A DNA stretch of 60,871 nt from an uncultured Syntrophales bacterium. GTDB taxonomy: Bacteria > Desulfobacterota > Syntrophia > Syntrophales > JACQWR01. Position 1 is the first letter of the stretch; the number at the start of each line of letters is the position of its first letter. This document shows positions 1 to 60,871 of the stretch, piece by piece. The position numbers and the translations under genes are program-made. The notes beneath the pieces were generated by a model. It was not told where the DNA came from. It did no database searches and saw only the letters and a program-made list of their open reading frames with translations. Location: the NCBI GenBank assembly GCA_964614365.1, contig CAZTLA010000001.1:1-60871 (forward strand), in the 5' to 3' direction.

Positions 1-146
1 TGATCGCCGACGAGCAGCGTGGGTTTCATGGAGCCGGAAGGTATTTTGAAGGCCTGAATGACGAAGGCTCTGATGAAAAAGGCAATCACAATTGCGATTG
101 CGATCGCTTCAGCGTACTCCCGGATTTTTGATTTTGGTTGAGTCAT
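1..146 (-). CDS. lepB: Signal peptidase I, N-terminal fragment; the gene runs off the left edge of the window
   Basis: Reverse translation from the ATG at 144-146 gives MTQPKSKIREYAEAIAIAIVIAFFIRAFVIQAFKIPSGSMKPTLLVGD. This is a TM anchor followed by the IPSGSM.PTL..GD box that holds the catalytic Ser of type I signal peptidases. Confidence 0.85.
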   Translation of the reverse strand, partial: MTQPKSKIREYAEAIAIAIVIAFFIRAFVIQAFKIPSGSMKPTLLVGD

Positions 147-156
147 AGTTGATCCT

Positions 157-669
157 TTAGGAATATATAGTTAAAAGCGTGGCGATTACCATTGCCAGGG
201 CGGAAAATCCCTTCACGAAGACACTCGCCATGCCCATGAAAACAGACCGGGAACTTGCCCTGAACGCCGGTTTCAGCCTGTTTTGCCGCAGTATTTCCAC
301 TGCCAGGACACCGCAGAAACCTCCCAGGAAGACCCCGCTTATCGTTCCCAGGCCGAAGAGAACCGGCGTCAACAGTATTCCTCCCAGCAAGGCGCCTGCG
401 GCGGCGGCATACAGGTTATTCTTCGACGGGATGAACCGTGCGGCCCCGGCCATTCCCAGCGCAAAGTCGAGAGCCTCCGCGAGGAGGGTGATAACGAACA
501 TGATGAATATGAGCTTGATGCCGATACGGTAAAAGCCCGTGATGAAGGCATACAGAAGCACATCGAGGAAAATAACGATCGTTCCCGGCAGCCCGAAGAT
601 GGTGGAAAAAATGCCGGTAAACAGTACGAGGATAAAAACGGTCAATCCTGCAACTTCGAGCGGGGACAA
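157..669 (-). CDS. Small polytopic membrane protein, DUF456-like
   Basis: The 226-aa ORF overlaps secF at its 5' end. The likely start is the TTG at 669, preceded by AGAGGAAG and lying 5 nt after the secF stop. The product is hydrophobic throughout (GLPGTIVIFLDVLLYAFITGF..., GGILLTPVLFGLGTISGVFLGGF). Confidence 0.5.
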   Translation of the reverse strand: MSPLEVAGLTVFILVLFTGIFSTIFGLPGTIVIFLDVLLYAFITGFYRIGIKLIFIMFVITLLAEALDFALGMAGAARFIPSKNNLYAAAAGALLGGILLTPVLFGLGTISGVFLGGFCGVLAVEILRQNRLKPAFRASSRSVFMGMASVFVKGFSALAMVIATLLTIYS

Positions 670-673
670 TGCA

Positions 674-1582
674 TTACTTCCTCTTGATTTTTGAAGGCTT
701 GTAATTTTCCCAGGCCAGCACAATGGGGCTTGCGATGAATACGGATGAATAGGCGCCCACAACCACACCCACGAGCATCGCAAAGGCAAAACCATGGAGA
801 ACCTCGCCGCCGAGAAAGAACAGCACCAGGACAACAATGAATACGGTCAACGCGGTCAGGATGGTCCTGCTCAGCGTCTGGTTGATGCTTTCATTAATGA
901 CCTCTCCCAGCGACTTCCGAATGTTCTTTCTGGCCGTTTCGCGGATGCGGTCGAAAACGACGATCGTGTCGTTGATGGAATAGCCGATAATCGTGAGCAG
1001 CGCGGCGACGATCGTCAGGTCGAATTCCTTATTAAATAAAGAAAGCGCTCCTACGGTAATGATCGTATCGTGGATCAGGGCAAGGATACCGGCGACGGCG
1101 TAGCGGAACTCGAACCGCCAGGTAATATAAATCAGCATTCCGATCCAGGAAAAGATAATGGCGGAGAGCGCCTTGTTGGTAAGGTCCTTCCCGACTTTTG
1201 GTCCGACAAATTCCACTTTTCTGATTTCAAAGGCGCCTTTCCCGAAGGCCGTATTCAGCGCATTTTCAACTTCCCTGGAGAGGTCCTTCAGGTTAATTGT
1301 GGAACCTGACGCCCTGATAACAACCTCTTTATTGCCGAGCTCTTGAATAATGCTGTTTTCCAGGTGGATGGGCTTGAGCGCATGCCTGATGAGATCAACG
1401 GGCATTTCCTTCTGATATTTGATCTGCACCACGGCGCCGCCGACAAATTCTATTCCCAGGTTGAGGCCGCCATGGAGGACAACCGATACGAGGCTGAAAA
1501 GGATCATGGCGATAGAACAGGAAAAAACAATTTTCATCATGCCGACAAAATTGATGTCTGTATTCGGTTTGATTAATTCCAT
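674..1582 (-). CDS. secF: Protein translocase subunit SecF
   Basis: 302 aa. The N-terminus is INFVGMMKI...GLNLGIEFVGG. The C-terminal TM bundle carries YSINDTIVVFDRIRE. It lies directly downstream of secD. Confidence 0.95.
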   Translation of the reverse strand: MELIKPNTDINFVGMMKIVFSCSIAMILFSLVSVVLHGGLNLGIEFVGGAVVQIKYQKEMPVDLIRHALKPIHLENSIIQELGNKEVVIRASGSTINLKDLSREVENALNTAFGKGAFEIRKVEFVGPKVGKDLTNKALSAIIFSWIGMLIYITWRFEFRYAVAGILALIHDTIITVGALSLFNKEFDLTIVAALLTIIGYSINDTIVVFDRIRETARKNIRKSLGEVINESINQTLSRTILTALTVFIVVLVLFFLGGEVLHGFAFAMLVGVVVGAYSSVFIASPIVLAWENYKPSKIKRK

Positions 1583-1646
1583 TCAGGTCTCCCTCAGTAA
1601 AGATTTCGGCGCCATGCCGTCCGCAGGGCGCCGGGGCAACGGTTCA

Positions 1647-3251
1647 TTATACGCTGACGCGTTGGATTCTCTTGTGCCAGATAAAATAATCGAAAATTAT
1701 TCTGGTCACAAAGATTGCCGTGAACATGCTGACGACAATGCCGACCGTGAGCGTGACGGCAAAACCCTTGATCGGGCCCGTCCCGAACTGAAAGAGGAAC
1801 AGGGCGGCAATCAGGGTCGTCACGTTGGAGTCAACAATCGTAATAAAGGCCTTGTCATATCCGCCATCTATGGCCGCACGCGGCGTTTTCCCGCCCCGCA
1901 GTTCTTCTCTGATTCGTTCAAATATCAGAACATTTGCGTCCACGGCCATGCCGATCGTAAGCACGATTCCGGCAATGCCGGGCAGGGTCAGGGTGGCGTG
2001 AAAAGCCGCCAGCACGCCCAGGAGTATTACCAGATTTAACATCAGGGCAAAATTGGCGATGATGCCGGAGAGCTTATAATACACCAGCATGAAGACGACA
2101 ACCAAAAGCCCCCCGATAACGGTTGACCAGATGCCCATGCGAATGGAGTCAAGTCCCAGAGACGGTCCAACCGTTCTCTCCTCGATGATGTGCACCGGCG
2201 CGGGAAGCGCGCCCGCCCGAAGGACGATGGCCAGGTCTTTGGCTTCATCCATCGTAAAGGAACCGGATATCTGGGCCTGGCCGCCGGAGATTTTCTCCTG
2301 TATAACGGGCGCCGAATGGACCATTCCATCCAGGACGATGGCCATGCGTTTTTTCACGTTTTCGCCCGTTATTCGCTCGAAATCACTGGCCCCGTGGGCA
2401 TTGAATTTCAGCGCGACGTACGGTTCGCTGAAGCGGTCGCCGATTTTAACCTGGGCGCTTTCCAGTGATTCCCCCGTAAGAAGGGTTTTGTTCTTAAGCA
2501 GGTAAGCGGCACTGCCGCGCCTTCCCGATTCCCGGTCGGCGCTGCTGGATCCCTGCGCCAGGGCACTGCCATCCGGAACATTGCCTTTGAGAGCGTCCTC
2601 CACGCTGTGTTCTTCATCCAACATCTTGAATTCCAGAAGCGCCGTCTTGCCGATCAGATTCTTTGCCCGCTCCGTGTCCTTGATGCCGGGGAGCTGAATA
2701 ATGATGCGGTCCTCGCCTTCGGGGACGATTTCCGGTTCCGCGATGCCGAACTGGTCCACTCGGTTGCGGATTGTTTCCAGGCTCTGTTCCACCGCGAGCT
2801 TCATTATTTCACGGGCCCGTTTTTCCTTTATTTTGAGAATCACCGTTTCCCGAGCCTCAAGGGTTTGCGAAGATGCGATTTCCAGGTCCGGGTACTGGTC
2901 CCGGAGGATTTTTTCAAACCCGCTTTTTGCGGCGCTTTCGGGAAACTCAAGAGCTATGGTCTTGGCGTCGCTCCGTTCCGGGCGCCGGAAGCGAACCTTT
3001 TCCTTCATCAGGGTTTCCTTCAGGTCGTTGGACATCCTTTCCAGCGTGCTTTCCACGGCTTTTTCCGCCTGCACTTCCAGGACAAGATGCATCCCTCCTT
3101 GCAGATCGAGACCCAGGCGGATTTTATCCTTGGGGAGATATTTCTCCCACAGGACAGGAAGATTATCCGTGAGGGACGGCAGCAGGAAGAACAAACCCGC
3201 CAGAGAGGCGATCAGTGCCACGGTCGCCCTGATTTTGATGCCTTTAAACAT
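1647..3251 (-). CDS. secD: Protein translocase subunit SecD
   Basis: 534 aa. Contains LGLDLQGGMHLVLEV, a large periplasmic domain, and a C-terminal TM bundle with GMAVDANVLIFERIREE. Confidence 0.95.
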   Translation of the reverse strand: MFKGIKIRATVALIASLAGLFFLLPSLTDNLPVLWEKYLPKDKIRLGLDLQGGMHLVLEVQAEKAVESTLERMSNDLKETLMKEKVRFRRPERSDAKTIALEFPESAAKSGFEKILRDQYPDLEIASSQTLEARETVILKIKEKRAREIMKLAVEQSLETIRNRVDQFGIAEPEIVPEGEDRIIIQLPGIKDTERAKNLIGKTALLEFKMLDEEHSVEDALKGNVPDGSALAQGSSSADRESGRRGSAAYLLKNKTLLTGESLESAQVKIGDRFSEPYVALKFNAHGASDFERITGENVKKRMAIVLDGMVHSAPVIQEKISGGQAQISGSFTMDEAKDLAIVLRAGALPAPVHIIEERTVGPSLGLDSIRMGIWSTVIGGLLVVVFMLVYYKLSGIIANFALMLNLVILLGVLAAFHATLTLPGIAGIVLTIGMAVDANVLIFERIREELRGGKTPRAAIDGGYDKAFITIVDSNVTTLIAALFLFQFGTGPIKGFAVTLTVGIVVSMFTAIFVTRIIFDYFIWHKRIQRVSV

Positions 3252-3262
3252 GGATGACCTCG

Positions 3263-3592
3263 CTATTCTTTTCCTGCTTTTTGAAGGACGGTGACGATGA
3301 AATTCCTCGCCACCTTAACCCGCACCTTTTCTGCGATTTCGAGGGTGACGACCGTGTCGGTAAGCCCCGTGATCTTTCCCTGGATGCCGCCCGAGGTAAT
3401 CACCGTGTCACCGTACGTAAGGTTGGCGATCATATCCTTTACCTCTTTCTGTTTCTTTTGCTGCGGTCTGATCAGGAGAAAATAGAATATGGCAAAAAGA
3501 ACGGCCATCATGATCAGGAAGCTAACGTCCACTCCGCCGGGCCCGGTTCCGCCCCCCGGGGGGGCGCCCAGTGCATATGCTGAATTTATCAA
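3263..3592 (-). CDS. yajC: Preprotein translocase subunit YajC
   Basis: 109 aa. Contains FYFLLIRPQQKKQKE...GDTVITSGGIQGKI. It sits in the conserved tgt-yajC-secDF arrangement. Confidence 0.9.
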   Translation of the reverse strand: MINSAYALGAPPGGGTGPGGVDVSFLIMMAVLFAIFYFLLIRPQQKKQKEVKDMIANLTYGDTVITSGGIQGKITGLTDTVVTLEIAEKVRVKVARNFIVTVLQKAGKE

Positions 3593-3646
3593 TTTTGTGT
3601 CCTCCTTATAGTTATGTGCGATGGTGCTGTGTTATGAATGAATGTC

Positions 3647-5804
<2,158 letters not shown>

Positions 5805-5971
5805 TATTGCACGAAAACCAAAGCCCTTCCTTCCAACCTTCCGGAGGCGGCACATAATCAGAAACAGCAGCCGAAGTCAATAGATAATAGGTATTTTCTG
5901 GAAAGGTCGCTGCTGTCGCGGATTCCTCGTCCAGACCGACTTCACGACGATGCTTCTGTCGCAATCCCTTC

Positions 5972-7471
5972 TTAATTCCCGTGCCGGAAAAGTTCTGCAG
6001 AGCGATGAGCAGCGTTTCGGGCGACTGGATGTCGAGATGGTTGGTCGGCTCGTCGAGGATGAGCAGGTTGATCGGCTGCACCAGCATCGTCGCCAGCGCC
6101 ACCCTGCTCTTTTCCCCGCCCGACAGGTTGTCGATCCGTTTGTAGATATCGTCCCCCCTGAAACAGAAAGGCGGCACAGAGGTTGCGCAGGGTGCCGAGA
6201 TGCGCCTCCGGCATCGCATCCTGCACGGTGTCGAGCACGGTCTCCCGGGGATCGAGGATATCCAGGGCATGCTGGCTGAAATAGCCGGGATAGACGTTGG
6301 CCCCCAGGCCTAGGCTGCCGGTTGTCGGCTCCGCCCGGCCTGCCAGCACCTTCAGGAAAGTCGATTTGCCGGCGCCGTTGACACCGACCACGGCGATCTT
6401 CTCCCCGCGCCGGATCGTCCCGGTGATCCCGCCGAAGACCGATTTCGCGCCCCCGTCGGGACGGGGCCAGACCTTGCCCAGGCCGTCGAGCCTGATTACA
6501 TCATCACCGCTGCGCGGCGGTTCGGCAAACTCGAACCGGATGGACCGCTGCTCTGAAGGGATCTCGATCCGCTCAATCTTGGCGATCTTCTTGACCCGCG
6601 ACTGCACCTGGGAGGCATGGGATGCCCGCGCCGCGAAGCGGGCGATGAACTCCTCTTCCTTGGCGAGCATCTCCTGCTGGCGGCGGTGGCCGGCCAGAAG
6701 CTGCTCGCACCGGATTTCCCGTTCCCGGAGGTAGAAGTCGTAGTTGCCGCTGTAGACGGTGATCGTGCGGTTCGCCACCTCGACGATGCGGTTCACCACG
6801 CGGTTCATGAATTCGCGGTCATGGCTGGTCATCAGAAGCGCGCCCTTGAACGAGCCTGCGAGCCATTCTTCGAGCCAGATGATCGATTCCACGTCCAAAT
6901 GGTTGGTTGGTTCATCGAGGAGGAGCACATCGGGCGAGATCGACAGGATCTTGGCCAGGGCAATGCGCATCTTCCAGCCTCCGCTGAAGGCTTCCACGGG
7001 GTGGTGATACTCATCGGACCCGATGCCCAGGCCCGTCAGGATGGTCTGCGCGCGGCTCTCCAGATCGTAGCCGCCGCGATGTTCGAATTCTGCCCGGATC
7101 GCGCCGTAGCGCGTGAGCAGATTCGCCAGATCCTCATCGGGGAGCGGCTCGCACATGGCCGCTTCCATTTCTTGAATCTGCCGGCCGGGCTCCATGACGG
7201 ACTCGGAGGCGGACATGACCTCCGCGAGCGCCGAGCGGCCGGACATGGCGCCCACGTCCTGGGAAAAATAGCCGCACACGATATTGCGCGCCTTCGTGAT
7301 CTCTCCGGCATCGAACTCCTCCTCGCCCACGATCAGACGGAAGATGCTTGTTTTGCCCGCGCCGTTGGGCCCAACCAGGCCGCTGCGGCTGCCGGGCAGG
7401 ATCTGGAAACTGGCATCCCGAAACAGGACTTGCGGACCGTACTGTTTGCTGATGCCGCTGAAATGAATCAT
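5972..7471 (-). pseudogene. ABC-F family ATPase, frameshifted in a G6 run and truncated after the second Walker B
   Basis: NBD1 is intact ([31 protein letters not shown]), as is the NBD2 Walker A (VGVNGAGKST). The NBD2 signature and Walker B ([24 protein letters not shown]) are readable only in the other frame (ORF 5686-6270). After ...ALQNFSGT the expected ..VSHDR.. segment is missing. Confidence 0.7.
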
Positions 7472-7915
7472 AGCGAGTGAACCCCTTATTGAAGGGGCGG
7501 AGAGCTACCATATCCGGGATAAGGCTGCAAGAATAATTGAAGACAGCGAGTTCATCTTTACTTGCGATTTGGAATAAACAATGATAGGAAAGCCGTGACT
7601 TCCAAGATGCGCAGTACGCAAGACAACTGCTCTTTCCTCCAACGGAGAAGTCGTTTCATGAGCAACCTTTTTCATATGTTCCCTGTTCAGATGACGTAAC
7701 CGGGAAACTCAGATGACTCGTTAACACAGCTTCAATCGATCAGATCCGCCGGGGCATGTCTTTACCGCGAAGATGCCAGAGAATGATTTACCCGTTCACC
7801 GGCGGCGCATCGATCATCATACCGTGAACAAAAGAAGGGAGGTGCGCGAGAAGCAAGGTGCTTGGGTGGTTTTATTAACCTCATTACACTGATCAAAGCA
7901 ACGGAGGGGTTGAAT

Positions 7916-8893
7916 ATGAAAAAAAGCATTATTTTATTATGTTCCTTATTCATGCTGTTTGCGTTCACGGCGGATACTGCCGCCGCGGCCTATCCGACAA
8001 AACCGGTAGTCCTCATAACCCACTCCAGTCCCGGCGCAGGGGGAGATATATTTCTGCGCAACCTGACGAAGCATCTGGAACCGTACCTGGGAGGAGCTTC
8101 GCTGGTGGTGGAAAACAAGGCGGGCGGCGGCGGGGCGATAGCGCTGAACGCCGTCGTTACTGCCAGACCGGATGGCTATACCCTCCTGGGAGTTACCCCT
8201 ACCTATCTGCAGACCCCGCTTCTGGGCAAGACCGCTCGGAATTACCGGGACACGACGGCCGTAGCCCGTGTCTTTATTGATCCCATGATTCTCTATGTGA
8301 AATACGACAGCCCTTTCAAAAGTGCAAAAGAGATTATCGAAAACGCCAGGAAAAATCCCGGCAAGCAGCGCTGGGGAGGGGCCACACCGGGTTCCGTTGA
8401 GCACATGATCGGTCATCAGATACAGAAGGTCGCCAAGATAGAAGTAGTTCCGGTGACCTTCGAGGGGGGAGGAGACCTGTTAATAGCCGTCCTCGGCGGT
8501 CATGTGGATCTGGGAATCGGAGAGCCGGGGGAAGTGATGGGGCAGGTTGAAGCCAAGAAGCTGAGGATCCTGGCCAGCTTCACGGAAAAAAGGCTGACGC
8601 TGCTTCCCGACGTGCCGACCATGAAAGAGATCGGCAACAACGTGGTGGTGGAAAAGTTTCGCGGCATTGTGGGCCCCAAGGGACTCCCCGCCGAGGTGCT
8701 GACCTGGTGGGAGGGTAAAATCCAACAGGTGCTCAAAGACGCCAAGTACAAGAGTTACTACGAGTCCGTCAATCTGCTTCCGGCCTTTCTGGGGAGCAAG
8801 GATTATACGGCCAACGTTGAGAAGGAAAACGTGCGCTTGGCGGAGTATTTGAAGGAAATAGGGTTGTTGAAAGAGTATCAGGAGAAAAAATAA
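7916..8893 (+). CDS. tctC: Tripartite tricarboxylate transporter (TTT) substrate-binding protein, TctC/Bug family
   Basis: Has a signal peptide (MKKSIILLCSLFMLFAFTADTAAA), then YPTKPVVLI...GGDIFLR...VVENKAGGGGAIA...RPDGYTL. The start ATG at 7916 follows GGAGGGG. It lies upstream of tctB and tctA. Confidence 0.85.
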   Translation: MKKSIILLCSLFMLFAFTADTAAAAYPTKPVVLITHSSPGAGGDIFLRNLTKHLEPYLGGASLVVENKAGGGGAIALNAVVTARPDGYTLLGVTPTYLQTPLLGKTARNYRDTTAVARVFIDPMILYVKYDSPFKSAKEIIENARKNPGKQRWGGATPGSVEHMIGHQIQKVAKIEVVPVTFEGGGDLLIAVLGGHVDLGIGEPGEVMGQVEAKKLRILASFTEKRLTLLPDVPTMKEIGNNVVVEKFRGIVGPKGLPAEVLTWWEGKIQQVLKDAKYKSYYESVNLLPAFLGSKDYTANVEKENVRLAEYLKEIGLLKEYQEKK

Positions 8894-8961
8894 CCTGTTG
8901 CCGTCAGGCCCGGCGGGGAAGGCGAAGGACTTCTTCCCCGCCCGCCAAATCAAGGAGAAAG

Positions 8962-9471
8962 ATGATGAACTGGAGCAATATCATTATCGGGATCATTCTT
9001 CTCGTCTCTTCCACCTTTTATTATTTCTCGGCGGCGGAATTTCCCCCGCCCACCAAAACGGAGAATCTGGGCCCTGCCTTCTTCCCCACGCTCCTGGCGG
9101 CAACACTTGCCTTTCTTGCCCTTCTGCTGATACTGAGCAGCTTTCTTTCCCGCAGCTCCTCCGAGAAAGAACAAAATGAGGCGGCGGTTGACGGCGCCGA
9201 ACGCCTGGAAGAAGACTCCTTCAGCGCAGAGAACATTTCTCCTACGTTCCTTTTCGGCACCATATGCCTGTCTTTTCTTTACGTCGGCCTGCTTCCTGTC
9301 CTGGGGTACCTCATCAGCACCCCGCTTTTTCTCATCATCCTCATCAGGCTGTTAGGGTATGAAAAGTGGATCAATACGATCAGCGCCTCCATCGGCTTGT
9401 CGGCAACATTATATATCCTGTTTGCCGTCATCCTTGGCGTTAATCTGCCGGCGGGCATCTTTTTCAGTTAG
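8962..9471 (+). CDS. tctB: TTT small membrane subunit, TctB family
   Basis: 169-aa membrane protein with four hydrophobic segments, located between tctC and tctA. Contains the LGPAFFP motif. Confidence 0.75.
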   Translation: MMNWSNIIIGIILLVSSTFYYFSAAEFPPPTKTENLGPAFFPTLLAATLAFLALLLILSSFLSRSSSEKEQNEAAVDGAERLEEDSFSAENISPTFLFGTICLSFLYVGLLPVLGYLISTPLFLIILIRLLGYEKWINTISASIGLSATLYILFAVILGVNLPAGIFFS

Positions 9472-9497
9472 GTATCAGTTAGGCAAAGGAGGATACG

Positions 9498-10988
9498 ATG
9501 CTGAATAATTTCCTGTTGGGCGCCTCCATCGCCTTCGCTCCCATGAGTTTGCTGTTCATCCTTTTTGGCGTCTTGTGGGGTATATTAGGCGGAGCGCTTC
9601 CTGGAATTACCGGTTCCATCGCCATGGCCCTTCTTCTTCCCCTGACCTTCAGCATGGCGCCATCCATCGCCCTGATGATGCTGGCAGGCGTTTATATCGG
9701 CGCCATGTACGGCAGTTCCATTACGGCGATCCTGATCAGGACGCCCGGCGCGCCCGCCTCGGCGGTCACCGTTCTTGACGGCTACGAACTCCACAAGCAG
9801 GGGAAAAGCGGCGTCGCCTTGGGAATATCCCTCTATACCGGCACGATCGGCGGATTGATCAGCGTGGCAGTCCTGATTCTCATGTCCGTGCCGCTGGCCA
9901 ATTTTGCCCTTGCCTTCGGGCCGCCCGAGTATTTCGGGATGACCGTTTTCGGCCTCGCCATTATCTCCAGCCTGGCGGGGAAAAGCATGGTAAAGGGGTT
10001 AATTTCCGGCATTGTGGGACTGATCCTGGCCACCGTGGGCATGGATCCCTTTTCCGGAATACCCCGCTTTACCTACGGCTCGGAAGAGCTTCTGGGCGGC
10101 ATCGATCTGATTGCGGCCATGATCGGTCTCTTCGCCGTTTCCGAGGTCTTCGTGCAGGCCGCGGAAAAAGGCTCCTGGGCCAAGGTTGACGAGGGTTTTG
10201 CTGCCCGGCTTCCCACCTGGGCGGAACTGAAATCCACAACGCGCGCCACGACGCTGGGCACGATCATCGGCACCATCGTAGGGATCATGCCGGGCGCGGG
10301 CGGAACGATCGGGGCCTTTATTGCCTATAATGAAGGAAAACGCTGGTCAAAGACGCCGGAGCAGTTCGGCAAGGGTTCCCTGGAAGGCGTGGCCGCTCCC
10401 GAATCGGCCAATAACGCCGTAACGGGCGGCGCCATGGTGCCCCTTCTGGCCTTCGGCATCCCCGGCTCCAATGCGGCGGCGATCATGCTGGGCGCGCTGA
10501 TGCTTCAGGGATTGCGCCCCGGCCCGCTGCTGTTTCAAAACAATCCGGACATAGTCTACAGCCTCTTTGTGGGAATGATCATCGGCAATATCTTCATGCT
10601 CATTACCGGCTACATCTTCATCAAGCCCTGCATCAAGATCGTCAATATCGCCAAGCCGATCCTGATGGCCTCCATCATGGCCCTGGTTACGGTGGGCTGC
10701 TACGCGATTAACAACAACATCAACGACGTATGGGTCGCCCTTATCATGGGAGTGTTCGGCTATCTCATGAGAAAATATGATTTTTCGCCATCCGCTATGG
10801 TTCTGGCCATGATCCTGGGCTTTATGGTCGAAACCTCGCTCAGGCGTTCCCTCGTTATCTCTTACGGGAGCATCTCTTGTTTTTATACCCGGCCCATCGC
10901 CCTGTTTTTGATTATTCTGGCCCTTGTCACTCTTGTTTTCCCCATAATCAGGGCGATTCGCGACGACAGGAAGGGAAAAAACGCCTGA
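9498..10988 (+). CDS. tctA: TTT large permease, TctA family
   Basis: 496-aa polytopic protein. Contains GALPGITGS, RTPGAPASA, GIMPGAGGTIGAFIAY and AAPESANNA, which are typical TctA boxes. Confidence 0.9.
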   Translation: MLNNFLLGASIAFAPMSLLFILFGVLWGILGGALPGITGSIAMALLLPLTFSMAPSIALMMLAGVYIGAMYGSSITAILIRTPGAPASAVTVLDGYELHKQGKSGVALGISLYTGTIGGLISVAVLILMSVPLANFALAFGPPEYFGMTVFGLAIISSLAGKSMVKGLISGIVGLILATVGMDPFSGIPRFTYGSEELLGGIDLIAAMIGLFAVSEVFVQAAEKGSWAKVDEGFAARLPTWAELKSTTRATTLGTIIGTIVGIMPGAGGTIGAFIAYNEGKRWSKTPEQFGKGSLEGVAAPESANNAVTGGAMVPLLAFGIPGSNAAAIMLGALMLQGLRPGPLLFQNNPDIVYSLFVGMIIGNIFMLITGYIFIKPCIKIVNIAKPILMASIMALVTVGCYAINNNINDVWVALIMGVFGYLMRKYDFSPSAMVLAMILGFMVETSLRRSLVISYGSISCFYTRPIALFLIILALVTLVFPIIRAIRDDRKGKNA

Positions 10989-11012
10989 CGGCTTGACAAA
11001 GGAGACAAGACC

Positions 11013-11993
11013 ATGATGATTACCATGCAGATGGCGCGCACCGCACGCATGATGCTGGAAAATGTGGTGGCCCTGAAGAAGGGAGAGCAAGTCTTAATCC
11101 TGACCGATACGGAACGTCCGGGCAGCATTACGGAAGTCCTGGCAGTGATGGCGCATGCCCTCGGAGGAGAGGTGGTCGTGATGAACATGACGCCACGGGA
11201 GATGGGCGGCGTGGAGCCGCCCCCGGTTGCCGCTGCAGCCATGGCGGCGGCCCAGGTGATTATCAACCAGACATCCCATTCCCTCACCCACACGAATGCC
11301 CAGCGGGCGGCAATCAAGGCCGGCGCGCGGGTCTGCAATATCCGGGAATTTGACGAACAGATGATGATCGTAGGCGGAGTTACGGCGGATTATCGGGAGG
11401 TGAAGGCGCTTACAGAAAAACTTGCCGCCCTGCTCACGGCAGCGGAACGGGTAAGGATCACGACGCCGGAAGGCACGGATATTTCCTTCAGCATCAAAGG
11501 GCGTCCCTGTTATGTCCTGGCCGGATTTGCCACAGCGCCCGGAGAATTCTCCGGACTCCCCGACGGCGAAGCGGCAATGGCGCCGGTGGAGGGGACGAGC
11601 GAAGGGGTGATCCGCAACCCCTATCTGGTCGAAAAGGTGGGCGGCATTAAAGAACCCCTGGAAATCAGGATTAGGGGGGGGAAAGTCGCCGAGATCACAG
11701 GGGGCGCGGAGGCGCAGAGATTGAGGGATATCCTGGAGACGCGGGAAGAGGCGGCACGCAATATCGCCGCCGAATTCGCCTTCGGCACCAACCCGAAGTG
11801 CCTGCTCATCCCCAAATCGCGGGAGGTAAAAAAGAAACTGGGCACCTGCCATGTTGCCATGGGCGACAACCTGAGCCTGGGCGGTAGGGTTGATGCTTCC
11901 CTGCATCTCGACATTGTCATGCTGCGCCCCACGGTGCTGGTGGATGACCGCCCGGTGCTGCAGGAAGGAGAACTCACCCTGCAGCGGGAATGA
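11013..11993 (+). CDS. Peptidase M29 (aminopeptidase T)-like / NicX-like metalloprotein
   Basis: 326 aa. Contains GEQVLILTD..., RITTPEGTDISF, GLPDGEA..AP and a C-terminal CHVAMGDN. This resembles the M29-fold family. The substrate is unknown. Confidence 0.45.
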   Translation: MMITMQMARTARMMLENVVALKKGEQVLILTDTERPGSITEVLAVMAHALGGEVVVMNMTPREMGGVEPPPVAAAAMAAAQVIINQTSHSLTHTNAQRAAIKAGARVCNIREFDEQMMIVGGVTADYREVKALTEKLAALLTAAERVRITTPEGTDISFSIKGRPCYVLAGFATAPGEFSGLPDGEAAMAPVEGTSEGVIRNPYLVEKVGGIKEPLEIRIRGGKVAEITGGAEAQRLRDILETREEAARNIAAEFAFGTNPKCLLIPKSREVKKKLGTCHVAMGDNLSLGGRVDASLHLDIVMLRPTVLVDDRPVLQEGELTLQRE

Positions 11994-12004
11994 GGGGGAA
12001 CACC

Positions 12005-13453
12005 ATGAAAGGAGTGGCAATGGAGGAAAGCGTCGGCTTAACGCGGGAGGTAGCTTCTTTCATCGTAGAAACGGGCTACGATGATCTGCCCGACGAGGCG
12101 CTGCGCATTGCCGGGCGCTGTCTTATCGACGGCGCCGGCGTCATGCTCAGCGGTTCCACCGATGAGGCAAGCATGATCCTGCGCAGGTATCTGGAGGGCA
12201 TCGGGGGGAAGGAAGAAGCGGCGGTTCTGGGCACAACACTCCGTCTATCTGCTCCCGCTGCGGCTCTGGCCAACGGGACCAGCGGCCACGCCCAGGATTT
12301 CGACGACACCCAGCTTTCGCACTCCCCCGACCGCATCTCCGGTCTCCTTACCCACCCGACGACGCCGGTGCTGGCGGCGGCCTTTGCCGCGGGCGAAGAA
12401 GGAGGAATCAGCGGCAGAGAGTTTCTGACCGCCTTCGTGCTGGGTTGCGAAGTGGAATGCAAGATCGCCGAGGCGATCAATCCGCTCCACTACAAGAAAG
12501 GGTACCATACCACGGGCACCATCGGCGCCTTCGGGGCGGCGACGGCGACGGGGAAGATACTCGGACTTTCCCGGGAAGAGATGCGCTTTGCGCTCGGCAT
12601 TGTCGCCAGCATGAGCGCGGGCATCCGCGCAAACTTCGGCACCATGACCAAGCCGCTGCACGCGGGACGCGCGGCGGAAAACGGCATGACGGCGGCCCGG
12701 CTTGCCCGCCTGGGCTTTACCTCCGACCCCAACGTCCTGGAGAATCCCTGGGGTTACTTCAAGATTCTGGGCGACGGCTTCGAGATGGAGAAGATCGCGG
12801 GGAAACTGGGCAGGCCCTATACCCTCGTTGACCCGGGCGTGTCCATCAAGCCCTACCCCAGCGGCGTGTTGTCCCACCCTTCCATGAACGCCCTCGCGGA
12901 TCTGGTCAGTGAGCATGAGCTCACCCGCCGGAACGTGGAGCATATCAACCTCTACGCCGGTTCCAACATCCTGAATCCCCTGCGCTACGCCATGCCGCAA
13001 ACCGGACTGGAGGGGAAATTCAGTCTGCCTTTCTGTCTCACCAGCATCCTCCTCGCCCGAAAGGCGGGCATCAAGGAGTTCAGCGACGAATTCGTGCGGA
13101 GCCCTGAGGTGCAGGAGATGATGAAACACATAACGACCGTCTTCGATCCGGAGATAGAAGCCCGCGGTCATGCCAAAATCCTGAGCCGCGTGGAGGTGCG
13201 TCTGAAGGACGGGCGGGTATTGCGGAAGGATTCCAGCCCCTACAAGGGGGGCCCGGAGAATCCCCTGACCGAGGCTGAGCTGGACGAGAAATTCCTGACC
13301 TGTGCCGGCCTTGCCCTGCCCCAGCGGAAGATCGAACAATCGCTCGAATTGCTGAAGCGGATGCAGGAACTCACTGACGTGCGGGAGCTGATTGCGGCAT
13401 TGATCCCTGACGGAGGAAGAACAAGAATATATGGAAACAGGGTTAAAAAATAA
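12005..13453 (+). CDS. MmgE/PrpD family protein (2-methylcitrate dehydratase-like fold)
   Basis: The N-terminus LTREVASFIVETGYDDLPDEALRIAGRCLIDGAGVM is typical of PrpD-family proteins, and the length (~480 aa) fits. The start is ambiguous: ATGs at 11990, 12005 and 12020, the last two with good SD sequences. Confidence 0.8.
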   Translation: MKGVAMEESVGLTREVASFIVETGYDDLPDEALRIAGRCLIDGAGVMLSGSTDEASMILRRYLEGIGGKEEAAVLGTTLRLSAPAAALANGTSGHAQDFDDTQLSHSPDRISGLLTHPTTPVLAAAFAAGEEGGISGREFLTAFVLGCEVECKIAEAINPLHYKKGYHTTGTIGAFGAATATGKILGLSREEMRFALGIVASMSAGIRANFGTMTKPLHAGRAAENGMTAARLARLGFTSDPNVLENPWGYFKILGDGFEMEKIAGKLGRPYTLVDPGVSIKPYPSGVLSHPSMNALADLVSEHELTRRNVEHINLYAGSNILNPLRYAMPQTGLEGKFSLPFCLTSILLARKAGIKEFSDEFVRSPEVQEMMKHITTVFDPEIEARGHAKILSRVEVRLKDGRVLRKDSSPYKGGPENPLTEAELDEKFLTCAGLALPQRKIEQSLELLKRMQELTDVRELIAALIPDGGRTRIYGNRVKK

Positions 13454-14216
13454 GGTTGCCCTGGTGAGCGGGGGCGGCAGCGGCATCGGCGAGGCCGTGG
13501 CCAGGGAACTGGCGGCGGAGGGAGCGCGGGTCGTTATCTTCTCGCGCAACGAAGAGGAGTTGCAACGTGCCGCCGCCGGGATCGAGGCAGCCGCGGGCAG
13601 CAGCGTTCACTGGGCAAAGGCGGATGTAACGTGCGAAACGGATATTCAAAACCTGGTACAAGCAACAACCGCAGATTTCGGCGCCGTCGATCTCCTGGTG
13701 AACGCCGCGGGCAGCGGTCTCCCGGGAGAATTTGCCGACCTGTCCGATGAGGACTGGCGGGCAAACTTCGATCTGAACCTGTTGGGCACCGTGCGCTGCT
13801 GCCGGGCGGTGGTGCCCGGCATGAAGGGACGGGGCGGCAGCATCGTCAACATTGCCGCCATTTCCGCCCGCCAGCCGCGCCCCGGCCAGATTATTTCCAA
13901 TGCCGCCAAGGCGGCCGTTTTGAATTTCTCCAAGACCCTGGCCCTTAATTGCGCCGCGGATCACATCCGGGTAAATTGCGTGAACCCCGGTCAGATCCTG
14001 ACGCCAAGGCGGGCGCGCCACATTGCGAAGCTCGCCCGCGAGCGGAAGACGGCGGAAGAAGAAATCGTTCGGGAACAGGCGTCCATGATCCCGCTGGCGC
14101 GTCTCGGGGAACCGCGTGAGGTGGCGGCCGCGGTGGTATTTTTGCTCTCCGACCGGGCAGGCTTTATCACCGGCGCGGCGCTGGATGTGGACGGCGGAGA
14201 AACGCGTCACCTTTGA
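13431..14216 (+). CDS. Short-chain dehydrogenase/reductase (SDR)
   Basis: Contains VSGGGSGIGEAV (the TGxxxGxG motif), NAAG, and a C-terminal ITGAALDVDGG. Confidence 0.85.
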   Translation: METGLKNKVALVSGGGSGIGEAVARELAAEGARVVIFSRNEEELQRAAAGIEAAAGSSVHWAKADVTCETDIQNLVQATTADFGAVDLLVNAAGSGLPGEFADLSDEDWRANFDLNLLGTVRCCRAVVPGMKGRGGSIVNIAAISARQPRPGQIISNAAKAAVLNFSKTLALNCAADHIRVNCVNPGQILTPRRARHIAKLARERKTAEEEIVREQASMIPLARLGEPREVAAAVVFLLSDRAGFITGAALDVDGGETRHL

Positions 14217-14267
14217 GCATTCTTGCCGCGAGGGTTTTCGCGCGGCACCTTTTTGGAAGAGGCAGGC

Positions 14268-14510
14268 ATGGCAATAAAAAAGGCAAACGGGGAACCGGCA
14301 ACCATCGACATCTACACGCTCTGGTGCAAGTCCTGCGGCATCTGCGCCGCCTTTTGCCCCTCCGGCGCTCTGGCCCGGGATGAGCAGGGAGCCCCCTATG
14401 TGAAGGATGCCGCAAAGTGCATCCGCTGCGGCTGGTGCGAACTTCGCTGCCCGGATTTTGCCATCAGCGTGTCGCCGAAAATGGAAACGAAAGAGGAAGA
14501 GACGGGATGA
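14268..14510 (+). CDS. korD: 2-oxoacid:ferredoxin oxidoreductase, delta (2x[4Fe-4S] ferredoxin) subunit
   Basis: Has two cluster motifs, CKSCGICAAFCP and CIRCGWCELRCP. The ATGA overlap with the alpha subunit suggests translational coupling. Confidence 0.8.
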   Translation: MAIKKANGEPATIDIYTLWCKSCGICAAFCPSGALARDEQGAPYVKDAAKCIRCGWCELRCPDFAISVSPKMETKEEETG

Positions 14511-15652
14511 TGGGAAAGCGCGACCCACGGGAAGTCTTGTTGCAGGGAAATGAAGCCATCGTGGAAGGGGCGCTGCGGGCGGGCTGCCGCTTTTTTGCCG
14601 GCTATCCCATCACCCCCGCCACGGAAATAGCGGAGATCCTCTCCGCCCGGCTGCCCCGCGTGGACGGCGTCTTCATCCAGATGGAAGACGAGATCGCCAG
14701 CCTCGGGGCCGTCATCGGGGCCTCGCTCGCGGGCGCGAAGGCCATGACGGCCACCAGCGGGCCCGGATTCTCCCTGATGCAGGAAAATCTCGGATTCGCG
14801 GTGATGGCTGAGGCGCCCTGCGTGGTGGTCAACGTCATGCGGGGAGGACCAAGCACCGGACTTCCCACTGCGCCTTCGCAGGGGGACGTGATGCAGGCGC
14901 GCTGGGGAACCCACGGCGACCACCCCATGATCGTCCTCTGTCCCTCCACCGTGCGGGAATGTTACGACCTGACGATCCGGGCGTTCAACCTCTCCGAAAA
15001 ATATCGCAATCCCGTAATCCTCCTGGTGGACGAGGTAATCGCCCACATGCGGGAAAAAGTGACCATCTCCGACCAGGAGACCGTGGATATCTACGACCGC
15101 GAAAAACCGGCCGTGCCGCCGGAGTGGTATATCCCCTTTGAGGATACGCTGCGGGGAGTGCCGGCCATGGCGGATTTCGGCAGCGGATACCGTTACCACG
15201 TGACGGGGCTCACCCATGACGTGCGCGGATTCCCCACCTCGCGGCCCGACGAGAGCGGCCCCCTGATCATGCGCCTGTTTCGCAAGATCAGCCAGAACCT
15301 GGCGGATATCCAGACGTCGGAATTCTTTGCCGCCGACGACGCCGAAATCATGGTCGTCGCCTACGGCTGCGTGGCGCGTTCCGCGAAACGGGCGATACGG
15401 GAAGCGCGGGAGATGGGGATCAAGGCCGGGCTGCTCCGGCCCGTCACCCTCTGGCCCTTCGTACGGTCCGCCCTGGAGAAGGCGCTGACAACGGCACGGG
15501 TTGTGATCGTGCCGGAGATGAATATGGGCCAGCTTTCCCGCGAGGTGAAACGGGTCAATCCCGGAACGGCAAAGGTTTTAACCTTAAACAAGGTGGATGG
15601 AACGATGATCACCGCCGCCGAGATACTGGAGCGGATCAAGGGGGTGGCCTGA
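14507..15652 (+). CDS. korA: 2-oxoacid:ferredoxin oxidoreductase, alpha subunit
   Basis: Contains LLQGNEAIVEGALRAGCRFFAGYPITPATEI, TATSGPGFSLM and RGGPSTGLPT. I placed the start at the internal ATG 14507, which overlaps the korD stop. Confidence 0.88.
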   Translation: MMGKRDPREVLLQGNEAIVEGALRAGCRFFAGYPITPATEIAEILSARLPRVDGVFIQMEDEIASLGAVIGASLAGAKAMTATSGPGFSLMQENLGFAVMAEAPCVVVNVMRGGPSTGLPTAPSQGDVMQARWGTHGDHPMIVLCPSTVRECYDLTIRAFNLSEKYRNPVILLVDEVIAHMREKVTISDQETVDIYDREKPAVPPEWYIPFEDTLRGVPAMADFGSGYRYHVTGLTHDVRGFPTSRPDESGPLIMRLFRKISQNLADIQTSEFFAADDAEIMVVAYGCVARSAKRAIREAREMGIKAGLLRPVTLWPFVRSALEKALTTARVVIVPEMNMGQLSREVKRVNPGTAKVLTLNKVDGTMITAAEILERIKGVA

Positions 15653-16485
15653 TGCCCGAGATAACCAAACTCATCCACAAATACCTGCGCCACGACAAGA
15701 AGTTCCCCCACGTCTGGTGCCCGGGATGCGGGATCGGCACCATGCTGGGCGCCCTCATCCGGGCCATAGACCGGATCGGGTATGAGAAGGACGAGGTGGT
15801 GCTGGTTTCCGGCATCGGCTGTTCGGGAAGACTTCCCGTTTACGTGGACTTCAATACCCTGCACACCACGCACGGGCGGGCGCTCACCTTTGCCACCGGG
15901 GTGAAGTTGGCGAAGCCTAACCTCAAAGTCATCGTGATCATGGGCGACGGCGACGCCGTGGGTATCGGCGGGAATCACTTCATCCACGCGGCCCGGAGAA
16001 ATATCGACTTGACCGCCATCATCGTGAACAACTACATCTACGGGATGACGGGCGGTCAGTCGTCGCCCACGACCCCCTACGCGATGAAATCCACCACCGC
16101 GGTTTACCGGAATATCGAGCACACCTTCAACATCGCCGACCTGGCGACCGCGGCAGGCGCCTCTTTTGTCGCGCGGGGCACGGTCTACCACGCCAAACTC
16201 CTGGACGGGTTGATGGAAAAAGCCTTCCAGAAATCGGGATTTTCCGTGCTTGAGGTGATCTCCCACTGCCATACCCACTACGGCAAGCTCAACCGCCTGG
16301 GCACGGCGGTGGAGATGATGGAGTGGCAGCGCGATCATGCGGTAACCGGAGAGAAGGCTGCGGCCATGAAACCGGAGGAAGTGGCCGACAAGATAACCAT
16401 CGGCGTACTCATGGACCGTGAACTCCCCGTTTATCAGGCGGAGTATGAAAAGATACAAAAACAGGCACAGGAGGCGGAAAAGTAG
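15652..16485 (+). CDS. korB: 2-oxoacid:ferredoxin oxidoreductase, beta (TPP-binding) subunit
   Basis: Contains WCPGCG, SGIGCSGR, GDGD..GIGGNH and NNYIYGMTGGQ. The start overlaps the korA stop (TGATG). Confidence 0.9.
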   Translation: MPEITKLIHKYLRHDKKFPHVWCPGCGIGTMLGALIRAIDRIGYEKDEVVLVSGIGCSGRLPVYVDFNTLHTTHGRALTFATGVKLAKPNLKVIVIMGDGDAVGIGGNHFIHAARRNIDLTAIIVNNYIYGMTGGQSSPTTPYAMKSTTAVYRNIEHTFNIADLATAAGASFVARGTVYHAKLLDGLMEKAFQKSGFSVLEVISHCHTHYGKLNRLGTAVEMMEWQRDHAVTGEKAAAMKPEEVADKITIGVLMDRELPVYQAEYEKIQKQAQEAEK

Positions 16486-16487
16486 CC

Positions 16488-17090
16488 ATGGCATGGCGAT
16501 ATGAAATTCGTCTGGGCGGGACCGGCGGACAAGGCTTGATCTTCATGGGGATTATCCTGGCGGAGGCGGTGGGTCTTTACGAGGGCAAGTACGTGGCGCA
16601 GACCCAGAGCTACGGACCGGAAGCGCGCGGCGGTTCCAGCAAGGCAGAGGTCGTCGTGAGCGACGAGGAGATCGATTATCCCAAGGCGGCGGCGCTTGAT
16701 CTGCTGGTGGCCCTGAGCCAGAAGGCATGCGACGAATTTTACGGCGACCTGAAGTCCGAGGGGCTCCTGCTCGCGGATTCCACATTCATCTCCCAGCTTC
16801 CCCCGGTCCGTACCTTCCGGATTCCCTTCACCCGCATCGCCCGGGAAACATTCCACCGGGAAATGGTGGCCAATATCATCGCCCTGGGGGCACTGACGGA
16901 GCTTACGCCCGTTGTTTCCGCGCCGGCGATGGAAACGGCCATCCTGGGGCGCGTTCCGAAGGGCACGGAGCAGATGAACCGCGAGGCGCTGGAAGCGGGA
17001 AGGGCGGCGGCTAAAGAGGCGAAGAAAGAAGGCCCGACATCCGCCCTCCTGACGGAAGTCCCCCGTGATGGACTCCTGGGTTTTTACTGA
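16488..17090 (+). CDS. korC: 2-oxoacid:ferredoxin oxidoreductase, gamma subunit
   Basis: Contains IRLGGTGGQGLIFMGIILAEA...SYGPEARGG, typical of the OFOR gamma domain. Confidence 0.85.
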   Translation: MAWRYEIRLGGTGGQGLIFMGIILAEAVGLYEGKYVAQTQSYGPEARGGSSKAEVVVSDEEIDYPKAAALDLLVALSQKACDEFYGDLKSEGLLLADSTFISQLPPVRTFRIPFTRIARETFHREMVANIIALGALTELTPVVSAPAMETAILGRVPKGTEQMNREALEAGRAAAKEAKKEGPTSALLTEVPRDGLLGFY

Positions 17091-17116
17091 AATCTCTCCT
17101 GAACCATTCATTTTTC

Positions 17117-17157
17117 TTGACAAGAAAAATTGTATAGGATAAGAACGAACATTCGTT
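17117..17157 (+). promoter_or_regulatory. Putative promoter (-35 TTGACA) with a 6-2-6 palindrome AACGAAcaTTCGTT, a candidate TetR operator
   Basis: TTGACA lies at 17117-17122. A perfect inverted repeat AACGAA/TTCGTT lies at 17144-17157, about 75 nt upstream of the TetR start. The -10 hexamer is not clear (TAAGAA at a 17-nt spacing). Confidence 0.3.
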
Positions 17158-17230
17158 TAGGTATGAGTGAAGGTCAAGGGTAACTCATCGTCAATCCATA
17201 GAATAAATAAAAAAGTCACACTGAACATAG

Positions 17231-17854
17231 ATGAAAATATCTAATACAAAAGCGGAGATAGTTGAAAAAGCAACTGACCTTTTTTATAGATATGGTTTTG
17301 TCAAGGCATCTATCCGAGAGATTGTCACAGCTGTTGGGGTCACCAATTCAACGGTTTATAATCATTTTAAAAATAAAGATGAAATCCTTTATCATATTAT
17401 AGAGGATATTGGGTCAGTTCTTCTGAAAGAGCTTCGGGCCGGATTAGATGCGCATGATGATCCCGTTGATTGTCTTCGGGAGATGGTTTATAGACAGGTT
17501 TGTCTTATAAAAGAGAAGAGAAAAGAGATAAAGGTCTATATGGAGGAACAATATCAACTATCGACTGTTCTTCGAGATAGAGCGCTTAAGCAGCATCGTG
17601 AGATTTATGACGTTTATTATAGTCTGATTTGCCGAATCAAGGAGAGAGGCCTTATTCGTGATATCGATGAAACCGTTATTACTTTTGCTATTTTTGCCAT
17701 GATTAACTGGTCTTACCGCTGGTTCGAAGATACGGGGCGGCTTTCAATTGAAAAGGTTGCGGAAGATATAATAGGCATATTTTACGGCGGCATTTTCAAA
17801 GAAGGCGTTTTGGAAAAAAATAAACGTTTATACCAGGGGAAGAGACTATGCTGA
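17231..17854 (+). CDS. TetR/AcrR family transcriptional regulator
   Basis: N-terminal HTH: IVEKATDLFYRYGFVKASIREIVTAVGVTNSTVYNHFKNKDEIL. The stop overlaps the start of the next gene, so the two are probably co-transcribed. Confidence 0.9.
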   Translation: MKISNTKAEIVEKATDLFYRYGFVKASIREIVTAVGVTNSTVYNHFKNKDEILYHIIEDIGSVLLKELRAGLDAHDDPVDCLREMVYRQVCLIKEKRKEIKVYMEEQYQLSTVLRDRALKQHREIYDVYYSLICRIKERGLIRDIDETVITFAIFAMINWSYRWFEDTGRLSIEKVAEDIIGIFYGGIFKEGVLEKNKRLYQGKRLC

Positions 17855-18582
17855 TTAAGAGGACTGACGGCAACGTCGTCATCCTAAAACTAAATCGCCC
17901 CAAGCAGGCCAATGCCTTAAATAGAGAGCTTTTCACGAAACTTAGAGAAGAATTGGATGCGTTGCAGTGGGACGATCAAGCCCGGGTGGTGATTATTGCC
18001 GCATCGGGAGACAAGGCCTTTTGCGCAGGAATAGATCTGAAAGAGAGGGCGCGAAAGGAAAAGGACGAGATTCTCCGTGAGCGGGAGACGATTATCCGGC
18101 CATTCTATGTGACCCTGGGAAACTTTCCTAAACCGACCATTGCGGCCATAAATGGTCCGGCTTTGGGTGGAGGCGCGGAATTGGCCCTGGCCTGTGACAT
18201 AAGGGTAGCCTCGCCTGCGGCCAGATTCGGGCTGAGTGAAATCAAGTGGGGGATGATCCCTTCCTGTGGCGCATGCCAGCGGCTGCGTTTGGTTACAGGC
18301 ATGGGCATGGCCAAGGAAATCATCCTTACGGGGCGGGTGCTTGAGGCTGAGGAAGCCTATAGGTTGGGAATCTATAACCGCCTTGCGCCATATGAAAAAC
18401 TCGAGGAGGAGGCCATTAATCTGGCAAAACAGATTTCAGAGAATCCTCCCATTGCCGTGAAACAAGCCAAAAAAGTCCTCGATTCAGGAGTCGATATTTC
18501 TGCGGCGCTGGATTTCGATTTTGAGGCATCTAAAGAGTGTTTCTTTGCAGGCAATGCGCTCAGCAAACCAAAGACCTTCTGA
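17848..18582 (+). CDS. Enoyl-CoA hydratase/isomerase (crotonase) family
   Basis: Contains LNRPKQANAL, FCAGIDLKE and INGPALGGGAELALACDIR. Confidence 0.88.
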   Translation: MLIKRTDGNVVILKLNRPKQANALNRELFTKLREELDALQWDDQARVVIIAASGDKAFCAGIDLKERARKEKDEILRERETIIRPFYVTLGNFPKPTIAAINGPALGGGAELALACDIRVASPAARFGLSEIKWGMIPSCGACQRLRLVTGMGMAKEIILTGRVLEAEEAYRLGIYNRLAPYEKLEEEAINLAKQISENPPIAVKQAKKVLDSGVDISAALDFDFEASKECFFAGNALSKPKTF

Positions 18583-18595
18583 GGGGAATAATATT

Positions 18596-19789
18596 ATGGA
18601 ACTAAAAGATATTGTAGTGGTTAGCGCAGGTCGGAGTCCTATGGGCCTTTTCGGAGGAAGTTTAAAGGACATGACGGTTATTGATCTTGGGTCACAGGTG
18701 ATAAGAAAGACATTGGAAAAGATCAGCCTTAAACCGGATATGGTGGACATGACCGTTTTGGGGAACTGCCGGCAGGCCGGAAACGGGGTTAACCCTGCTC
18801 GGATAGCCGCTGAGCTGGCGGGAATTCCGATAGATCGCTTTGCCCAAACCGTGAATTGCGCCTGTCCCACGGGCATCAAAGCGATCATCATTGCTTCACA
18901 GGATATCAGATTGGGAGACGCGGATATTGTGGTGGCCGGAGGCATGGAACATATGAGCAGCATACCCCATCTTTTAATGGGGCACCGCTGGAACGGTTTC
19001 CGTTTGGGAAATGTGACCATCATGGATGGGTGGAACGATACCTTTGATCGGATAGCGAAGTGCTATATGGGGGAAACGGCTGAAAATGTCGCGGGAAAAT
19101 ATAACATCTCGAGAGAAGATCAGGATCAATTTGCCTACAATAGCCATCAAAAGGCCTCCAAGTCTCAAAAGGGCGGAAAATTTAAAGAAGAAATAGCGCC
19201 TATTGATGTGCCTCCGACAAAAGAGAAAGAAGGCTTTGTATTTTCGGAAGACGAATGTATCCGGCATGATGCGAATCTTGCAAAGATGGCCAAGCTGAAA
19301 CCGGCATTTAAAAAAGACGGCGGGACGGTCACTGCCGCAAATTCCTGCGGAATGCCGGACGGCGCGGCGGCCCTTGTGATGATGTCAAGAGAGAAGGCAA
19401 AATCTTTGGGGCTCACGCCGCTTTTCAGTATTGTTTCCTATTCCAACGCGGCCGTGGATAATGCCTACATGGGAATAGGACCAACCGCATCCATTCCTCT
19501 TGCCCTGGCAAGAGCCGGCTTGAGCAAGACGGACATTGACGCCTACGAAATCAATGAGGCCTTCGCGGCTACAAGCCTTGCCTGTGAGAGAATCTTAGGG
19601 TTGGATGCGGAAAAGGTAAATATCAACGGCGGAGCTATTGCACTTGGTCATCCCACCGGATGTTCCGGCGCCCGGCTGCTGACAACGCTTTATCATGTTC
19701 TCAAACAACAGGACAAGGAGCTTGGAGCTGCCAGTCTCTGCGGCGGCGGCGGCGTTTCTTGCGCAATAATCATCAAGCGAGAAAAATAA
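18596..19789 (+). CDS. Acetyl-CoA C-acyltransferase (thiolase)
   Basis: MELKDIVVVSAGRSPMG..., NCACPTGIKAI (active-site Cys), NINGGAIALGHPTGCSGAR, and a C-terminal CGGGG. I placed the start at the internal ATG 18596. Confidence 0.9.
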   Translation: MELKDIVVVSAGRSPMGLFGGSLKDMTVIDLGSQVIRKTLEKISLKPDMVDMTVLGNCRQAGNGVNPARIAAELAGIPIDRFAQTVNCACPTGIKAIIIASQDIRLGDADIVVAGGMEHMSSIPHLLMGHRWNGFRLGNVTIMDGWNDTFDRIAKCYMGETAENVAGKYNISREDQDQFAYNSHQKASKSQKGGKFKEEIAPIDVPPTKEKEGFVFSEDECIRHDANLAKMAKLKPAFKKDGGTVTAANSCGMPDGAAALVMMSREKAKSLGLTPLFSIVSYSNAAVDNAYMGIGPTASIPLALARAGLSKTDIDAYEINEAFAATSLACERILGLDAEKVNINGGAIALGHPTGCSGARLLTTLYHVLKQQDKELGAASLCGGGGVSCAIIIKREK

Positions 19790-19830
19790 GCGGGGTATTC
19801 TGTGGAGACGCTTTTTATGGAGGGCTGAAT

Positions 19831-20757
19831 ATGGAAGATATAAAAGCAATTGACATCATGAATTACCCGCCACAGGTGAAAGAACTGGTGGAATATAATT
19901 TTAATGATTATTCCGAGTGGCTGCACATGGCCAAGACCACCTTTAAACCCATGCTGCCTACCGGCCGGTTTCCGGTTGCAGAAGAAGAATTAGAGAAACA
20001 CAAGCATCTGCACGGCACAATGTTTTATCCTTACGAGACCGTTGCCGACCTGGTGAAGGCGATGGACGAGATTGGGTATGACAAGATTTGCATCTCGGCC
20101 GTGAAGATGTGGTCTTCAAGGTCCCATTACTTTGTGTGGGACTTCTCCGTAGATCAGGTGCAGCAGATCATTGAAAAATCAAACGGCAGAATTATCGGGG
20201 CCGCGGGTTATAATCCCTTTGATATCGAGGGGAGCCTGAAAGAGATAGAGAAGGCAGTAAAGGAGTATGCTTTCAAATTTGTTTATTTTCACTCTATGAG
20301 CTTTGGCCTGGCGCCCAATGATAAAAAGTACTATCCCCTTTATGCCAAGTGCAACGAATTGAATATCCCGGTGAGCGTTCAAGTGGGACATTCCGCCGAG
20401 CCTATGCCCAGCATACTCGGAAATCCCATGTACATGGATGAAATCGCCATTACGTTCCCCAACCTGAAAATCAATCTATCGCATACGGGCTGGCCCTGGT
20501 TCAGGGAATGGTGCGACCTGGTGTGGAAACATCCCAATGTCTATGGCGATATTTCAGCCTACATGCCGAAAAGTCTTGAACCGTATCAGATCGCGTTCAT
20601 GTTCAGCGGGCGCGGCAAGAACAAGGTGATGTGGGGGACAAATGGGATAGGTCTTGCGCGGGGCAAGAAGGAATTGATGGAGATGGACGCCAAAGATGAT
20701 GTCAAGATAAATATCCTTCGGGAAAATGCCATAAGTTTTCTTGGATTGGATAGGTAG
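19831..20757 (+). CDS. Amidohydrolase_2 (metal-dependent TIM-barrel hydrolase/decarboxylase) family protein
   Basis: Contains ...VYFHS..., VSVQVGHS, INLSHTGWPW and WGTN, as in the PF04909-type family. The start is at ATG 19831 (MEDIKAIDIM...). Confidence 0.6.
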   Translation: MEDIKAIDIMNYPPQVKELVEYNFNDYSEWLHMAKTTFKPMLPTGRFPVAEEELEKHKHLHGTMFYPYETVADLVKAMDEIGYDKICISAVKMWSSRSHYFVWDFSVDQVQQIIEKSNGRIIGAAGYNPFDIEGSLKEIEKAVKEYAFKFVYFHSMSFGLAPNDKKYYPLYAKCNELNIPVSVQVGHSAEPMPSILGNPMYMDEIAITFPNLKINLSHTGWPWFREWCDLVWKHPNVYGDISAYMPKSLEPYQIAFMFSGRGKNKVMWGTNGIGLARGKKELMEMDAKDDVKINILRENAISFLGLDR

Positions 20758-20791
20758 AATCGTTTTTTAAAGAAGGAGACATGTAATTCAG

Positions 20792-22330
20792 ATGGACCTG
20801 ATAGAGAATTTAAAGCAGAAGAAAAAGGCGATTGTTGACGGCGCCGCGGACGATGTAAAGAAAAAGCTTTTTTATGACAAAGGCATGCTCCCTCCCCGAG
20901 AAAGGATTGAGAAGCTTCTTGATCCGGGGACCTTTTTCGAACTTGATATGCTTGCCACCCACCATTACCGAGACTTTGGGATGGACAAGAAGGAACTCCC
21001 TGCTGAGGGCGTGATAACCGGTTTCGGCCAGATAAACCATCGAAACGTAGCGGTATATGCCCAGGATTTTTCGGCTCTGGGCGGGACTTACGGTGAGATG
21101 CACGGCAGAAAGATATGCGCGCTCATGGACACGGCGGCAGAGGCAGGAGCCCCGGTCATCGGGATCTGCCATTCAGGGGGCTTAAGGCTCCATGAGACCC
21201 TGGGGCCGATGGAGATGTTCGGCCAGCTCTTCAAAAGGAACAGCATTTACTCCGGCGTTGTCCCGCAAATATCCATCATTTTAGGGGTGGTAGCCGGCGG
21301 GCAGGCTTATTCGCCGGGGCTTACGGATTTTATCCTCATGACCAAATCCAGCGCCATCTTCATCGCCGGGCCCGCCTTTGTAAAAGCCCAGACAGGACGG
21401 GAGATCAGCGATGAGGAACTGGGCGGGGCGGTCATGCATGCCAAGGCGAGCGGGCTGGTGGATATTCTCAGAGACACGGAAGAAGATATCTTGCAGGAGG
21501 CCCGCAACCTCGTGGATTTTTTGCCTTTGAACTGCCGCGAAGCGGCCCCCTATCTTCCCAATGGGGATGACCCGGAGAGATGTGAAGAGGTCTTGGATAA
21601 AGTGGCCCCGGAGCAGTCACAAAAGCCTTTTGATATGCACAAGGTGATAAGGCCCGTTTTTGACAATCAGGGATTTTTTGAACTGAAAGCTGATTTTGCC
21701 AGGAACATGATTACCGGTTTTGCCCGCCTTTCCGGCCGCGTGGTCGGTGTTGTTGCCAATCAGTCTAATTACCTCGGAGGAGTGATTGACATCAAGGCCG
21801 CAGAAAAGGGGGCTCGTTTTGTGAGATTCTGTGATTGCTTCAATATTCCGATCATCACTTTTCAAGACTCCCCGGCTTACCTGATCGGCAAGGAGATGGA
21901 GGTAGGCGGAATGATTTACAAAGGCGCCAAGCTTCTTCATGCCTATGCCGAGGCCACTGTCCCGAAAATAACGGTAATTGTCAGGAAAGCTTATGCCGGC
22001 GCCTATATCGCCATGGGCAGCCAGTATATCGGGGCGGACCTGGTCTATGCCTGGCCGGGCGCCGAGATCTCCAGTGTGTCGCCGAAGACGGCAGCGAGCA
22101 TCCTGTTCAGGAAGGAAATAGCCGAGGCAAAGGGTGAAACGGAGATTGAAGCTCTTTATCAGCAGTACTATGCGAACTATGTCCAGCCCTTTAGAGCCGC
22201 ATCGCTGCGTCATATAAATGATATCATCGTACCCAGAGAAACCAGGCCGGTTTTGATAAAATCGCTCAAGATTCTTGAGGGAAAGAAGCAGATCAGGCCG
22301 GAAAGAAAGCATGGGAATATTCCGCTGTAA
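20792..22330 (+). CDS. Acyl-CoA carboxyltransferase (GcdA / methylmalonyl-CoA decarboxylase alpha / PccB-like)
   Basis: 512 aa with a two-domain carboxyl transferase. Contains GMLPPRERIEKLLDPGTFFE, VYAQDFSALGGTYGE, KAAEKGARFVRFCDCFNIPIITFQDSP and RKAYAGAYIAMG. Confidence 0.85.
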   Translation: MDLIENLKQKKKAIVDGAADDVKKKLFYDKGMLPPRERIEKLLDPGTFFELDMLATHHYRDFGMDKKELPAEGVITGFGQINHRNVAVYAQDFSALGGTYGEMHGRKICALMDTAAEAGAPVIGICHSGGLRLHETLGPMEMFGQLFKRNSIYSGVVPQISIILGVVAGGQAYSPGLTDFILMTKSSAIFIAGPAFVKAQTGREISDEELGGAVMHAKASGLVDILRDTEEDILQEARNLVDFLPLNCREAAPYLPNGDDPERCEEVLDKVAPEQSQKPFDMHKVIRPVFDNQGFFELKADFARNMITGFARLSGRVVGVVANQSNYLGGVIDIKAAEKGARFVRFCDCFNIPIITFQDSPAYLIGKEMEVGGMIYKGAKLLHAYAEATVPKITVIVRKAYAGAYIAMGSQYIGADLVYAWPGAEISSVSPKTAASILFRKEIAEAKGETEIEALYQQYYANYVQPFRAASLRHINDIIVPRETRPVLIKSLKILEGKKQIRPERKHGNIPL

Positions 22331-22352
22331 TTATCCCGTTTATCGGGGTTAG
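22331..22352 (+). repeat. 22-nt conserved box TTATCCCGTTTATCGGGGTTAG (copy B), 23 nt upstream of the acyl-CoA dehydrogenase start
   Basis: An identical 22-mer occurs at 29817-29838, and in inverted orientation at 31192-31213. It contains a CCCG-N5-CGGG mini-palindrome. Confidence 0.8.
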
Positions 22353-22375
22353 CATACAAAGAGGAGATATCGGCG

Positions 22376-23539
22376 ATGGATTTTAGCTTTAGTGATGAGA
22401 TTGCAGCCATCCGGGAGATGGCGCGCAAGTTCGCGCAAAATGAAATTCTGCCCCGAGTGGCCGAGGATGAGGAGAATCACGCCTTTCAAAAGGATCTTAT
22501 TAATAAAATGGGGGAATTAGGTTTTTTTGGCTGCCCTATTCCCGAAGAATACGGCGGTTCAAATCTGGGTTTTTTGGCCCATGCCGTGGTGACCGAGGAG
22601 ATTTCCAAGGTCAGCGGTTCGATCCGTGCCGGCTTCAATATGCAGACCATGGGGACTGCGAGAGAAATCTTTCAGTACGGAACCGCAGAGCAGAGGGAGA
22701 AATATATCCGCGGGCTGGTCAGCACCGAGTACCTGGGGTGCATCGGGATTACGGAAGCGAACGCCGGTTCGGATGTCGGAGCGATGAAGACCAAGGCAGT
22801 CAGGAAAGGCGATAGATATATCCTGAACGGATCCAAAAGCTGGATAACCTATGCCCAGGTGGCGGACATAGGGGTTATCTATGCCTACACTGACCCTGCA
22901 AAAAAATATAAAGGGATATCAGGGTTCATTGTGGACATGCATTCCAAAGGAGTCAGTTCCGGACCTACGGCCACAAAAATGGGGTGGAAGGCTTGCCCCA
23001 CTGGAGAGCTTTTTTTTGATGACGTTGATGTTCCTGCCGAAAACCTGTTAGGCGGCGTGGAGGAAAAAGGTTTTGAATGTGTCATGTCAGGGCTTAACAA
23101 CACCAGATTAACGGCTGCTGCCGGGGCCGTTGGCGTAAGCCAGGGACTGATCGACGAGGCGGTTAAATATGCCCGGGAACGAGAGCAGTTCGGCGCAGCC
23201 ATCGGGCAATTTCAGATGGTTCAGGAAGAGTTGGCCCGGATGATCGTGGAAACAGAGGCGGCCCGTTTGATGGTCTATCGGTGCGCTGCGCAAAAAGATG
23301 CCGGGAACCTGGGCAATGTTTTAGAGACGGTCATGGCCAAGTACTATTCATGCGACGTGGCGTCGAGGGTCGCGGATGGGGCGCTCAGGATCTTGGGGGC
23401 CTATGGTTATTCCAGTGAGTATCCGGTGGAAAGATTGTTCCGCGACGCAAAGCTCTACCAAATACTGGAAGGATCCGCCAATATCGGCAAGATGATCATT
23501 GCCACCGATGCCCTTGGATACCGGAAAGCCAACCGATGA
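22376..23539 (+). CDS. Acyl-CoA dehydrogenase (short-chain or glutaryl-CoA dehydrogenase-like)
   Basis: 387 aa. Contains GITEANAGSDVGAMKTKA, ERLFRDAKLYQILEGSANI (catalytic Glu in the EG motif), and a typical ACAD N-terminus. Confidence 0.85.
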   Translation: MDFSFSDEIAAIREMARKFAQNEILPRVAEDEENHAFQKDLINKMGELGFFGCPIPEEYGGSNLGFLAHAVVTEEISKVSGSIRAGFNMQTMGTAREIFQYGTAEQREKYIRGLVSTEYLGCIGITEANAGSDVGAMKTKAVRKGDRYILNGSKSWITYAQVADIGVIYAYTDPAKKYKGISGFIVDMHSKGVSSGPTATKMGWKACPTGELFFDDVDVPAENLLGGVEEKGFECVMSGLNNTRLTAAAGAVGVSQGLIDEAVKYAREREQFGAAIGQFQMVQEELARMIVETEAARLMVYRCAAQKDAGNLGNVLETVMAKYYSCDVASRVADGALRILGAYGYSSEYPVERLFRDAKLYQILEGSANIGKMIIATDALGYRKANR

Positions 23540-24753
23540 GCGATAGCCGGCAAAGCGTCTTTCCGCTTGAGGGGATCAGGGTGCTGGATCTTACCAGGCT
23601 CATTCCCGGCGCCTTTTGTACGGCTATTCTCGGAGATGCCGGAGCCGAGATCATTAAAGTGGAGGATACGGAGACAGGCGATTACGAGCGCGAGATACAC
23701 CCTTTTATTGGATCAATGGCCTCCCGCTTTCTTATCTTAAATCGTAATAAAAAGAGCATTTCTTTGAATTTGAAAAAAAAAGCGGGGAAGCAGATCTTTC
23801 TGAAATTGGCGCAGTCAGCCGACGTTATCGTGGAAGGATTTCGCCCTGGGGCAATGAAAAAACTGGGGCTGGATTATGAATCGCTCCGGGAAATCAATCA
23901 GAGGCTTGTCTATTGCTCCATATCCAGTTTTGGTCAGGATGGGCCATACAGAGATGTGGTGGCCCATGATATTAATATCTTGGGCCTGGCCGGTTTTTTT
24001 CATGTCACGGGAGTCAAGGGAGGCGCGCCGGTTATTCCCGGCATCCAGATCGCAGATTCCGTGGCCGGGATGAACGCGGCGCTGGCAATCCTTTTTGCCA
24101 TTATGGCCAGGGAAAAGACCGGAAAGGGGCAATTGTTAGACATCTCCATGTTTGATGGGGTTATCTCGTGGATGTTCGATGCGGCAAGATCCGCATTTGC
24201 CGGAGAGAGTATCCCCGAAAAAGGGAATGGCAGGTTATACGGAGGCCTTCCCAATTACAATCTTTACGAGACGAAGGACGGCAAGCATGTTGCTGTTGGC
24301 TCATTGGAGACGAAGTTCAAGAACGCATTGCTGAAGAAACTCGGAAGGGATGATCTCATCGAAGAAGAAGGAGGGAGAACTACCCCGGACATCAGGGAAT
24401 CAGACGTGGAGTTGCATGCTATTTTCCGTCAGGCTTTTTTGACCAAGACGAGAAATGAATGGATGGAAGAGCTGGGCGAATTGAATATTTGCGTAAGTCC
24501 GGTAAACACCATGGAAGAGGCAATCTCCCACCCTCAGGCAGCTTATCGTAAGATGGTGATGGGTGTAGACCATCCATCTGCCGGAAGAATAAAACAGATC
24601 GGGTCCCCGTTGAAAATGTCAACTATTTCATTTGATGTAAGTCGGCTGCCGGCGCCAAGACTCGGAGAGCATACCCGAGAGATGCTGGGCTCTTTAGGAT
24701 ATGACGGGGGTGAGATTGACGAATTGGCAAGAGAGGATATTATCCGGGTATAA
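23536..24753 (+). CDS. Family III CoA-transferase (CaiB/BaiF/Frc type)
   Basis: Contains GIRVLDLTRLIPGAFCTAILGDAGAEIIKVE, VIVEGFRPGAMKKLGLDYE and NYNLYETKDG. Confidence 0.88.
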   Translation: MSDSRQSVFPLEGIRVLDLTRLIPGAFCTAILGDAGAEIIKVEDTETGDYEREIHPFIGSMASRFLILNRNKKSISLNLKKKAGKQIFLKLAQSADVIVEGFRPGAMKKLGLDYESLREINQRLVYCSISSFGQDGPYRDVVAHDINILGLAGFFHVTGVKGGAPVIPGIQIADSVAGMNAALAILFAIMAREKTGKGQLLDISMFDGVISWMFDAARSAFAGESIPEKGNGRLYGGLPNYNLYETKDGKHVAVGSLETKFKNALLKKLGRDDLIEEEGGRTTPDIRESDVELHAIFRQAFLTKTRNEWMEELGELNICVSPVNTMEEAISHPQAAYRKMVMGVDHPSAGRIKQIGSPLKMSTISFDVSRLPAPRLGEHTREMLGSLGYDGGEIDELAREDIIRV

Positions 24754-24771
24754 CGGCAGAGGGTGCGTACA

Positions 24772-25650
24772 ATGATGAAAATAACGAAAGATTTGGAAGT
24801 GAAAATTATTGGTGTTGGCAAGGTGGGCGGCAGCATCGTTCAGGCCTTTGCCCAATCAGGATTCAAAATCCAGGGAATGGATATCGATCAAGGAAATATC
24901 GACAAGGGCTTTAAAAGTATTGAACAGAATCTGGAGAGATTGATTGCCAAGGGGAAAATACAGGCCGAGGAAAAGGATGTAGTGCTTTCCCGGATTGACC
25001 TGACAACAGATTTTGACGGGCTGAGGAAGGCCGATATAGTGATAGAAGCGGTCTTTGAAAATATGGACGTTAAGAAGGAGACTTTTCGAAAGATTGATAA
25101 AATGGTGGGGTCTCAAGATGCTCTTCTTTTGACGAACACATCCTCTCTCTCTGTATCAGAGATAGCCTCTGTAACCAGCCGGCCGGAAAAGGTGGCCGGG
25201 ATGCACTTTTTTAACCCTGTGCCAGTGATGAAGCTTGTGGAAGTGGTCCGGGGAGCCTTGTCTTCAGACGAGACAGTCGAACAGGTAAAAGCCCTCGCGA
25301 TATTGATGAATAAAACCCCGATCGTTTCCGCCGACAGTCCGGGATTCATCGTAAACCGCATGTTGAACGCATTGACCGTAGAGGCCGCGCGTATTGTGGA
25401 GGAAGGCGTCGGTACGGTGGAAGATGTGGATACAGGGGCCAAGCTGGGCTTGGGGCATCCCATGGGACCGTTTGCGCTTTTCGACTACCTCAGTGCCATA
25501 CATTTACTTCAACACGTTACCGATTATATGGCTGTGGAGTTAGGGGAAAGATTCCGTTTGCCTGTCTGGGTGAAGAACCTGGTGCGGGCCGGCAAGGTGG
25601 GCCGAGCCGCCGGAAGAGGATTCTACGACTATAGGGAGAAAGGGAAATAA
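24772..25650 (+). CDS. 3-hydroxyacyl-CoA dehydrogenase, NAD-binding
   Basis: Rossmann IGVGKVGGSI, then ...EAVFENMDVKKE, TNTSSLS, HFFNPVP and PGFIVNR. Start alternatives are GTG 24763, ATG 24772 and ATG 24775. Confidence 0.85.
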   Translation: MMKITKDLEVKIIGVGKVGGSIVQAFAQSGFKIQGMDIDQGNIDKGFKSIEQNLERLIAKGKIQAEEKDVVLSRIDLTTDFDGLRKADIVIEAVFENMDVKKETFRKIDKMVGSQDALLLTNTSSLSVSEIASVTSRPEKVAGMHFFNPVPVMKLVEVVRGALSSDETVEQVKALAILMNKTPIVSADSPGFIVNRMLNALTVEAARIVEEGVGTVEDVDTGAKLGLGHPMGPFALFDYLSAIHLLQHVTDYMAVELGERFRLPVWVKNLVRAGKVGRAAGRGFYDYREKGK

Positions 25651-25653
25651 GAA

Positions 25654-26436
25654 TTGCGAGAAAGCGAAATCATTTTCACGAAAGAAAAAGGAATTGCCAC
25701 GATTGTCTTTAACCGGCTCGATGTTCACAATGCTTTGAATAACGCCATGGTCAAAGGACTCGCCAACGCTCTGGATGATATTGAGAATGATGCGGGGATC
25801 AGAGCCCTTATTCTTACCGGCGCCGGTGAGAAAGCATTTGTCTCCGGATCAGACATCAGGGAACTCAGCGAGAGGACCTCTCTTACGGGTATTGAAAATT
25901 CGCTGAAAAGGCAGGAGTTGCTCAATCGAATTGAGGGGCTGCCAATACCTTCCATAGCGGCGATTAACGGTTATGCCTTTGGAGTGGGCTGCGAAATCGC
26001 TTTGGCCTGTACGGTCAGGATTGCCTCAGAGAACGCAAGATTAGGGCAATTAGAGATCAATCTCGGAATCATCCCGGGTGCAGGCGGCACCCAGAGACTT
26101 CCTCGGCTGATTGGCAAGGCCGGCGCGGCGGAGCTTATTCTGACGGGTAAAATCATTCAGGCTGAGGAGGCCTGCCGGATGGGGCTTGTCAACAAAGTGG
26201 TCCCCCATGAAAAGTTGAGGGAGGAATGCCTTCAGTGGGCCGGGACTTTCTCTGAAAAAAGCCCCATCGCCATGAAATATGCGCTTCGGGCAATCAACCA
26301 AGGTCTTGAGGTTGATTTAGCATCAGGATTGAAGATTGAGAGCCTGTGCCTGGGAGCATGTCTTGGTTCGGAAGACAGTAAGGAAGGGCTGAATGCCTTT
26401 TTAGAAAAAAGAAAACCAAAATTTAAAGGTTTATAA
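25654..26436 (+). CDS. Enoyl-CoA hydratase (crotonase family)
   Basis: Contains FNRLDVHNAL, FVSGSDIRE, INGYAFGVGCEIALAC and a C-terminal EGLNAFLEKRKPKF. The start is TTG. Confidence 0.88.
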   Translation: MRESEIIFTKEKGIATIVFNRLDVHNALNNAMVKGLANALDDIENDAGIRALILTGAGEKAFVSGSDIRELSERTSLTGIENSLKRQELLNRIEGLPIPSIAAINGYAFGVGCEIALACTVRIASENARLGQLEINLGIIPGAGGTQRLPRLIGKAGAAELILTGKIIQAEEACRMGLVNKVVPHEKLREECLQWAGTFSEKSPIAMKYALRAINQGLEVDLASGLKIESLCLGACLGSEDSKEGLNAFLEKRKPKFKGL

Positions 26437-26468
26437 TCTATTATATAACTCAGCATGAGGAGGGCGAA

Positions 26469-27335
26469 ATGGCAATTAATAAGGTTTTGGTCGTTGGCTT
26501 AGGACTGATGGGAAGGGGAATTCTTCAGGTTTGCGCCCAAGCGGGATTCGAATCATACGGCTACGATGTTTCTGAAGATGCCGTGAAAAATGCCACGGGT
26601 TATATCGGAAAAAGCCTGGAGAAAAGAGTCAAAAAAGGAACCCTGAGCGAAGAAGAGAAGGCCAAGATCTTGGCGAATATTAAGACCGTTTCGGATCTAA
26701 AGGATGCCACGGACGTGGATCTGGCCATAGAGGCGGTTTTTGAGGATCTCAAAGTAAAACAGGATCTGTTCAGGAAGTTGGATGAGGTCTTGCAGCCCAA
26801 CGCAATTTTGGCGTCAAATACCTCCGGGTTGCCGGCAACGCCACTGGCTTCCGTTACGAAGAGGCCGGACAAGTTCATGATTATCCACTTTCATCAGCCG
26901 CCTACGGTTATGAGACTTATAGAATTAGTAAAGGCGATCCAGACCAGCGATGAGACCGCTGCCGCTGCGATGGAATTCTGCAAGGCAATTGACAAAGATC
27001 CGATTCAAATCAATGTTGACTGCCCTGGATTCTTGACGAACAGAACCATGATCCCGTTGTTAAATGAAGTGATTTATTGTCTCTATGAGGGGGTATCTAC
27101 CAAAGAAGATATTGATCTGGCCTACAAATCAGGTTTTAATTGGCCTATGGGCCCGGTCACCTTGTGTGATTTCATCGGGCTGGATACTCTTCTTCATATC
27201 ATGGAGGACTTGCACAAACGGCGCGGGGGGGACAAATATATACCCTGTCCGCTTCTGAGCAATATGGTAGCTGCCGGGTATTTGGGTCACAAATCCGGCA
27301 AGGGGTTTTACGATTACTCCAAACTTAAAGGTTAA
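26469..27335 (+). CDS. 3-hydroxybutyryl-CoA dehydrogenase-like
   Basis: Contains VVGLGLMGRGI, EAVFEDLKVKQ, SNTSGL, HFHQPP, PGFLTNR and a C-terminal GHKSGKGFYDY. Confidence 0.88.
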   Translation: MAINKVLVVGLGLMGRGILQVCAQAGFESYGYDVSEDAVKNATGYIGKSLEKRVKKGTLSEEEKAKILANIKTVSDLKDATDVDLAIEAVFEDLKVKQDLFRKLDEVLQPNAILASNTSGLPATPLASVTKRPDKFMIIHFHQPPTVMRLIELVKAIQTSDETAAAAMEFCKAIDKDPIQINVDCPGFLTNRTMIPLLNEVIYCLYEGVSTKEDIDLAYKSGFNWPMGPVTLCDFIGLDTLLHIMEDLHKRRGGDKYIPCPLLSNMVAAGYLGHKSGKGFYDYSKLKG

Positions 27336-27351
27336 GCAAAGGAGTATGGTC

Positions 27352-28530
27352 ATGGAGGAGGTGGTCATCTGCAGTGCGGTGAGGACACCCATCGGTAATT
27401 TTCTGGGACAGCTTTCCCGTTTCAGCGCCGTGGACTTGGGCGCCATGGTCATCAACGAAGCAATCAACAGGGCAGGCATTGCCAAGCAAGATATTGATGA
27501 GGTCATCATGGGAAATGTACTTCCCTGCGGCCTCGGTCAGAATCCCTGTCGACAGGCAATGATCAAAGCCGGTGACATAAGCTTTGATGTGGGAGCGCTA
27601 ACCATCAACAAGGTTTGTGGATCCGGTCTTAAGGCCGTGATGCTCCTTACCCAAGCCATTCAGACAGGGGATGCCGAGGCGGGCGTGGCCGGCGGCATGG
27701 AATCCATGAGCCAGGCGCCCTATTATCTCGACAGGGCGAGATCAGGCTATCGAATGGGTAACGGGAATATTGTTGATCATATGGTTCACGATGGGCTGTG
27801 GGATGTAGTAAACGACTGCCACATGGGCTATACGGCTGAACTGGTTTCTGAAAAATATGGAATTTCCAGGGAGGATATGGACAGATGGGCGTATGAGTCC
27901 AATACCAAGGCGCTGGACTCGATAAAGACCGGGAAATTCAAAGAGGAAATACTGCCTGTTTCAGTTCCTCAAAGAAAGGCAGATCCGATTCTGATAGATA
28001 AGGATGAAGGCCCCGGTATTCCTGATCTGGTGAAAATGGCCAAGCTCCAGCCGGCCTTCAAGAAAGACGGTGTAGTAACGGCTGGGAACGCTTCCAAGAT
28101 CAGTGACGGTGCATCGGCCCTGGTGGTCATGTCGGAGAAAAAGGCCGGGAAATTAGGGGCGCCGATTATCGCTAAGGTGATTGCTCAAGCCTCTGCCGGT
28201 TTAGGCTTAGAACAGGTGCTCATGTCGCCCATTAAGGCGATTCCTCAAGTCCTGAAAAAAGCAGCCCTGAAAATAGAGGATATTGACTTGTTCGAGATCA
28301 ATGAAGCATTCGCTGCTTCCACGGTGGGGGTTATCAGAGAGCTGGGAATAAATCCTTCAAACGTGAACGTCCACGGCGGAGCAGTTGCCTTGGGACATCC
28401 CATCGGGGCAAGCGGAGCCAGGGTCCTTACCACGCTGCTTTACGCCATGAAACAGCGAGATGCCAAAAGAGGTCTTGCCACACTCTGCCTGGGGGGCGGT
28501 GAGGCGGTAGCCCTGGTCGTGGAGATGTAA
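27352..28530 (+). CDS. Acetyl-CoA acetyltransferase (thiolase II-like)
   Basis: Contains VICSAVRTPIG, INKVCGSGLKAV, NVHGGAVALGHPIGASGAR and CLGGGEAVA. I preferred the ATG at 27352 because its SD (AAGGAG) spacing is better. ATG 27346 is the alternative. Confidence 0.9.
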   Translation: MEEVVICSAVRTPIGNFLGQLSRFSAVDLGAMVINEAINRAGIAKQDIDEVIMGNVLPCGLGQNPCRQAMIKAGDISFDVGALTINKVCGSGLKAVMLLTQAIQTGDAEAGVAGGMESMSQAPYYLDRARSGYRMGNGNIVDHMVHDGLWDVVNDCHMGYTAELVSEKYGISREDMDRWAYESNTKALDSIKTGKFKEEILPVSVPQRKADPILIDKDEGPGIPDLVKMAKLQPAFKKDGVVTAGNASKISDGASALVVMSEKKAGKLGAPIIAKVIAQASAGLGLEQVLMSPIKAIPQVLKKAALKIEDIDLFEINEAFAASTVGVIRELGINPSNVNVHGGAVALGHPIGASGARVLTTLLYAMKQRDAKRGLATLCLGGGEAVALVVEM

Positions 28531-28594
28531 TGAATATAGTGTTGCGTTGCAATTGAAGATATTGAAAGCAATGTATAGAAAGGGGATCACCTGA

Positions 28595-29758
28595 ATGGTT
28601 AGTAAGAAGAAATCACTTGAAACCTTCGCAACGATCGAAAGGATCAATCAACAGCTCCCGGGTATCGACGAGATCAGGGAATGGAAAGCCCGAGGAGGGA
28701 AGGTGGTGGGGTGGTTGTGCGATTATGTTCCCGAGGAATTGATTCATGCGGCAGGGTTGCTGCCGGTCCGGGTGACCGGGCTTCCGAAAGAAATATCATT
28801 AGATGACGCCAACGCCTATCTTTACACCACAACCTGTTCCTTTGTCCGAACCGTTTTTCAACTCGCCTTTGAGAAGAAGTATGATTTTCTGGATGGGTTT
28901 GTGGTGGCCTCCAACTGCGATCACGCACGGAGATTATTTGACGTTTGGGACCGGTACATTCCCACACCGTATCGGTATATCCTCTCCGTGCCTCAAACAA
29001 AATTGCCCCAGGCGCAAAAATTTTATGAGCGAGAACTGGAGGATTTTAAAAAGAGCCTGGAAGCCCATTTTAAAGTCAGCATCCCCGAGGCCAAGATCGG
29101 GGAGTCGATCAAACTTTTTAATCAAACCCGCAGAGGTCTCCGCACATTGAACGAGCTGAGAAAACAGGATTCTCCCAAGATCATGGGGGCTGAGGTCTCC
29201 AAGATCATGAACGCCTGCGAAAAACTGCCTAAAGAGCAGTTTAATCCCCTGCTCGAATCGATTCTTCAGGAGTTGAAAAAGACCGACCGGGAGAACAAGA
29301 CCAACATCCGCCTGATGGTCTCCGGGAGTGTCCTCAATAATCCAAATTATATCGAGTTTATAGAAGATCAGGGGTGCAGTGTGGTCATCGACGATCTTTG
29401 CACCGGGGTCCGTTACTGGTGGGATGAGGTCCCGGAAGATAAACCGCCGATGGAGGCCTTGTCTCATCGTTATCTGACCCGGTTCCCCTGCGCCAGGATG
29501 ACCCCCGGGGAAGATCGCTTTAAACAGGTGGCGGCGCTGGCTAAAGAATACCGGGTGGATGGAGTTATTCAGGAGATGGTGCGCTACTGTACGCCTACCG
29601 CCTGGGAAAGACCGTGGCTTCGAAAGGGCATTGAAGATGAGAATATTCCGGTATTGCAGTTGGAAATAATATATGGAGCGGCCGGGACGGGGCAATTGAA
29701 GATCAGAATCCAGGCCTTCATCGAGATGCTGGGGATGCAGTCAGAAGAGTTTTTTTAG
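28595..29758 (+). CDS. Benzoyl-CoA reductase (class I) / 2-hydroxyacyl-CoA dehydratase family subunit, BzdN/BcrC-like
   Basis: 387 aa. Contains GGKVVGWLCDYVPEELIHAAGLLPVRV, FVVASNCDHARR and DDLCTGVRYW, as in BcrC/BadD/HgdB-type subunits. Confidence 0.8.
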   Translation: MVSKKKSLETFATIERINQQLPGIDEIREWKARGGKVVGWLCDYVPEELIHAAGLLPVRVTGLPKEISLDDANAYLYTTTCSFVRTVFQLAFEKKYDFLDGFVVASNCDHARRLFDVWDRYIPTPYRYILSVPQTKLPQAQKFYERELEDFKKSLEAHFKVSIPEAKIGESIKLFNQTRRGLRTLNELRKQDSPKIMGAEVSKIMNACEKLPKEQFNPLLESILQELKKTDRENKTNIRLMVSGSVLNNPNYIEFIEDQGCSVVIDDLCTGVRYWWDEVPEDKPPMEALSHRYLTRFPCARMTPGEDRFKQVAALAKEYRVDGVIQEMVRYCTPTAWERPWLRKGIEDENIPVLQLEIIYGAAGTGQLKIRIQAFIEMLGMQSEEFF

Positions 29759-29760
29759 TA

Positions 29761-29838
29761 AGTTAGAAATTATGGTTCTTTCGTGTTTCCGGCAAGAAAT
29801 AATTTCGTAAACTTACTTATCCCGTTTATCGGGGTTAG
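29761..29838 (+). repeat. ~78-nt intergenic repeat, copy A: imperfect AT-rich hairpin plus the 22-nt box
   Basis: AGTTAGAAATTAT...CCGGCAAGAAATAATTTCGTAAACTTACTTATCCCGTTTATCGGGGTTAG. By eye it is about 85% identical to the reverse complement of 31192-31267. The box ends 24 nt before the ATG at 29863. Confidence 0.8.
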
Positions 29839-29862
29839 TATAAGATTCCGGGGAGATAGGAC

Positions 29863-31185
29863 ATGAAACCGAAGATTAAGGATATCGAAATCAATCTCGA
29901 GGATTTCAATTCGATGATTGCCTTGTTGGAATCCATTCTTGCGCACCGGAGAAAAAAGCCGACGACCAAGAGCGCCGAACTGTTTTATGCGCATCAGATC
30001 AACTATTACCGGGAGATAAGGGACGCTAAAAAGAACGGGAAGATTTTCGTGCTCCATTCTGCCTTTACTCCCGTGGAAATCCTTTATGCCTTTGATGTTG
30101 TTCCGGCCCACGCCTCTTTCTTAGTGGGCGCCATTGCTCAACTCACCAAGAAGCAGGGGGAATACATGGATGCTTCATCCCGGTTTGGATATCCCTGGGA
30201 GGTATGCCAGGGGCATCGGCCCGTAGTTGGCGGAGCCCTTTTGAAGAAAGCCCCCAAGCCGGACCTCTGCATATCCACTCAGATAGGCTGCACGAATGCA
30301 GCCTCCAGTACCATGGGCCTTGCACGGGCCTACGATGTCCCGATTCATTATATGGACATGAGCTATGGAGGGAAAAGAGCGGTAGATTTTGCCTACTATA
30401 TCGAAAACTTAAGAGAACTGATCAAATTTCTGGAGGGATTCACGGGTAAGATATTTGATTGGGACAGATTGTGTGAGATCGTGGACATCGAGCGGCAGAT
30501 AGCAGAGGTCAACCTCGAGATTATGGAGTTAAGAAAAGCCGTCCCCTCTCCTGTTCGGCATCGCGGGTTTACTCAACAGTACAGTGTGGATATGTTCACG
30601 CCGGGGATTCCGGAGGCATTAAATTTCTTCAAGTGTGTTCGGGATGAGATCAAGGAAAATGTCGAGACCAAGAGGGGGCCGATCGATACCCCGGAACGTT
30701 ATCGAGTCCTTTCGATCTTGATGCCGCCGAATTTTGCCCATAAACTACTGGACTGGATGGAAGAGGAACACGGAGTTTTCTCCGTGGGAGAACCTCACAT
30801 GGCCTACTGGCCGCCCAATCTCAAACTCGACCCGAACCATCCCTTGGAAAGCCTGGCCAATAAGTACTATAACCGGCCAATGTTGGCGCAGTTGATCTGC
30901 CCGGCCATAGACTGCCTCATTCCGGATACCCTAGCGCTTGCCAGGGAGTACAAAGCCGATGGGGCCATCTTCTATGCCAACGTGACCTGTCATACAAGCC
31001 CGGTTCTGATCCGGTCGCTCAAGGATTCACTGCTCGAAACTGCGGGGATTCCCACGTTGGTCCTCGATATGGACGTGGCGGATCCCAACTATACCTCACA
31101 GGAAGAGATGCAAGAAAGAATTGAGACTTTCCTGGATATCATGGACACGTATAAAGAAAAAAGGAAAATCGAGGGAAGAATTTAA
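29863..31185 (+). CDS. Benzoyl-CoA reductase (class I) / 2-hydroxyacyl-CoA dehydratase family subunit, BzdO/BcrB-like
   Basis: 440 aa. Its length and position match the bzdNOPQ order. Contains FVLHSAFTPVEILYAFDVVP, ISTQIGCTNAAS and ANVTCHTSP. Confidence 0.75.
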   Translation: MKPKIKDIEINLEDFNSMIALLESILAHRRKKPTTKSAELFYAHQINYYREIRDAKKNGKIFVLHSAFTPVEILYAFDVVPAHASFLVGAIAQLTKKQGEYMDASSRFGYPWEVCQGHRPVVGGALLKKAPKPDLCISTQIGCTNAASSTMGLARAYDVPIHYMDMSYGGKRAVDFAYYIENLRELIKFLEGFTGKIFDWDRLCEIVDIERQIAEVNLEIMELRKAVPSPVRHRGFTQQYSVDMFTPGIPEALNFFKCVRDEIKENVETKRGPIDTPERYRVLSILMPPNFAHKLLDWMEEEHGVFSVGEPHMAYWPPNLKLDPNHPLESLANKYYNRPMLAQLICPAIDCLIPDTLALAREYKADGAIFYANVTCHTSPVLIRSLKDSLLETAGIPTLVLDMDVADPNYTSQEEMQERIETFLDIMDTYKEKRKIEGRI

Positions 31186-31191
31186 TATCCC

Positions 31192-31267
31192 CTAACCCCG
31201 ATAAACGGGATAAGTGCGTTAACGAAATTATTTTTTGCCGGAAAAGTGCAAAAAATAATTTCTCACT
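31192..31267 (-). repeat. ~76-nt intergenic repeat, copy C (inverted relative to copy A), with a perfect 15-bp AT-rich hairpin
   Basis: CTAACCCCGATAAACGGGATAA at 31192-31213 is the reverse complement of the 22-nt box. The stem arms are GAAATTATTTTTTGC (31224-31238) and GCAAAAAATAATTTC (31248-31262), with a 9-nt loop. Confidence 0.8.
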
Positions 31268-31289
31268 TACGAAAGAGGAAGGGAATGAG

Positions 31290-32075
31290 ATGGCTGTCGC
31301 AGGAATGGATGTCGGGCATCGCAGCATCAAAATGGTGATTTTGGAGGATGGGGAAATTCTCTCCCGGAAGATTATAACTACCGCCGGAGAAACGAACGCC
31401 CTGGCAAAACAGATTTTCGACCAGACAGCAGAGGAGATTGATCTGGATCCTTCCCGCCTCAAATTTATTACGACTACCGGCGGCATGGGGAAGAACGTCG
31501 CCTTCGCCAACCTTTATCGAACCGTGCCCTATTGCCTGGCGAAGGGGGTTTACGCCCTCTTCCCGAAGGCGAGGACGATCATCGATATGGGAGGGGAAAC
31601 CTGCAATGTGATCAAACTGAACGAGAGGGGAGAGATTGAAGACACCCAGAGTAACGATAAGTGTGCCGCCGGAACGGGGATCTTTTTTGAGGCCATGGCC
31701 AAGCTTCTCGGCACATCGCTGGATCACATGGGGAGACTGGCAACCCAGGGAGACATCCAGTTTGAGATCAGTTCGATGTGTGTCGTGTTTGCCGAACAGG
31801 AGGTGATCTCCCACTGTCATGAGAATCCGGATATTTCCGCAGAGGCCTTGGCGGCCGGAATCCACCTCTCCATTGCCGAACGCGTGGCAGGGCTTGCGAA
31901 ACGTTTGGGGATCACGGAAGAAATTGTCCTAACCGGCGGGGTTGCCAAAAACAGGGGTTTTGTCAAATTCCTCTCGCAGAGGATTCATGCTCTTCCGAAG
32001 GTCCCCGAAGACCCTCAAATCATAGCGGCTTACGGAGCTGCGTTGATCAGTCAAGAGCGGATAAAAACTCTATAA
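31290..32075 (+). CDS. BadF/BadG/BcrA/BcrD/HgdC-family ATPase (electron-activating subunit), copy 1
   Basis: 261 aa with an acetate/sugar-kinase fold. Contains GMDVGHRSIK, DMGGE, NDKCAAGTG and SSMCVVFAEQE (the two cluster-bridging Cys), and LTGGVAKN. Confidence 0.85.
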   Translation: MAVAGMDVGHRSIKMVILEDGEILSRKIITTAGETNALAKQIFDQTAEEIDLDPSRLKFITTTGGMGKNVAFANLYRTVPYCLAKGVYALFPKARTIIDMGGETCNVIKLNERGEIEDTQSNDKCAAGTGIFFEAMAKLLGTSLDHMGRLATQGDIQFEISSMCVVFAEQEVISHCHENPDISAEALAAGIHLSIAERVAGLAKRLGITEEIVLTGGVAKNRGFVKFLSQRIHALPKVPEDPQIIAAYGAALISQERIKTL

Positions 32076-32101
32076 TTCCAGAGGGACAAAAAGGGGCGGT
32101 T

Positions 32102-32890
32102 ATGTATTTTGCAGGAATTGACCTTGGCTCGAGGAAATCAAAGATTGCTCTATTTAAAGAGGATGAATTGATCAAGGAATATGTAGGTGAAACAGGACTC
32201 GGAGCGGCCAGAACGGCAGAGATGATTATGAGCCTCGCCCTTGCAGACACAGGCTTAAGGATCGAGGACTTCCAGTCCATTGTGGCCACGGGATATGGTC
32301 GGGTGGTCGTCCCTTTTGCTCATAGCCATGTGAGCGATATCCTTGCTCATGCCATGGGAGCCTTTTGGTATTTCCCTTCCGCTCGCACGGTTCTCGATCT
32401 CGGGGGACAGGATTGTAAAGCCATCAATGTAGATGAAAGGGGAAGGCTGACCGGATTCGTAATGAATGATAAATGCGCGTCGGGAAACGGCCGATTTTTA
32501 GAGACCATGGCCGATCACTTGGAAATCCCGATTGAAAAGACCGGAGATATTTCCCTCGAAGCACAGAAACCCATAATATTCAGCACGATCTGTGCGGTCT
32601 TTGCCAACTCCGAGGCCATGGCCATGGTCCGGAAGGGAATTCCCCTGGCGGATATCCTGGCCGGGATTCACCATATCATTGCCGTTCAGTGTGAAAAGAT
32701 GCTGGAAATGCTTTCGCTGGAAGAGGATCTGGTGATGTCGGGCGGGGTTTCAAAAAATATCGGCGTGGTAAATATGGTTGCCAAGAGGCTGGGGATAACA
32801 CCCAAGATCCCTGCCGACCCGCAGATGGTTGGGGCCGTGGGCGCTGCTGTCGTTGCCCGCAAGAAATATCATGCAGGAAAATGTATGTAA
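32102..32890 (+). CDS. BadF/BadG/BcrA/BcrD/HgdC-family ATPase, copy 2
   Basis: 262 aa. Contains GIDLGSRKSK, DLGGQD, NDKCASGNGRFLE, STICAVFANSE and MSGGVSKN. Confidence 0.85.
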   Translation: MYFAGIDLGSRKSKIALFKEDELIKEYVGETGLGAARTAEMIMSLALADTGLRIEDFQSIVATGYGRVVVPFAHSHVSDILAHAMGAFWYFPSARTVLDLGGQDCKAINVDERGRLTGFVMNDKCASGNGRFLETMADHLEIPIEKTGDISLEAQKPIIFSTICAVFANSEAMAMVRKGIPLADILAGIHHIIAVQCEKMLEMLSLEEDLVMSGGVSKNIGVVNMVAKRLGITPKIPADPQMVGAVGAAVVARKKYHAGKCM

Positions 32891-32950
32891 GGAGTGAGGG
32901 GGCGATCCTACGGAAATACCTCGAGTAAATTAGAGAAGGAGATAGCGGAT

Positions 32951-34210
32951 ATGGAAGGAAGAAAAAATCTGATCGAAAACTGCAAAGTTCTTGACTTCAG
33001 CACTGAATTGGGATTTCTCTGCGGGAAGATCCTGGGCGATTTGGGCGCGGACGTCATAAAGGTGGAACCTCCCGGAGGTGACCCCGCCCGAAAGATGGGA
33101 CCTTTTTATCAGGATATTCCCCACCCTGAGAAAAGCCTCTACTGGCTCGCCTACAACAATAATAAAAGAAGCATGACCCTGAATATTGAAACGGCAGACG
33201 GCCGTGAAATACTGAAGAAACTCCTCATGTCGACGGATATTATTATTGAATCATTTCCGCCGGGATATATGGAGCAACTTGGGTTGGGGTTTTCGGAACT
33301 CAGCCGGATGACAAAAGAAAAAATTATCATGACCTCCATCAGCCCTTTTGGCCAGGAAGGGCCCTATAAAAACTACAAAGCCACGGACCTCGGAATTATG
33401 GCCATGAGCGGCTGTATGTCTCTTTTAGGAGAGCCTGACCGTCCTCCCCTGCGCACCAGTATTCCCGTCTCCTATATGTGGACGGGTTCTTATGCGGCAC
33501 TGGGAACGCTGATGGCCTACTTCCACTGTCGAACGACGGGCAGGGGACAACATGTGGATGTTTCGGCCCAGGCAAGCGCAGCCTGGTCGGCGGATACGGC
33601 TCCTTTATACTGGGAAGCCGACGGCACGCTGACCAAACGGGTCGGCAACGCCGTTCCCGGCCGTAGTATTCACGGTGCTGCCATGAAAGCAGCCTATCCC
33701 TGTAAGGATGGGTACATCTGCTGGCTCATCTACGGAGCAAGGGCCGGAGGGATAACCAATAAGGAGACCATGAAATGGATGGAAGAAAAGGGGATAACAT
33801 CTGACTGGATAAAAGCCCAGGATTGGGACAAATTCGATCCCGCTCTGGCAACGCAGGAAGATTTTAATCATATCATGGAGCCTGTTAGTCGTTTGCTTCA
33901 AGGGCTAACCAAAGCGGAATTTCTCGAAGAAGCGGTGAAGAGAAGGATCATGGGTTACCCCGTGTCCGATGCCAAGGATATCATAGAAAGCCCCCAACTC
34001 CGCGCCAGAGAAGTATGGCAAAATATCGAACATCCGGAGCTTTCCGCTGAGATTACCTATCCCGGACCTTGGGCAAAATTTTCCGAATCTTCCTGCGGAA
34101 TTTCTCGGCGAGCTCCTCTCATCGGCGAGCATAACGATGAAATTTACACCCAGGGACTGGGGATATCCGCGGAGGAATTAACGGTACTAAAACAGGCAGG
34201 AGTGATCTGA
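32951..34210 (+). CDS. Family III CoA-transferase, first of an adjacent pair
   Basis: Contains KVLDFSTELGFLCGKILGDLGADVIKVEPPGGD and IIIESFPPGYMEQLGLGF. I placed the start at ATG 32951 (MEGRKNL...). Confidence 0.85.
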   Translation: MEGRKNLIENCKVLDFSTELGFLCGKILGDLGADVIKVEPPGGDPARKMGPFYQDIPHPEKSLYWLAYNNNKRSMTLNIETADGREILKKLLMSTDIIIESFPPGYMEQLGLGFSELSRMTKEKIIMTSISPFGQEGPYKNYKATDLGIMAMSGCMSLLGEPDRPPLRTSIPVSYMWTGSYAALGTLMAYFHCRTTGRGQHVDVSAQASAAWSADTAPLYWEADGTLTKRVGNAVPGRSIHGAAMKAAYPCKDGYICWLIYGARAGGITNKETMKWMEEKGITSDWIKAQDWDKFDPALATQEDFNHIMEPVSRLLQGLTKAEFLEEAVKRRIMGYPVSDAKDIIESPQLRAREVWQNIEHPELSAEITYPGPWAKFSESSCGISRRAPLIGEHNDEIYTQGLGISAEELTVLKQAGVI

Positions 34211-34232
34211 ACGGAAAAGGAGATGTAAGATC

Positions 34233-35447
34233 ATGGGAAAAGGAATATTTGAAGGCGTAAAAATTCTTGAGTTCGGACAGATTGTCGCCGGCCCCCTTAT
34301 TTCGACCTACATGGCCGACTATGGAGCAGAGATCATTCACGTTGAATCTCACACACGGCCCGACCAGTACCGGTTTTATCCCCCCTTCAAAGATAATAAG
34401 CCAGGAATAAACCGGGGCTTCGATTTTGCCGTTTACAGCCATAATAAATATGGAATTACCCTCAACCTTCGCCATCCCAAAGGGATCGAAGTCGCCAAAC
34501 GGCTGGTAAAAGACTGGGCCAATGTGGTCCTTGAAAATTTCACGCCGGGTGTGATGAAAAGACAGGGATTGGGATATGATGAACTGAAAAAGATCAAACC
34601 CGACATCATTATGCTCAGCACCTGTAATCTTGGGCAAACAGGTCCCCACGCCAATCATCCCGGTATGGGCTCTCACCTCACTCATTTCAGCGGATTTACG
34701 AATCTCAGCGGATGGCCTGACCGTGACCCTTTAATTCTTTACGGGCCTTACATTGACTTCATCGGGGTCGTCTATGGTACGATTGCCCTGGTTTCAGCGC
34801 TTGAGTTCCGTCGCCGGACAGGGAAAGGACAGCTCCTGGACATCGCCCAACTCGAAGGGGGCATCCAATTCTTGGTCCCCACTTTGCTTGAATACGTCGT
34901 TAATGGACGGATTCAAAGAAGAAAAGGTAATCGTTGCGATTATGCGGCCCCTCATGGAGCGTTCCCGTGCCTTGGGGAGGACCGCTGGTGTGTCATCGCT
35001 GTTTTTACGGACGCAGAGTGGGAAAAGTTATGTCAGGTGATGGGCAATCCAGCCTGGACAAAAGATCCCAAATTCACCACGCTTCTCGAAAGAAAGAAAA
35101 ACGAAGATGAGCTGGAAAGATTGATCGGTGAGTGGACATCAAAACGGACTGCGGAAGAGGTCATGGACGCCATCCAAGCCGTGGGAGTGGAAGCTGTAGT
35201 TGTCAAGAATACGAAGGAAATGTATGAGGATGAACACCTGCATCGTTACTTCTGGGCCGAAATGGTCCATCCGGAGATAGGAAAGTACCACATCCAGTTG
35301 CCTCCCTACAGGCTCTCGGAGGCGCCTCCCCAGTTGCGGATGTCCAGTCCGCTCATCGGAGAACATAATGAATACGTTTACCGGGAGCTGGCGGGCTTTT
35401 CCAAGGATGAATACGAAGAACTGCAAAGAGATGGGGTCTTTGCATAG
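34233..35447 (+). CDS. Family III CoA-transferase, second of the pair
   Basis: Contains KILEFGQIVAGPLISTYMADYGAEIIHVE and VVLENFTPGVMKRQGLGYD. It starts 22 nt after the previous gene. Confidence 0.85.
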   Translation: MGKGIFEGVKILEFGQIVAGPLISTYMADYGAEIIHVESHTRPDQYRFYPPFKDNKPGINRGFDFAVYSHNKYGITLNLRHPKGIEVAKRLVKDWANVVLENFTPGVMKRQGLGYDELKKIKPDIIMLSTCNLGQTGPHANHPGMGSHLTHFSGFTNLSGWPDRDPLILYGPYIDFIGVVYGTIALVSALEFRRRTGKGQLLDIAQLEGGIQFLVPTLLEYVVNGRIQRRKGNRCDYAAPHGAFPCLGEDRWCVIAVFTDAEWEKLCQVMGNPAWTKDPKFTTLLERKKNEDELERLIGEWTSKRTAEEVMDAIQAVGVEAVVVKNTKEMYEDEHLHRYFWAEMVHPEIGKYHIQLPPYRLSEAPPQLRMSSPLIGEHNEYVYRELAGFSKDEYEELQRDGVFA

Positions 35448-35449
35448 AG

Positions 35450-37453
35450 ATGAGATACGCAGAGACAGGGTTTAATTTAGAAATTGATCTATCACGGGGA
35501 AACATTGAGAAGGTAGAAACGGACCCGGCATTAACCAAACTTCACCTTGGGGGCCTCGGCACTAACGCCAAGATATTATGGGACAGGGTCCCCCCTGAAG
35601 TCGAACCCTTTTCTCCCGATAATCTGCTCATATTCGGCACCGGTCTTTTATGTTGCACACCTGCTCCTTCTGCTAATCGTACTATTGTTACCACCATTTC
35701 TCCTCAGACTTTGCTTATGGCATATTCAATGATGGGGGGTTTTTTTGGACCGGAGTTGAAAAAAGCCGGTTACGACAAAATAGTAATTCGCGGTAAATCT
35801 CCCCGTCTCGTTTATTTGTGGATAAACAATGACAAAGTAGAAATACGTGATGCCTCTCATTTACAGGGTAAGGGCGGCAATGAAACGGCAGAACTTCTCC
35901 GACAGGAGTTGCGAGAGCCGGAAGCCCAGATCGCTGCTATCGGCCTGGCGGGTGAAAACAGGGTCTATACGGCTTCCATCGAGCAAGGCAAGTCTAGTGC
36001 CAGCCGACAAGGGGTGGGCGCCGTTATGGGAGACAAGGGATTAAAGGCAATCGTTGTTCGGGGAACAAAGGATATCCATATTGCCCGACCGGCCGAATTT
36101 ATGGAGATGTGCAACGAAGTCCTGAGCTTCATAAAACACCGATTGCAAAATCCAATTAAACTACCGGATGGCATGCCGATTATTTTAGGCTATCTGGGGA
36201 TACAAGAGATGGCGATAGATGATGAGGAGTGGCATACCACCAATTTCGCCTGGGGGAATGCCCGCCATCGCAGAAAAGATTTTTGGACGAAGGAAACCGA
36301 AGAGAGGTGGAAGGAGACACAGGAAAAAGTCGTCAAGCGGTTGATAGGTTGCTATAACTGCCCGATTAGCTGCGGCGGATCCGTTTCCTACCCCGGACTT
36401 CGGACCTACATGATGAAATGTTACTCGAAACTTACCTATACCATGGCGGCCATGTCGGACCTGGATTTTGGTTTTAGAATCGCTCAGCGCGCTACGGAGT
36501 ACGGCGTGGACGGATTCTCAACCCCGCAGGTTATTGCCTTTGCCCTTGAGCTGTATGAGGCCGGCATTTTGACCGACCAGGATATGCCGGGAATGCCATC
36601 CGATAACGAGGGAAGATTTTTCTGGTTGCTCGACCGGATTGTCCGGAGGGAAGGGATTGGAGATGTTTTAGCCAATGGCACCCATTGGGCGGCCCAACAG
36701 ATCGGTAAGGGCGCAGAAGCCTATGCTCATAATAACATCAAGAAACATGAACAGCTGCCCCTCAAGCTGGGAATGCTGAATCCCATTTATTTCCTGATGT
36801 ACTGTACCGGCGAGAAGATAAACATCACCCAGATCGAAGGCCAGTTCCCCCAGGCTCCCCATACCGGCAGAGAGGAAAGAGAGGAGTTTGTAAAGGATTG
36901 GATTCAGGTTCCCCATGAGAGATTTAAAGAATATTTTGTAAATTGGGAGCCCGGGACTTTCCCGCATAATCCGCCGCCGGAAGCGGTTTGCGACATCGTA
37001 GACTGGCAGGAGGCCATGCATTACCTTGATGACGCGACCGGGCTCTGCGCTGCGTCGTCATCATTTATCTTGAAGCCCCCCTATCATATACACAACTTAC
37101 CCCGTATAATCTCCTGCGCGACGGGGATGGATATTGATGAAGCCGGACTATGGGAAATAACCAGGAGGAATCGAACCTTAGTGAGAGCCATTAATGTAAG
37201 AAGGGGGCTCAGGAGAAAAGATGAGAAGCCTCCCGAGGACCATTGGAAGAAGAGATTCCCCGAGCTTGAAGCCAAGCTCTTGGACGAGTATTACAAATTC
37301 AAGGGGTGGAACAGTCAGGGTATTCCTACAAAGGAGTTTTTACACAGCTTAGGTCTGGATTACATCAGCGATGACCTCGTAAAGAGGGGGATATTGACAG
37401 ATGGTGAAGGGACTGCTTCTCATGATACTTCGGCCGGAAAAGAAGAGAAATAG
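35450..37453 (+). CDS. bamB: Tungsten-pterin AOR-family enzyme, BamB-type (active-site subunit of class II benzoyl-CoA reductase)
   Basis: 667 aa. Contains MRYAETGFNLEIDLSRGNIEKVETDP, GGLGTNAKILWDRVPPEVEPFSP, CYNCPISCGG, HNNIKKHEQLPLKLGMLNPIYFLMYCTGEKINITQIEGQFPQAP and YYKFKGWNSQGIPTKE. As far as I recall these closely match Geobacter BamB. They differ clearly from the generic AOR at 51685. Confidence 0.85.
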   Translation: MRYAETGFNLEIDLSRGNIEKVETDPALTKLHLGGLGTNAKILWDRVPPEVEPFSPDNLLIFGTGLLCCTPAPSANRTIVTTISPQTLLMAYSMMGGFFGPELKKAGYDKIVIRGKSPRLVYLWINNDKVEIRDASHLQGKGGNETAELLRQELREPEAQIAAIGLAGENRVYTASIEQGKSSASRQGVGAVMGDKGLKAIVVRGTKDIHIARPAEFMEMCNEVLSFIKHRLQNPIKLPDGMPIILGYLGIQEMAIDDEEWHTTNFAWGNARHRRKDFWTKETEERWKETQEKVVKRLIGCYNCPISCGGSVSYPGLRTYMMKCYSKLTYTMAAMSDLDFGFRIAQRATEYGVDGFSTPQVIAFALELYEAGILTDQDMPGMPSDNEGRFFWLLDRIVRREGIGDVLANGTHWAAQQIGKGAEAYAHNNIKKHEQLPLKLGMLNPIYFLMYCTGEKINITQIEGQFPQAPHTGREEREEFVKDWIQVPHERFKEYFVNWEPGTFPHNPPPEAVCDIVDWQEAMHYLDDATGLCAASSSFILKPPYHIHNLPRIISCATGMDIDEAGLWEITRRNRTLVRAINVRRGLRRKDEKPPEDHWKKRFPELEAKLLDEYYKFKGWNSQGIPTKEFLHSLGLDYISDDLVKRGILTDGEGTASHDTSAGKEEK

Positions 37454-37473
37454 GGTGGAGGGACTGAACGGTC

Positions 37474-38013
37474 ATGGGGGAGAAAAAAAAGAAATTAGTT
37501 AAAACGATAAAAATTGACGCTGATAAATGCAGCGGTTGCCGGGCCTGCGAGGTAATCTGCTCCGCCTTTCACGCTACGCCAAAATATAGCAGTAATAATT
37601 CAAGGCCTCGTATCCGGGTGATTCATGAACCGCTCAAAGACAAATATGTTCCTGTGTACGCAGGCGAGTATACGCCGGCCGAATGTATGGGCAGAAACAA
37701 ATACATCATGAACGGAAAGGAATACGGCGAGTGCGACTTCTGCAGGGCTTCCTGCCCGTCCAGAAATATTTTCAAAGAACCGGATTCCGGTCTCCCGCTG
37801 AAATGCGATATGTGTGAAGGCGAAGAAGAGCCCTTGTGCGTTACGTGGTGCTTAGTCGATGCCTTGACGTACGAAGAACGGGAAGAGGAAGAAGAAGAGG
37901 GAGAAGAGAAAAAAGAGGAGATGGAAACCGGATTGGAATCGATGGTAGACAAATATGGATTGCAGAAGGTAATGAATACCGTTGCTCGAATGTCGATGTC
38001 AAAGAAGGGCTAA
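37474..38013 (+). CDS. bamC: BamC-like [4Fe-4S] cluster protein
   Basis: 179 aa. Cys motifs are CSGCRACEVIC, CDFCRASCP and CDMCEGEEEPLCVTWC. A Glu-rich tract (EEREEEEEEGEEKKEE) follows. It starts 20 nt after the bamB-like gene. Confidence 0.75.
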   Translation: MGEKKKKLVKTIKIDADKCSGCRACEVICSAFHATPKYSSNNSRPRIRVIHEPLKDKYVPVYAGEYTPAECMGRNKYIMNGKEYGECDFCRASCPSRNIFKEPDSGLPLKCDMCEGEEEPLCVTWCLVDALTYEEREEEEEEGEEKKEEMETGLESMVDKYGLQKVMNTVARMSMSKKG

Positions 38014-38024
38014 AAAGGTTCAAG

Positions 38025-38798
38025 ATGATAACCGCAGGGATAGATTGTGGAGCAAAGAGCACAAAAACGGTCATCATGAGGGATGGCAAGATCATTGGGA
38101 AGGGTTCGGTCTTGACCGGAGTTGACTTGGGCAAGGCAGTGGCGGACTCTCTGGCAATGGCCCTGCGGGCGGCAGGCATCGGCCGTGGCGACGTGCAGAA
38201 GGTCGGCGGCACCGGCTCGGGCAAGAAGACGATTACTGTTATGGATACGGAAGTGAACGACATCAAGGCAATAGCCAAGGCGGCGCATTACTTTTTCCCC
38301 AACGCGCGGACGGTGACGGACGTGGGTGCGGAAGAGGGTCGGGTAGTCAAGGTTGACGAGTGGGGCGGCGTGCTTGATTTCGCGATTAATGAGAGATGCG
38401 CGGCGGGCGCGGGGGCCTTTATCGAGGCGATGGGCCGCGCCCTGGAGGTGAAGCTGGAAGATATGGGACCATTGGCGTTGCAGTCCGACAAGATTGTCCC
38501 GATGAACGCCCAGTGCGCGATTTTTGCGGAGTCGGAAGTGGTAGGCCTGATCCATGCGAAGACGAAGCTGCAGGATATCAGCAAGGCGATCCACGACGCG
38601 ATGGCCGGCCGGATCGTGTCAATGATCCGCCGGGTGGGGGTGAACGAAGACGTGGTCATGATCGGCGGCGTGGGCTGCAATCCGGGCGTGGTGGCGGCGC
38701 TAAAGCGTGAGTTGAAGTTGGGAGCGCTTTTTGTTCCTGATGAGCCGGAGTTCGGGGCGGCGGTGGGCGCAGCGCTCGTGGCGGCGGAAGATGGTTAG
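38025..38798 (+). CDS. BadF/BadG/BcrA/BcrD/HgdC-family ATPase, copy 3
   Basis: Contains MITAGIDCGAKSTK, DVGAEE, NERCAAGAGAFIE, NAQCAIFAESE and IGGVGCNPG. The start ATG at 38025 lies 11 nt after the bamC-like stop. The longer ORF start at 37836 overlaps bamC. Confidence 0.85.
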   Translation: MITAGIDCGAKSTKTVIMRDGKIIGKGSVLTGVDLGKAVADSLAMALRAAGIGRGDVQKVGGTGSGKKTITVMDTEVNDIKAIAKAAHYFFPNARTVTDVGAEEGRVVKVDEWGGVLDFAINERCAAGAGAFIEAMGRALEVKLEDMGPLALQSDKIVPMNAQCAIFAESEVVGLIHAKTKLQDISKAIHDAMAGRIVSMIRRVGVNEDVVMIGGVGCNPGVVAALKRELKLGALFVPDEPEFGAAVGAALVAAEDG

Positions 38799-38834
38799 CA
38801 GACTTCCGGGTATTTATTACGAGGAAAAAGGAAG

Positions 38835-39722
38835 ATGGCGGAAGCGAAGAAGCAGGAATTCTGGAGATGGACGGAGTCCAACTGGAAGAATCCTGATATT
38901 GACTGGCAGCAGGCGCAGTATATTACCTGTGGTATAGATGTGGGTTCGGTGAGTTCACAGGCGGTGATAATGGCGGATGGCGAGGTTTTTGTTTACGGGA
39001 ACATGCGTACGGGGTCAGATAGTCCGAATAGCGCTCTCAATGCTTTGGCTTTTGCGCTGGAGAAGACGGACATGCCGAATGACCGCCTCGACTATTGCAT
39101 CGGCACCGGTTATGGCCGGGTGAATGTGCCCTTTGCCGATCGTTCAATTACGGAAATAGCCTGTCATGCCCGTGGGGCTAATTACATCTATGGTCCCCAG
39201 GTGAGGACGGTCCTGGACGTGGGCGGTCAGGATATCAAGGCAATCCAGTGCGATGAGAAGGGGAAGGTGACGAACTTTGTGATGAACGACAAGTGCGCCG
39301 CCGGGACTGGTCGCGGCATGGAGGTTTTTGCCGATATGCTGGGCATATCGATCACCGACGTGGGAGATCGTTCGTTCCAAGTGAAGGCGGAGCCGGAGGC
39401 GGTGTCGAGTACCTGTGTGGTTTACGCGAAGTCGGAGGCGACGGGCCTGTTGCGCAAGGGGTGGACGGCGGAAGAAGTTTTGGCCGCCTACTGTCGTGCT
39501 ATGGCCGAGCGTATTTATTCACTCGTGAGGCGCGTCGGGGTGGTGCCGGAGTTCGCGGTTACGGGTGGTATGGCAAAGAACCGGGGCGTGATGGATCGTT
39601 TGATGCCTATGATGGGCCTGGAGTGGCTGAAGACGAAGTGGGACGCTCAGATCGCTGGAGCCGCGGGGGCGGCCTTGTTTGGCCATGCCCTCTGCAAACA
39701 GGGTAAAGGCAAACAAAAGTGA
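38835..39722 (+). CDS. BadF/BadG/BcrA/BcrD/HgdC-family ATPase, copy 4, with an N-terminal extension
   Basis: 295 aa. Contains a ~30-aa N-terminal extension, then CGIDVGSVSSQ, DVGGQD, NDKCAAGTGRGME, SSTCVVYAKSE and TGGMAKN. Confidence 0.85.
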   Translation: MAEAKKQEFWRWTESNWKNPDIDWQQAQYITCGIDVGSVSSQAVIMADGEVFVYGNMRTGSDSPNSALNALAFALEKTDMPNDRLDYCIGTGYGRVNVPFADRSITEIACHARGANYIYGPQVRTVLDVGGQDIKAIQCDEKGKVTNFVMNDKCAAGTGRGMEVFADMLGISITDVGDRSFQVKAEPEAVSSTCVVYAKSEATGLLRKGWTAEEVLAAYCRAMAERIYSLVRRVGVVPEFAVTGGMAKNRGVMDRLMPMMGLEWLKTKWDAQIAGAAGAALFGHALCKQGKGKQK

Positions 39723-39805
39723 ACCTCTCACGGGGAGCCGCGGGCATCTTACTTACAAACAAATGCGATTGAACAGGCCTCCTCTCCCCTGTGTGGAATC
39801 GTGTA

Positions 39806-39972
39806 ATTCCATTTCTAATTCTTTAGTGCATGAATAATCCATTGCCAAGCAACTATCGAACGGATACGATTTCGATCATTTTCCATATCGCGCAATGCAT
39901 CCGCAAGGTGATCTTCGAGAGCATCAAGGCTGATGTGCGGATAGTATATCACTTATGAATTAGAAATGGAAT
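39806..39972. repeat. 16-bp perfect inverted repeat (ATTCCATTTCTAATTC / GAATTAGAAATGGAAT) flanking a 45-codon minus-strand ORF in the convergent intergenic region
   Basis: The arms lie at 39806-39821 and 39957-39972. The enclosed ORF (39815-39952, GTG start) reads VIYYPHISLDALEDHLADALRDMENDRNRIRSIVAWQWIIHALKN. I recognise no family for it. Confidence 0.4.
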
Positions 39973-40036
39973 AAAAGGGGGGACATCTCTCAATCCTGGT
40001 AAACGATTACGCAAGCCCTGCTCCAAAAGCTGCTCC

Positions 40037-41059
40037 CTATTTAAAAAGGATATCCTTAAGTTTTGAAAGCATCGTATTGTCCAGCTTGAATAGGGAGGCC
40101 ACCGACTTTTCCAGTTCCGCGGCGGTGACAGGCGACATCTCCAGCTTGACCTTCTCCGCTTCATCAAGGAATTCCTTGTCTTTTAAAGTTTCCGTAAAAG
40201 CCCTGGTAAGGATTTGTACCTGTTCCTTGGGCGTGCCGGGCGGCAGAACGAAGGGCCGGTTAAAGACACTGGCGTTATGGATACCCACTTCAATCAACTC
40301 GCGGGCCTCTGCGGTCTTGGCATAGCTGATGGCCAGGGGGACATTGGGGAGATCGGGAAAAGGTTCCGGAACCGTCTGGAGAACTACCACCACGTCGCCG
40401 CTTTCCAGAGACTTGCGCCACGTAGAACGCATGGAGGTCCACCCCCAGGAGGCGCCGGCAAGTTCGCCCTGTTCCACGGCCAGACGGATGTCAGCCGTAC
40501 CTTTATAGCCGGAAACCAATTGGATCGGAAGCCCCAACGCCGCCCTCAGTAGGCGTATGACGTTATCCGAAGCAGCGCCGGGTCCTGTCCCGCCCATTTT
40601 TACCGGTGTCTTTGCGGCCATCCATTTTTCCATGCTGGTAATGCCGCTCTTTTTTGAAAAGGCATAGGCGCATTCTTCCTTGGCGGCAGCGCCCAGGTAA
40701 ACTAATTTTCGTGCGTCAAATTCAATTCCAGGCTGTTGCAATACCTGCTTAAAGAAGAGGCCGCCCTCAAAGTGTGCGACGGTAAGCCCGTCCGGTTTGG
40801 CAACATTATACAGGTAGTTGGCAGAGATCAGACTTCCCGCACCGATCATGTTTTCCACAAGAACGGTCGGTTTTCCCGGTATATGCTTCCCGATATGGCG
40901 GGAGATTGCCCGGGCATAGGTATCGAAGCCGCCACCAGCAGCATAACCAACTACAACGCGGATGGTCTTACCTTCGTAAAATGGCGCCGCTGCAACTGTA
41001 GCGGCGGTTATAAGAAAGAAAACCAGAAGAACACCCGCCGGTAAAAAATACTTTTTCAT
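40037..41059 (-). CDS. TTT-type (TctC/Bug family) substrate-binding protein, orphan
   Basis: Has a signal peptide (MKKYFLPAGVLLVFFLITAATVAA), then GKTIRVVVGYAAGGGFDTYAR...VLVENMIGAGSLI...AKPDGLT. I placed the start at the internal ATG 41059, after an SD. Confidence 0.7.
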   Translation of the reverse strand: MKKYFLPAGVLLVFFLITAATVAAAPFYEGKTIRVVVGYAAGGGFDTYARAISRHIGKHIPGKPTVLVENMIGAGSLISANYLYNVAKPDGLTVAHFEGGLFFKQVLQQPGIEFDARKLVYLGAAAKEECAYAFSKKSGITSMEKWMAAKTPVKMGGTGPGAASDNVIRLLRAALGLPIQLVSGYKGTADIRLAVEQGELAGASWGWTSMRSTWRKSLESGDVVVVLQTVPEPFPDLPNVPLAISYAKTAEARELIEVGIHNASVFNRPFVLPPGTPKEQVQILTRAFTETLKDKEFLDEAEKVKLEMSPVTAAELEKSVASLFKLDNTMLSKLKDILFK

Positions 41060-41139
41060 ATTCTTTCCCTCCGTATAGTAAAATACATCCCCGTTTAAGG
41101 TCGTTGACGAAATTACGGAAACCCACCGGGGCAAACCTG

Positions 41140-41898
41140 CTAATGCATGCTTGCCCCGCCATCTACATTCAGCAACTGTCCGGTGATGAAATCGCTGTGA
41201 CGGGAGGCCAGGAACAAAACAGTTCCCGTCAGGTCATTTGGCAATTCCGATCTTTTGAGGCAGCGGTCAGTTACGGCCTTCTTAAACCGCTCGGCCGGAG
41301 AAACCTGCTCATTTACACCGCTATCGGTGAGGCCTGGGGAGACGGCGTTAACCGTGATGCCCTCCTCGCCGACCTCGCGTGCCAGAGCGCGGGTAAAGCC
41401 CACCACGCCTGCCTTGGAGGTAACATAATGAAGAAAGTGAGGCGAACCCTTAAAGATGCTTGAGGAGGAAATATTGATGATTTTGCCGTATTGCTGCTGT
41501 TTCATATAGGGGAAAACCGCCTGAGAGCAGAAGAGCATCCCTCTCAGGTTGACGGCCATCACCTGATTCCATTCCTCGCCCTCGATCTCCATAAATGACT
41601 TCCTCGTCAGCGTGGAGTAGATGGCGGCATTATTGACGAGAACATGGATCCCCTGCCACTCGGCCCATACGTCCCGGGCAAGGTTCCGACAGCTCTCAGC
41701 ATCCGATACATCCACGTTCCTTGCCACCACTTGATGGCCTTTGTTTTGCAGCTCCGTCGCAATATTTTCCGCTGCCGCCTGATCGATATCGGCAATCGCC
41801 ACCCGTGCGCCTGATGCGGCAAATGCCTCGACATAAGCCCGGCCGATACCTTTACCGCCGCCTGTTACGATTACAACTTTGTCCCCCATGTCCCACAT
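41140..41898 (-). CDS. Short-chain dehydrogenase/reductase (SDR)
   Basis: Contains VTGGGKGIGRAY, NNAA, YVTSK and a C-terminal ITGQLLNVDGG. Confidence 0.88.
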   Translation of the reverse strand: MWDMGDKVVIVTGGGKGIGRAYVEAFAASGARVAIADIDQAAAENIATELQNKGHQVVARNVDVSDAESCRNLARDVWAEWQGIHVLVNNAAIYSTLTRKSFMEIEGEEWNQVMAVNLRGMLFCSQAVFPYMKQQQYGKIINISSSSIFKGSPHFLHYVTSKAGVVGFTRALAREVGEEGITVNAVSPGLTDSGVNEQVSPAERFKKAVTDRCLKRSELPNDLTGTVLFLASRHSDFITGQLLNVDGGASMH

Positions 41899-41943
41899 AA
41901 CGTTCTGCCTCCCTTTAAACAGAGTAGAAATGGAATCAGGCGA

Positions 41944-42732
41944 CTATTTCCCCTGAAAACCAGGTTTACGCTTCGCGATGAATGCAGCTACCCCTTCTCG
42001 TCCGTCAGCGCTTCCCGCCATTGCCGCCATAGCGCGTGACTCTTTCTCCATCTGGGATTCGAGGCTTTCGGTCGTACCGGAGAGAATTAAACGCTTTGTT
42101 TCACCAAAGCATCTGGTTGGTCCTGTTGCCCACTTATAGGCTATATCAAGGGCGCGAGCCAGCACTTGATCATCGGCGACTACCTGATTAATGAGCCCCC
42201 ACTCCATGGCCTGCCTCGCCGACAATACCGGATTGAGCAGCGCCATCTCCTTGGCGCGGCGAATTCCCACAATGCGCGCCAAGAAAAAGCTGCAGCTTCC
42301 GTCCGGGGACAGGCCGGCATTGGTGTAGGCCACGGTGAATTTTGCCGACTCAGCGGCAATGGCGATATCGGTGGTTAACGCCAGGCTGAAGCCTCCACCC
42401 GCCGCGGTTCCATTTATGGCGCCAACAACCGGCGCATCCATCCAGTTGAACATGGATATGGCTGCATGGAATGCCTGGGTGATCTCTCTGGTGTAGAGGG
42501 AAACTCTTTCACGTTGGGCGACAAAGGCTTTCAGGTCACCCCCTGCGCAGAACATCCGGCCGTTGCCGGTCAACACCACCGCGCGGACATCGGGGTCTTC
42601 GTTGCAGCGGATAGCGACATCAAGAAGTTCGCGCGCCATCTCCAGGGTAATCGCATTGCCTTCGTTGGGGCGATTAAGGTGAATCACCGCAACGCCTTTA
42701 TTTACTTCGAAGGTGATTGAAATGTAGGGCAT
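41944..42732 (-). CDS. Enoyl-CoA hydratase/isomerase family
   Basis: Contains LNRPNEGNAI, FCAGGDLKAF, INGTAAGGGFSLAL and a C-terminal EGVAAFIAKRKPGF. Confidence 0.88.
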   Translation of the reverse strand: MPYISITFEVNKGVAVIHLNRPNEGNAITLEMARELLDVAIRCNEDPDVRAVVLTGNGRMFCAGGDLKAFVAQRERVSLYTREITQAFHAAISMFNWMDAPVVGAINGTAAGGGFSLALTTDIAIAAESAKFTVAYTNAGLSPDGSCSFFLARIVGIRRAKEMALLNPVLSARQAMEWGLINQVVADDQVLARALDIAYKWATGPTRCFGETKRLILSGTTESLESQMEKESRAMAAMAGSADGREGVAAFIAKRKPGFQGK

Positions 42733-42768
42733 CGCTTCGTACTCCCTCTATCCATATCCCGTCAAATC

Positions 42769-43770
42769 TCAGAACATCACATGTTTGGAAAACTCTGCTA
42801 TGACATCTTTCGGCTGGTTGAAAACGGAATTGATGACCTTCACTATCTCTTTCCCCGGTGTGTACTGAATATCCATAGAAGCCTTCCGGGCGTCTTCCCG
42901 CATTTGCGGATCGTCGGCAAGTTTGGCAAAGCCGTCCGCGAGGATATTGATTACCGCAGGCGGAGTGCCGGGGGTGGAGACAAAGGGACGGCCGATAAGG
43001 TCGGCGGCGGAAAACATGTACATGACTGCTTTCCCTATCTTACTTGTAGCAATATCTTCATTTACCGGAAGTCGCTCCATACCCTTCTCCGCAACGCGAC
43101 CGCGAATGAAAGGTCGTACAATTCCCCGATCGATGAAGGGCTTAAGCGAACTGTAAGTCCCCGCACGGCCGTCAACCTCTTTCCGCTCCACAGCCAACAT
43201 CTGGTCGGCGCTGGAAGGATAGACGATCAACTTAATATTCAGCCCTGCGTACGTCTTCAGCAGGGTGGGAAACTGGCCGCTGATGTCCGTCGGGCCGGAG
43301 CAGGCGAGAATAATGGGCGACTTCGACTTCAAAACATCATCAAATGTTTTAAAAGGGAGGTCGGTTCTCATCGTAAGGATAGTGCTTTCAACCGCTGTGG
43401 ACCCGATCCAGGCATACTTGAGGATATCGAACTTCACCCCTTCAAGTTTGGTCAGCTGGGCAAAAGGGATGGTCCGGTTGAATGTGCCAATCGTAAGACC
43501 GTCCGGTTTGGCAATGTTGTAAACATAATTGGCGGCAATAATGCTGCTTGCGCCTTCCATGTTCTCGATAATGATCGCCGGCTTGCCTGGTATATATTTG
43601 GGAAGGTGTTTTGCCACCAGCCGCGCCATACGATCATACCCGCCACCGGGCTTATATCCCACCACAATTCTAATTATTTTTCCTTCATAGTAAGGCGCTG
43701 CCACGGCTTCCGACAAACTAAGAAAGATGAAAAAAAGAAAAGCGAAAATGGCAATGATATATTTATTCAT
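42769..43770 (-). CDS. TTT-type (TctC/Bug) substrate-binding protein, orphan
   Basis: Has a signal peptide, then AAPYYEGKIIRIVVGYKPGGGYDRMARLVAKHLPKYIPGKPAIIIENMEGASS...AKPDGLT. It is a paralogue of 43782 and 45987. Confidence 0.75.
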   Translation of the reverse strand: MNKYIIAIFAFLFFIFLSLSEAVAAPYYEGKIIRIVVGYKPGGGYDRMARLVAKHLPKYIPGKPAIIIENMEGASSIIAANYVYNIAKPDGLTIGTFNRTIPFAQLTKLEGVKFDILKYAWIGSTAVESTILTMRTDLPFKTFDDVLKSKSPIILACSGPTDISGQFPTLLKTYAGLNIKLIVYPSSADQMLAVERKEVDGRAGTYSSLKPFIDRGIVRPFIRGRVAEKGMERLPVNEDIATSKIGKAVMYMFSAADLIGRPFVSTPGTPPAVINILADGFAKLADDPQMREDARKASMDIQYTPGKEIVKVINSVFNQPKDVIAEFSKHVMF

Positions 43771-43781
43771 GATCTCTCCTT

Positions 43782-44783
43782 TTAAAATTTGACGTATTTG
43801 CCAAATTCATTCACGATATCCAGCGGCTGATTGAGCAAATGTTTCAATACCTTCTGGACTTCCTGGGCGGGAACATATTCGAGGGCCATTTTATTTTTTT
43901 TCGCATCTTCCTGCGCTGCGGGGTCTTTAGCCACTTTTGCGAAGGCGTCCCGTAGCACGTTCATTGTCGCCTCCGGGGTTCCCGGGGGAGCAACATAGGG
44001 ACGGCCCATGCTGTCTGGCGCGGAACGCATGGCCAAGAGCGTTTTACCTTTTTTATCCGCCGCAATATCTTCATCAACCGGCAAATGCTCGATTCCAGGC
44101 TCAGAGATCCTCCCTCGGATCAGAGGGCGCACCATTCCCCTATCAATAAACGGTTTAAAGGAGCTATAGGATCCGCCCCTACCATCCACCTCCTTCCGCT
44201 CGACGGCCAACATAGCATCAGCGCTCGAAGGATAGACAATCAATCTTGGATTGAGGCTGGCAAACTCCTTCAGAAGGACGATATGTTGGTGGTCTGAAGA
44301 CCCTGGACCTATGGTTCCAAAGGGGATGGCTTCTTTCACCTTCTTGAGATCGTCGAACGTCTTATACGGAAGATCATTCCGTATCGTAATGACAGAAGCC
44401 TCGACAGCCGCCGATCCTATCCAGGCGAACTTAGTCAGATCAAACTTGCCGCCCTCTGCTTTCAGCAATTGAGCAAAAACAAGTCCCCGGTTGAAGGTAG
44501 CGATGGTCATGCCATCGGGTTTCGCAATCTTATATGAGTAGTTGGCGGCAAGCATGCTGTCCGCGCCGGGCATATTCTGGACTAAAACGGTCGGTTTCCC
44601 GGGAATGTGATTGGGAAGGTGTTTTGCCAGAATCCGCGCCATGCGGTCGTATCCTCCACCCGGACCATAGCCCACGATGATGGTGATCACTTTCCCCGCG
44701 TAATAAGGCGCCGCCACGGCTTCCGGCAAATTAAGACAGATGAAAAAAAGAAAAGCAAAAAAGGCAACGATATGCTTTTTCAT
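43782..44783 (-). CDS. TTT-type (TctC/Bug) substrate-binding protein, orphan
   Basis: Contains AAPYYAGKVITIIVGYGPGGGYDRMARILAKHLPNHIPGKPTVLVQNMPGADS. It is a close paralogue of 45987-46994. Confidence 0.75.
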   Translation of the reverse strand: MKKHIVAFFAFLFFICLNLPEAVAAPYYAGKVITIIVGYGPGGGYDRMARILAKHLPNHIPGKPTVLVQNMPGADSMLAANYSYKIAKPDGMTIATFNRGLVFAQLLKAEGGKFDLTKFAWIGSAAVEASVITIRNDLPYKTFDDLKKVKEAIPFGTIGPGSSDHQHIVLLKEFASLNPRLIVYPSSADAMLAVERKEVDGRGGSYSSFKPFIDRGMVRPLIRGRISEPGIEHLPVDEDIAADKKGKTLLAMRSAPDSMGRPYVAPPGTPEATMNVLRDAFAKVAKDPAAQEDAKKNKMALEYVPAQEVQKVLKHLLNQPLDIVNEFGKYVKF

Positions 44784-44861
44784 GACCTCTCCCTCCGTTT
44801 CATTAACCCCTTGATTAACCTCTCCCCCTTACCAACGAGCCCGGGGCAATCGTTTACCGTC

Positions 44862-45962
44862 TTAATCACGAACGTTCTGTACAAACCAATCCGTGGGCAC
44901 TTGGCGACCGATACCGAGAGCCAAAACCTTCCGATAGACGAGACCCCCGACCGCTGCAAATTGAAGCCCCTGATTTCCCATGTTGTGATAAAAGGTGATT
45001 TGATCTTCCGAGGTCCTGCCTTGCGCGCGTCCGTAAACAAGGTCGCAGAAATCCGGATAGTCACCCCGAAACCCGTTTCCCGGCGTCTTGGGCGGCAGGC
45101 GTTGCATCTGCTCTTTCGTGCCGCCAATCCAAGCGACCGGACTCATGCCGATCTCCATGCATATCCGCTCCGTCTCCGGCATTTTGAGCCCGCCGATCCC
45201 CTGACGGATTTTTACGTCGAATCTGGACTCTGTATCTTGAGACACTTCGCCGGGCCCTAACATGGCCACATGCATGCCGGGCTCAAGCCAGTCCCGTTCG
45301 AAGGTCGGACTCATGCTGTCGGTCGCAGTCGAAAGAATATCAACGCCGCGGACAGCTTCGCGCGCCGAATCTACAGGCACAACCTCGATCCGTAGCTTTT
45401 CGCTCATTTCTCGCGCGTAGGTTTCGCGGTTTTTCCGCGTCGGACTGTAAACCTTACAGGTTCTAATAGGCCGAACGGCACAAAACGCCTCAAGAAATGT
45501 ACGGGCCATTCCGCCGGAGCCGAGCATGCCAACCACCGTTGCATCTTTGCGCGCCAAATGCTTTGTCCCGATGCCGGCCCCCCCACCGACCCGCATGTGC
45601 TGCAGAACGCCATCATTCATTATGGCAAGCGGCTCACCATTCTTTGAAGAAAACAGCATCATCAAGCCGCAGAACGTTCCAGGTTCGATACAGTATTTCT
45701 CTTCCGTCCAGCCACCATTGCCCCTTTGCGGCCACGTGATCACGTCAGATTTCATGCGAATCGCCAGAATCCCCTCGTACCATCCTTCCATGGTCCCCCA
45801 ACGGTAATATCCGTCGGTGCGGTCTGCCGGCGTATACATGTCTATACGCGGACGGTGAATGGCCTCGCCGGTCTCAAGTGCTTTGAAGGCTATTTCCTGG
45901 ACATTAATGCATTCCTTCATCGAAAGGACTTGCTCTACCATATTATTATGAATGAATAGCAT
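44862..45962 (-). CDS. Ornithine cyclodeaminase / mu-crystallin family NAD(P) protein
   Basis: 366 aa. Contains a family-typical N-terminus with ...ECINVQEIAFKAL, and the Rossmann motif VVGMLGSGGMART. The overall length fits the OCD/ketimine-reductase fold. Confidence 0.7.
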   Translation of the reverse strand: MLFIHNNMVEQVLSMKECINVQEIAFKALETGEAIHRPRIDMYTPADRTDGYYRWGTMEGWYEGILAIRMKSDVITWPQRGNGGWTEEKYCIEPGTFCGLMMLFSSKNGEPLAIMNDGVLQHMRVGGGAGIGTKHLARKDATVVGMLGSGGMARTFLEAFCAVRPIRTCKVYSPTRKNRETYAREMSEKLRIEVVPVDSAREAVRGVDILSTATDSMSPTFERDWLEPGMHVAMLGPGEVSQDTESRFDVKIRQGIGGLKMPETERICMEIGMSPVAWIGGTKEQMQRLPPKTPGNGFRGDYPDFCDLVYGRAQGRTSEDQITFYHNMGNQGLQFAAVGGLVYRKVLALGIGRQVPTDWFVQNVRD

Positions 45963-45986
45963 TCTTGTCCCTCCAAGTGGAAAACA

Positions 45987-46994
45987 CTAAAACTTTAAGT
46001 AATTGCTAAATTCATTGGTGATATTGGGCGGCTGATTGAGCAAATATTTCAATAGCTTCTGGACCTCCTGGGCGGGAGCATATTCTATGGCCATTTTATT
46101 TATTGCCGCATTTTTCTGCACCTCAGGGGCCGTTGCCATCTTTGCAAAGGCGTTCCTTAGCGTGTTCATTACCGCCTCCGGGGTTCCCGGGGGAGCTACA
46201 TAGGGCCGACCGATCCGATCAACGGTTGAAAGCATAGCCATTATGGTCTTTCCTTTTTCATCAGTGGTGAGTCCCTCATTTACCTGTAACGTTTCAATTC
46301 CCGGTTCAGATGTCCTCCCACGGATCAAAGGGCGCACCACCCCCCTCTCGATGAATGGTTTGAGTGAGCTATAAGCGCCCGCGCGACCGTCAATCTCTTT
46401 CCGTTCCAGGGCCAGCATGCATTCAGCATTTGAAGGATAGGTAATCATCTTCATCTTCAGCCCCAGAAATTCTCTTAAAAGGACGGGTAAAACATTAGTA
46501 GGATCCCCACCCCCCGTTCCTCCTATGGCAATAGGCTCTTTTGCTTTCTGAAGATCATTAAAAGTCTTATATGGCAGATCTGCCCGGATAACAAATATGA
46601 GGGCTTCTACAGCGGATGATCCTATCCATGAGTACTTTGTCAGGTCAAACCTTACCCCCTCTATCTTTGTTAATTGGGCAAAAGGAAGACCTCTGCTGAA
46701 AGTGCCGATGGTCAGGCCGTCGGGTTTGGCGATGTTATATAGATAATTGGCGGCAATCATGCTGTCCGCGCCGGGCATATTCTGGACCAGAACGGTCGGT
46801 TTCCCGGGAATGTAATTGGGAAGGTGTTTCGCCAGAATCCGCGCCATGCGGTCGTATCCTCCGCCTGGGCCATAACCCACGACGATGGTTATCACCTTGT
46901 CGGCGTAATAGGGCGCTGCCGGCGAACTGCCGGGAGAGATTAACACTGACAGGAAAAATAAAACAGTCAATACCGATACGATATATCTTCTCAT
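45987..46994 (-). CDS. TTT-type (TctC/Bug) substrate-binding protein, orphan
   Basis: Contains AAPYYADKVITIVVGYGPGGGYDRMARILAKHLPNYIPGKPTVLVQNMPGADS. Confidence 0.75.
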   Translation of the reverse strand: MRRYIVSVLTVLFFLSVLISPGSSPAAPYYADKVITIVVGYGPGGGYDRMARILAKHLPNYIPGKPTVLVQNMPGADSMIAANYLYNIAKPDGLTIGTFSRGLPFAQLTKIEGVRFDLTKYSWIGSSAVEALIFVIRADLPYKTFNDLQKAKEPIAIGGTGGGDPTNVLPVLLREFLGLKMKMITYPSNAECMLALERKEIDGRAGAYSSLKPFIERGVVRPLIRGRTSEPGIETLQVNEGLTTDEKGKTIMAMLSTVDRIGRPYVAPPGTPEAVMNTLRNAFAKMATAPEVQKNAAINKMAIEYAPAQEVQKLLKYLLNQPPNITNEFSNYLKF

Positions 46995-47006
46995 AGTTTC
47001 CCTCCT

Positions 47007-47966
47007 TTATTTCTGTAAAAGGACATCCGTATTCTTTTCCACCTCTTTGATAGTATCTTCCACCACCCGACGATACTTTCCGTGATCCATCGGGATAATC
47101 GTCATCTTTGCCTTTTCAGCCCAGTTTAAAAATTCAGGGTCAGCGGCTGCCTTGGTAAAAGCCTTTTCCAAAATCTTCACCTTCTCAATCGGCAGATTGG
47201 GCGGCCCTGCAACTCCATCAATACCAGGAATAGCGTTAATGGTGAAGCCTAATTCCTTTGGAATGGGCACCTGAGGGAAAGCCTTATCTCTTTTGTCGTC
47301 AATAACGAGGAGGGGTTTGAGTTTCCCGGCCTGGACCAAAGGAAGAGCGTTTGTTGTGATGGCGACGGCAAAATCAACATGTTTCCCTGCCAGAGCTGCG
47401 AGGGCAGCAGCGCTGTCAAAATGGACATGCTTTACGTCTTTTAGTCCAAGACCGTTTGCCATCACCAGGGCGGCAAGATGGGGAGACGTTCCGATTCCCG
47501 ATGTGGCATTCGTGAGTTGTTTTGATTTTCCGGCTTTGATTAATTCGTCTAGGCTTTTATAGGTGTTCTCTGCCACAACTAAAATCTGAGGGGCAACGAA
47601 GCAGGCAAAAATCGGGGTAAATTCTTTTGTCTTATATTCGACAGAAGCCAGATGCTCTCCTAAAATAACTGCCGGAAGAGGAAGAATGCCAATCGTATGG
47701 CCATCCGGTTTGGCCTTAAACAATTTGGTATAGCCGATACGACCGCCTGCACCGGGGAAATTCTGGATCACAACACGAACCCCCAAGTATTTCTCCACAT
47801 ACGGGAGGATCCCTCTGGCCTGAATATCCGTCTTGCCTCCCGGCGCAAATCCGACCAAATAGTTTATCGGCCCCTCCGGAAAATCGGATTTCTTTTCCGC
47901 ACCCATCAGCTCTCCTGCATCAAGAAAGAGTAAGACTCCGGCAATGAGCAGACTGATTTTCCTCAT
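47007..47966 (-). CDS. TTT-type (TctC) substrate-binding protein, orphan
   Basis: Contains MRKISLLIAGVLLFL..., GPINYLVGFAPGGKTDIQAR...VIQNFPGAGGRIG...AKPDGHTIG. It is a close paralogue of 50564-51526. Confidence 0.78.
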   Translation of the reverse strand: MRKISLLIAGVLLFLDAGELMGAEKKSDFPEGPINYLVGFAPGGKTDIQARGILPYVEKYLGVRVVIQNFPGAGGRIGYTKLFKAKPDGHTIGILPLPAVILGEHLASVEYKTKEFTPIFACFVAPQILVVAENTYKSLDELIKAGKSKQLTNATSGIGTSPHLAALVMANGLGLKDVKHVHFDSAAALAALAGKHVDFAVAITTNALPLVQAGKLKPLLVIDDKRDKAFPQVPIPKELGFTINAIPGIDGVAGPPNLPIEKVKILEKAFTKAAADPEFLNWAEKAKMTIIPMDHGKYRRVVEDTIKEVEKNTDVLLQK

Positions 47967-47987
47967 AGGTATCCCTCCTTTTTCAAG

Positions 47988-49457
47988 TTATTTCAACAGG
48001 TAGGAGAATTTATCCCAGGCCTTCTTGGCCACCTCCGGGGTCGGCATGTTTACCCGCGGGAACTTGTCGCGCCAGGCGAAAGGGCGGCAGGCGTCAATAA
48101 TGGCGCGCGAATTCGTGAAATCTCGGGCTTCGCGACTATGCGGGCTGATACGGGGGTCAAGGGGGGTGCTCCAGGTATTCCGGATAATGTCGATGGAGTC
48201 GATCGGATCGCAACGGGTACTGACGGCCCACATGACATCATCGAGGTTGGTGACATCAATGTCATCATCAACAACGACGACGAATTTCCCGGCATAATCA
48301 CCCACACCGCACTGTGAGGCGATAAGCCCGGCCTGCTTGGCGTGCCCACCATAGCGCTGTTTGATGGACAGGGCGGTAAACATGCGCGAACCGCCGCACT
48401 CATGCATCCAGACGGCTTGCACATCGGGCACACCCGCTTTTGTCACCTGATCCCAGAGAAGCGCCGAGCGCATTACCGCCCGGAACCGAGAAATCTCGTC
48501 CGGCGGATGCTGGGGCGGACAGCCGTAGATAATGGGGTCGTTACGATGGTAGACGGCCTTGATGTCCAAAACCGGTTCGTTGCGGACGTCACTCGCGTAA
48601 TAGCCCGTCCATTCGCCGAAAGGTCCTTCCGGTTTCACGTTCCCTGGTTCAACAAAGCCTTCGAGCACAATCTCCGCATTAGCGGGGAACGGCAGTCCTG
48701 TAATCTTTCCCTTAACCACCTGAACAGGCTTGCCGCGGAGAGCCCCGGCGACGTCGTATTCGCAGATATCTTGAGCCAACTCCGTAGAGGTGATGAGAAA
48801 CAGGAGGGGATCGCCGCCGATGACAATACAGACCGGCATGGGTTTCCCGGCCGCCATGTATTTGTCGCGATGGATGCGGCCGTGTTTTCCGGGTGAGATG
48901 TAGAAACCCACGCTCTTCGCGTCGTGCATCATGACCCGGTAAGTGCCTGCATTTACCCAGCCGGTGTCCGGATCCCGGGTGACGTTGTAGGAACCGGTGC
49001 CGATATACCTGCCGCCATCGGCCTCGTGCCATAGGGGCGTGGGGAATTTGGCAATGTCCACATCATCTCCCCTCATGATGTTCTCCAGGACAGAACCCTT
49101 TGCCGCTACCTCGTAAGGGATCGGTTTGGCGGAGCGTTCGCGGTAAAAATCAAGGAAGGCGCGGCTGAGCTCGAATTTACTGAGGTCCGTGGGAAAACCC
49201 AGGGTCATATTCATGCGCCTGCCGCCGAGCAAATTCACCAGAATGCGATTGCCGGCAGGCACCCCGGGAACCTGATCAAAAAGGACCGCGGGCGCTTTTT
49301 CGTCATGCTGCAGAAGTTCCGCCGCCATGCCGATATCCTCCTGCCAGGTGGCGCCCTGCACCCGGCGCAACTCCCCCAGTTTATCGGCTCCATCCATCCA
49401 TTGTCGCAAGTCATCAAATGGTATGTGGTGCTTTATGCTTTTTCCTGCTTTCGTCAT
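47988..49457 (-). CDS. UbiD-family (prFMN-dependent) decarboxylase
   Basis: 489 aa. Contains PAVLFDQVPG, FPTPLWHEADGGRYIGTG, GKHGRIH, IVIGGDP, EGPFGEWTGYY and FVVVVDDDIDV. Confidence 0.85.
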   Translation of the reverse strand: MTKAGKSIKHHIPFDDLRQWMDGADKLGELRRVQGATWQEDIGMAAELLQHDEKAPAVLFDQVPGVPAGNRILVNLLGGRRMNMTLGFPTDLSKFELSRAFLDFYRERSAKPIPYEVAAKGSVLENIMRGDDVDIAKFPTPLWHEADGGRYIGTGSYNVTRDPDTGWVNAGTYRVMMHDAKSVGFYISPGKHGRIHRDKYMAAGKPMPVCIVIGGDPLLFLITSTELAQDICEYDVAGALRGKPVQVVKGKITGLPFPANAEIVLEGFVEPGNVKPEGPFGEWTGYYASDVRNEPVLDIKAVYHRNDPIIYGCPPQHPPDEISRFRAVMRSALLWDQVTKAGVPDVQAVWMHECGGSRMFTALSIKQRYGGHAKQAGLIASQCGVGDYAGKFVVVVDDDIDVTNLDDVMWAVSTRCDPIDSIDIIRNTWSTPLDPRISPHSREARDFTNSRAIIDACRPFAWRDKFPRVNMPTPEVAKKAWDKFSYLLK

Positions 49458-50496
49458 TTTCCCCTCCTCTATTTCTGATTATTGAAATATTTTTACAGTC
49501 GTCCTCATTGGCTCTACCTATCACAGCGCAGCCCATCTTTAAAAGTTTTGCTGCCGTTTTGCCCAAGATTTCCTCCTTTGCATTTTCCGGAAGGTCCAGA
49601 CTTCGCAATGCGGAAATATATGCCCGGAGCGCCCCCATACCCTTTCCCAAATTTGTATTCACGCCGGTAAAATCCTGGGGGTAGTCTGAGCCAAAAACCA
49701 GTCGATCCGGCCTGATACCGAGCAGGGCGCAATGCACGGCGACAAGGCCGCCCTCAAACCCCGCCGTGTTGAAATAAAGCAGGTCAAAGTATTCTTCAAA
49801 AGGACGATTGAGCGTTCCGAACCGGTACGCTTTAGCCATGAGCCGGTCTTTGACTGCCGCAATACCGCCGCCAAAATGGCCAATCACAAACTTAAGGCTG
49901 GGGAAGCGATCCAGTATTCCTCCGGCAATGATACGGGTAGCCGCAACGCAAAGATCCAACTCCCGTCCCAGAACCCGGCCCAGATCATAATCTCTGACAA
50001 GATTATAACCTTCAGGAAACAATGCCGGATGAACATAGATCGGCACATCAAGTTCCACTACCTTGGCATAGAAATCATAAAGCCGGGGAGAGTCCAGGGA
50101 AAGGCCCTCCACCTGGGCGGTAATTGTGACGCCACGCAAGCCCAGGTTCACTATCGCCCGCTCCAATTCTACCAGGCCCCCCTTTCCCCCCAGGACCGGG
50201 AGATGGGCGAGCCCCACAAACCTGCCGGGATACAGGCGTTGTAAGTCAGCCAGATCGTCATTTATCAGGCGACAATCCTCTAAGGGGGCATCCCATCCCA
50301 GTACACAGGAGAGCACCGAAACATCGACACCCGCCTCATCCATATCGCTCAGCTGGGCGTTCATGTCATAAAGCTTGGGATGCACCGTAAGACGACGGAT
50401 GCCTCCGCTTTCCACGAAGGTCACTTTATCCGATATCAAATTTTTTTTTCGCGCAAGCTTTGCCGGAATGTAATGGTGCTCAAAATCAAAAACCAT
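49414..50496 (-). CDS. Amidohydrolase_2 family protein (ACMSD/LigW-type metal-dependent decarboxylase/hydrolase fold)
   Basis: MVFDFEHHYIP (the HxH-type start), then ...PIYVHPA, GHFGGG and FGSDYP. I placed the start at ATG 50496, after GAGGAGGG. The 3' end overlaps the UbiD start by 44 nt. Confidence 0.65.
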   Translation of the reverse strand: MVFDFEHHYIPAKLARKKNLISDKVTFVESGGIRRLTVHPKLYDMNAQLSDMDEAGVDVSVLSCVLGWDAPLEDCRLINDDLADLQRLYPGRFVGLAHLPVLGGKGGLVELERAIVNLGLRGVTITAQVEGLSLDSPRLYDFYAKVVELDVPIYVHPALFPEGYNLVRDYDLGRVLGRELDLCVAATRIIAGGILDRFPSLKFVIGHFGGGIAAVKDRLMAKAYRFGTLNRPFEEYFDLLYFNTAGFEGGLVAVHCALLGIRPDRLVFGSDYPQDFTGVNTNLGKGMGALRAYISALRSLDLPENAKEEILGKTAAKLLKMGCAVIGRANEDDCKNISIIRNRGGENDESRKKHKAPHTI

Positions 50497-50563
50497 TCTT
50501 CCCTCCTCATAAAGAAGTATGCTAACCGTGTCAGGCAAGCACAAACATTTTTCACTGATGAAA

Positions 50564-51526
50564 CTATTTTTGGAGGAGAAAGTCTTTATATTTTTCTACT
50601 TCTTTAGCCATACCCTCCGTCGCTTGACGAAGTTTTCCGCGATTCATCGGGACGATATTCATGCCTGCATTCCGGGCCCAGTCTAAGAATTGCGGGTCGG
50701 CGGCCGCTTTGGTAAAAGCCGCTTCCAATATCTTTACTTTCTCAAGCGGCAGATGGGGCGGTCCGGCAACTCCATCAATACCGGCAATCGTCGTCATTTT
50801 CACCCCCAACTCCTTCGGGGTCGGCACCTGAGGAAAAGCGCCATCCCTTTCGTCGGAGAGAACAAGAAGGGGTTTAAGTTTTCCGGCCCGGACTAAAGGG
50901 ACGGCGGAAGGCATATTGGTAATAGAAAAATCTACGTGTTTACCGACCAGGGCTACAATGGAGGGACCGGAACTATCAAAATGGATGTGCCTTACTTCCT
51001 TTAACCCCAAACCGTTCGCTACGACGATTCCCGCAAGGTGCGACGATGTCCCATACCCCGGGGTGGCGTTTGCAAGGGGTTTCAGTTTCCCCGCCTTAAC
51101 AAACTCATCAATATTCTGGTAGGTATCGGACGGGACTACCAGCACCTGAGGGGCGACAAAACAGGAAAAAATCGGGGTAAATTCCGATGTCTTGTATTCG
51201 ACAGAAGCAAGATGTTCTCCTAAAATCATCGACGGAAGAGAAAATTGGCCAATCGTATACCCTTCCGGTTTGGCCTTAAATAATTTAGTGTAGCCGATAC
51301 GGCCGCCCGCGCCCGGGAAATTCTGGATCACAACACGAACCCCCAGGTATTTCTCCACATAGGGGATGATCCCTCTGGCCTGAATATCCGTCTTACCTCC
51401 CGGCGCAAATGCTACAAGAAAGTTTATCGGACCTTGCGGAAAATCGGATTTCTTTTCCGCACCCATCAGCTCTCCCGTACCAAAAAAGAGCATGACTCCG
51501 GCAATGAGCAGACTGATTTTCTTCAT
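50564..51526 (-). CDS. TTT-type (TctC) substrate-binding protein, orphan
   Basis: Contains MKKISLLIAGVMLFFGTGELMGAEKKSDFPQGPINFLVAFAPGGKTDIQAR... The start is at ATG 51526, after GAGGAGGG. The longer ORF start is upstream read-through. Confidence 0.78.
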   Translation of the reverse strand: MKKISLLIAGVMLFFGTGELMGAEKKSDFPQGPINFLVAFAPGGKTDIQARGIIPYVEKYLGVRVVIQNFPGAGGRIGYTKLFKAKPEGYTIGQFSLPSMILGEHLASVEYKTSEFTPIFSCFVAPQVLVVPSDTYQNIDEFVKAGKLKPLANATPGYGTSSHLAGIVVANGLGLKEVRHIHFDSSGPSIVALVGKHVDFSITNMPSAVPLVRAGKLKPLLVLSDERDGAFPQVPTPKELGVKMTTIAGIDGVAGPPHLPLEKVKILEAAFTKAAADPQFLDWARNAGMNIVPMNRGKLRQATEGMAKEVEKYKDFLLQK

Positions 51527-51684
51527 AAGGGTCCCTCCTCTAAATGAACTGCATGAAATCCCCCGCAATGTCTTCGGATCTGCCTCCGTCCGGTTGATTG
51601 GCGTTGAGTAGCCCGGTTTCTCCCGATATACGGTTTGATGCTTGTTTCCTCCGTTTACCGCCTGGCTTCCCAAAGAAGATCCTA

Positions 51685-53640
51685 TTACTGTGAGAACGAC
51701 ATCCGCGACAACTCTTCGGCAACTTCTTTGAGCCCCACGCTTTCCAGCCGCTGACGGGTCGGAACCCCATTGCCGTCCCAGCCTCTTTTTGCGTAATATA
51801 TTTGCAGCAGCTCTTCGAACGGTTTTCTTTCAATCTTTTTTCCCTTCTGAGGACCTGACGGCATCGGTTCAAAATATCGTGGAGAGGGAATATCATCCTT
51901 TCCCGTAATGCCTTCGCGGACGCTAAATGCTCTTTCAATTTGCCAACAGCGATCCAAAACTTGGTTGAATTTATCAACATTGGTCTTACGGCCAGTGACC
52001 ATTGAAACAAGTTTTGCCATGGCGGATAAATTTACCGATTCCTGGGCCATCCACTCTGTATTAAATTTACAGATCTCAAGTGTATCGGCGGCGCAACAAA
52101 TCATTTCACTTAAAATAACAATATCGGCTCTGACAGGGTCGTAAGCCTGGAAGTCCGTTGCCTTCGGAGATTTGAACTTCTTATCCCAGTATTGATCCTC
52201 AAACAGCTTTTTAAGCTCACTGTCCTCCCATACCGAATACGTTGGCATGCCCCGCAGATGGCAGGCGCCCCGTGTTGATACCGAGTAGTTTAAAGCCCTG
52301 CCCAGATCGCTTCGAAAATCCGTAACTTCGTCAAGCCATTTTACATTGTTGGCATACCGGGCAGCCTCATCGCCCTTTTTCCTTTCCAATTTCTGCAGGA
52401 AAATCCGTTTCCCCTCGGCCAATAAATCCCCGATATCCTCCCGGTACGCTATCTTGCGCACCAGCTCGACAATCAGCCCATGGTCCCCCCAATTCAATTC
52501 TATCCCGTTGGTGTCTTCCTTCGTGAGTATGCCTCGCTGAAAAAGCTCCATTGCAAAAGCAATCATGAGGCCGGTAGACATGGTATCCAGACCATATTGG
52601 GATGCCAGTTCATGACACTTGCCAATCGAATCAAGCCGCGGATTGTCAAGCTGATTGCCAAAACACCCGATTGTTCCCCACTCCATGCCTTCCGCAAAAG
52701 TCCCTGCATAGGGGCCTTCCTTAACGACAAAGCCATGCGCGCAGTGCATCGGACATCCAAAACAGGCTTTTGATTTGACAACCATTTTATCGACAAAGGT
52801 TTCACCGAAGATTTCACGAGCCTTTTCTGCGGGCCAGTGCGTATCCTGTTTATTGCGAATGCCCATTTCTCCCCGCTGATGCTTCGGCTCAATGAGCGTG
52901 GTCGTGCCATACTTGCTCCAACGTGGATAAACTGCCGATGCGTAAATCTCTTTATATAAATTTTTCACATGGTCGAGGTATTCCTTCATATGGGCAACCT
53001 TGAGCGAACCGGAACCGCGCACCACTACGCCCTTTAAGTTTTTGGAGCCCATTACTGCGCCCATGCCGCATCTTCCCGGCGCCCGATAGAGATTGGCGAT
53101 CGGACAGGCAAATCTCACCAGATTTTCTCCGGCAGGCCCGATAAGCAAAGTTTTTACTTCGAGATCGCCGATTTCATCCGTCTTTATAACCTGGTCCGCC
53201 TCAAAAACCGTTTTACCCCAAAGCATGGAGGCATCGCGAATTTCGATATTGCCGTCATCAATCCACAGGTAAACCGGCTTGGGAGATCTTCCGGATATTA
53301 CAACATGGTCATAACCTGCATACTTAAGTTCAGCGCCGAAATCGCCGCCGCAATTGGCATCGCCATGGATTCCCGTGAGTGGTGATTTGGCGGTAACGGT
53401 AAATCTACCGGTCCCCGGTCCAAGAATTCCGGTGAGCGGTCCCGTACCGATAATCAATCTGTTTTCCGGTCCCAACGGATCCGCGTTGGGGGGGACTTCA
53501 TCAAACAAAATCTTGGAATTGAGAGCTCTGCCGCCGAGATACATGTCTTTCCATTCTTCCGGAAACGGCTGCTTTATGATTTCGCCGTCCGTCAAGTTAA
53601 CTCTCAATATTATCCCAGCCCAACCACAGTCGCCTGACAT
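51685..53640 (-). CDS. Aldehyde:ferredoxin oxidoreductase (AOR) family tungsten enzyme, generic type
   Basis: Contains GWAGIILRVNLTDGEI, LGGRALNSKIL, DPLGPENRLIIGTGPLTG, KSPLTG and CFGCPMHC. The ATG at 53640 has the best SD spacing. Confidence 0.85.
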   Translation of the reverse strand: MSGDCGWAGIILRVNLTDGEIIKQPFPEEWKDMYLGGRALNSKILFDEVPPNADPLGPENRLIIGTGPLTGILGPGTGRFTVTAKSPLTGIHGDANCGGDFGAELKYAGYDHVVISGRSPKPVYLWIDDGNIEIRDASMLWGKTVFEADQVIKTDEIGDLEVKTLLIGPAGENLVRFACPIANLYRAPGRCGMGAVMGSKNLKGVVVRGSGSLKVAHMKEYLDHVKNLYKEIYASAVYPRWSKYGTTTLIEPKHQRGEMGIRNKQDTHWPAEKAREIFGETFVDKMVVKSKACFGCPMHCAHGFVVKEGPYAGTFAEGMEWGTIGCFGNQLDNPRLDSIGKCHELASQYGLDTMSTGLMIAFAMELFQRGILTKEDTNGIELNWGDHGLIVELVRKIAYREDIGDLLAEGKRIFLQKLERKKGDEAARYANNVKWLDEVTDFRSDLGRALNYSVSTRGACHLRGMPTYSVWEDSELKKLFEDQYWDKKFKSPKATDFQAYDPVRADIVILSEMICCAADTLEICKFNTEWMAQESVNLSAMAKLVSMVTGRKTNVDKFNQVLDRCWQIERAFSVREGITGKDDIPSPRYFEPMPSGPQKGKKIERKPFEELLQIYYAKRGWDGNGVPTRQRLESVGLKEVAEELSRMSFSQ

Positions 53641-53673
53641 CAATACATCCTCCTCTTCACAAACGTTATTTTA

Positions 53674-54204
53674 TCAACGTTTCCCGTAATAACGTTCATA
53701 TTCACTCCCCGGAATTTTCCATTTTTTTATTAATGATTTGGCCGTTTTTTCTACGGCTTCCCATCTTTTCTTTTGCGATAGGGCCTGGTCATGAGCTGAT
53801 TCCAAGGCCCCCGATGGACACCATGAAACGCATTGCGGGTCACCCGCACACAGATCACAAACAATCGCTTTATTGTTAAATGAATCTACGGATATCGCTC
53901 CAAACGGGCAGGCTTCAACGCATTGTTGACAGCCGGTACAAAGCTTTTCATCAATGTGCACGGCGCCATTCTGCTCTTTCTTGATCGCGGCGGTCGGACA
54001 ACTGCCGGCGCACAAGGGATTCGGACACTGCCTGCATACAAGCGGTATATCGATAAAAAACCGCTCCATTTTGACAATGTGTATCCGTGACCTTTTTGGA
54101 TTGAACTCATTATGCTTGGTGGCGCTGCAGATCAATTCACAAACCCTGCATCCCGTGCATTTTTCGGGGTTTATTCTTATTCTTTGTTCCAAAACCATCT
54201 CCAT
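53674..54204 (-). CDS. 4x[4Fe-4S] polyferredoxin (AOR electron-transfer subunit-like)
   Basis: Four Cys motifs: CTGCRVCELIC, CRQCPNPLCAGSCP, CTGCQQCVEACP and CDLCAGDPQCVSWCP. It lies immediately upstream of the AOR gene. Confidence 0.8.
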   Translation of the reverse strand: MEMVLEQRIRINPEKCTGCRVCELICSATKHNEFNPKRSRIHIVKMERFFIDIPLVCRQCPNPLCAGSCPTAAIKKEQNGAVHIDEKLCTGCQQCVEACPFGAISVDSFNNKAIVCDLCAGDPQCVSWCPSGALESAHDQALSQKKRWEAVEKTAKSLIKKWKIPGSEYERYYGKR

Positions 54205-54264
54205 CTCCCATTTGACATGACAGGTTCAAGCTGTTGATTCTCTTTTATGAACAGATCGCATTTT

Positions 54265-55518
54265 TTACGACGCGGCGTCTTTCGATAAGGCTTGCCGGGC
54301 CTCTGTGATCCATTCCGGTTGAGGTCCGCGCTGGAAAGGATAGAAGAGACGATGCCCTTTAATAGCCAGTGTGCGCATGAAGGAAGACCGCTGGGACAGT
54401 TCCCGGATGGAGTTATGAAACCAGTGATTGGGCAAATTCCAGGGACAGACTGCTTGGCAAATACCGCAGGTATGCCCGATCGTATCCCAGTAGCGGCGGC
54501 ACTTGTCGCCATCAAACGGCCACCTTCTCACCCCTCGGATCACTTCCGTCCCACCTGTGGTAATCGCCTTGCTCGGGCAGGTTTCCGCACAGATATTGCA
54601 CTTGCGACAAAAATCTTGCAGTCCAAAATCCACCGGTTTGTCTGTTGCCAGAGGCAAATCCGTGGCCACCGCACCGGGGCGGAAGTTGTTGCCGAACTCC
54701 TTCGTGACCACGAAGGAACATCGTCCTTGTTCTCCGATGCCTGCGTCAACAAAGGCCGGGACAACCTGATAGGGTGAGTTTTCGGAGGTGAGGGCCTTGG
54801 CAGGCCACCCGAGCGACCGGATAAACTGGGCCAGAATAACGGAAAGCAGCGAAGCATAGGTATATATCCAGCCCACCTCCAAATGTTCCGCAATTCCATC
54901 GCCTGTTGCCATCATCGCCCGGTTCTGGGGGATGGCCATGCAAATAATGTTTTTATAGTTTAAATCGACCGGCTTGCCATAGGGCTCCAGGGTGTAAGGT
55001 CGCGCGTAATGGGTGTACACCCAACTCTGATTGAGGGGCGTAATCCTTATGGTAGCCGCGCCCAGGTAACGGGCATAGGATTTGATAATTCGGGCTAAGG
55101 CCTGCGGGTCAGCGTTCACCTTTTCATCAATTTCCACCTTGTGGCGGGCGGAAACCGTTCCTTCCACAATTTCGGGAAGTCCCAAGACCCGGCGACTGTA
55201 AAAAACGGACGGCCCAAATTGGGAACCGATGGGATCTTCCTTTTGCCCACGGGCATGATCTTTGCTGCGGCGGCGCCTGTTCTCGTCGTCCCATTCCTTC
55301 AGTTCAGGATGACGGCCGTAGTATTCATTATACTCCATAGTTCCCGGAACGAGATAGGCCCGGGCCGTGGGATGGTCACGCTGGTCATATCGTTCCACCT
55401 TGCCCACTATTTCATAAGTAGGATTTTCCCTTTCAGGAGCAGGGTTGCCCTCATCCTCTTTGTAACGTTCTTTAAATCCAAGGATGGCATCCTGCTGGGA
55501 CAATATTCCTTTTTTCAT
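54265..55518 (-). CDS. Reductive dehalogenase (RdhA) family homologue without a Tat signal
   Basis: C-terminal FCRKCNICAETCPSKAI and CRRYWDTIGHTCGICQAVCPWN match the RdhA Fe-S pattern. Also contains GIGEQGRCSFVVTKEFGNNFRPGAVATDLPL. The N-terminus has no RRxFLK motif or h-region. Start options are ATG 55518 (good SD) or 55545. Confidence 0.7.
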   Translation of the reverse strand: MKKGILSQQDAILGFKERYKEDEGNPAPERENPTYEIVGKVERYDQRDHPTARAYLVPGTMEYNEYYGRHPELKEWDDENRRRRSKDHARGQKEDPIGSQFGPSVFYSRRVLGLPEIVEGTVSARHKVEIDEKVNADPQALARIIKSYARYLGAATIRITPLNQSWVYTHYARPYTLEPYGKPVDLNYKNIICMAIPQNRAMMATGDGIAEHLEVGWIYTYASLLSVILAQFIRSLGWPAKALTSENSPYQVVPAFVDAGIGEQGRCSFVVTKEFGNNFRPGAVATDLPLATDKPVDFGLQDFCRKCNICAETCPSKAITTGGTEVIRGVRRWPFDGDKCRRYWDTIGHTCGICQAVCPWNLPNHWFHNSIRELSQRSSFMRTLAIKGHRLFYPFQRGPQPEWITEARQALSKDAAS

Positions 55519-55552
55519 CTTTCTCCTTTTCAGATGTTTTGACATTCATCAG

Positions 55553-55852
55553 TCACGGGGCTTTTTTCTTGAAGAAATTCCTGACCCTTTCCCGTTTCCA
55601 GTCGGCGGATTTCAGCCATGCGTCCGCGGGCAGCAATTCCACCTCGGCAATGCAGCGAATCTCCGTTACGTCTTCCACATCAAGTCCCAACCTGGCGGCG
55701 ATCTCCAAGTCGGAGAGACAACTGGTTTCCCTTTGCGCCACGAGTCCGTCGTAATACTGGATTGCGGGACTCATCTCCAGTACCAGATGCTTGTACCTGT
55801 TGTAGAGTTCAGGCGAAAGATATTTAGCCACGTACGACATCTCCTCCTTCAC
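55553..55852 (-). CDS. Hypothetical small protein (99 aa) with a possible helix-turn-helix
   Basis: The ORF lies between the two RdhA/QueG-like genes. The segment LSDLEIAARLGLDVEDVTEIR resembles a sigma-region-4/LuxR-like HTH. I recognise no family. Confidence 0.4.
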   Translation of the reverse strand: MKEEMSYVAKYLSPELYNRYKHLVLEMSPAIQYYDGLVAQRETSCLSDLEIAARLGLDVEDVTEIRCIAEVELLPADAWLKSADWKRERVRNFFKKKAP

Positions 55853-55892
55853 AGTACAGGAATGTGATTCTTTATGCTCGATGCAGCAGCCT

Positions 55893-56750
55893 TCACAATG
55901 GTTCGGAATCTTTAATATTGGCCTTCAGATGACGCGCCTCCGCACAAACGGGACACCTCCGGAGGCATTCGCCGCATTGCCCCGTGGTGTTGGCGGCGGC
56001 AATAGTTTCCATCAGGCCATGACAAAAACTTCCCAGCAGGATGCTTCTTCTCGCCTCAGGATTCGGCTCAGCGGCAGCTTCCATGAGGAGTCTCTGAAGG
56101 GCGCCGGAGCCGAGGTTCTGCGCCCGCGTGGAGCAGATCCTCCGGTCATATCTCATCCACTTTATCCGCTCCCCCTCGATCTCTCCGGAAAGACACTCCG
56201 GACAGGTTTCCAGGCAGGGCGTCATTTTTTTTCGTTTCCACATCCTGATGCAGGCAGGATGCGGGCAGACCGGTTTTTTCATGGGGCCGTCGGCCTTGAG
56301 CGGCATGGCAGTAATGCAGGCGGAAAGGCTTAAAATTCCCAGCTCCTCGTTGAGAATGATGGCGGCCGCCAGGGAGCGCGTTCCCAGTCCGGCCATCTCG
56401 GCGCAAAGCTTAAGGCTCAGGCTGGGGTTGAGCCCTATCGCTGGAGGAATGCGTCCGATGGAATAATAACCGTATTTCGCCTCTATGAACTTAGCCGTAT
56501 CCAGGGAAATTCCCCAGCGGATGCGGGGAAAATCCCTGTTCTCATAATGGGTGCGGTAATCAGGGCTTTGCCATGCGCCTCTCGGTGCGAGGTGTCCGGC
56601 ATAGACGATTACGCTTTGAGCGCCCGTAAGTACGTCATTGGGACGATGGCCCGGCGGGGCATATTTGTTGATATCGGCAACAGAGGCGATGCCGACTTGG
56701 TTGGCGCCCCGCTTCAATCCAAATTGTTTGATTTCTTCCTCAGGCGTCAT
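55893..56750 (-). CDS. QueG/RdhA-superfamily-like Fe-S protein (epoxyqueuosine-reductase-like)
   Basis: MTPEEEIKQFGLKRGANQVGIASV..., LCAEMAGLGTRSLAAAIILNEELG, and Cys-rich C-terminal segments CPHPACIRMW...CLETCPEC and CGECLRRCPVC. I placed the start at the internal ATG 56750, 20 nt after the dctM stop. Confidence 0.5.
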   Translation of the reverse strand: MTPEEEIKQFGLKRGANQVGIASVADINKYAPPGHRPNDVLTGAQSVIVYAGHLAPRGAWQSPDYRTHYENRDFPRIRWGISLDTAKFIEAKYGYYSIGRIPPAIGLNPSLSLKLCAEMAGLGTRSLAAAIILNEELGILSLSACITAMPLKADGPMKKPVCPHPACIRMWKRKKMTPCLETCPECLSGEIEGERIKWMRYDRRICSTRAQNLGSGALQRLLMEAAAEPNPEARRSILLGSFCHGLMETIAAANTTGQCGECLRRCPVCAEARHLKANIKDSEPL

Positions 56751-56770
56751 TATTTTTCTGCTGCTTGCTC

Positions 56771-58090
56771 CTATTTGATCATATTGGGAAGCCACAGGAA
56801 AAGGTCGGGAAAGAGCATCACGATGACGATGCCCATCAGGTGCATCAGGGCGAACGGCCAGACACTGATAAAGATGTCCAGCATGGAGATTTCCTTCGGA
56901 ACAATCGCCTTGGCCACATAGAGATTGAGACCGAAGGGAGGGGTAATACAACCCAGTTCCAGGTTGATCATCATCATGATGGCGAACCAGAGGGGATCAA
57001 AATGCAATAACGTAATGATCGGCGTAAAGATCGGAACCGTGATAAATATAATGGAGGTGGGGTCCATTAAGCACCCTAAAAAAACGACCAATAGCTGTAT
57101 CGCGATGAGGATCCACCACCGTGAAACAGGGAGGCTCGCTACGGCGTCGGCTACCTGCGATGCTATCCCCGTATAGGCAAGAAGCTGGCCAAAGGCTTTC
57201 GACCCCATAATGATCAAGAAGATCATGCATGACACTCTCACTGTTCCGGTTAAGGATTCTTTGATGTTGGCCCATTTCAAATCACCCATCAGACCTGCCA
57301 GCAGGAAGGCTCCGCCGGCACCTAAGGCGGCCGCTTCCGATGCCGTAGCAATCCCCAAATAGATCAACCCCATGACTAAAAAGAAGATGAAACAGAGGGG
57401 GAGAATATGGACCGTGGAGCGGATTTTTTCACCAACGCTCACCTTTTCCAAGGGGATGTCGGCGTCGGAAGGAGCCAACTCCGGCTGGATCATTACCCGA
57501 ATGATCAAATAGATGATAAACATCCCTCCGATCATGATTCCCGGCATAATGCCTGCGATCAAGAGCTTGCCTACAGAGACGTTCGCAATGCTGGCATACA
57601 CCACCGCAATGATACTGGGAGGGATCAGAATATCGAGGGCGGCCCCGCCCAGGACCGCGCCGCTGGCGAGTATCTTGTTATAACCCCGCTTCAGCATCTC
57701 CGGAATCATTGTCTTGCCGATGACGGCAGTACAGGCCATGCTGGAACCGCTCACGGCGCCAAACAACATCGCATTGAGCACTGTCAGCACGGCAATCCTC
57801 GCCGGCATCCTTCCTAAAAGCTTATCGATCACATTGAAGGCGCGGTTTGCCATTCCGGAGAACGTGATGGCGTCCCCCATTAATACGAACATGGGGATTG
57901 CCACCAGCACGAAATTGGCAATGCCGCTCACGGCGCTGAAACCGACAATGCTTACGGCCGGCCATCCGCCGCAAAAAATGTATAAGCCGATAATATTCAA
58001 GAGGCCGAAACTGAAGGCCACTGGTATGCCGCTGGCGAAAAAAACGAGTATCCCAATAATAATAAAAATTAGTATCGAATGCCATTCCAT
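56771..58090 (-). CDS. dctM: TRAP transporter large permease, DctM family
   Basis: 439-aa polytopic protein. Contains GIPVAFSFG... and GCITPPFGLNLYV, typical of DctM. Confidence 0.9.
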   Translation of the reverse strand: MEWHSILIFIIIGILVFFASGIPVAFSFGLLNIIGLYIFCGGWPAVSIVGFSAVSGIANFVLVAIPMFVLMGDAITFSGMANRAFNVIDKLLGRMPARIAVLTVLNAMLFGAVSGSSMACTAVIGKTMIPEMLKRGYNKILASGAVLGGAALDILIPPSIIAVVYASIANVSVGKLLIAGIMPGIMIGGMFIIYLIIRVMIQPELAPSDADIPLEKVSVGEKIRSTVHILPLCFIFFLVMGLIYLGIATASEAAALGAGGAFLLAGLMGDLKWANIKESLTGTVRVSCMIFLIIMGSKAFGQLLAYTGIASQVADAVASLPVSRWWILIAIQLLVVFLGCLMDPTSIIFITVPIFTPIITLLHFDPLWFAIMMMINLELGCITPPFGLNLYVAKAIVPKEISMLDIFISVWPFALMHLMGIVIVMLFPDLFLWLPNMIK

Positions 58091-58093
58091 TAT

Positions 58094-58639
58094 TCAGCCC
58101 TCCCCTCGGCTGGATAGCTCTTGACGGCCGTACGATAGAAAAACGAAATGTTCTACAATTTGCCTGATCAGTTGAATGCACAAGAGAAGGCCTCCGAAAG
58201 GGATGACTGCATATACTGACCACAAAGGCACGCTGAATAATCCACCCGCTGTCCTCTCCTGCGTAACGAGGCTATCCCAAAAACTATTCCCGGCGATATA
58301 GGTGAAGACGAGACAGAAGAACAGAGCGAGGGTGTCCTGAATAATGCCCATGATCTCTTGGTTCTTTCTTTTCAGCAGGGTGACAACGATATCCACCCTC
58401 GTATGTTCACCGAGCCTGAGAACATAGGCTGATCCGAGAAAGGTAACATAGACTAATAAAATTTCACTTATATCGTTTACCCAGGTCGTCGGCCTTTTTA
58501 CCAGGTACCTCATAAACACCTCATAGATGATAATGAGGGTAATGAAGACGACGACCGCTCCTGCCAAGAGTGCTAAGAAATCGTTGAGGCGGTCAAACCA
58601 CTTAATGAAAGACGCCGATATCCTCTTGAATTTTTTCAT
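58094..58639 (-). CDS. dctQ: TRAP transporter small permease, DctQ family
   Basis: 181-aa protein with four TM segments, immediately upstream of dctM (3-nt gap). Confidence 0.8.
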   Translation of the reverse strand: MKKFKRISASFIKWFDRLNDFLALLAGAVVVFITLIIIYEVFMRYLVKRPTTWVNDISEILLVYVTFLGSAYVLRLGEHTRVDIVVTLLKRKNQEIMGIIQDTLALFFCLVFTYIAGNSFWDSLVTQERTAGGLFSVPLWSVYAVIPFGGLLLCIQLIRQIVEHFVFLSYGRQELSSRGEG

Positions 58640-58672
58640 CGTCCCTCCCCGTTGGTTCTTCCATGTTTTTTC

Positions 58673-58699
58673 CCTCTCCGCTGCTTGTCGGCAGAGAGG
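58673..58699 (-). other. Intercistronic hairpin between dctP and dctQ
   Basis: The arms at 58674-58681 and 58691-58698 form an 8-bp stem with a 9-nt loop. The single imperfect pair is a G-U wobble only on the minus-strand RNA and a C-A mismatch on the plus strand. No U-tract follows. Confidence 0.3.
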
Positions 58700-58719
58700 A
58701 GGGAAAACTAGTAAGAATT

Positions 58720-59733
58720 TTACTTGAGATACGGCAACATCTTTTCATAGATGGGTGGGCCAAACTTCGGGGCCCTCTTAACAATCCAATCTTTCACGGC
58801 GGGTCCGGAGCGGGATTCGTTGAGCTTTGCGACATCCTTATTGGATAGATGGATAATCTTTAATCCGTGTTTTTCCTGAGCCTCTTTTAAACGGGCTTTA
58901 TCCATCTCATCATAGTATTTGTTGGCATCTACTTCTGTCGCAATCATCACCTCTTTAATCATGGTTTTAAGGTTTTCCGGAATTGAATTCCATTTTTTCT
59001 CCCCCACATATATTCCGCCATAGGCGGCATAAACAGGGGGGGAAATGACATATTTCATTACTTCATACTCTTTATATTCAATAAGAGATATGACATTCCG
59101 AATGGCGCCGTCCACGACCCCTCTTTGCAAACCCTCATAGGTTTCAGCGCTGGCAATTTTGACCACGGAAGCGCCTAATTCTCCAAAAAGCACATCGCCC
59201 AGTCCACCCATGCCCCGGAGCTTTAAGCCTCTCACATCGTCTAATTTGGAGACCGGCTTGCTGGTCATGATATAAAAGGGCATTCCAATCCATAAATTTC
59301 CCAGAAAAGCCACCTTGCCTCGTTCGAGATAGGCCTGGGCATAGGTTTCCCATATCCCACTTTCCCGAAAAGCTTTTAATTCATATTTATGCTTGGCCAA
59401 ACCCGGAATCGAACCTTCCGGCACAATGCCGGTATAATAGTCCTGGCAGCTATGAGTCATATCGATAGTCTCTGTGGAAATAGCCTTTAACTGGTCGAAG
59501 ACAGAAACTACTTCAGGACCCCCCAGGAGTTTGATCTCTAACTCTCCTTTCGCCCGATCATTAACCCGTTTGATAAACTCTTTATAATAATCATTCCCCA
59601 CATGCGTTACAGGCCAAGCAGTAATGGCTTTGATCACAATCTTTGGCGCCGCCTCACTTTCCTTCGGTGGAAATCCCATCAAGAATAACCCCACCCCGAC
59701 AAAAACTGCCGATAATAAAATTGTCTTTTTCAT
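58720..59733 (-). CDS. dctP: TRAP transporter substrate-binding protein, DctP family (copy 1)
   Basis: 337 aa. Has a signal peptide. Contains EIKLLGGPEVV and GLKLRGMGGLGDV, with the overall DctP pattern. Confidence 0.85.
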   Translation of the reverse strand: MKKTILLSAVFVGVGLFLMGFPPKESEAAPKIVIKAITAWPVTHVGNDYYKEFIKRVNDRAKGELEIKLLGGPEVVSVFDQLKAISTETIDMTHSCQDYYTGIVPEGSIPGLAKHKYELKAFRESGIWETYAQAYLERGKVAFLGNLWIGMPFYIMTSKPVSKLDDVRGLKLRGMGGLGDVLFGELGASVVKIASAETYEGLQRGVVDGAIRNVISLIEYKEYEVMKYVISPPVYAAYGGIYVGEKKWNSIPENLKTMIKEVMIATEVDANKYYDEMDKARLKEAQEKHGLKIIHLSNKDVAKLNESRSGPAVKDWIVKRAPKFGPPIYEKMLPYLK

Positions 59734-59777
59734 AATTTCCCCCCTCCATTTAAAATTTCCTTACTCCCTCTCTATAT

Positions 59778-60797
59778 CTACTTCAGGTAAGGCAGCATTT
59801 TTTCATACATGGGCGGGCCGAATTTAGGGGCCTTCTGTGAGATCCAATCTTTTATCGCTGCTCCGGAACGAATTTCCCCGATCTTGGCAATATCACTATT
59901 CGATAGCTGAATAACCTTCATGCCGTGTTTCTCCTGCACTTCCTTCAAATTTGCCTTGTCCATATCATCGTAGTATTTACGCGCTTCCTCCTCTGTCACG
60001 ATCATCACCTCTTTCAGCATCGTTTGCAGATGCCTGGGCAGGGAATTGAATTTTTTCTCCGATATCCAAACTCCGCCATAGGCTGCATAGATAGGGGGAT
60101 AAAGAATGTATTTCATCACCTCATATTCTTTGAATTCTTTCAGGGAGATCGTATTTCTGAACGCCCCGTCCACAACTCCCCTCTGCAATCCCTCATAGGT
60201 TTCGGCGCTGGCAATCCTGACGATCGAGACCCCCAATTCTCCCATAACGACATCGCCCAGTCCGCCGAACCCTCTCAGCTTCAAGCCCTTAACGTCCTCC
60301 AACTTCGCTACCGGTTTGCGGGACATGACATAAAAGGGCATCCCGATATGGGCGTTCCCTAAAAAGAGCGCTCCGGCCTTTTCGAGGTAAGCCTGAACAT
60401 ACAAATCCCATAGGCCGCTCTCCCGGAAAGCCTTCACCTCAAATTTTGGTTTGGCCAAGTCCGTGATGGTTCCCTCTGGAACCAGGCCGGCAAAATAGGG
60501 CTGAGCGCCGTGAACTACATCGACGGTCCCCTTGGAGAGGGCCTTTAATTGATCGAAGGCGGCGACGACCTCGGGACCGCCCAGAAGCTTGATCTCCAAT
60601 TCTCCTTTGGCCTTTTCATTTACCCGTTTGATGTATTCCTTAAAATAGTCATTATTCGCAGCGGATACGGGCCAGCACGTGACGGCATTGATCACAATCT
60701 TTGGCGCCGCCGCCCCACTCTCTTTTACAGACCCCCCTCCCATCAGGAACAACCCCACCCCGACAAAAACTACCGATAACAAAATTGTCTTTTTCAT
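59778..60797 (-). CDS. dctP: TRAP transporter substrate-binding protein, DctP family (copy 2, tandem paralogue)
   Basis: 339 aa, collinear with and highly similar to copy 1 (MKKTILLS.VFVGVGLFLMG..., EIKLLGGPEVV, GLKLRGFGGLGDV, YEKMLPYLK). Confidence 0.85.
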   Translation of the reverse strand: MKKTILLSVVFVGVGLFLMGGGSVKESGAAAPKIVINAVTCWPVSAANNDYFKEYIKRVNEKAKGELEIKLLGGPEVVAAFDQLKALSKGTVDVVHGAQPYFAGLVPEGTITDLAKPKFEVKAFRESGLWDLYVQAYLEKAGALFLGNAHIGMPFYVMSRKPVAKLEDVKGLKLRGFGGLGDVVMGELGVSIVRIASAETYEGLQRGVVDGAFRNTISLKEFKEYEVMKYILYPPIYAAYGGVWISEKKFNSLPRHLQTMLKEVMIVTEEEARKYYDDMDKANLKEVQEKHGMKVIQLSNSDIAKIGEIRSGAAIKDWISQKAPKFGPPMYEKMLPYLK

Positions 60798-60871
60798 ACT
60801 CCCCCCCCTTTTGATTTTTTCGTATTGTCAAAACTTTTTTGTCTCTTAGGAAAAAATACCTTTACTTTTAG

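Follow-up and report, generated by a model that had tools for sequence, protein, structure and literature searches.

A four-gene module of Bzd-type architecture and separate clade beside BamB in an uncultured Syntrophales bacterium

What is encoded by four genes at 28595-32890 that share a gene string with a class II benzoyl-CoA reductase (BCR)? This question was raised by a 60,871-nucleotide stretch of DNA from an uncultured Syntrophales bacterium (the window), in which a sequence-only reading had seen a class I BCR type of enzyme. Judged from sequence comparisons, the four genes (N, O, P1 and Q1) appear, on balance, to encode a four-subunit, ATP-hydrolysing and ferredoxin-dependent two-electron CoA-thioester reductase of Bzd-type build that belongs to a separate, uncharacterised clade. 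Its aromatic CoA ester substrate, or else its chemistry, is probably not that of its known relatives.

Gene order and the two ATPase pairs

The two HGD-D subunits and the two different ATPases were found where the earlier reading had placed them, in the N-like, O-like, ATPase, ATPase order of bzdNOPQ, and the BamBC-like genes and second ATPase pair that it had described downstream on the same strand proved to be a genuine BamB, a BamC-like gene and P2/Q2 (Table 1).

Table 1. Features of the window discussed in the text
Feature	Position	Strand	Remarks
Upstream co-directional string, lower benzoyl-CoA pathway of strict-anaerobe type	17231..28530	+	
N-like (gamma-type) HGD-D subunit, 387 aa	28595..29758	+	PF06050 HGD-D, E = 2.7e-91
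REP-like inverted repeat bracketing the O gene	29786..31244	.	arms 29786-29838 and 31192-31244
O-like (beta-type) HGD-D subunit, 440 aa	29863..31185	+	HGD-D, E = 4.7e-56
P1, cognate ATPase of N/O, 261 aa	31290..32075	+	PF01869 BcrAD_BadFG
Q1, cognate ATPase of N/O, 262 aa	32102..32890	+	PF01869 BcrAD_BadFG
Family III CoA-transferase subunit 1, 438 aa	32894..34210	+	CoA_transf_3; start 3 nt past Q1
Family III CoA-transferase subunit 2, 404 aa	34233..35447	+	CoA_transf_3
BamB, tungsten catalytic subunit, class II benzoyl-CoA reductase	35450..37453	+	start 2 nt past CoA-transferase 2
BamC-like polyferredoxin, 179 aa	37474..38013	+	weak Fer4 matches; directly 3' of BamB
P2, canonical BzdP orthologue by sequence, orphan ATPase, 257 aa	38025..38798	+	identity to BzdP
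Q2, canonical BzdQ orthologue by sequence, orphan ATPase, 295 aa	38835..39722	+	passes NCBIfam BzdQ equivalog
AOR-type tungsten oxidoreductase	51685-53643	-	AFOR_N/AFOR_C domains
Polyferredoxin	53674-54204	-	orthologue follows N-O-P-Q in L097
RdhA-like protein	54265-55545	-	RDH subfamily 191 > 160
TRAP transporter DctM, DctQ, two DctP binding proteins	56771..60797	-	

From P1 to Q2, the genes are spaced by 2-36 nt throughout, which is compatible with a single transcript. BamB matches that of Geobacter metallireducens (4z3w_A) over its full length with 1072 bits, and the BamC-like product scores 26.4 bits with Fer4_7 (cut-off 27), with Fer4_6 and Fer4_2 likewise below their cut-offs. The ORF listed at 37836-38798 overlaps BamC; its true start is the ATG at 38025 (MITAGIDCG...), 11 nt past the BamC stop. 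The arms of the REP-like repeat are 53 nt each and 92% complementary, and a further occurrence of its core lies at 22330-22352, against a chance expectation of 0 matches.

No further HGD-D gene turned up in the scan of those window ORFs that are 150 aa or longer, and canonical BzdN/O gave no tblastn match to the window, so the earlier count of four ATPases and one HGD-D pair is true within the window. Both cluster Cys are present in all four ATPases, in the motifs N[DE][KR]C[AS][AS]G and Cxx[FY]A, at Cys125/Cys164 in P1, Q1 and P2 and at Cys154/Cys194 in Q2 (295 aa). There are no recent duplicates among the four, which share 31-37% pairwise identity (P1 and Q1 only 31%). P1 is 91% identical to P of the related locus L001 and 60% to that of L002/L014, with corresponding values for Q1 of 92% (L001), 68% (L002) and 63% (L014); P1/Q1 co-evolve with N/O. 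The nearest PDB chains of Q1 are MbdQ (194 bits) and HadI (191 bits), and MbdQ is also the best PDB match of Q2.

The second pair has orthologues in canonical clusters. P2 shares 75-81% identity with BzdP of three contigs (L010, L011, L012), and Q2 scores 417 with the NCBIfam BzdQ equivalog (cut-off 380) and is 85-88% identical to BzdQ of canonical bzdNOPQ clusters and of a bam-linked Syntrophales contig. The GC content of the P2 gene is 0.606 vs. 0.469 for BamC, and BzdPQ genes adjoin bam genes without BzdNO in two further contigs besides the window. By these matches, P2/Q2 is orthologous to canonical BzdPQ but orphaned, with no BzdNO partner in the window, and is not part of the N-O-P1-Q1 enzyme, and the apparent stoichiometric oddity of four ATPases for one pair dissolves.

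The N and O subunits

All six Cys of a double-cubane [8Fe-9S] cluster are kept in N (C42, C81, C108, C269, C299, C332). The set is complete in BzdN, where the role of the [8Fe-9S] cluster has been described (PMC11971306), and in DCCP, while two are missing in HadC and three in MbdN. BzdN was the best PDB match (195 bits; HadC 157 bits), and double_cubane was the top-scoring NCBIfam model (243, cut-off 350), with BzdN at 191 (cut-off 454) and HadC at 178 (cut-off 700). An NJ tree, which has no bootstrap support, groups the clade of N with DCCP and BzdN and sets it apart from HadC and MbdN. N is predicted to be a double-cubane [8Fe-9S] carrier for the transfer and storage of electrons.

In O, three cluster Cys (C115, C143, C376) are invariant in 48 homologues and are predicted to ligate a [4Fe-4S] cluster in which one iron site stays open. 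The functional residues of BzdO are Cys95/128/380, Glu65, His131, Tyr97 and Gln274, with Glu65 described as conserved across class I BCRs (PMC11971306). Glu65 is replaced by Ser85 in O, Tyr97 by Gly117, His131 by Ala146/Asn145, Gln274 by Met287 and Glu381 by His377, and the Glu of the HadB 'PEN' motif is Ser/Ala. The Glu used by both enzyme classes for proton transfer is thus missing, and the chemistry is not readable from O. Together with the loss of the equivalents of His131, Tyr97 and Gln274, this suggests that the substrate, or the chemistry of proton delivery and elimination, differs from that of BzdNO. The earlier suggestion of a substrate other than plain benzoyl-CoA is reasonable for an O subunit without the catalytic and thioester-binding residues of BzdO.

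O is no nearer to BzdO than to HadB, either by sequence (HadB 62 bits, BzdO 58 bits; NCBIfam HadB 89 with a cut-off of 750, BzdO 71) or in its predicted fold, the AF2 model (pLDDT 93.8) having HadB as the top structural match (TM 0.80; BzdO 0.78), so that we infer the label 'reductase' from the architecture alone and not from the active site. Among 1.84 billion representatives, O has only one other 50%-identity cluster, with the next best at 41%. The assignment to the class I BCR type stands as far as the Bzd-type architecture goes and does not extend to orthology with bzdNOPQ, as N and O are 32% and 22% identical to canonical BzdN and BzdO of strict anaerobes and miss every NCBIfam equivalog cut-off.

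The marginally closer likeness of O to HadB in all three measures raises the thought of a ketyl-radical enzyme akin to 2-hydroxyacyl-CoA dehydratases, or of another redox-neutral elimination enzyme, primed in either case by an ATP-driven electron. Such dehydratases are also accompanied by family III CoA-transferases (HadA, FldA), and genes of this family adjoin N-O-P1-Q1, with which the enzyme might then work as in hadAIBC/fldAIBC. Both the enzyme type and this partnership are quite improbable. Dehydratase activators are single-gene homodimers, whereas two distinct ATPase genes, the pattern that had been held to mark class I enzymes, are kept with N/O in every complete locus and in every relative on a sufficiently long contig. 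N has the complete six-Cys pattern that HadC lacks, the 'PEN' Glu is missing from O too, the HadB and HadC equivalog scores lie far below their cut-offs, and the gene neighbourhood is one of aromatic pathways (Pcd-like UbiD, BamB, Oah-like hydrolase), not of amino-acid fermentation. The six double-cubane Cys in N and the recurrent N-O-P-Q set argue for a reductase-type architecture and not for a 2-hydroxyacyl-CoA dehydratase; firm clustering with HgdAB/FldBC together with their ligands, by which the sequence-only reading would have recognised a dehydratase, was not what was found.

Related loci and pathway context

At least five further contigs carry the whole N-O-P-Q set (L001, L002-4, L005, L014, L096, L097), and L013 has a partial copy on a contig that ends inside the fourth gene. 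Across these loci, orthologues share 75-92% identity for O, 58-88% for N, 60-91% for P and 63-92% for Q. Orthologues of CoA-transferase subunit 1 adjoin N-O-P-Q in L014 (67%) and the surviving N in the partial contig L015 (53%), with partners of subunit 2 at 70% and 56% identity, respectively. The UbiD of L014 matches phthaloyl-CoA decarboxylase (Pcd) with 514 bits and has homologues in L001 (71% along the 131 aa present there) and L002 (49%). CoA ligases lie near the module in L002 and L013, and TRAP DctP and TctC have orthologues at 62-78% identity; the window DctP proteins are 62-75% identical to DctP beside N-O-P-Q in L014, L005 and L097. Directly 3' of N-O-P-Q in L096/L097 lie Fd, an AOR-type tungsten enzyme and an RdhA-like protein. 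The AOR-type enzyme, polyferredoxin and RdhA-like protein of the window are 74%, 54% and 73% identical to the genes after N-O-P-Q in L097; the first is also 75% identical to the AFOR of L001, and the last matches PceA with 137 bits and NpRdhA with 123 bits. The recurrent neighbours of N-O-P-Q (CoA-transferase, Pcd-like UbiD, CoA ligases, TRAP/TTT, AOR-type, RdhA-like) indicate a pathway for aromatic carboxylates. The window holds no Pcd-like UbiD, its UbiD at 47988 matching Pcd with only 57 bits, and the phthalate-type link is therefore indirect here. The view that both reductase classes in one cluster are unusual did not hold up, as class I-type and class II genes recur side by side in related contigs and both classes have been reported together in the genome of a strict anaerobe, strain NaphS2 (PMC6129605).

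The neighbour sets differ by locus (e.g., a glycyl radical enzyme, acetone-carboxylase-like genes or an RdhA-like protein), and no one substrate is implied. Recurrence beside peripheral sets as diverse as a phthalate-type CoA-transferase with Pcd-like UbiD, acetone/acetophenone-carboxylase-like genes, a PaaK-like ligase and a glycyl radical enzyme is what would be expected if the substrate were a central intermediate, and N-O-P1-Q1 could then be a benzoyl-CoA reductase isoenzyme that reduces benzoyl-CoA as the hub metabolite, a third class I BCR sequence type beside the Thauera and Azoarcus types. The known BCR types carry out one and the same reaction at a mutual identity of only 24-26% (PMC11971306), an Oah/BamA-like ring hydrolase (390 bits, under its cut-off of 464) adjoins the module in L097, and several His are invariant in the O clade. 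Such an isoenzyme nevertheless seems unlikely, as does, to a similar degree, the idea that other residues (e.g., His83, His118, His377) stand in for Glu65 and His131. Glu65, His131, Tyr97, Gln274 and Glu381 are jointly lost from the O clade, although in strict anaerobes canonical BzdO has all the catalytic residues of its Aromatoleum counterpart, and Glu65, besides its conservation in class I BCRs, is retained by most of the O clade's own wider family. With a genuine BamB in the same operon, a second benzoyl-CoA reductase would be redundant.

The string upstream of N encodes TetR, an enoyl-CoA hydratase, a thiolase, an amidohydrolase, a GcdA-type carboxyltransferase, a non-decarboxylating glutaryl-CoA dehydrogenase, a CoA-transferase, two 3-hydroxyacyl-CoA dehydrogenases, a crotonase and a thiolase. 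In outline (regulator, enoyl-CoA hydratase, metal-dependent hydrolase, acyl-CoA dehydrogenase, family III CoA-transferase, thiolases and a Bzd-like four-gene reductase), the string resembles the thn operon as tabulated in PMC12016498, where the tetrahydronaphthoyl-CoA reductase (THNCR) is described as bzdNOPQ-homologous. That the string is a thn-like operon, and N-O-P1-Q1 a THNCR-like or other bicyclic or alicyclic aryl-CoA reductase, is nonetheless highly improbable. The window has no MaoC (ThnHI), lyase (ThnQS) or OYE-type reductase genes, its acyl-CoA dehydrogenase passes the equivalog of the glutaryl-CoA dehydrogenase Acd (Desulfococcus type; 484, cut-off 470), and the module's relatives adjoin phthalate-type and TRAP genes, not thn genes. 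No NaphS2/N47 protein is among the named top matches, a weak point since most matches are unnamed.

For the favoured reading, a Bzd-type reductase of a separate clade, the electron path may be proposed by analogy with BzdNOPQ/MbdONPQ. The P1/Q1 heterodimer would hold one shared [4Fe-4S] cluster through Cys125/Cys164 of each subunit and receive electrons from reduced ferredoxin, their potential being lowered by ATP hydrolysis. The electrons would then pass to the double-cubane [8Fe-9S] cluster of N and on to the three-Cys [4Fe-4S] cluster of O, at whose open iron site the acyl-CoA would bind. From the gene context, an aromatic (di)carboxylate may be imported by TRAP/TTT transporters and turned into its CoA ester, the putative substrate, by the neighbouring family III CoA-transferase of two subunits or, in relatives, by CoA ligases, often alongside a phthaloyl-CoA-decarboxylase-like UbiD. 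The product, or benzoyl-CoA made from it, would enter the BamB-dependent benzoyl-CoA pathway and continue via the glutaryl-CoA lower pathway of the same gene string.

Comparison with known systems

The anaerobic phthalate module (succinyl-CoA:phthalate CoA-transferase, phthaloyl-CoA decarboxylase PDB 8oz5 and TRAP transporter) resembles the window in its two-subunit family III CoA-transferase and TRAP/TTT transporters, and Pcd-like UbiD stands beside the reductase genes in L014, L001 and L002, though not in the window itself. No described phthalate cluster with a BCR-like reductase was found in the literature searched.

DCCP with DCCP-R (PDB 6eno, 7yyl) has the six-Cys double-cubane motif of N. 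In contrast to the two very dissimilar HGD-D subunits and two ATPases of the window module, it consists of a single HGD-D protein, present as a homodimer, and an ATPase that is likewise homodimeric. HadBC with HadI and HadA ((R)-2-hydroxyisocaproyl-CoA dehydratase, PDB 3o3m) belongs to the same fold family, and HadB, like O, has a three-Cys cluster with an open iron site. However, HadC has four of the six Cys positions, HadI is one homodimeric activator where the window module has two conserved distinct ATPases, and the setting here is aromatic-acid catabolism instead of amino-acid fermentation. The Thauera-type MbdONQP/BcrCBAD enzymes (PDB 9g87, 9gai) share the heterotetramer design and two ATPase subunits; MbdN differs in having three of the six Cys, for a single [4Fe-4S] cluster, the matches are low (MbdN-N 126 bits, MbdO-O 34 bits) and the gene order is unlike.

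In BzdNOPQ, the Azoarcus/Aromatoleum class I BCR (PDB 8s02; PMC11971306), by contrast, the N-O-P-Q gene order is the same. The window module differs in its scores far under the NCBIfam equivalog cut-offs and in having no adjoining BzdM-type 96-aa ferredoxin or BzdV, with a polyferredoxin and an AOR-type tungsten enzyme following instead in its closest relatives. The likeness extends to the six-Cys N, the three-Cys O with an open-site [4Fe-4S] cluster and the two different BcrAD-type ATPases with two cluster Cys each.

Layout of the catabolic gene string

The bzdNOPQ-ordered genes proposed in the sequence-only reading, two HGD-D subunits followed by two distinct BcrAD-type ATPases in the Bzd-type order N-O-P-Q, were confirmed at 28595-32890 by their Pfam matches. 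The same reading had placed BamBC-like genes and a second ATPase pair downstream on the same strand, and had noted that all four ATPases keep their cluster ligands; the genes are indeed there (see the table), and both cluster-binding Cys motifs are present in each of the four.

Features of the window, with coordinates, strand and identifying evidence
Feature	Coordinates	Strand	Remarks
2-oxoacid:ferredoxin oxidoreductase, three subunits	14417-17090	+	POR_N, TPP_enzyme_C, POR gamma
Lower benzoyl-CoA pathway	17231-28530		upstream half of the string
Thiolase ORF	18521-19789	+	listed start TTG
Recurring repeat core	22330-22352		23 nt, after carboxyltransferase gene
N	28595-29758	+	387 aa, PF06050 HGD-D
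Inverted repeat arms	29786-29838 / 31192-31244		53 nt, 92% complementary
O	29863-31185	+	440 aa, PF06050 HGD-D
P1	31290-32075	+	261 aa, PF01869 BcrAD_BadFG ATPase
Q1	32102-32890	+	262 aa, PF01869 BcrAD_BadFG ATPase
Family III CoA-transferases, two	32894-35447	+	downstream of Q1
BamB	35450-37453	+	1072 bits, full length, to Geobacter metallireducens BamB (4z3w)
BamC-like polyferredoxin	37474-38013	+	directly 3' of BamB
P2 (BzdP)	38025-38798	+	start 38025, not 37836; 11 nt after BamC
Q2 (BzdQ)	38835-39722	+	295 aa
TctC-family binding proteins, six	40037-51673	-	one at 45987-46994
UbiD	47988-49457
Copies of genes that follow N-O-P-Q in relatives	51685-60797	opposite	54-75% identical
RdhA-family protein	54265-55545	-	426 aa

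The gaps from P1 through Q2, the last ATPase, are 2-36 nt, so this stretch is likely read as one transcript; a promoter and terminator scan of 27-40.3 kb found nothing above shuffled expectation. Upstream of N, the string carries genes for a lower benzoyl-CoA pathway of the kind that strict anaerobes use, in which the Desulfococcus-type non-decarboxylating glutaryl-CoA dehydrogenase equivalog is passed (484 > 470) and a GcdA-type carboxyltransferase is also found.

Several further features of the string were recorded. The three-subunit 2-oxoacid:ferredoxin oxidoreductase, a candidate source of reduced ferredoxin, lies directly 5' of the TetR gene that opens the string, and POR genes also come after a canonical bzd cluster on another contig (L012). 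With its listed start, the thiolase ORF shares 62 nt with the hydratase gene before it. Its Pfam match does not begin until residue 31, so translation probably starts some 90 nt further downstream. The inverted repeat brackets the O gene exactly, its arms sitting inside two 104-nt spacers (N-O spacers in relatives are only 11-47 nt), and its core recurs once more at a chance expectation of 0 matches. It looks like a REP/MITE-like hairpin element; alternatively, it may mark an invertible segment. The GC content is 0.59-0.64 up to about 17.1 kb (10000-17100), falls to 0.36-0.39 within the TetR gene, stays near 0.50 over the catabolic string (17200-38000) and reaches 0.57-0.61 in BzdP/BzdQ. These steps suggest a mosaic assembly of the cluster; a chimeric contig is less likely.

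The second ATPase pair and its place beside the bam genes

The count of four ATPases for one BcrBC-like pair stood, and its interpretation had to be changed: P1/Q1 belong to N/O, while P2/Q2 are an orphaned canonical BzdPQ whose orthologues are found in bzdNOPQ clusters. Q2 alone passes the NCBIfam BzdQ equivalog (417/380, score/cut-off; P1 119/380, Q1 183/380), and a great many metagenomic proteins share 82-91% identity with it. A recent duplication of one pair to give the other is ruled out, as the four ATPases are pairwise only 31-37% identical.

On contigs that are long enough, orthologues of Q2 were seen in two settings. The first is the canonical bzdN-O-P-Q-ferredoxin(-BzdV) cluster (L010, L012, L021, L028), and the second lies directly after bam genes without BzdNO, with three different junctions. 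In a Syntrophales contig (L011, 8550-9957) BamE-F-G-H-I lead into BzdP, BzdQ, a 96-aa ferredoxin and BzdV; in L016 (3793-4194) BamD-E-F are followed by what remains of BamH (13%) and of the BzdO C-terminus (26 aa), then by BzdP-Q; in the window (38013-38025) BzdP comes straight after BamC, and GC rises from 0.469 in BamC to 0.606 in BzdP. The BamH and BzdO remnants in L016 look like the trace of a deletion within an ancestral bam-bzd tandem, and P2/Q2 likewise look like what was left beside bam genes after BzdNO had been lost from it. They may be functional remnants, partners of BzdNO encoded elsewhere, or ATPases feeding BamBC.

A BamB tungsten subunit and a BamC-like polyferredoxin, as in class II benzoyl-CoA reductases, are found at 35450-38013, with the Fer4 matches of the latter weak and below the Pfam cut-offs. 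The electron-bifurcating BamDEFGHI module is absent from the 60.9-kb window and may be encoded elsewhere in the genome. This setting, with BzdPQ 11 nt after BamC and neither BamDEFGHI nor BzdNO in 60 kb, raised the idea that BzdP/BzdQ act as the ATP-driven electron activator of the tungsten enzyme BamBC, a hybrid that would join the energetics of class I to the catalysis of class II. In Syntrophales-like contigs, the retention of BzdPQ next to bam genes through three junctions, with BzdNO lost, could reflect selection for such a partnership; the hybrid itself is nevertheless considered very improbable. The literature searched yielded no description of BamBC being served by ATPases of the BzdPQ type.

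The large subunits and a rebuilt active site

The best PDB match of N is BzdN (195 bits), ahead of HadC (157), DCCP, the double-cubane cluster protein (134), and MbdN (126). Among the NCBIfam models the double-cubane family ranked first (243 bits, cut-off 350, NF040772), and no equivalog cut-off was passed, that of BzdN included (191/454). In an alignment with BzdN, DCCP, HadC and MbdN, residues C42, C81, C108, C269, C299 and C332 of N match all six double-cubane Cys, a set common to DCCP, Aromatoleum BzdN and the canonical BzdN of strict anaerobes. Two of these are missing from HadC (Pro/Ala at the C42 and C269 positions) and three from MbdN. From these ligands N is predicted to carry an [8Fe-9S] double cubane, which in BzdN has an electron-storage role (PMC11971306), and the six-Cys pattern is the strongest sequence argument against a 2-hydroxyacyl-CoA dehydratase.

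Subunit O is, by sequence comparison, far from all characterised proteins. It scored 62 bits to HadB, 58 to BzdO and 34 to MbdO; its NCBIfam scores were 71/449 for BzdO and 89/750 for HadB. A HMMER scan of 1.84 billion representatives returned 141 at E <= 1e-30, with just one other 50%-identity cluster (77% identical) before the next match at 41% identity, and the 90% cluster that contains O comprises 30 sequences, drawn from MAGs of Deltaproteobacteria and Thermodesulfobacteriota and from metagenomes. The AlphaFold2 model of O (pLDDT 93.8) gave TM scores of 0.80 to HadB, 0.78 to BzdO and 0.76 to MbdO, so that the modelled fold would be about equally similar to all three. The trees of N and O were neighbour-joining trees without support values.

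In BzdO, Cys95, Cys128 and Cys380 hold an aqua-[4Fe-4S] cluster, Glu65 and His131 are catalytic, and Tyr97 and Gln274 bind the thioester (PMC11971306). With PDB reference sequences rebuilt from phmmer alignments, BzdO being partial, the three Cys align with Cys115, Cys143 and Cys376 of O, which are invariant in 48 homologues, the alignment slipping one column at BzdO Cys128 owing to a 'CC' pair. The other residues, and Glu381 with them, are replaced in the window clade, that is, the window genes and their N-O-P-Q relatives: Glu65 by Ser85, His131 by Ala146/Asn145, Tyr97 by Gly117, Gln274 by Met287 and Glu381 by His377. The canonical BzdO of strict anaerobes (L010, L012) retains all five. As HadB, MbdO and most members of the wider uncharacterised family have the catalytic Glu, losing it is a peculiarity of the window clade; the 'PEN' Glu of HadB is Ser/Ala in O.

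Relatives, neighbouring genes and the candidate substrate

A contig search with the O alignment and two peptide patterns returned three loci. The N-O-P-Q module is present in a Thermodesulfobacteriota MAG (L001), in metagenome contigs (L002-L004, L014, L097), in a Deltaproteobacteria MAG (L005) and in Deltaproteobacteria RBG_16_47_11 (L096, P and Q by tblastn); contig L013 ends within the fourth gene. Close homologues are named as Syntrophales, Thermodesulfobacteriota and Deltaproteobacteria MAGs, and no report of this clade was found in the literature searched. Identities to the window are 75-92% for O, 58-88% for N, 60-91% for P1 and 63-92% for Q1. P1 and Q1 share only 31% identity, and because each is orthologously conserved across loci they have been distinct since before the clade diversified. 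The activator of dehydratases is a single-gene, homodimeric ATPase; the P1/Q1 pair, by sequence, has the heterodimer pattern of reductases that consume ATP stoichiometrically.

The gene neighbourhoods vary. Orthologues of the CoA-transferase pair adjoin reductase genes in L014 (67-70%) and L015 (53-56%), and CoA ligases take their place in L002 and L013. Upstream of the pair in L014 are genes for a TRAP transporter and for a UbiD enzyme that matches phthaloyl-CoA decarboxylase at 514 bits; homologues of this UbiD are near the module in L001 (71% over 131 aa) and L002 (49%). In the closest relatives (L096, L097, partly L001), genes for a polyferredoxin, an AOR-type tungsten enzyme, an RdhA-like protein and TRAP binding proteins come directly after N-O-P-Q, and copies of such followers are found in the window. 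An Oah/BamA-like ring hydrolase is near the module in L097 (390 bits, below the cut-off of 464). A complete phthalate pathway in the window is ruled out: its UbiD gives only 57 bits to phthaloyl-CoA decarboxylase, being nearer to phenylphosphate-carboxylase beta and 7pda, and tblastn found no other copy there.

Further observations concern these neighbours. The RdhA-like protein of the window passes NCBIfam RDH (191 > 160), scores 137 bits to PceA and 123 to NpRdhA, and sits with the polyferredoxin and the AOR-type tungsten enzyme; its orthologues (72-73% identical) share a string with N-O-P-Q in L096 and L097. It is probably cytoplasmic, since no clear twin-arginine signal was seen by eye at the N-terminus. 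The six TctC genes, a Bug-like expansion without adjacent TctA/TctB, are interleaved with genes for an SDR, an enoyl-CoA hydratase/isomerase, an ornithine-cyclodeaminase/mu-crystallin protein, UbiD and Amidohydro_2, and the one singled out in the table is 78% identical to a TctC adjoining N-O-P-Q in L001. Immediately 5' of N-O-P-Q in this relative, which is 88% identical, lie genes for an 803-aa glycyl radical enzyme (PFL2/HypD-like, under all equivalog cut-offs) and for its activase (1615-4988). A distant N/O-like pair in L008 (4357-15263; O 37% identical) adjoins genes for a UbiD enzyme, a Phenyl_P_gamma protein and NifH/ParA-like ATPases and two nitrogenase-like Oxidored_nitro genes, with no BcrAD ATPase nearby.

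Together, these contexts likely place the module in the breakdown of aromatic carboxylates that are taken up and then processed as their CoA esters. Peripheral genes so diverse would suit an enzyme acting on a hub metabolite (benzoyl-CoA or a simple analogue), and also one acting on a substituted aryl-CoA that standard benzoyl-CoA reductases refuse. The latter, already guessed in the sequence-only reading, is tentatively favoured because the active site is rebuilt and a genuine BamB is in the same operon. A proposal less radical than the hybrid, that N-O-P1-Q1, lacking the Glu, carries out a new kind of ATP-dependent conversion of a substituted aryl-CoA (e.g., removing a hydroxyl or halogen substituent reductively, or reducing a carboxylated benzoyl-CoA), is tentative and rather doubtful.

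To our knowledge, no enzymes other than class I aryl-CoA reductases drive electrons into aromatic rings at the expense of ATP, and we know of only a handful that have been characterised (benzoyl-, 3-methylbenzoyl-, 4-methylbenzoyl- and tetrahydronaphthoyl-CoA reductases). The window clade combines a complete electron-activating machinery (two ATPases, a predicted double cubane) with an active site rebuilt without the family-conserved Glu. Its hosts are strict anaerobes (Thermodesulfobacteriota, Syntrophales-like MAGs), for which spending ATP stoichiometrically is expensive, and it is consistently tied to aromatic carboxylate uptake and CoA activation, phthaloyl-CoA-decarboxylase-like enzymes, and a tungsten AOR with an RdhA-like protein. 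Knowing its substrate, possibly phthalate isomers or halogenated or hydroxylated benzoates, would extend the set of reactions in anaerobic aromatic degradation and would provide a natural test of the residues needed for a Birch-like mechanism. The orphan BzdPQ beside bam genes makes it testable in what way the two reductase classes interact or take each other's place.

Among known systems, the module shares with BzdNOPQ the N-O-P-Q order, the two ATPases, the six-Cys N and the three-Cys O, but differs in that O lacks Glu65, His131, Tyr97 and Gln274 and that N, O, P1 and Q1 all miss the equivalog cut-offs. Orthology to BzdNOPQ, and with it the bzdNOPQ identity first given to N and O, is ruled out, as they are only 32% and 22% identical to BzdN and BzdO of the canonical clusters found in strict anaerobes (L010, L012, L021, L028). 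The amino-acid-fermentation dehydratase that the sequence-only reading had set as its refuting case is likewise rejected, on the six-Cys N, the two conserved ATPases and the gene context, with HadBC as the reference compared out of HgdAB, HadBC, FldBC and LcdAB. Unlike HadC, N does not have the reduced Cys set of a [4Fe-5S] cluster; the 'PEN' Glu is lost in O; the equivalog scores are low (HadB 89/750, HadC 178/700); and two ATPase genes, each conserved across loci, stand against the single activator gene of dehydratases. DCCP is a homodimer of one six-Cys HGD-D protein, whereas here two dissimilar subunits are found, O lacks the second sub-cluster Cys and N remains below the family cut-off (243 < 350). 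The gene context is a poor match to a thn-like operon, as ThnHI, ThnQS and OYE genes (operon content per PMC12016498) are absent from it, and the ORM2 'Magic' benzene cluster (PMC13101534) was rejected as a counterpart, having two type III CoA-transferases but no BCR-like genes. By sequence, then, the module is assigned to the BCR-I/HAD radical-enzyme family as a putative variant outside BzdNOPQ, HadBC-type dehydratases and DCCP, one that would work like a Bzd-type class I reductase in its predicted electron-activating and electron-storage parts.

Follow-up and report, generated by a model that had tools for sequence, protein, structure and literature searches.

The three repeat sequences that we analysed in the window (the whole stretch of Syntrophales DNA, 60,871 nt long) are very probably local members of an interspersed family whose unit, about 86 nt long, contains no gene and is present in many copies; two of them are full units and one has lost its hairpin. 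The kind is best read as a trans-mobilised, TTAG-directed mosaic repeat resembling REP, MITE and PATE elements. Because units are dispersed among genes of unrelated function, both in this genome and in many of its relatives from sediment, we regard the three sequences as ordinary interspersed insertions and not as a switch of the operons that carry them.

Repeat copies and host genes in the window

We searched the window for the 22-mer TTATCCCGTTTATCGGGGTTAG. The results showed exactly three matches, at 22331-22352 (+), 29817-29838 (+) and 31192-31213 (-), while shuffled sequence gave 0 matches; the one at 22331-22352, which a previous sequence-only reading had reported as a third occurrence, is exact. 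The other two belong to copies A and C, each of about 84 nt, which are inverted and bracket a bzdO-like gene. The features at the two loci are as follows.

20792-22330, + strand: carboxyl-transferase gene, putative glutaconyl-CoA decarboxylase alpha
22331-22352, + strand: copy B, box only
22376-23539, + strand: acyl-CoA dehydrogenase gene; close relatives are named non-decarboxylating glutaryl-CoA dehydrogenase in source annotations
28595-29758, + strand: HGD-D family gene, bzdN/BcrB-C-like subunit (PF06050, 2.7e-91)
29755-29838, + strand: copy A, full unit, sense to the operon (nhmmer E=2.9e-20; CM 91.7 bits)
29756-29758: TAG of the left TTAG of copy A, also the stop of the HGD-D gene that precedes it
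29758-29764 with 29810-29816: outer stem of copy A, GTAAGTT with AACTTAC; the inner stem is imperfect
29817-29838: box of copy A, ending in TTAG
29863-31185, + strand: HGD-D family gene, the "bzdO-like" cistron between A and C (PF06050)
31191-31273, - strand: copy C, full unit, antisense to the operon (nhmmer E=6.1e-25; CM 100.4 bits)
31192-31213: box of copy C, then G (31191); the left TTAG has decayed to TTCG
31224-31238 with 31248-31262: perfect 15-bp inner stem of copy C, GAAATTATTTTTTGC with GCAAAAAATAATTTC; the outer stem is of the AACGCAC type
31290-32075, + strand: BcrAD_BadFG ATPase subunit gene, downstream of copy C (PF01869, 6.6e-44)

Several points of the sequence-only reading were borne out here: the perfect 15-bp hairpin of copy C (31224-31238 with 31248-31262), the enclosure of a single coding sequence (29863-31185) by the inverted copies, and the distance from box to ATG, which is 24 nt in copy A (ATG 29863) and 23 nt in copy B (ATG 22376). 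This similar spacing is better explained by insertion right behind a TTAG that coincides with the upstream stop codon or adjoins it, with a short operon spacer left downstream. Copy B lies in the spacer that separates the carboxyl-transferase gene from the acyl-CoA dehydrogenase gene (together 20792-23539).

The unit is spread across genomes and between unrelated genes

The search of this genome and related genomes that had been proposed gave many copies. In the window's genome (G000), a Syntrophales MAG, nhmmer found at least 14 full or near-full copies plus box-only or truncated ones, and the relatives carrying the element have 10-28 copies each. BLAST matches, partial ones included, numbered 13 in G000, 22 in a genome of the same genus (G001), 19 in G002, 26 in G004, 17 in G005 and 28 in G038; most other genomes of the order had no BLAST match. 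The element was present in 16 of the 301 sampled genomes of the phylum and in 74 of 120 loci from a box scan, which came from Syntrophales, Desulfobulbales, Desulfobacterales and Geobacter/Desulfuromonadales MAGs.

The setting of 84 copies was then tabulated. The genes on the two sides run in the same direction for 56 of them (31 copies sense, 25 antisense), diverge for 15 and converge for 13, and the neighbours are functionally unrelated (prs, the ribosomal L25 gene, valS, hsdM, cheA, tctA). Among the 31 sense copies, the upstream stop codon is the left TAG in 14, and in 15 the right end is followed within 16 nt by a start codon. Orientation runs -, +, -, + along a 229-kb contig of G001 (C27) and is also mixed on contigs C15 and C25. 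Tested against local GC skew, which mostly tracks gene strand, orientation gave 48:36 (p=0.23) in draft MAGs without a mapped replication origin. The sequence-only reading had named beforehand a genome-wide scatter as the outcome that would speak against a special role, and a genome-wide distribution beside unrelated neighbours is largely what these data show.

We found no match to the element in plasmid and phage collections. Twelve viral-contig hits to a box 16-mer were rejected as chance, since none of them matches the element model. A cmscan of 22000-32000 against Rfam (E<=10) returned four chance-level hits and no family; the sole Rfam hit touching any copy was ylbH over copy B, at 20.5 bits against a gathering score of 50. 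A full-text literature search for the box sequence found no paper, and the box is absent from the papers on Geobacter "multicopy nucleotide sequences" and from the supplements of one of them. The family itself seems not to have been described before.

Orthologous spacers without the unit carry TTAG at the junction

We compared the three occupied spacers with orthologous ones. The empty sites for A and C were taken from metagenome contigs, the gene cluster being accessory in close relatives, among which no orthologue of the bzdO-like gene was found. In the L207 operon (88% amino-acid identity), the N-O spacer is 40 nt long, starts right after TTAG and lacks copy A; in L209 and L210, the O-P spacers of 41 nt lack copy C. 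Because orthologous operons keep the gene order without the element, the bzdO-like gene is judged to be a native member of the N-O-P-Q operon.

The four orthologous spacers for copy B (L223, L224, L225 and L227) are likewise empty, reading TAA-TTAG-... with no 18-nt box, and the sites matching copy B have a short operon spacer of 23 nt downstream. The spacer with copy B has 18 bases more than these 27-29-nt orthologous spacers, reading TAA-TTA[TCCCGTTTATCGGGGTTA]G against TAA-TTAG-AATA.... Copy B is best read as a once-full unit whose hairpin was probably deleted between the TTA repeats at the hairpin base.

Between G001 and G000, approximately nine sites could be compared: one is shared, three are clean empty sites with TTAG, and 4-5 contain remnants. 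The shared orthologous copy is about 90% identical in the two genomes. The non-coding DNA beside it is much less alike, as judged by eye and not computed. The evidence for mobility consists of such insertion and deletion differences between species, and they show that the unit has been gained and lost in intergenic DNA many times, the junction always being at a pre-existing TTAG. A MITE-like nature, one of several possibilities offered by the sequence-only reading, is the one that these observations support: copies are genome-wide, occur in all spacer classes and both orientations, and are missing from orthologous operons.

A conserved box and a hairpin kept by compensatory changes

The gene-less unit of about 86 nt consists of TTAG, a long hairpin, the conserved box CTTATCCCGTTTATCGGGG and TTAG(G). 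The hairpin has a 7-bp outer stem and a 15-bp inner stem, and its structure is conserved while its sequence varies; the box folds as a short GC hairpin. Part of the near-invariance of the box is an artefact of collecting the loci with a box 16-mer scan. We aligned 85 distinct copies and carried out the covariation analysis that had been suggested. The results showed that compensatory changes maintain the hairpin: 19 of 29 pairs were changed on both sides (123 cells), which 0 of 500 shuffles reached, and paired cells amounted to 90%, compared with 40-49% in slid controls. Inner-stem G-T and A-C mismatches were equal (33 vs 31), indicating that no single transcribed strand is favoured.

The left TTAG is conserved at 94-100%, its G being invariant, and the right G reads A in 24% of copies, 20 copies having the form TTAG...TTAA. 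The left and right TTAG do not co-vary, and tandem units have one (C/T)TAG in common. TTA stands at either end of the unit and also where hairpin and box meet (CAC-TTA-TCCCG). Some copies consist of the box or of the hairpin alone, and mosaics of the form hairpinA-hairpinB-box'-box occur.

Retention of the copies as mRNA stability or processing elements that set cistron ratios, like E. coli REP/BIME, is an explanation compatible with a mobile origin, and we consider it unlikely. The consensus is predicted to fold as a stable RNA hairpin in both orientations (-29.6 and -27.8 kcal/mol), roughly two copies in three lie between cistrons, compensatory changes keep the hairpin intact, and the approximately 90% identity of the copy common to the two congeners, set against its diverged flank, hints at selection or gene conversion. 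Against these points stand the high turnover, with one shared site among about nine in congeners and remnants and deletions elsewhere, the lack of preference in orientation relative to transcription (31:25), and the equal mismatch counts in the inner stem. The element may in itself affect mRNA stability.

The modular build also bears on whether the unit is two things, namely a palindromic MITE, with GTAAGTTAGAAATT-type terminal repeats as hairpin arms and a TTA duplication, and a REP-like box already in place that serves as its target. The three positions of TTA and the box-only, hairpin-only and mosaic forms would agree with this, but we hold it to be improbable. Box-only copies retain right-arm remnants of varied length (GCAC, AACGCAC or GTGAAGGTAC), which look like deletions with varied endpoints; two hairpin-only copies, L231 and L232, have no TTA on the right side; copy B, a box-only form, is inserted material when compared with its orthologues; and no insertion sequence was found with the hairpin arms as its ends.

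Copies A and C are independent insertions

The sequence-only reading had aligned A with the reverse complement of C with few mismatches. The similarity does span the whole unit, but the copies are only about 79% identical over the aligned unit and immediate flanks, no closer than other copies, the mean pairwise identity among genome copies being 84%. Their outer-stem variants differ as well, AACTTAC in A and AACGCAC in C. Because of this 79% identity and the unlike outer-stem types, A and C are taken to be two independent insertions of different subfamilies.

It has to be weighed whether the pair acts as a unit, either through a long-range RNA duplex by which the bzdO-like cistron is looped out or excised, or as DNA on which 29839-31190 could be inverted. 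A repeat search gave inverted arms of 53 nt (29786-29838 vs 31192-31244) with 92% complementarity, and the predicted A:C duplex reaches -95.9 kcal/mol compared with -24.6 and -26.0 for the local folds. We nevertheless find such a role very improbable, as the subfamilies differ and the likeness is no greater than between random copy pairs, each copy also folds locally during transcription, both are missing from orthologous operons, nothing indicates selection for the pair, the chance of two among about 15 copies falling within 1.5 kb is about 0.1, and inversion would disrupt the operon for a four-subunit enzyme.

Least credible of all is the proposal that the box is an operator or RNA-binding site coordinating the acyl-CoA dehydrogenase and bzd-like operons: three exact 22-mers within 9 kb (chance of 3 of 15 copies clustering so, about 0.01) and near-equal start-codon spacing at two copies speak for it, but the same box occurs genome-wide beside prs, valS, hsdM, cheA and tctA, in both orientations and in convergent and divergent spacers, copy C is directed away from any gene start, and orthologous operons elsewhere lack the box and therefore function without it.

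Search for a mobilising enzyme

We examined the genomes for candidate enzymes. No Y1_Tnp (PF01797) was found in G001 with its 22 copies. Among 41 genomes, 34 have Y1, whether they carry the element or not, and its presence does not follow that of the element; none of the Y1 genes of G000 is flanked by the element. The TnpB domain PF07282 was found in 0 of 6 element-rich genomes, whereas control genomes responded. Clustering of all ORFs within 3 kb of copies revealed no recurrent neighbour family. There was no full-length element with these ends, no left and right ends separated by a gene were found, and a search for orphan left ends gave only deletion derivatives.

Comparison with known repeat families and proposed mechanism

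The element resembles PATEs and gene-less IS200/IS605 derivatives in being small, gene-less and multi-copy, without terminal inverted repeats and without a target duplication co-varying with the flank. As in PATEs, insertion is 3' of a fixed tetranucleotide, here TTAG, which the empty orthologous sites carry at the junction; the 3' end of the element recreates the target, so that tandem units share one site; and hairpins lie at or near both ends, although the two hairpins of the element are dissimilar. It differs in that no tnpA/tnpB partner with matching ends was found. IS200/IS605 elements target the lagging strand and usually show a strong replication-strand bias, whereas the orientation of this element alternates on one contig.

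With REP/BIME and REPIN-RAYT systems of Proteobacteria, it shares extragenic, multi-copy palindromes that are often intercistronic and occur in both orientations, mosaic and tandem arrangements, mRNA hairpins as a likely side effect, and, presumably, mobilisation in trans. Its head is TTAG-TAAG and not GTAG, the unit is larger (about 86 nt) with a separate conserved box, and copies number tens and not hundreds. In contrast to REPIN-RAYT, the element does not flank the RAYT-like Y1 genes of the genome, and the distribution of Y1 does not follow that of the element.

Correia elements of Neisseria, RUP and BOX of Streptococcus pneumoniae, and ERIC are likewise short gene-less intergenic repeats that form long mRNA hairpins and vary in presence between relatives, and the modular build of hairpin A, hairpin B, box' and box recalls boxA/B/C. 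No sequence similarity to these families was seen. In Correia and RUP, the inverted repeats are terminal and a DDE transposase makes the TA duplication, whereas the inverted arms of this element are internal and its right end is an unpaired box. A MITE with terminal inverted repeats (Correia, RUP, IS5- or IS630-derived) was rejected, as the box has no inverted counterpart at the left and the TTAGs do not co-vary.

The folded-hairpin style of the site is also seen in integron attC sites and gene-less mini-cassettes, and the right end G|TTAGG resembles R' G|TTRRRY. We rejected an attC site: a complementary R'' (RYYYAAC) is lacking, and the box has CTTATCC as its left arm in place of CCTAAC. The left junction is preceded by T or A and not by G, and copies are single, dispersed and in both orientations within ordinary operons, unlike the co-oriented arrays of attC.

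The TTAG at which the unit inserts was there before, and in many cases it holds the stop of the gene upstream. As the unit has TTAG(G) at its own end, this stop is kept, and the 3' AGG is often at Shine-Dalgarno distance from the next start; insertions are therefore tolerated inside tight operons in either orientation. In the favoured explanation, a TTAG-directed mobile repeat, an enzyme recognising the conserved box and TTAG would mobilise the unit in trans, the substrate being a folded single strand or a hairpin. The best available analogy is HUH/Y1-type chemistry, as in IS200/IS605 and REP-RAYT, a tentative one that may not hold. Machinery new to such elements, neither Y1/TnpB nor DDE/TIR, is a rather doubtful prospect; it would read the 19-nt box and a structure-only hairpin and act seamlessly at TTAG, with the stop and ribosome-binding context restored, and if true, the element would be a stealth intercistronic parasite across several Desulfobacterota orders. 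At the present locus, A and C are insertions into the N-O and O-P spacers of the benzoyl-CoA-reductase-like operon, and B is a decayed one downstream of the carboxyl-transferase gene and upstream of the acyl-CoA dehydrogenase gene. Should copies influence expression, as exonuclease barriers or RNase III sites, this would be incidental and not a regulatory connection by design.

Significance for the organism and the family

The result disposes of an attractive but mistaken regulatory account: no shared operator connects the bzd-like and glutaryl-CoA operons, which simply took up copies of a genomic parasite. Repeat copies break assemblies, and reading a single locus invites mistaking the element for a riboswitch, an operator or an attC-like site. 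A covariance model of the element (R1) would let annotators mask copies. In many uncultured Syntrophales, Desulfobulbales, Desulfobacterales and Geobacter-type genomes, members of the family mark the spacers between genes, and their insertion exactly at TTAG stop codons, with the stop and Shine-Dalgarno context kept, is an example of small elements living inside operons.

Copies in the window

The window carries two full units and one box-only copy of a gene-less hairpin element of about 86 nt, whose conserved part, the box, lies at its right end. The copies and the genes beside them are as follows:

20792-23539: carboxyl-transferase gene directly 5' of an acyl-CoA dehydrogenase gene
22331-22352 (+): copy B, box only
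28595-34210: four-subunit HGD-D/BcrAD-type cluster
29755-29838 (+): copy A, full unit
29863-31185: bzdO-like gene (O) of the benzoyl-CoA-reductase-like (bzd-like) N-O-P-Q operon
31191-31273 (-): copy C, full unit

The sequence-only reading had claimed three occurrences of the 22-mer TTATCCCGTTTATCGGGGTTAG, and exactly three were found in the window, at 22331 (+), 29817 (+) and 31192 (-), versus none in shuffled sequence. Its inverted pair was recovered by a repeat search of the window (29786-29838 and 31192-31244, 53 nt, 92% complementarity), and reading of the sequence confirmed the perfect 15-bp hairpin of copy C at 31224-31262. The box-to-ATG gaps of 24 nt (ATG 29863) and 23 nt (ATG 22376) also held, as did the single CDS, 29863-31185, enclosed by the inverted copies. 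The window further contains a 23-nt inverted repeat (39806-39828 and 39950-39972, 91% complementary, 121 nt apart), unrelated to the hairpin element, at a junction of plus- and minus-strand gene blocks. A 72-nt direct repeat (59674-59745 and 60738-60809, 90% identical) covers the beginnings of two paralogous genes in tandem and is part of a 1.06-kb duplication (D4, D6).

A genome-wide family with patchy spread

A search tolerant of mismatches, together with an nhmmer profile, identified 14 full or nearly full copies, plus the box-only copy, in the window's own genome, G000 (3.2 Mb, 298 contigs, 84% complete). The genome-wide search proposed earlier thus revealed a family that is not confined to this locus. 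The copy count is probably a lower bound, because the assembly may break at element copies. For L052 and L053, two copies in the congeneric genome G001, the left flank matches one G000 contig and the right flank another (ends of C292/C194 and C143/C188), in the case of L052 near contig ends.

BLAST against 40 relatives, with partial matches included, gave 22 matches in G001 and 19, 26, 17 and 28 in the relatives G002, G004, G005 and G038, while most genomes of the order had none. A covariance model (R1), run over a sample of 301 genomes from the whole phylum, detected the element in 16, which cluster in a few families. The exact box 16-mer, scanned across one genome per prokaryote species, matched 120 loci, and the profile confirmed the element in 74 of them. 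Element-bearing loci were found in Syntrophales (Smithella, Syntrophaceae, Syntrophus) and also in Desulfobulbaceae, Desulfocapsaceae, Desulfobacteraceae, Desulfonema, Geobacter and Desulfuromonadales MAGs. The other 16-mer matches, in unrelated taxa and viral contigs, were attributed to chance, a few hundred being expected in ~600 Gb by our own arithmetic.

Structure of the element

The consensus is TTAG - GTAAGT(T/G) - A - GAAATTATTTTCTGC - loop on the left and, after the loop, GCAGAAAATAATTTC - GT(T/A/G) - AAC(G/T)(C/T)AC - TTATCCCGTTTATCGGGG - TTAG(G). We specified a structure with a 7-bp outer stem, a 15-bp inner stem and a 7-bp box hairpin, and examined it in an alignment (A1) of 85 distinct full copies. 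This covariation check, also proposed by the sequence-only reading, showed changes on both sides in 19 of 29 pairs (123 cells); 90% of cells were paired, versus 40-49% with slid partners, and none of 500 shuffles attained any of the measures. The outer stem varies by lineage (GTAAGTT/AACTTAC, GTACCTT/AAGGTAC, GTGCCTT/AAGGCAC, GTCCCTT/AAGGGAC), and the box is conserved in sequence, in part because the box itself was used for scanning. The inner stem has equal numbers of G-T and A-C mismatches (33 and 31), which favours neither strand as the one that folds.

The hairpin loop can be as short as 3 nt or as long as about 40 nt, and the long-loop variant holds an extra GC hairpin. This hairpin, CTACCCCTCAAGGGGGTACTGAAAAGAG, defines a subfamily (L071, L075, L103, L140, L149 and, in G038, L213-L215 and L221) and may be a second mini-element nested in the loop. 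On contig L209, a 140-nt long-loop variant (4764-4903) lies between Usp and TetR genes, and that contig's bzd-like operon is without the element. Bigger mosaics exist (e.g. hairpinA-hairpinB-box'-box), tandem units have one (C/T)TAG in common, and deletion derivatives without part of the hairpin or box are common.

Insertion at TTAG and turnover

L207, the nearest operon recovered from metagenome assemblies, encodes a bzdO-like protein 88% identical to that of the window. Its 40-nt N-O spacer begins directly after the ...TTAG stop of the N gene; in the window, the corresponding TTAG precedes copy A's 80-nt body. The O-P spacers of L209 and L210 are 41 nt long and lack the element. That of L207 holds an unrelated 115-nt insert (2592-2706) whose end, ...TTTACTTTAACGAGAGGAAGG, faintly resembles a left-end remnant of the element; this insert may represent a different repeat family or a copy that has decayed.

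In four orthologous carboxyl-transferase/acyl-CoA dehydrogenase spacers (27-29 nt), the copy B site reads TAA-TTAG-AATA..., and the window has TAA-TTA[TCCCGTTTATCGGGGTTA]G-CATA..., 18 nt longer. The simplest history would be that a full unit entered at TTAG and its hairpin was then lost between the TTA repeats at the hairpin base. Box-only copies elsewhere retain variable lengths of the right hairpin arm, which is more readily explained by deletions with differing endpoints than by a separate box module. The dehydrogenase's close homologues bear the source name non-decarboxylating glutaryl-CoA dehydrogenase, and we infer that the gene encodes this enzyme and its upstream partner the glutaconyl-CoA decarboxylase alpha subunit. 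Together the two would be the combination known from syntrophic or strictly anaerobic benzoate degraders.

Nine G001 copies could be placed at orthologous G000 sites. One site was occupied in both genomes, three were cleanly empty (TTAG, then unrelated sequence), and four or five held remnants (either the 18 nt at the start of the unit or its right half in decayed form), indicating that turnover is fast when measured against species divergence. Close relatives have no orthologue of the bzd-like cluster. No bzdO-like orthologue was found in eight related genomes, so the cluster is accessory in the lineage; paralogues among the eight occur only in G003 (29-32% identical).

Placement relative to genes

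We classified 84 copies by intergenic class with a simple ORF-based gene call. Co-directional spacers held 56 copies, without orientation bias (31 sense, 25 antisense), divergent spacers 15 and convergent spacers 13, which is probably close to the usual share of each class. Among the 31 sense copies, in 14 the preceding gene stops at the TAG of the left TTAG, and in 15 a start codon follows no more than 16 nt after the right end, which puts the element's terminal AGG at the Shine-Dalgarno position. A unit ending in TTAG(G) and inserted after a stop-codon TTAG would keep the stop and place AGG upstream of the next start, which would explain the tolerance of copies in tight operons. Insertion of this kind, at a TTAG in or beside the stop with a short spacer left downstream, is also the better explanation of the 24- and 23-nt box-to-ATG spacing. 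In empty sites matching copy B, the spacer left downstream of the unit is 23 nt; that of copy A has since diverged from its orthologue.

Alternative readings and mobilisation

The MITE-like reading survives as an interspersed, non-autonomous insertion; membership of TIR-MITEs, as of REP-RAYT and attC, fails on a defining feature. On a common transcript, an A:C duplex has a predicted energy of -95.9 kcal/mol versus -24.6 and -26.0 for the local folds, making a long-range stem or RNase III substrate physically possible. Any such stem would be an accident of two insertions. Copies A and C share 79% identity across the aligned unit and immediate flanks, within the range of random G000 pairs (77-91%, mean 84%), and their outer-stem variants differ; they thus do not form a matched pair but are separate insertions. 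Clustering of three of the 15 copies within 9 kb is unusual (simulated p ~0.01), whereas that of two within 1.5 kb is not (p ~0.1); pairs of copies a few kb apart also occur at several other loci, suggesting either local hopping or accessory DNA that is permissive. A device that would link or loop the bzd-like and acyl-CoA dehydrogenase operons is not supported. Nor is a shared operator, since the neighbours of G000 copies (prs, the ribosomal L25 gene, valS, hsdM, cheA, tctA, an HdrD-like gene, molybdenum hydroxylase, a response regulator) do not look like a regulon.

The element resembles IS200/IS605 in its fixed tetranucleotide junction (TTAG), its lack of terminal inverted repeats, the hairpins adjoining both ends, the one site in common between tandem units, and a right end whose variation does not track that of the left end, so that there is no true target duplication. 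Membership was not supported. No TnpB domain was found in any of the six element-rich genomes, although control genomes responded. Y1_Tnp was present in 34 of 41 genomes irrespective of the element and was not found in G001 despite its 22 copies, and the flanks of the G000 Y1 genes held no element. We found no recurrent gene beside copies and, by BLAST of the 40 relatives and an orphan-end search, no full-length element. Orientation alternates along single contigs and does not correspond to GC skew. Our reading is that the element is non-autonomous, hairpin-dependent, TTAG-directed and mobilised in trans; by analogy, HUH-type chemistry is possibly, and quite tentatively, the best comparison for its mobilisation.

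No Rfam family matches the element, in agreement with the earlier remark that no known motif was recognised; a full-text literature search found its box sequence in no paper, and plasmid and phage collections gave no match. The element adds a new family to the familiar group of bacterial interspersed hairpin repeats. Its family-level interest is modest and lies in the missing transposase, the stop-codon junction and the wide but patchy spread across Desulfobacterota.

What the first reader, a model, noticed from the sequence alone, without database searches (positions are those of the whole stretch)
35450..39722. BamB/BamC-type tungsten aryl-CoA reductase module followed directly by two HgdC/BcrAD-type ATPases instead of BamDEFGHI
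Seen in sequence:
- The 667-aa ORF at 35450 carries long blocks (MRYAETG..., GGLGTNAKILWDRVPPEVEPFSP, CYNCPISCGG, HNNIKKHEQLPLKLGMLNPIYFLMYCTGEKINITQIEGQFPQAP). I recall these as characteristic of BamB, not of generic AORs. The generic AOR at 51685 in this same window lacks them.
- A BamC-like three-cluster Fe-S protein follows 20 nt downstream.
- Two ATPases of the BadF/BadG/BcrA/BcrD/HgdC family follow 11 nt and then 36 nt further on.
- Both ATPases keep the two Cys (NERCAAGAG/NAQCAIFAESE and NDKCAAGTG/SSTCVVYAKSE) that ligate the subunit-bridging [4Fe-4S] cluster.
- I see no HdrA-like, NuoEF-like or other BamD-I-like gene anywhere in the 61 kb.

Established knowledge: described class II benzoyl-CoA reductases are ATP-independent BamBCDEFGHI complexes, proposed to drive ring reduction by electron bifurcation. 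ATP-coupled electron activation by this ATPase family is known only with BcrBC/HgdAB-type catalytic partners.

Inference: this may be a chimeric, ATP-driven tungsten-dependent aryl-CoA reductase, with a class II active site and a class I energy-coupling module. I am not aware that such an enzyme has been described.
Basis: partly seen in the sequence, partly recalled or inferred. Interest (0 to 1): 0.88.

Follow-up and report, generated by a model that had tools for sequence, protein, structure and literature searches.

The report
BamBC reductase genes abutting BzdPQ ATPases
Genes for the tungsten catalytic core of the ATP-independent benzoyl-CoA reductase are followed directly by the ATP-driven electron-activating pair of the other reductase class, a real and inherited gene order that could encode an undescribed hybrid enzyme, though gene order alone cannot show this.

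Summary
35450-37453 is a true BamB: 1072 bits and 69.5% identity to G. metallireducens BamB, with Cys322, His260 and the Fe-S cysteines conserved. 37474-38013 is a true BamC with 12 Cys. 38025-38798 and 38835-39722 are BzdP/BzdQ-type ATPases that keep the cluster cysteines. ATPase4 passes the NCBIfam BzdQ cut-off. The gaps are 20, 11 and 36 nt. The window holds no BamD-I, BzdNO, Fd or BzdV homologue.

The gene order is not an assembly artefact. Four other metagenome assemblies from a sister species (86-89% nt identity) repeat it, with the same 11-nt spacer and a BzdM-like ferredoxin after ATPase4. All four genes are under purifying selection (dN/dS 0.05-0.17).

The order is rare and derived. 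None of the 160 closest other BamB loci shows it, and nearly all informative ones have bamD after bamC. Related lineages carry bamB-I or bamB-F followed by bzdPQ-Fd-oxidoreductase, so loss of bamD-I would produce it. Stand-alone bamBC loci also exist, and the rest of this genome is unseen.

- Two separate half-systems with partners encoded elsewhere: about 0.45.
- Direct ATPase-to-BamC electron delivery, the novel reading: about 0.3.

I found no published description of such a hybrid. It can be tested directly.

The parts
35450..37453 (+). bamB: tungsten-bis-metallopterin catalytic subunit of class II benzoyl-CoA reductase
   Evidence: AFOR_N/AFOR_C. 1071.7 bits, full-length, to 4Z3W_A. 69.5% identity; Cys322, His260 and Cys299/302/306/534 conserved. 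dN/dS 0.05 against L089/L174.
37474..38013 (+). bamC: electron-transfer subunit with three [4Fe-4S] clusters
   Evidence: 267.5 bits to 4Z3W_E. 12 Cys. dN/dS 0.17. Clade-specific changes N20S, I57K, D85G, D98N.
38014..38024 (+). 11-nt bamC|ATPase junction (AAAGGTTCAAG); homology to other bamC loci ends here and homology to bzdP loci begins
   Evidence: Same spacer length in L088, L089 and L174. blastn: bamC homology with L171-L173 ends at 38015-38016; ATPase homology with L087 starts at 38022. GC3 jumps from 54 to 75 here.
38025..38798 (+). ATPase3: BzdP-type subunit of the ATP-dependent electron-activating heterodimer
   Evidence: PF01869; TIGR00241 198 bits, above the 125 cut-off. 81% identical to the ATPase after bamI in L003 and 73-75% to the one in canonical bzdNOPQ loci. 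Cys in NERC and NAQC. dN/dS 0.10-0.13.
38835..39722 (+). ATPase4: BzdQ orthologue
   Evidence: TIGR03192 417 bits, above the 380.2 cut-off. Best PDB match MbdQ 9GAI_D. 89% identical to L003/L087/L089 and 83-86% to canonical L001/L005. dN/dS 0.12.
39723..40036 (.). Non-coding stretch where the sister species carries a 96-aa BzdM-like ferredoxin gene; holds a 23-nt inverted repeat (39806-39828 / 39950-39972)
   Evidence: Ferredoxin present in L088, L089 and L090 right after ATPase4. No Fd homologue in the window. Inverted repeat.
32894..35447 (+). Two family III CoA-transferase genes directly upstream of bamB (context, same operon)
   Evidence: PF02515. Same order CoAT1-CoAT2-bamB in L174, 90-94% aa identity. 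bamB starts 2 nt after the CoAT2 stop.
28595..32890 (+). Divergent BcrBC/HgdAB-family pair (28595-29758, 29863-31185) with its own two ATPases (31290-32075, 32102-32890); the only possible HGD-D-type partner in the window
   Evidence: PF06050 twice and PF01869 twice. All NCBIfam equivalog scores below cut-off. 32%/23% identity to canonical BzdN/O. ATPases 1/2 are 32-38% identical to ATPases 3/4.

Best explanation
This is a genuine, vertically inherited mosaic operon in one narrow lineage whose closest ATPase relatives are annotated as Syntrophales MAGs.

Shown:
- A bona fide, strongly constrained bamBC pair sits at the end of an aromatic-acid catabolic operon. That operon also holds CoA-transferases, beta-oxidation-like genes and glutaryl-CoA-branch genes.
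- The bamBC pair abuts a bzdPQ block, the Azoarcus-type ATP-dependent electron activator, which has a distinct, higher GC3.

Inferred origin:
- The bamD-I genes that follow bamC almost everywhere else were lost from an ancestral arrangement like those in relatives: bamB-I-bzdPQ-Fd-oxidoreductase, or bamB-F-bzdPQ-Fd-oxidoreductase.

Inferred function, my marginally preferred reading:
- The two pairs are halves of two separate reductase systems.
- BamBC reduces benzoyl-CoA using a BamDEF(GHI) bifurcation core encoded elsewhere in the genome, as stand-alone bamBC loci must.
- BzdPQ serves a BzdNO/HGD-D-type catalytic dimer encoded elsewhere.
- The adjacency then reflects catabolic-island clustering and co-regulation, not a physical complex.
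For: Identity of the parts.

Derived and rare order:
- In 80 GTDB-representative loci and 80 JGI metagenome loci holding the closest BamB homologues, every locus with enough sequence after bamC has bamD there; two have bamE directly.
- None has an ATPase after bamC.

Plausible precursors:
- L002-L004 and L087: bamC-D-fdhD-E-F-G-H-I-ATPase257-ATPase295-Fd96-841 aa.
- L176-L179: bamB-C-D-E-F-ATPase-ATPase-Fd-838 aa.
- L175, with the same upstream operon frame as the window and BamB 84% identical, has bamD after bamC.

A recombination joint lies exactly at 38014-38024, with a GC3 jump from 54 to 75.

bamBC can exist without neighbouring bamD-I or ATPases: L171/L172, the closest BamB outgroup at 86%. 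Multiple bam copies per genome are common (L015, L030, L068, L086, L100).

The ATPases look canonical:
- ATPase4 passes the BzdQ equivalog cut-off.
- It is 83-86% identical to BzdQ in bzdNOPQ loci L001/L005. The L003-type is 90% identical, the same distance as L001 to L005.

The bzdPQ-Fd-oxidoreductase block is variably present next to bamF in genomes 92% identical (L176 against L106). It therefore behaves as an accessory block.
Against: - This reading needs two unseen assumptions: a BamDEF(GHI) set and a BzdNO pair elsewhere in the genome. Neither could be checked.
- bzdPQ is separated from bzdNO and placed beside bam genes in at least four different arrangements: after bamI, after bamF, after bamC, and divergent from bamB in L049. 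Described class I reductase genes sit in single clusters (established knowledge), so this split is odd.
- The only HGD-D pair in the window has its own ATPase pair.
- All four genes are under purifying selection, with BamB at omega 0.05, and the gaps are operonic at 11-36 nt.
- The sister species keeps bamBC-bzdPQ-Fd as a compact five-gene unit.
- The ATPases and BamC of this lineage show modest extra divergence. A few clade-specific substitutions lie near the cluster cysteines or in the first BamC cluster motif.
- BzdPQ is thought to dock only transiently on its partner (PMC11971306), which makes partner switching plausible.
Confidence: 0.45

Rival explanations
1. Hybrid ATP-driven tungsten benzoyl-CoA reductase. 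Reduced ferredoxin (the 96-aa BzdM-like protein in the sister species, or another ferredoxin here) reduces the [4Fe-4S] cluster bridging ATPase3/4. ATP hydrolysis lowers its potential. The electron passes to the distal cluster of BamC, through its three clusters, to the BamB [4Fe-4S] and the W-cofactor, which reduces benzoyl-CoA to the 1,5-dienoyl-CoA. The ATPase pair would replace the BamDEFGHI bifurcation machinery at a stoichiometric cost of 2 ATP per ring.
For: - Tight co-directional spacing of 20/11/36 nt with no promoter or terminator signal in the gaps.
- The order and the 11-nt spacer are kept in a second species at dS 0.4-0.66, with purifying selection on all four genes.
- That species adds the ferredoxin directly after ATPase4, giving a self-sufficient donor-activator-wire-catalyst set.
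- There is no BamD-I and no canonical BzdNO in 61 kb.
- bzdPQ-Fd blocks are recurrently linked to bam clusters without bzdNO.
- The BamC cluster chain is built to carry very low-potential electrons from BamE (bioRxiv 10.64898/2026.04.10.717634).
- BzdPQ probably docks only transiently (PMC11971306).
- Substitutions in this lineage that the L003-type sequences lack: L149V and E185A next to the ATPase4 cluster cysteines. BamC substitutions rare in other BamC sequences: N20S, I57K, D85G, D98N.
Against: - There is no physical or biochemical evidence.
- The order is found in only two species-level lineages and can be explained by a single deletion.
- The ATPases are 83-90% identical to canonical BzdQ, including the BzdQ-specific N-terminal extension.
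- BamC is unrelated to the known BcrBC/HgdAB/double-cubane partners.
- Stand-alone bamBC exists in the closest outgroup.
- The ferredoxin gene is missing in the window itself.
- ATP-coupled ring reduction is regarded as too costly for energy-limited strict anaerobes.
- The substitution and rate signals lie within the range seen in canonical pairs.
Confidence: 0.25
2. ATP-dependent reductive activator or repair module. As HgdC does for 2-hydroxyacyl-CoA dehydratases, the BzdPQ-like pair would inject a low-potential electron into BamBC (or BamDEF in the relatives) only occasionally. This would re-reduce an oxidatively inactivated W/Fe-S centre or prime the bifurcating complex. It would explain why the block sits next to complete (bamB-I), partial (bamB-F) and minimal (bamBC) sets, and why ATP cost would be tolerable for strict anaerobes.
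For: - The same bzdPQ-Fd(-oxidoreductase) block follows bamI, bamF or bamC in different lineages, without bzdNO.
- The block is variably present between close relatives, as expected for an accessory helper.
- Catalytic rather than stoichiometric ATP use is the established mode for the HgdC branch of this ATPase family (established knowledge).
Against: - The proteins are BzdP/BzdQ orthologues, that is, of the stoichiometric heterodimeric type.
- No need for such activation has been reported for BamBC or the BCRII complex.
- In the window this would still require BamD-I elsewhere.
- The idea is untested.
Confidence: 0.1
3. ATPase3/4 work with the divergent HGD-D pair at 28595-31185, either as a second activator or together with ATPase1/2. 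BamBC would then be an unrelated passenger between them.
For: - All lie in the same co-directional operon.
- HGDa is the only BzdN-like protein in the window: 32% identity, best PDB match BzdN 8S02_B.
- The HGD-ATPase1/2-CoAT-bamBC-ATPase3 order is also kept in L174.
Against: - That pair already has its own heterodimeric ATPases immediately downstream.
- ATPases 3/4 are only 32-38% identical to ATPases 1/2 and have a different origin (GC3 and closest relatives).
- In relatives the same ATPases occur with no such HGD-D pair nearby.
Confidence: 0.08

Closest known systems
Class II benzoyl-CoA reductase Bam[(BC)2DEFGHI]2 of Geobacter metallireducens / Desulfosarcina cetonica
   Same: BamB and BamC are clear orthologues (1072 and 267 bits to 4Z3W chains A and E). 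The W-ligand Cys, the proton-donor His and all Fe-S cysteines are kept. The genes sit in an aromatic-acid/benzoyl-CoA catabolic operon.
   Different: bamD, E, F, G, H and I (the HdrABC-like and HydABC-like bifurcation modules) are missing from the position after bamC and from the whole 61-kb contig. Two BcrAD-family ATPase genes occupy that position.
Class I benzoyl-CoA reductase, Azoarcus/Aromatoleum type (BzdNOPQ with ferredoxin BzdM and BzdV)
   Same: ATPase4 meets the BzdQ equivalog model. ATPase3 is the orthologue of the 257-aa partner in bzdNOPQ-Fd-oxidoreductase loci (L001, L005). Each subunit has two Cys for the bridging [4Fe-4S]. The sister species has the BzdM-like ferredoxin directly downstream.
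   Different: No BzdN/BzdO precedes the ATPases. BamB/BamC, from an unrelated protein family, stand in their place. The ferredoxin and the 840-aa oxidoreductase are absent from the window.
bamB-I (or bamB-F) + bzdPQ-Fd-oxidoreductase clusters in uncultured Syntrophales/Desulfobacterota (L002-L004, L087, L176-L179, L058; seen here, not found described in the literature searched)
   Same: Same ATPase orthologues (76-89% for ATPase4), same orientation downstream of bam genes, no bzdNO in view, and in the L003 type the same GC3 excess of the ATPase genes.
   Different: Those clusters keep the bifurcation genes between bamC and the ATPases. The window lineage has none, so BamC abuts the ATPase directly.
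HgdC/HadI-type activators with 2-hydroxyacyl-CoA dehydratases, and activases of double-cubane cluster proteins
   Same: Same ASKHA ATPase family with a subunit-bridging [4Fe-4S]. ATPase3's best PDB match is the HadI activator 4EHT_A. Docking on the partner is transient.
   Different: Those activators are homodimers acting on HgdAB-fold partners. Here a heterodimer stands beside an AOR-family enzyme and its ferredoxin-like subunit.

Membership tests
Class II benzoyl-CoA reductase (BamB-I) | Catalytic subunit of the AOR/WOR family within the BamB clade | tested here: met
   AFOR_N + AFOR_C. 1071.7 bits, end-to-end, to 4Z3W_A against 220 bits to the next AOR. 73-95% identity to 160+ BamB loci that are followed by bamC-bamD.
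Class II benzoyl-CoA reductase (BamB-I) | W-ligand Cys322, His260 and four Cys of the BamB [4Fe-4S] (G. metallireducens numbering, roles recalled from the 4Z3W paper) | tested here: met
   All are conserved in the pairwise alignment.
Class II benzoyl-CoA reductase (BamB-I) | BamC partner with three [4Fe-4S] clusters encoded next to bamB | tested here: met
   267.5 bits to 4Z3W_E. 12 Cys. 20-nt gap.
Class II benzoyl-CoA reductase (BamB-I) | BamDEF (HdrABC/MvhD-like) and BamGHI (HydABC-like) bifurcation modules | tested here: not met
   There are no homologues in the 60,871-bp window. The rest of the genome could not be examined.
Class II benzoyl-CoA reductase (BamB-I) | ATP-independent benzoyl-CoA reduction / dienoyl-CoA oxidation activity | not testable with these tools
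   This needs enzyme assays.
Class I benzoyl-CoA reductase, Bzd type (BzdNOPQ) | BzdQ-type ATPase subunit | tested here: met
   ATPase4 scores 417 bits against TIGR03192, cut-off 380.2.
Class I benzoyl-CoA reductase, Bzd type (BzdNOPQ) | Second, different ATPase subunit (BzdP) forming a heterodimer with a bridging [4Fe-4S] (two Cys per subunit) | tested here: met
   ATPase3 has PF01869 and passes TIGR00241. It is 73-81% identical to the 257-aa ATPase preceding BzdQ in L001, L005 and L003. The Cys motifs are present in both. Heterodimer formation itself was not tested.
Class I benzoyl-CoA reductase, Bzd type (BzdNOPQ) | BzdN/BzdO catalytic subunits (HGD-D fold) encoded with the ATPases | tested here: not met
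   There is no canonical BzdN/O in the window. The only HGD-D pair (28595-31185) is 32%/23% identical, scores below all NCBIfam cut-offs, and has its own ATPases.
Class I benzoyl-CoA reductase, Bzd type (BzdNOPQ) | Dedicated ferredoxin (BzdM) downstream | tested here: not met
   It is absent from the window. It is present directly after ATPase4 in the sister species, L088/L089/L090.
Proposed hybrid (ATPase-driven BamBC) | Physical or electron-transfer contact between the ATPase bridging cluster and BamC | not testable with these tools
   No multimer prediction or biochemistry was available. Substitution and rate analyses were inconclusive.
Proposed hybrid (ATPase-driven BamBC) | Conserved bamBC-ATPase adjacency beyond one lineage | tested here: not met
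   Direct adjacency occurs only in the window and the L088/L089/L174 species. None of the 160 other BamB loci has it. A looser linkage, with the ATPases after bamI or bamF, recurs in other lineages.

The most novel reading that the evidence does not exclude
BamBC here, and possibly the Bam enzymes of the related bamB-I/bamB-F + bzdPQ-Fd clusters, receives ATP-activated electrons from a BzdPQ-type heterodimer. This would be a third energy-coupling solution for enzymatic Birch reduction: a class II tungsten active site driven by a class I ATP motor. It would also be the first AOR/WOR-family partner for the BcrAD/HgdC ATPase family.
Probability: 0.3. Interest if true: 0.92.

Novelty: new variant of a known kind. 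Interest (0 to 1): 0.68.

Why it matters
Benzoyl-CoA reduction is the key step of anaerobic aromatic degradation. The field divides it into two classes: ATP-driven Fe-S enzymes and ATP-independent tungsten enzymes driven by bifurcation. A 2026 preprint from the Boll laboratory states that ATP coupling does not fit the energy budget of strict anaerobes.

If a tungsten core were wired to the ATP motor, three things would follow:
- That division would break.
- The low-potential modules would be shown to be interchangeable.
- A four- or five-protein system would become available for forward-direction tungsten Birch chemistry, in place of a one-megadalton complex.

Even if the hybrid is wrong, one observation remains unexplained. 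bzdPQ-ferredoxin-oxidoreductase blocks recur beside bam clusters without bzdNO. This matters for annotating class I versus class II capacity in metagenomes, where a bzdQ or bcrA hit is often read as evidence of a complete class I enzyme.

Tried and rejected
1. Assembly chimera: rejected. The same junction occurs in five assemblies from different samples and pipelines.

2. Generic AOR rather than BamB: rejected.

3. Decaying remnant genes: rejected. dN/dS is 0.05-0.17.

4. Phthalate pathway context, on the idea that the UbiD at 47988-49457 is phthaloyl-CoA decarboxylase: not supported. It scores only 57 bits to PCD structures, and the best match is the uncharacterised UbiD 7PDA. The substrate remains unknown.

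5. Counting BzdQ-like against BzdN-like homologues to ask whether most BzdQ lack a BzdN. The top 120 BzdQ hits are all at least 82% identical, while the top 120 BzdN hits fall to 61%. The BzdN search did not even return the query's own protein. The lists are capped, so I do not rely on this.

6. Clade-specific substitutions in ATPase4 and BamC, and the dN(BamC)/dN(BamB) ratio of 2.4 against a canonical median of about 1.3 and range of 0.3-3.2: suggestive at most, and within the background range.

7. Looking upstream of bamB in the L003-type contig for bzdNO: not possible.

8. A microhomology (AAGAAGG) origin of the junction: noted, but the retained bamC stop codon does not fit a simple crossover, so I make no claim.

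9. Multimer structure prediction: the tool predicts only one protein chain per job and accepts only window sequences or proteins returned by the search for homologous proteins, so I did not attempt it.

10. Literature searches for any ATPase-linked BamBC/WOR enzyme found none.

Full report
**Observation**

The + strand from about 17.2 to 39.7 kb is one long co-directional catabolic operon. In order it holds:
- a TetR regulator, enoyl-CoA hydratases, thiolases and an amidohydrolase;
- a carboxyltransferase, an acyl-CoA dehydrogenase, a CoA-transferase and 3-hydroxyacyl-CoA dehydrogenases;
- a divergent HGD-D pair with two ATPases, then two family III CoA-transferases;
- the four genes of the finding.

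The 667-aa product of 35450-37453 aligns end to end with G. metallireducens BamB, PDB 4Z3W_A (1071.7 bits). The next best hit, an ordinary AOR, scores 220 bits. Identity is 69.5%. Cys322, His260 and Cys299/302/306/534 are conserved; their roles are recalled from the structure paper. The second AOR in the window (51685-53643) is only 29% identical.

The 179-aa product of 37474-38013 scores 267.5 bits to BamC, 4Z3W_E, and has 12 cysteines.

ATPase3 starts at the ATG at 38025 and is 257 aa long. The longer GTG ORF from 37836 overlaps bamC. ATPase4 is 38835-39722. Both are PF01869. ATPase4 scores 417 bits against the NCBIfam BzdQ equivalog model, above its 380.2 cut-off. Both keep the two cysteines per subunit that bind the bridging cluster. 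The gaps are 20, 11 and 36 nt, and they contain no promoter- or terminator-like site.

tblastn with BamD-I, the BzdM-like ferredoxin, the 841-aa oxidoreductase and canonical BzdN/O found no homologue in the window. The only hit was the HGD-D pair, at 32%/23% identity to BzdN/O. Pfam scans of the remaining ORFs show transporters, another AOR system, a UbiD enzyme and housekeeping genes, but nothing HdrA- or NuoEF-like.

**Is the order real and inherited?**

The contig is an NCBI MAG contig. The closest ATPase4 homologues led to independent assemblies with the same order:
- L088 (ENA ERZ27248239);
- L089 (ERZ27300037);
- L174 (JGI 3300033233);
- the fragment L090 (JGI 3300021602).

These are collinear with window 35452-39718 at 86-89% nucleotide identity. 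L174 also repeats ATPase2, the two CoA-transferases, bamB, bamC and ATPase3. L088 repeats the downstream minus-strand TctC and hydratase genes. L088 and L174 are 99.9% identical, L089 and L090 are identical, and the two groups are 98% identical to each other. The evidence therefore amounts to two species-level lineages, the window and one sister species, seen in five samples.

The bamC-ATPase3 spacer is 11 nt in all of them. Between the two lineages dS is 0.4-0.66. dN/dS is 0.05 for BamB, 0.17 for BamC, 0.10-0.13 for ATPase3 and 0.12 for ATPase4. All four genes are maintained by selection.

In the sister species a 96-aa ferredoxin gene follows ATPase4 directly. In the window that position (39723-40036) is non-coding and carries a 23-nt inverted repeat.

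**How common is it?**

I fetched the 80 closest BamB loci from GTDB species representatives and the 80 closest from JGI metagenomes (73-84% identity). I then classified their neighbours by tblastn. Every locus with enough sequence after bamC has bamD there; two have bamE. These are usually followed by bamE and bamF, and often by bamG, H and I. None has an ATPase after bamC.

The nearest BamB relatives outside the window lineage show three contexts:
- L171/L172 (86%): bamBC alone, followed by unrelated genes.
- L175 (84%): the same upstream operon frame as the window (TetR, hydratase, thiolase, amidohydrolase, dehydrogenases), but bamD after bamC.
- Desulfoscipio gibsoniae (82%): canonical bamBCD-fdhD-EF.

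The direct adjacency is thus a rare, derived state within an otherwise canonical BamB subclade.

**Where do the ATPases come from?**

ATPase4 homologues occur in four contexts:
1. Canonical bzdN-O-P-Q-ferredoxin(-840-aa oxidoreductase) operons (L001, L005/L006).
2. bamC-D-fdhD-E-F-G-H-I, then the two ATPases, ferredoxin and an 841-aa oxidoreductase, in MAGs annotated as Syntrophales (L002-L004, L087).
3. bamB-C-D-E-F, then the same four-gene block without bamGHI (L176-L179, and similarly L058).
4. The window type.

In L049 the block lies divergently upstream of bamB. No bzdNO is visible in types 2-4. One Bacillota contig (L008) has bzdN-bzdO directly upstream of a bamBC of the window's BamB subclade, but the contig ends after bamC.

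ATPase4 of the window, the sister species and the type 2 loci are all about 89% identical to one another. They are 83-90% identical to type 1.

Homology of the window to other bamC loci stops at 38015-38016. Homology to the type 2 ATPase genes starts at 38022. GC3 rises there from 54-55 (bamB, bamC) to 75 and 68 (ATPase3, ATPase4). The same excess is seen in type 2 loci.

The simplest history is that a bzdPQ-Fd-oxidoreductase block was placed downstream of a bam cluster and the intervening bamD-I genes were then lost. The block is variably present even between genomes 92% identical across bamB-F (L176 against L106).

**What does it do?**

Two facts are firm. BamBC is a functional, strongly constrained benzoyl-CoA reductase catalytic module. 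ATPase3/4 is a functional BzdPQ-type electron activator. Whether one feeds the other is not shown.

For separate systems:
- Stand-alone bamBC loci exist.
- Genomes often carry several bam sets (L015, L030, L068, L086, L100).
- The ATPases look canonical, including the BzdQ N-terminal extension.
- The order can be explained by one deletion that two young lineages inherited.

For direct coupling:
- The spacing is operonic.
- The sister species has a complete donor-activator-wire-catalyst gene set.
- The bzdPQ block is repeatedly placed beside bam genes and apart from bzdNO.
- The window's only HGD-D pair has its own ATPases.
- BamC's cluster chain carries very low-potential electrons from BamE in the native complex (bioRxiv 10.64898/2026.04.10.717634).

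The sequence signals are weak. The ATPases of this lineage are 4-6 percentage points more diverged from canonical ones than the type 2 ATPases are. ATPase4 has L149V and E185A next to its cluster cysteines. BamC has N20S in its first cluster motif plus I57K, D85G and D98N. dN(BamC)/dN(BamB) is 2.4, against a canonical median near 1.3, but that is within the observed range of 0.3-3.2.

My ratings are:
- separate half-systems: 0.45;
- stoichiometric hybrid: 0.25;
- occasional ATP-dependent reductive activation of Bam enzymes: 0.10;
- service to the upstream HGD-D pair: 0.08;
- something else: the remainder.

**Comparison with known systems, and novelty**

The parts are members of known families. 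BamB and BamC pass every sequence-level test for class II. ATPase4 and ATPase3 pass the tests for Bzd-type class I activators. As a system the locus fails a defining feature of each class: no BamD-I for class II, and no BzdNO for class I.

No paper in the searchable library describes a BamBC or any tungsten oxidoreductase coupled to a BcrAD/HgdC-type ATPase. A 2026 classification of tungsten oxidoreductases lists no such class (PMC13328260). The 2026 BCRII cryo-EM preprint treats ATP coupling and bifurcation as alternative strategies for different organisms.

I therefore file the locus as a new gene-organisation variant of known reductase systems. I give about 0.3 probability that it encodes a new hybrid enzyme.

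**Verdict**

- Observation: confirmed.
- Interpretation: partly supported. The parts and the conserved adjacency are right; the functional coupling is untested, and the deletion origin offers a plain alternative.
- Interest: 0.68. A specialist would find the bamBC-bzdPQ-Fd unit and the wider bam + bzdPQ linkage surprising. The hypothesis is directly testable with four or five proteins, and a check of the complete genomes could deflate it quickly.

Noticed in passing
L002-L004 1-13881; L087 34-8675: In MAGs annotated as Syntrophales, a full bamC-D-fdhD-E(Sec)-F-G-H-I cluster is followed directly by the same two ATPases, a 96-aa ferredoxin and an 841-aa Fer2/NuoG-like + GltD-like oxidoreductase. 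No bzdNO is in view. The ATPase genes there also have a much higher GC3 (67-70) than the bam genes (39-56).
   Followed up: partly
L176 622-14065 (also L177-L179, L058): A third arrangement: bamB-C-D-E-F without bamGHI, then ATPase-ATPase-ferredoxin-838-aa oxidoreductase. L106 is 92% identical over bamB-F but lacks the block, so the block varies between close relatives.
   Followed up: partly
L008 26-5385 (Bacillota MAG158): Canonical-type bzdN and bzdO (61-62% identical to L001) lie directly upstream of a bamB-bamC pair from the window's BamB subclade (84%/80%). The contig ends right after bamC, so what follows is unknown.
   Followed up: no
L171 8752-11323; L172 8738-11156: The closest BamB outgroup (86%) is a stand-alone bamBC pair downstream of MMPL/DUF1302/DUF1329 genes. 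It is followed by GIY-YIG or transposase genes, with neither bamD nor ATPases.
   Followed up: partly
window 39806-39972: A 23-nt inverted repeat (91% complementary, arms 121 nt apart) encloses most of a 43-aa ORF (39832-39963). It lies exactly where the sister species has the ferredoxin gene. It may be a small insertion or deletion scar or a MITE-like element.
   Followed up: partly
window 28595-35447: A divergent BcrBC/HgdAB-family pair scores below all NCBIfam equivalog cut-offs; the best weak hits are the double-cubane reductase and BzdN models. It has its own heterodimeric ATPase pair, followed by two family III CoA-transferase subunits. This may be a second, uncharacterised ATP-dependent acyl/aryl-CoA reductase or dehydratase in the same operon.
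   Followed up: partly
window 40037-51673 (- strand): Six TctC-family solute-binding paralogues (five between 40037 and 47966, one at 50564-51673), an SDR, a hydratase, an ornithine-cyclodeaminase-like protein, an amidohydrolase and a UbiD decarboxylase (47988-49457). The UbiD scores 388 bits to PDB 7PDA and only 57 bits to phthaloyl-CoA decarboxylase. This suggests uptake and decarboxylation of an unidentified aromatic di- or tricarboxylate.
   Followed up: partly
window 51685-55545 (- strand): A second, ordinary AOR (652 aa, 29% identical to BamB) with a 176-aa poly-ferredoxin and a 426-aa Fe-S protein, followed by TRAP transporter genes (56771-60797).
   Followed up: no
window 12001-16000: GC content is 0.62-0.63 here, against about 0.50 in the catabolic operon that starts at about 17.2 kb. 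There is a compositional boundary near 16-17 kb.
   Followed up: no
window 35450-37453: The exact 667-aa BamB sequence is not on record in the gene-position collection. BamC and both ATPases from this same contig are in the protein collection. The deposited annotation may call this gene differently.
   Followed up: no
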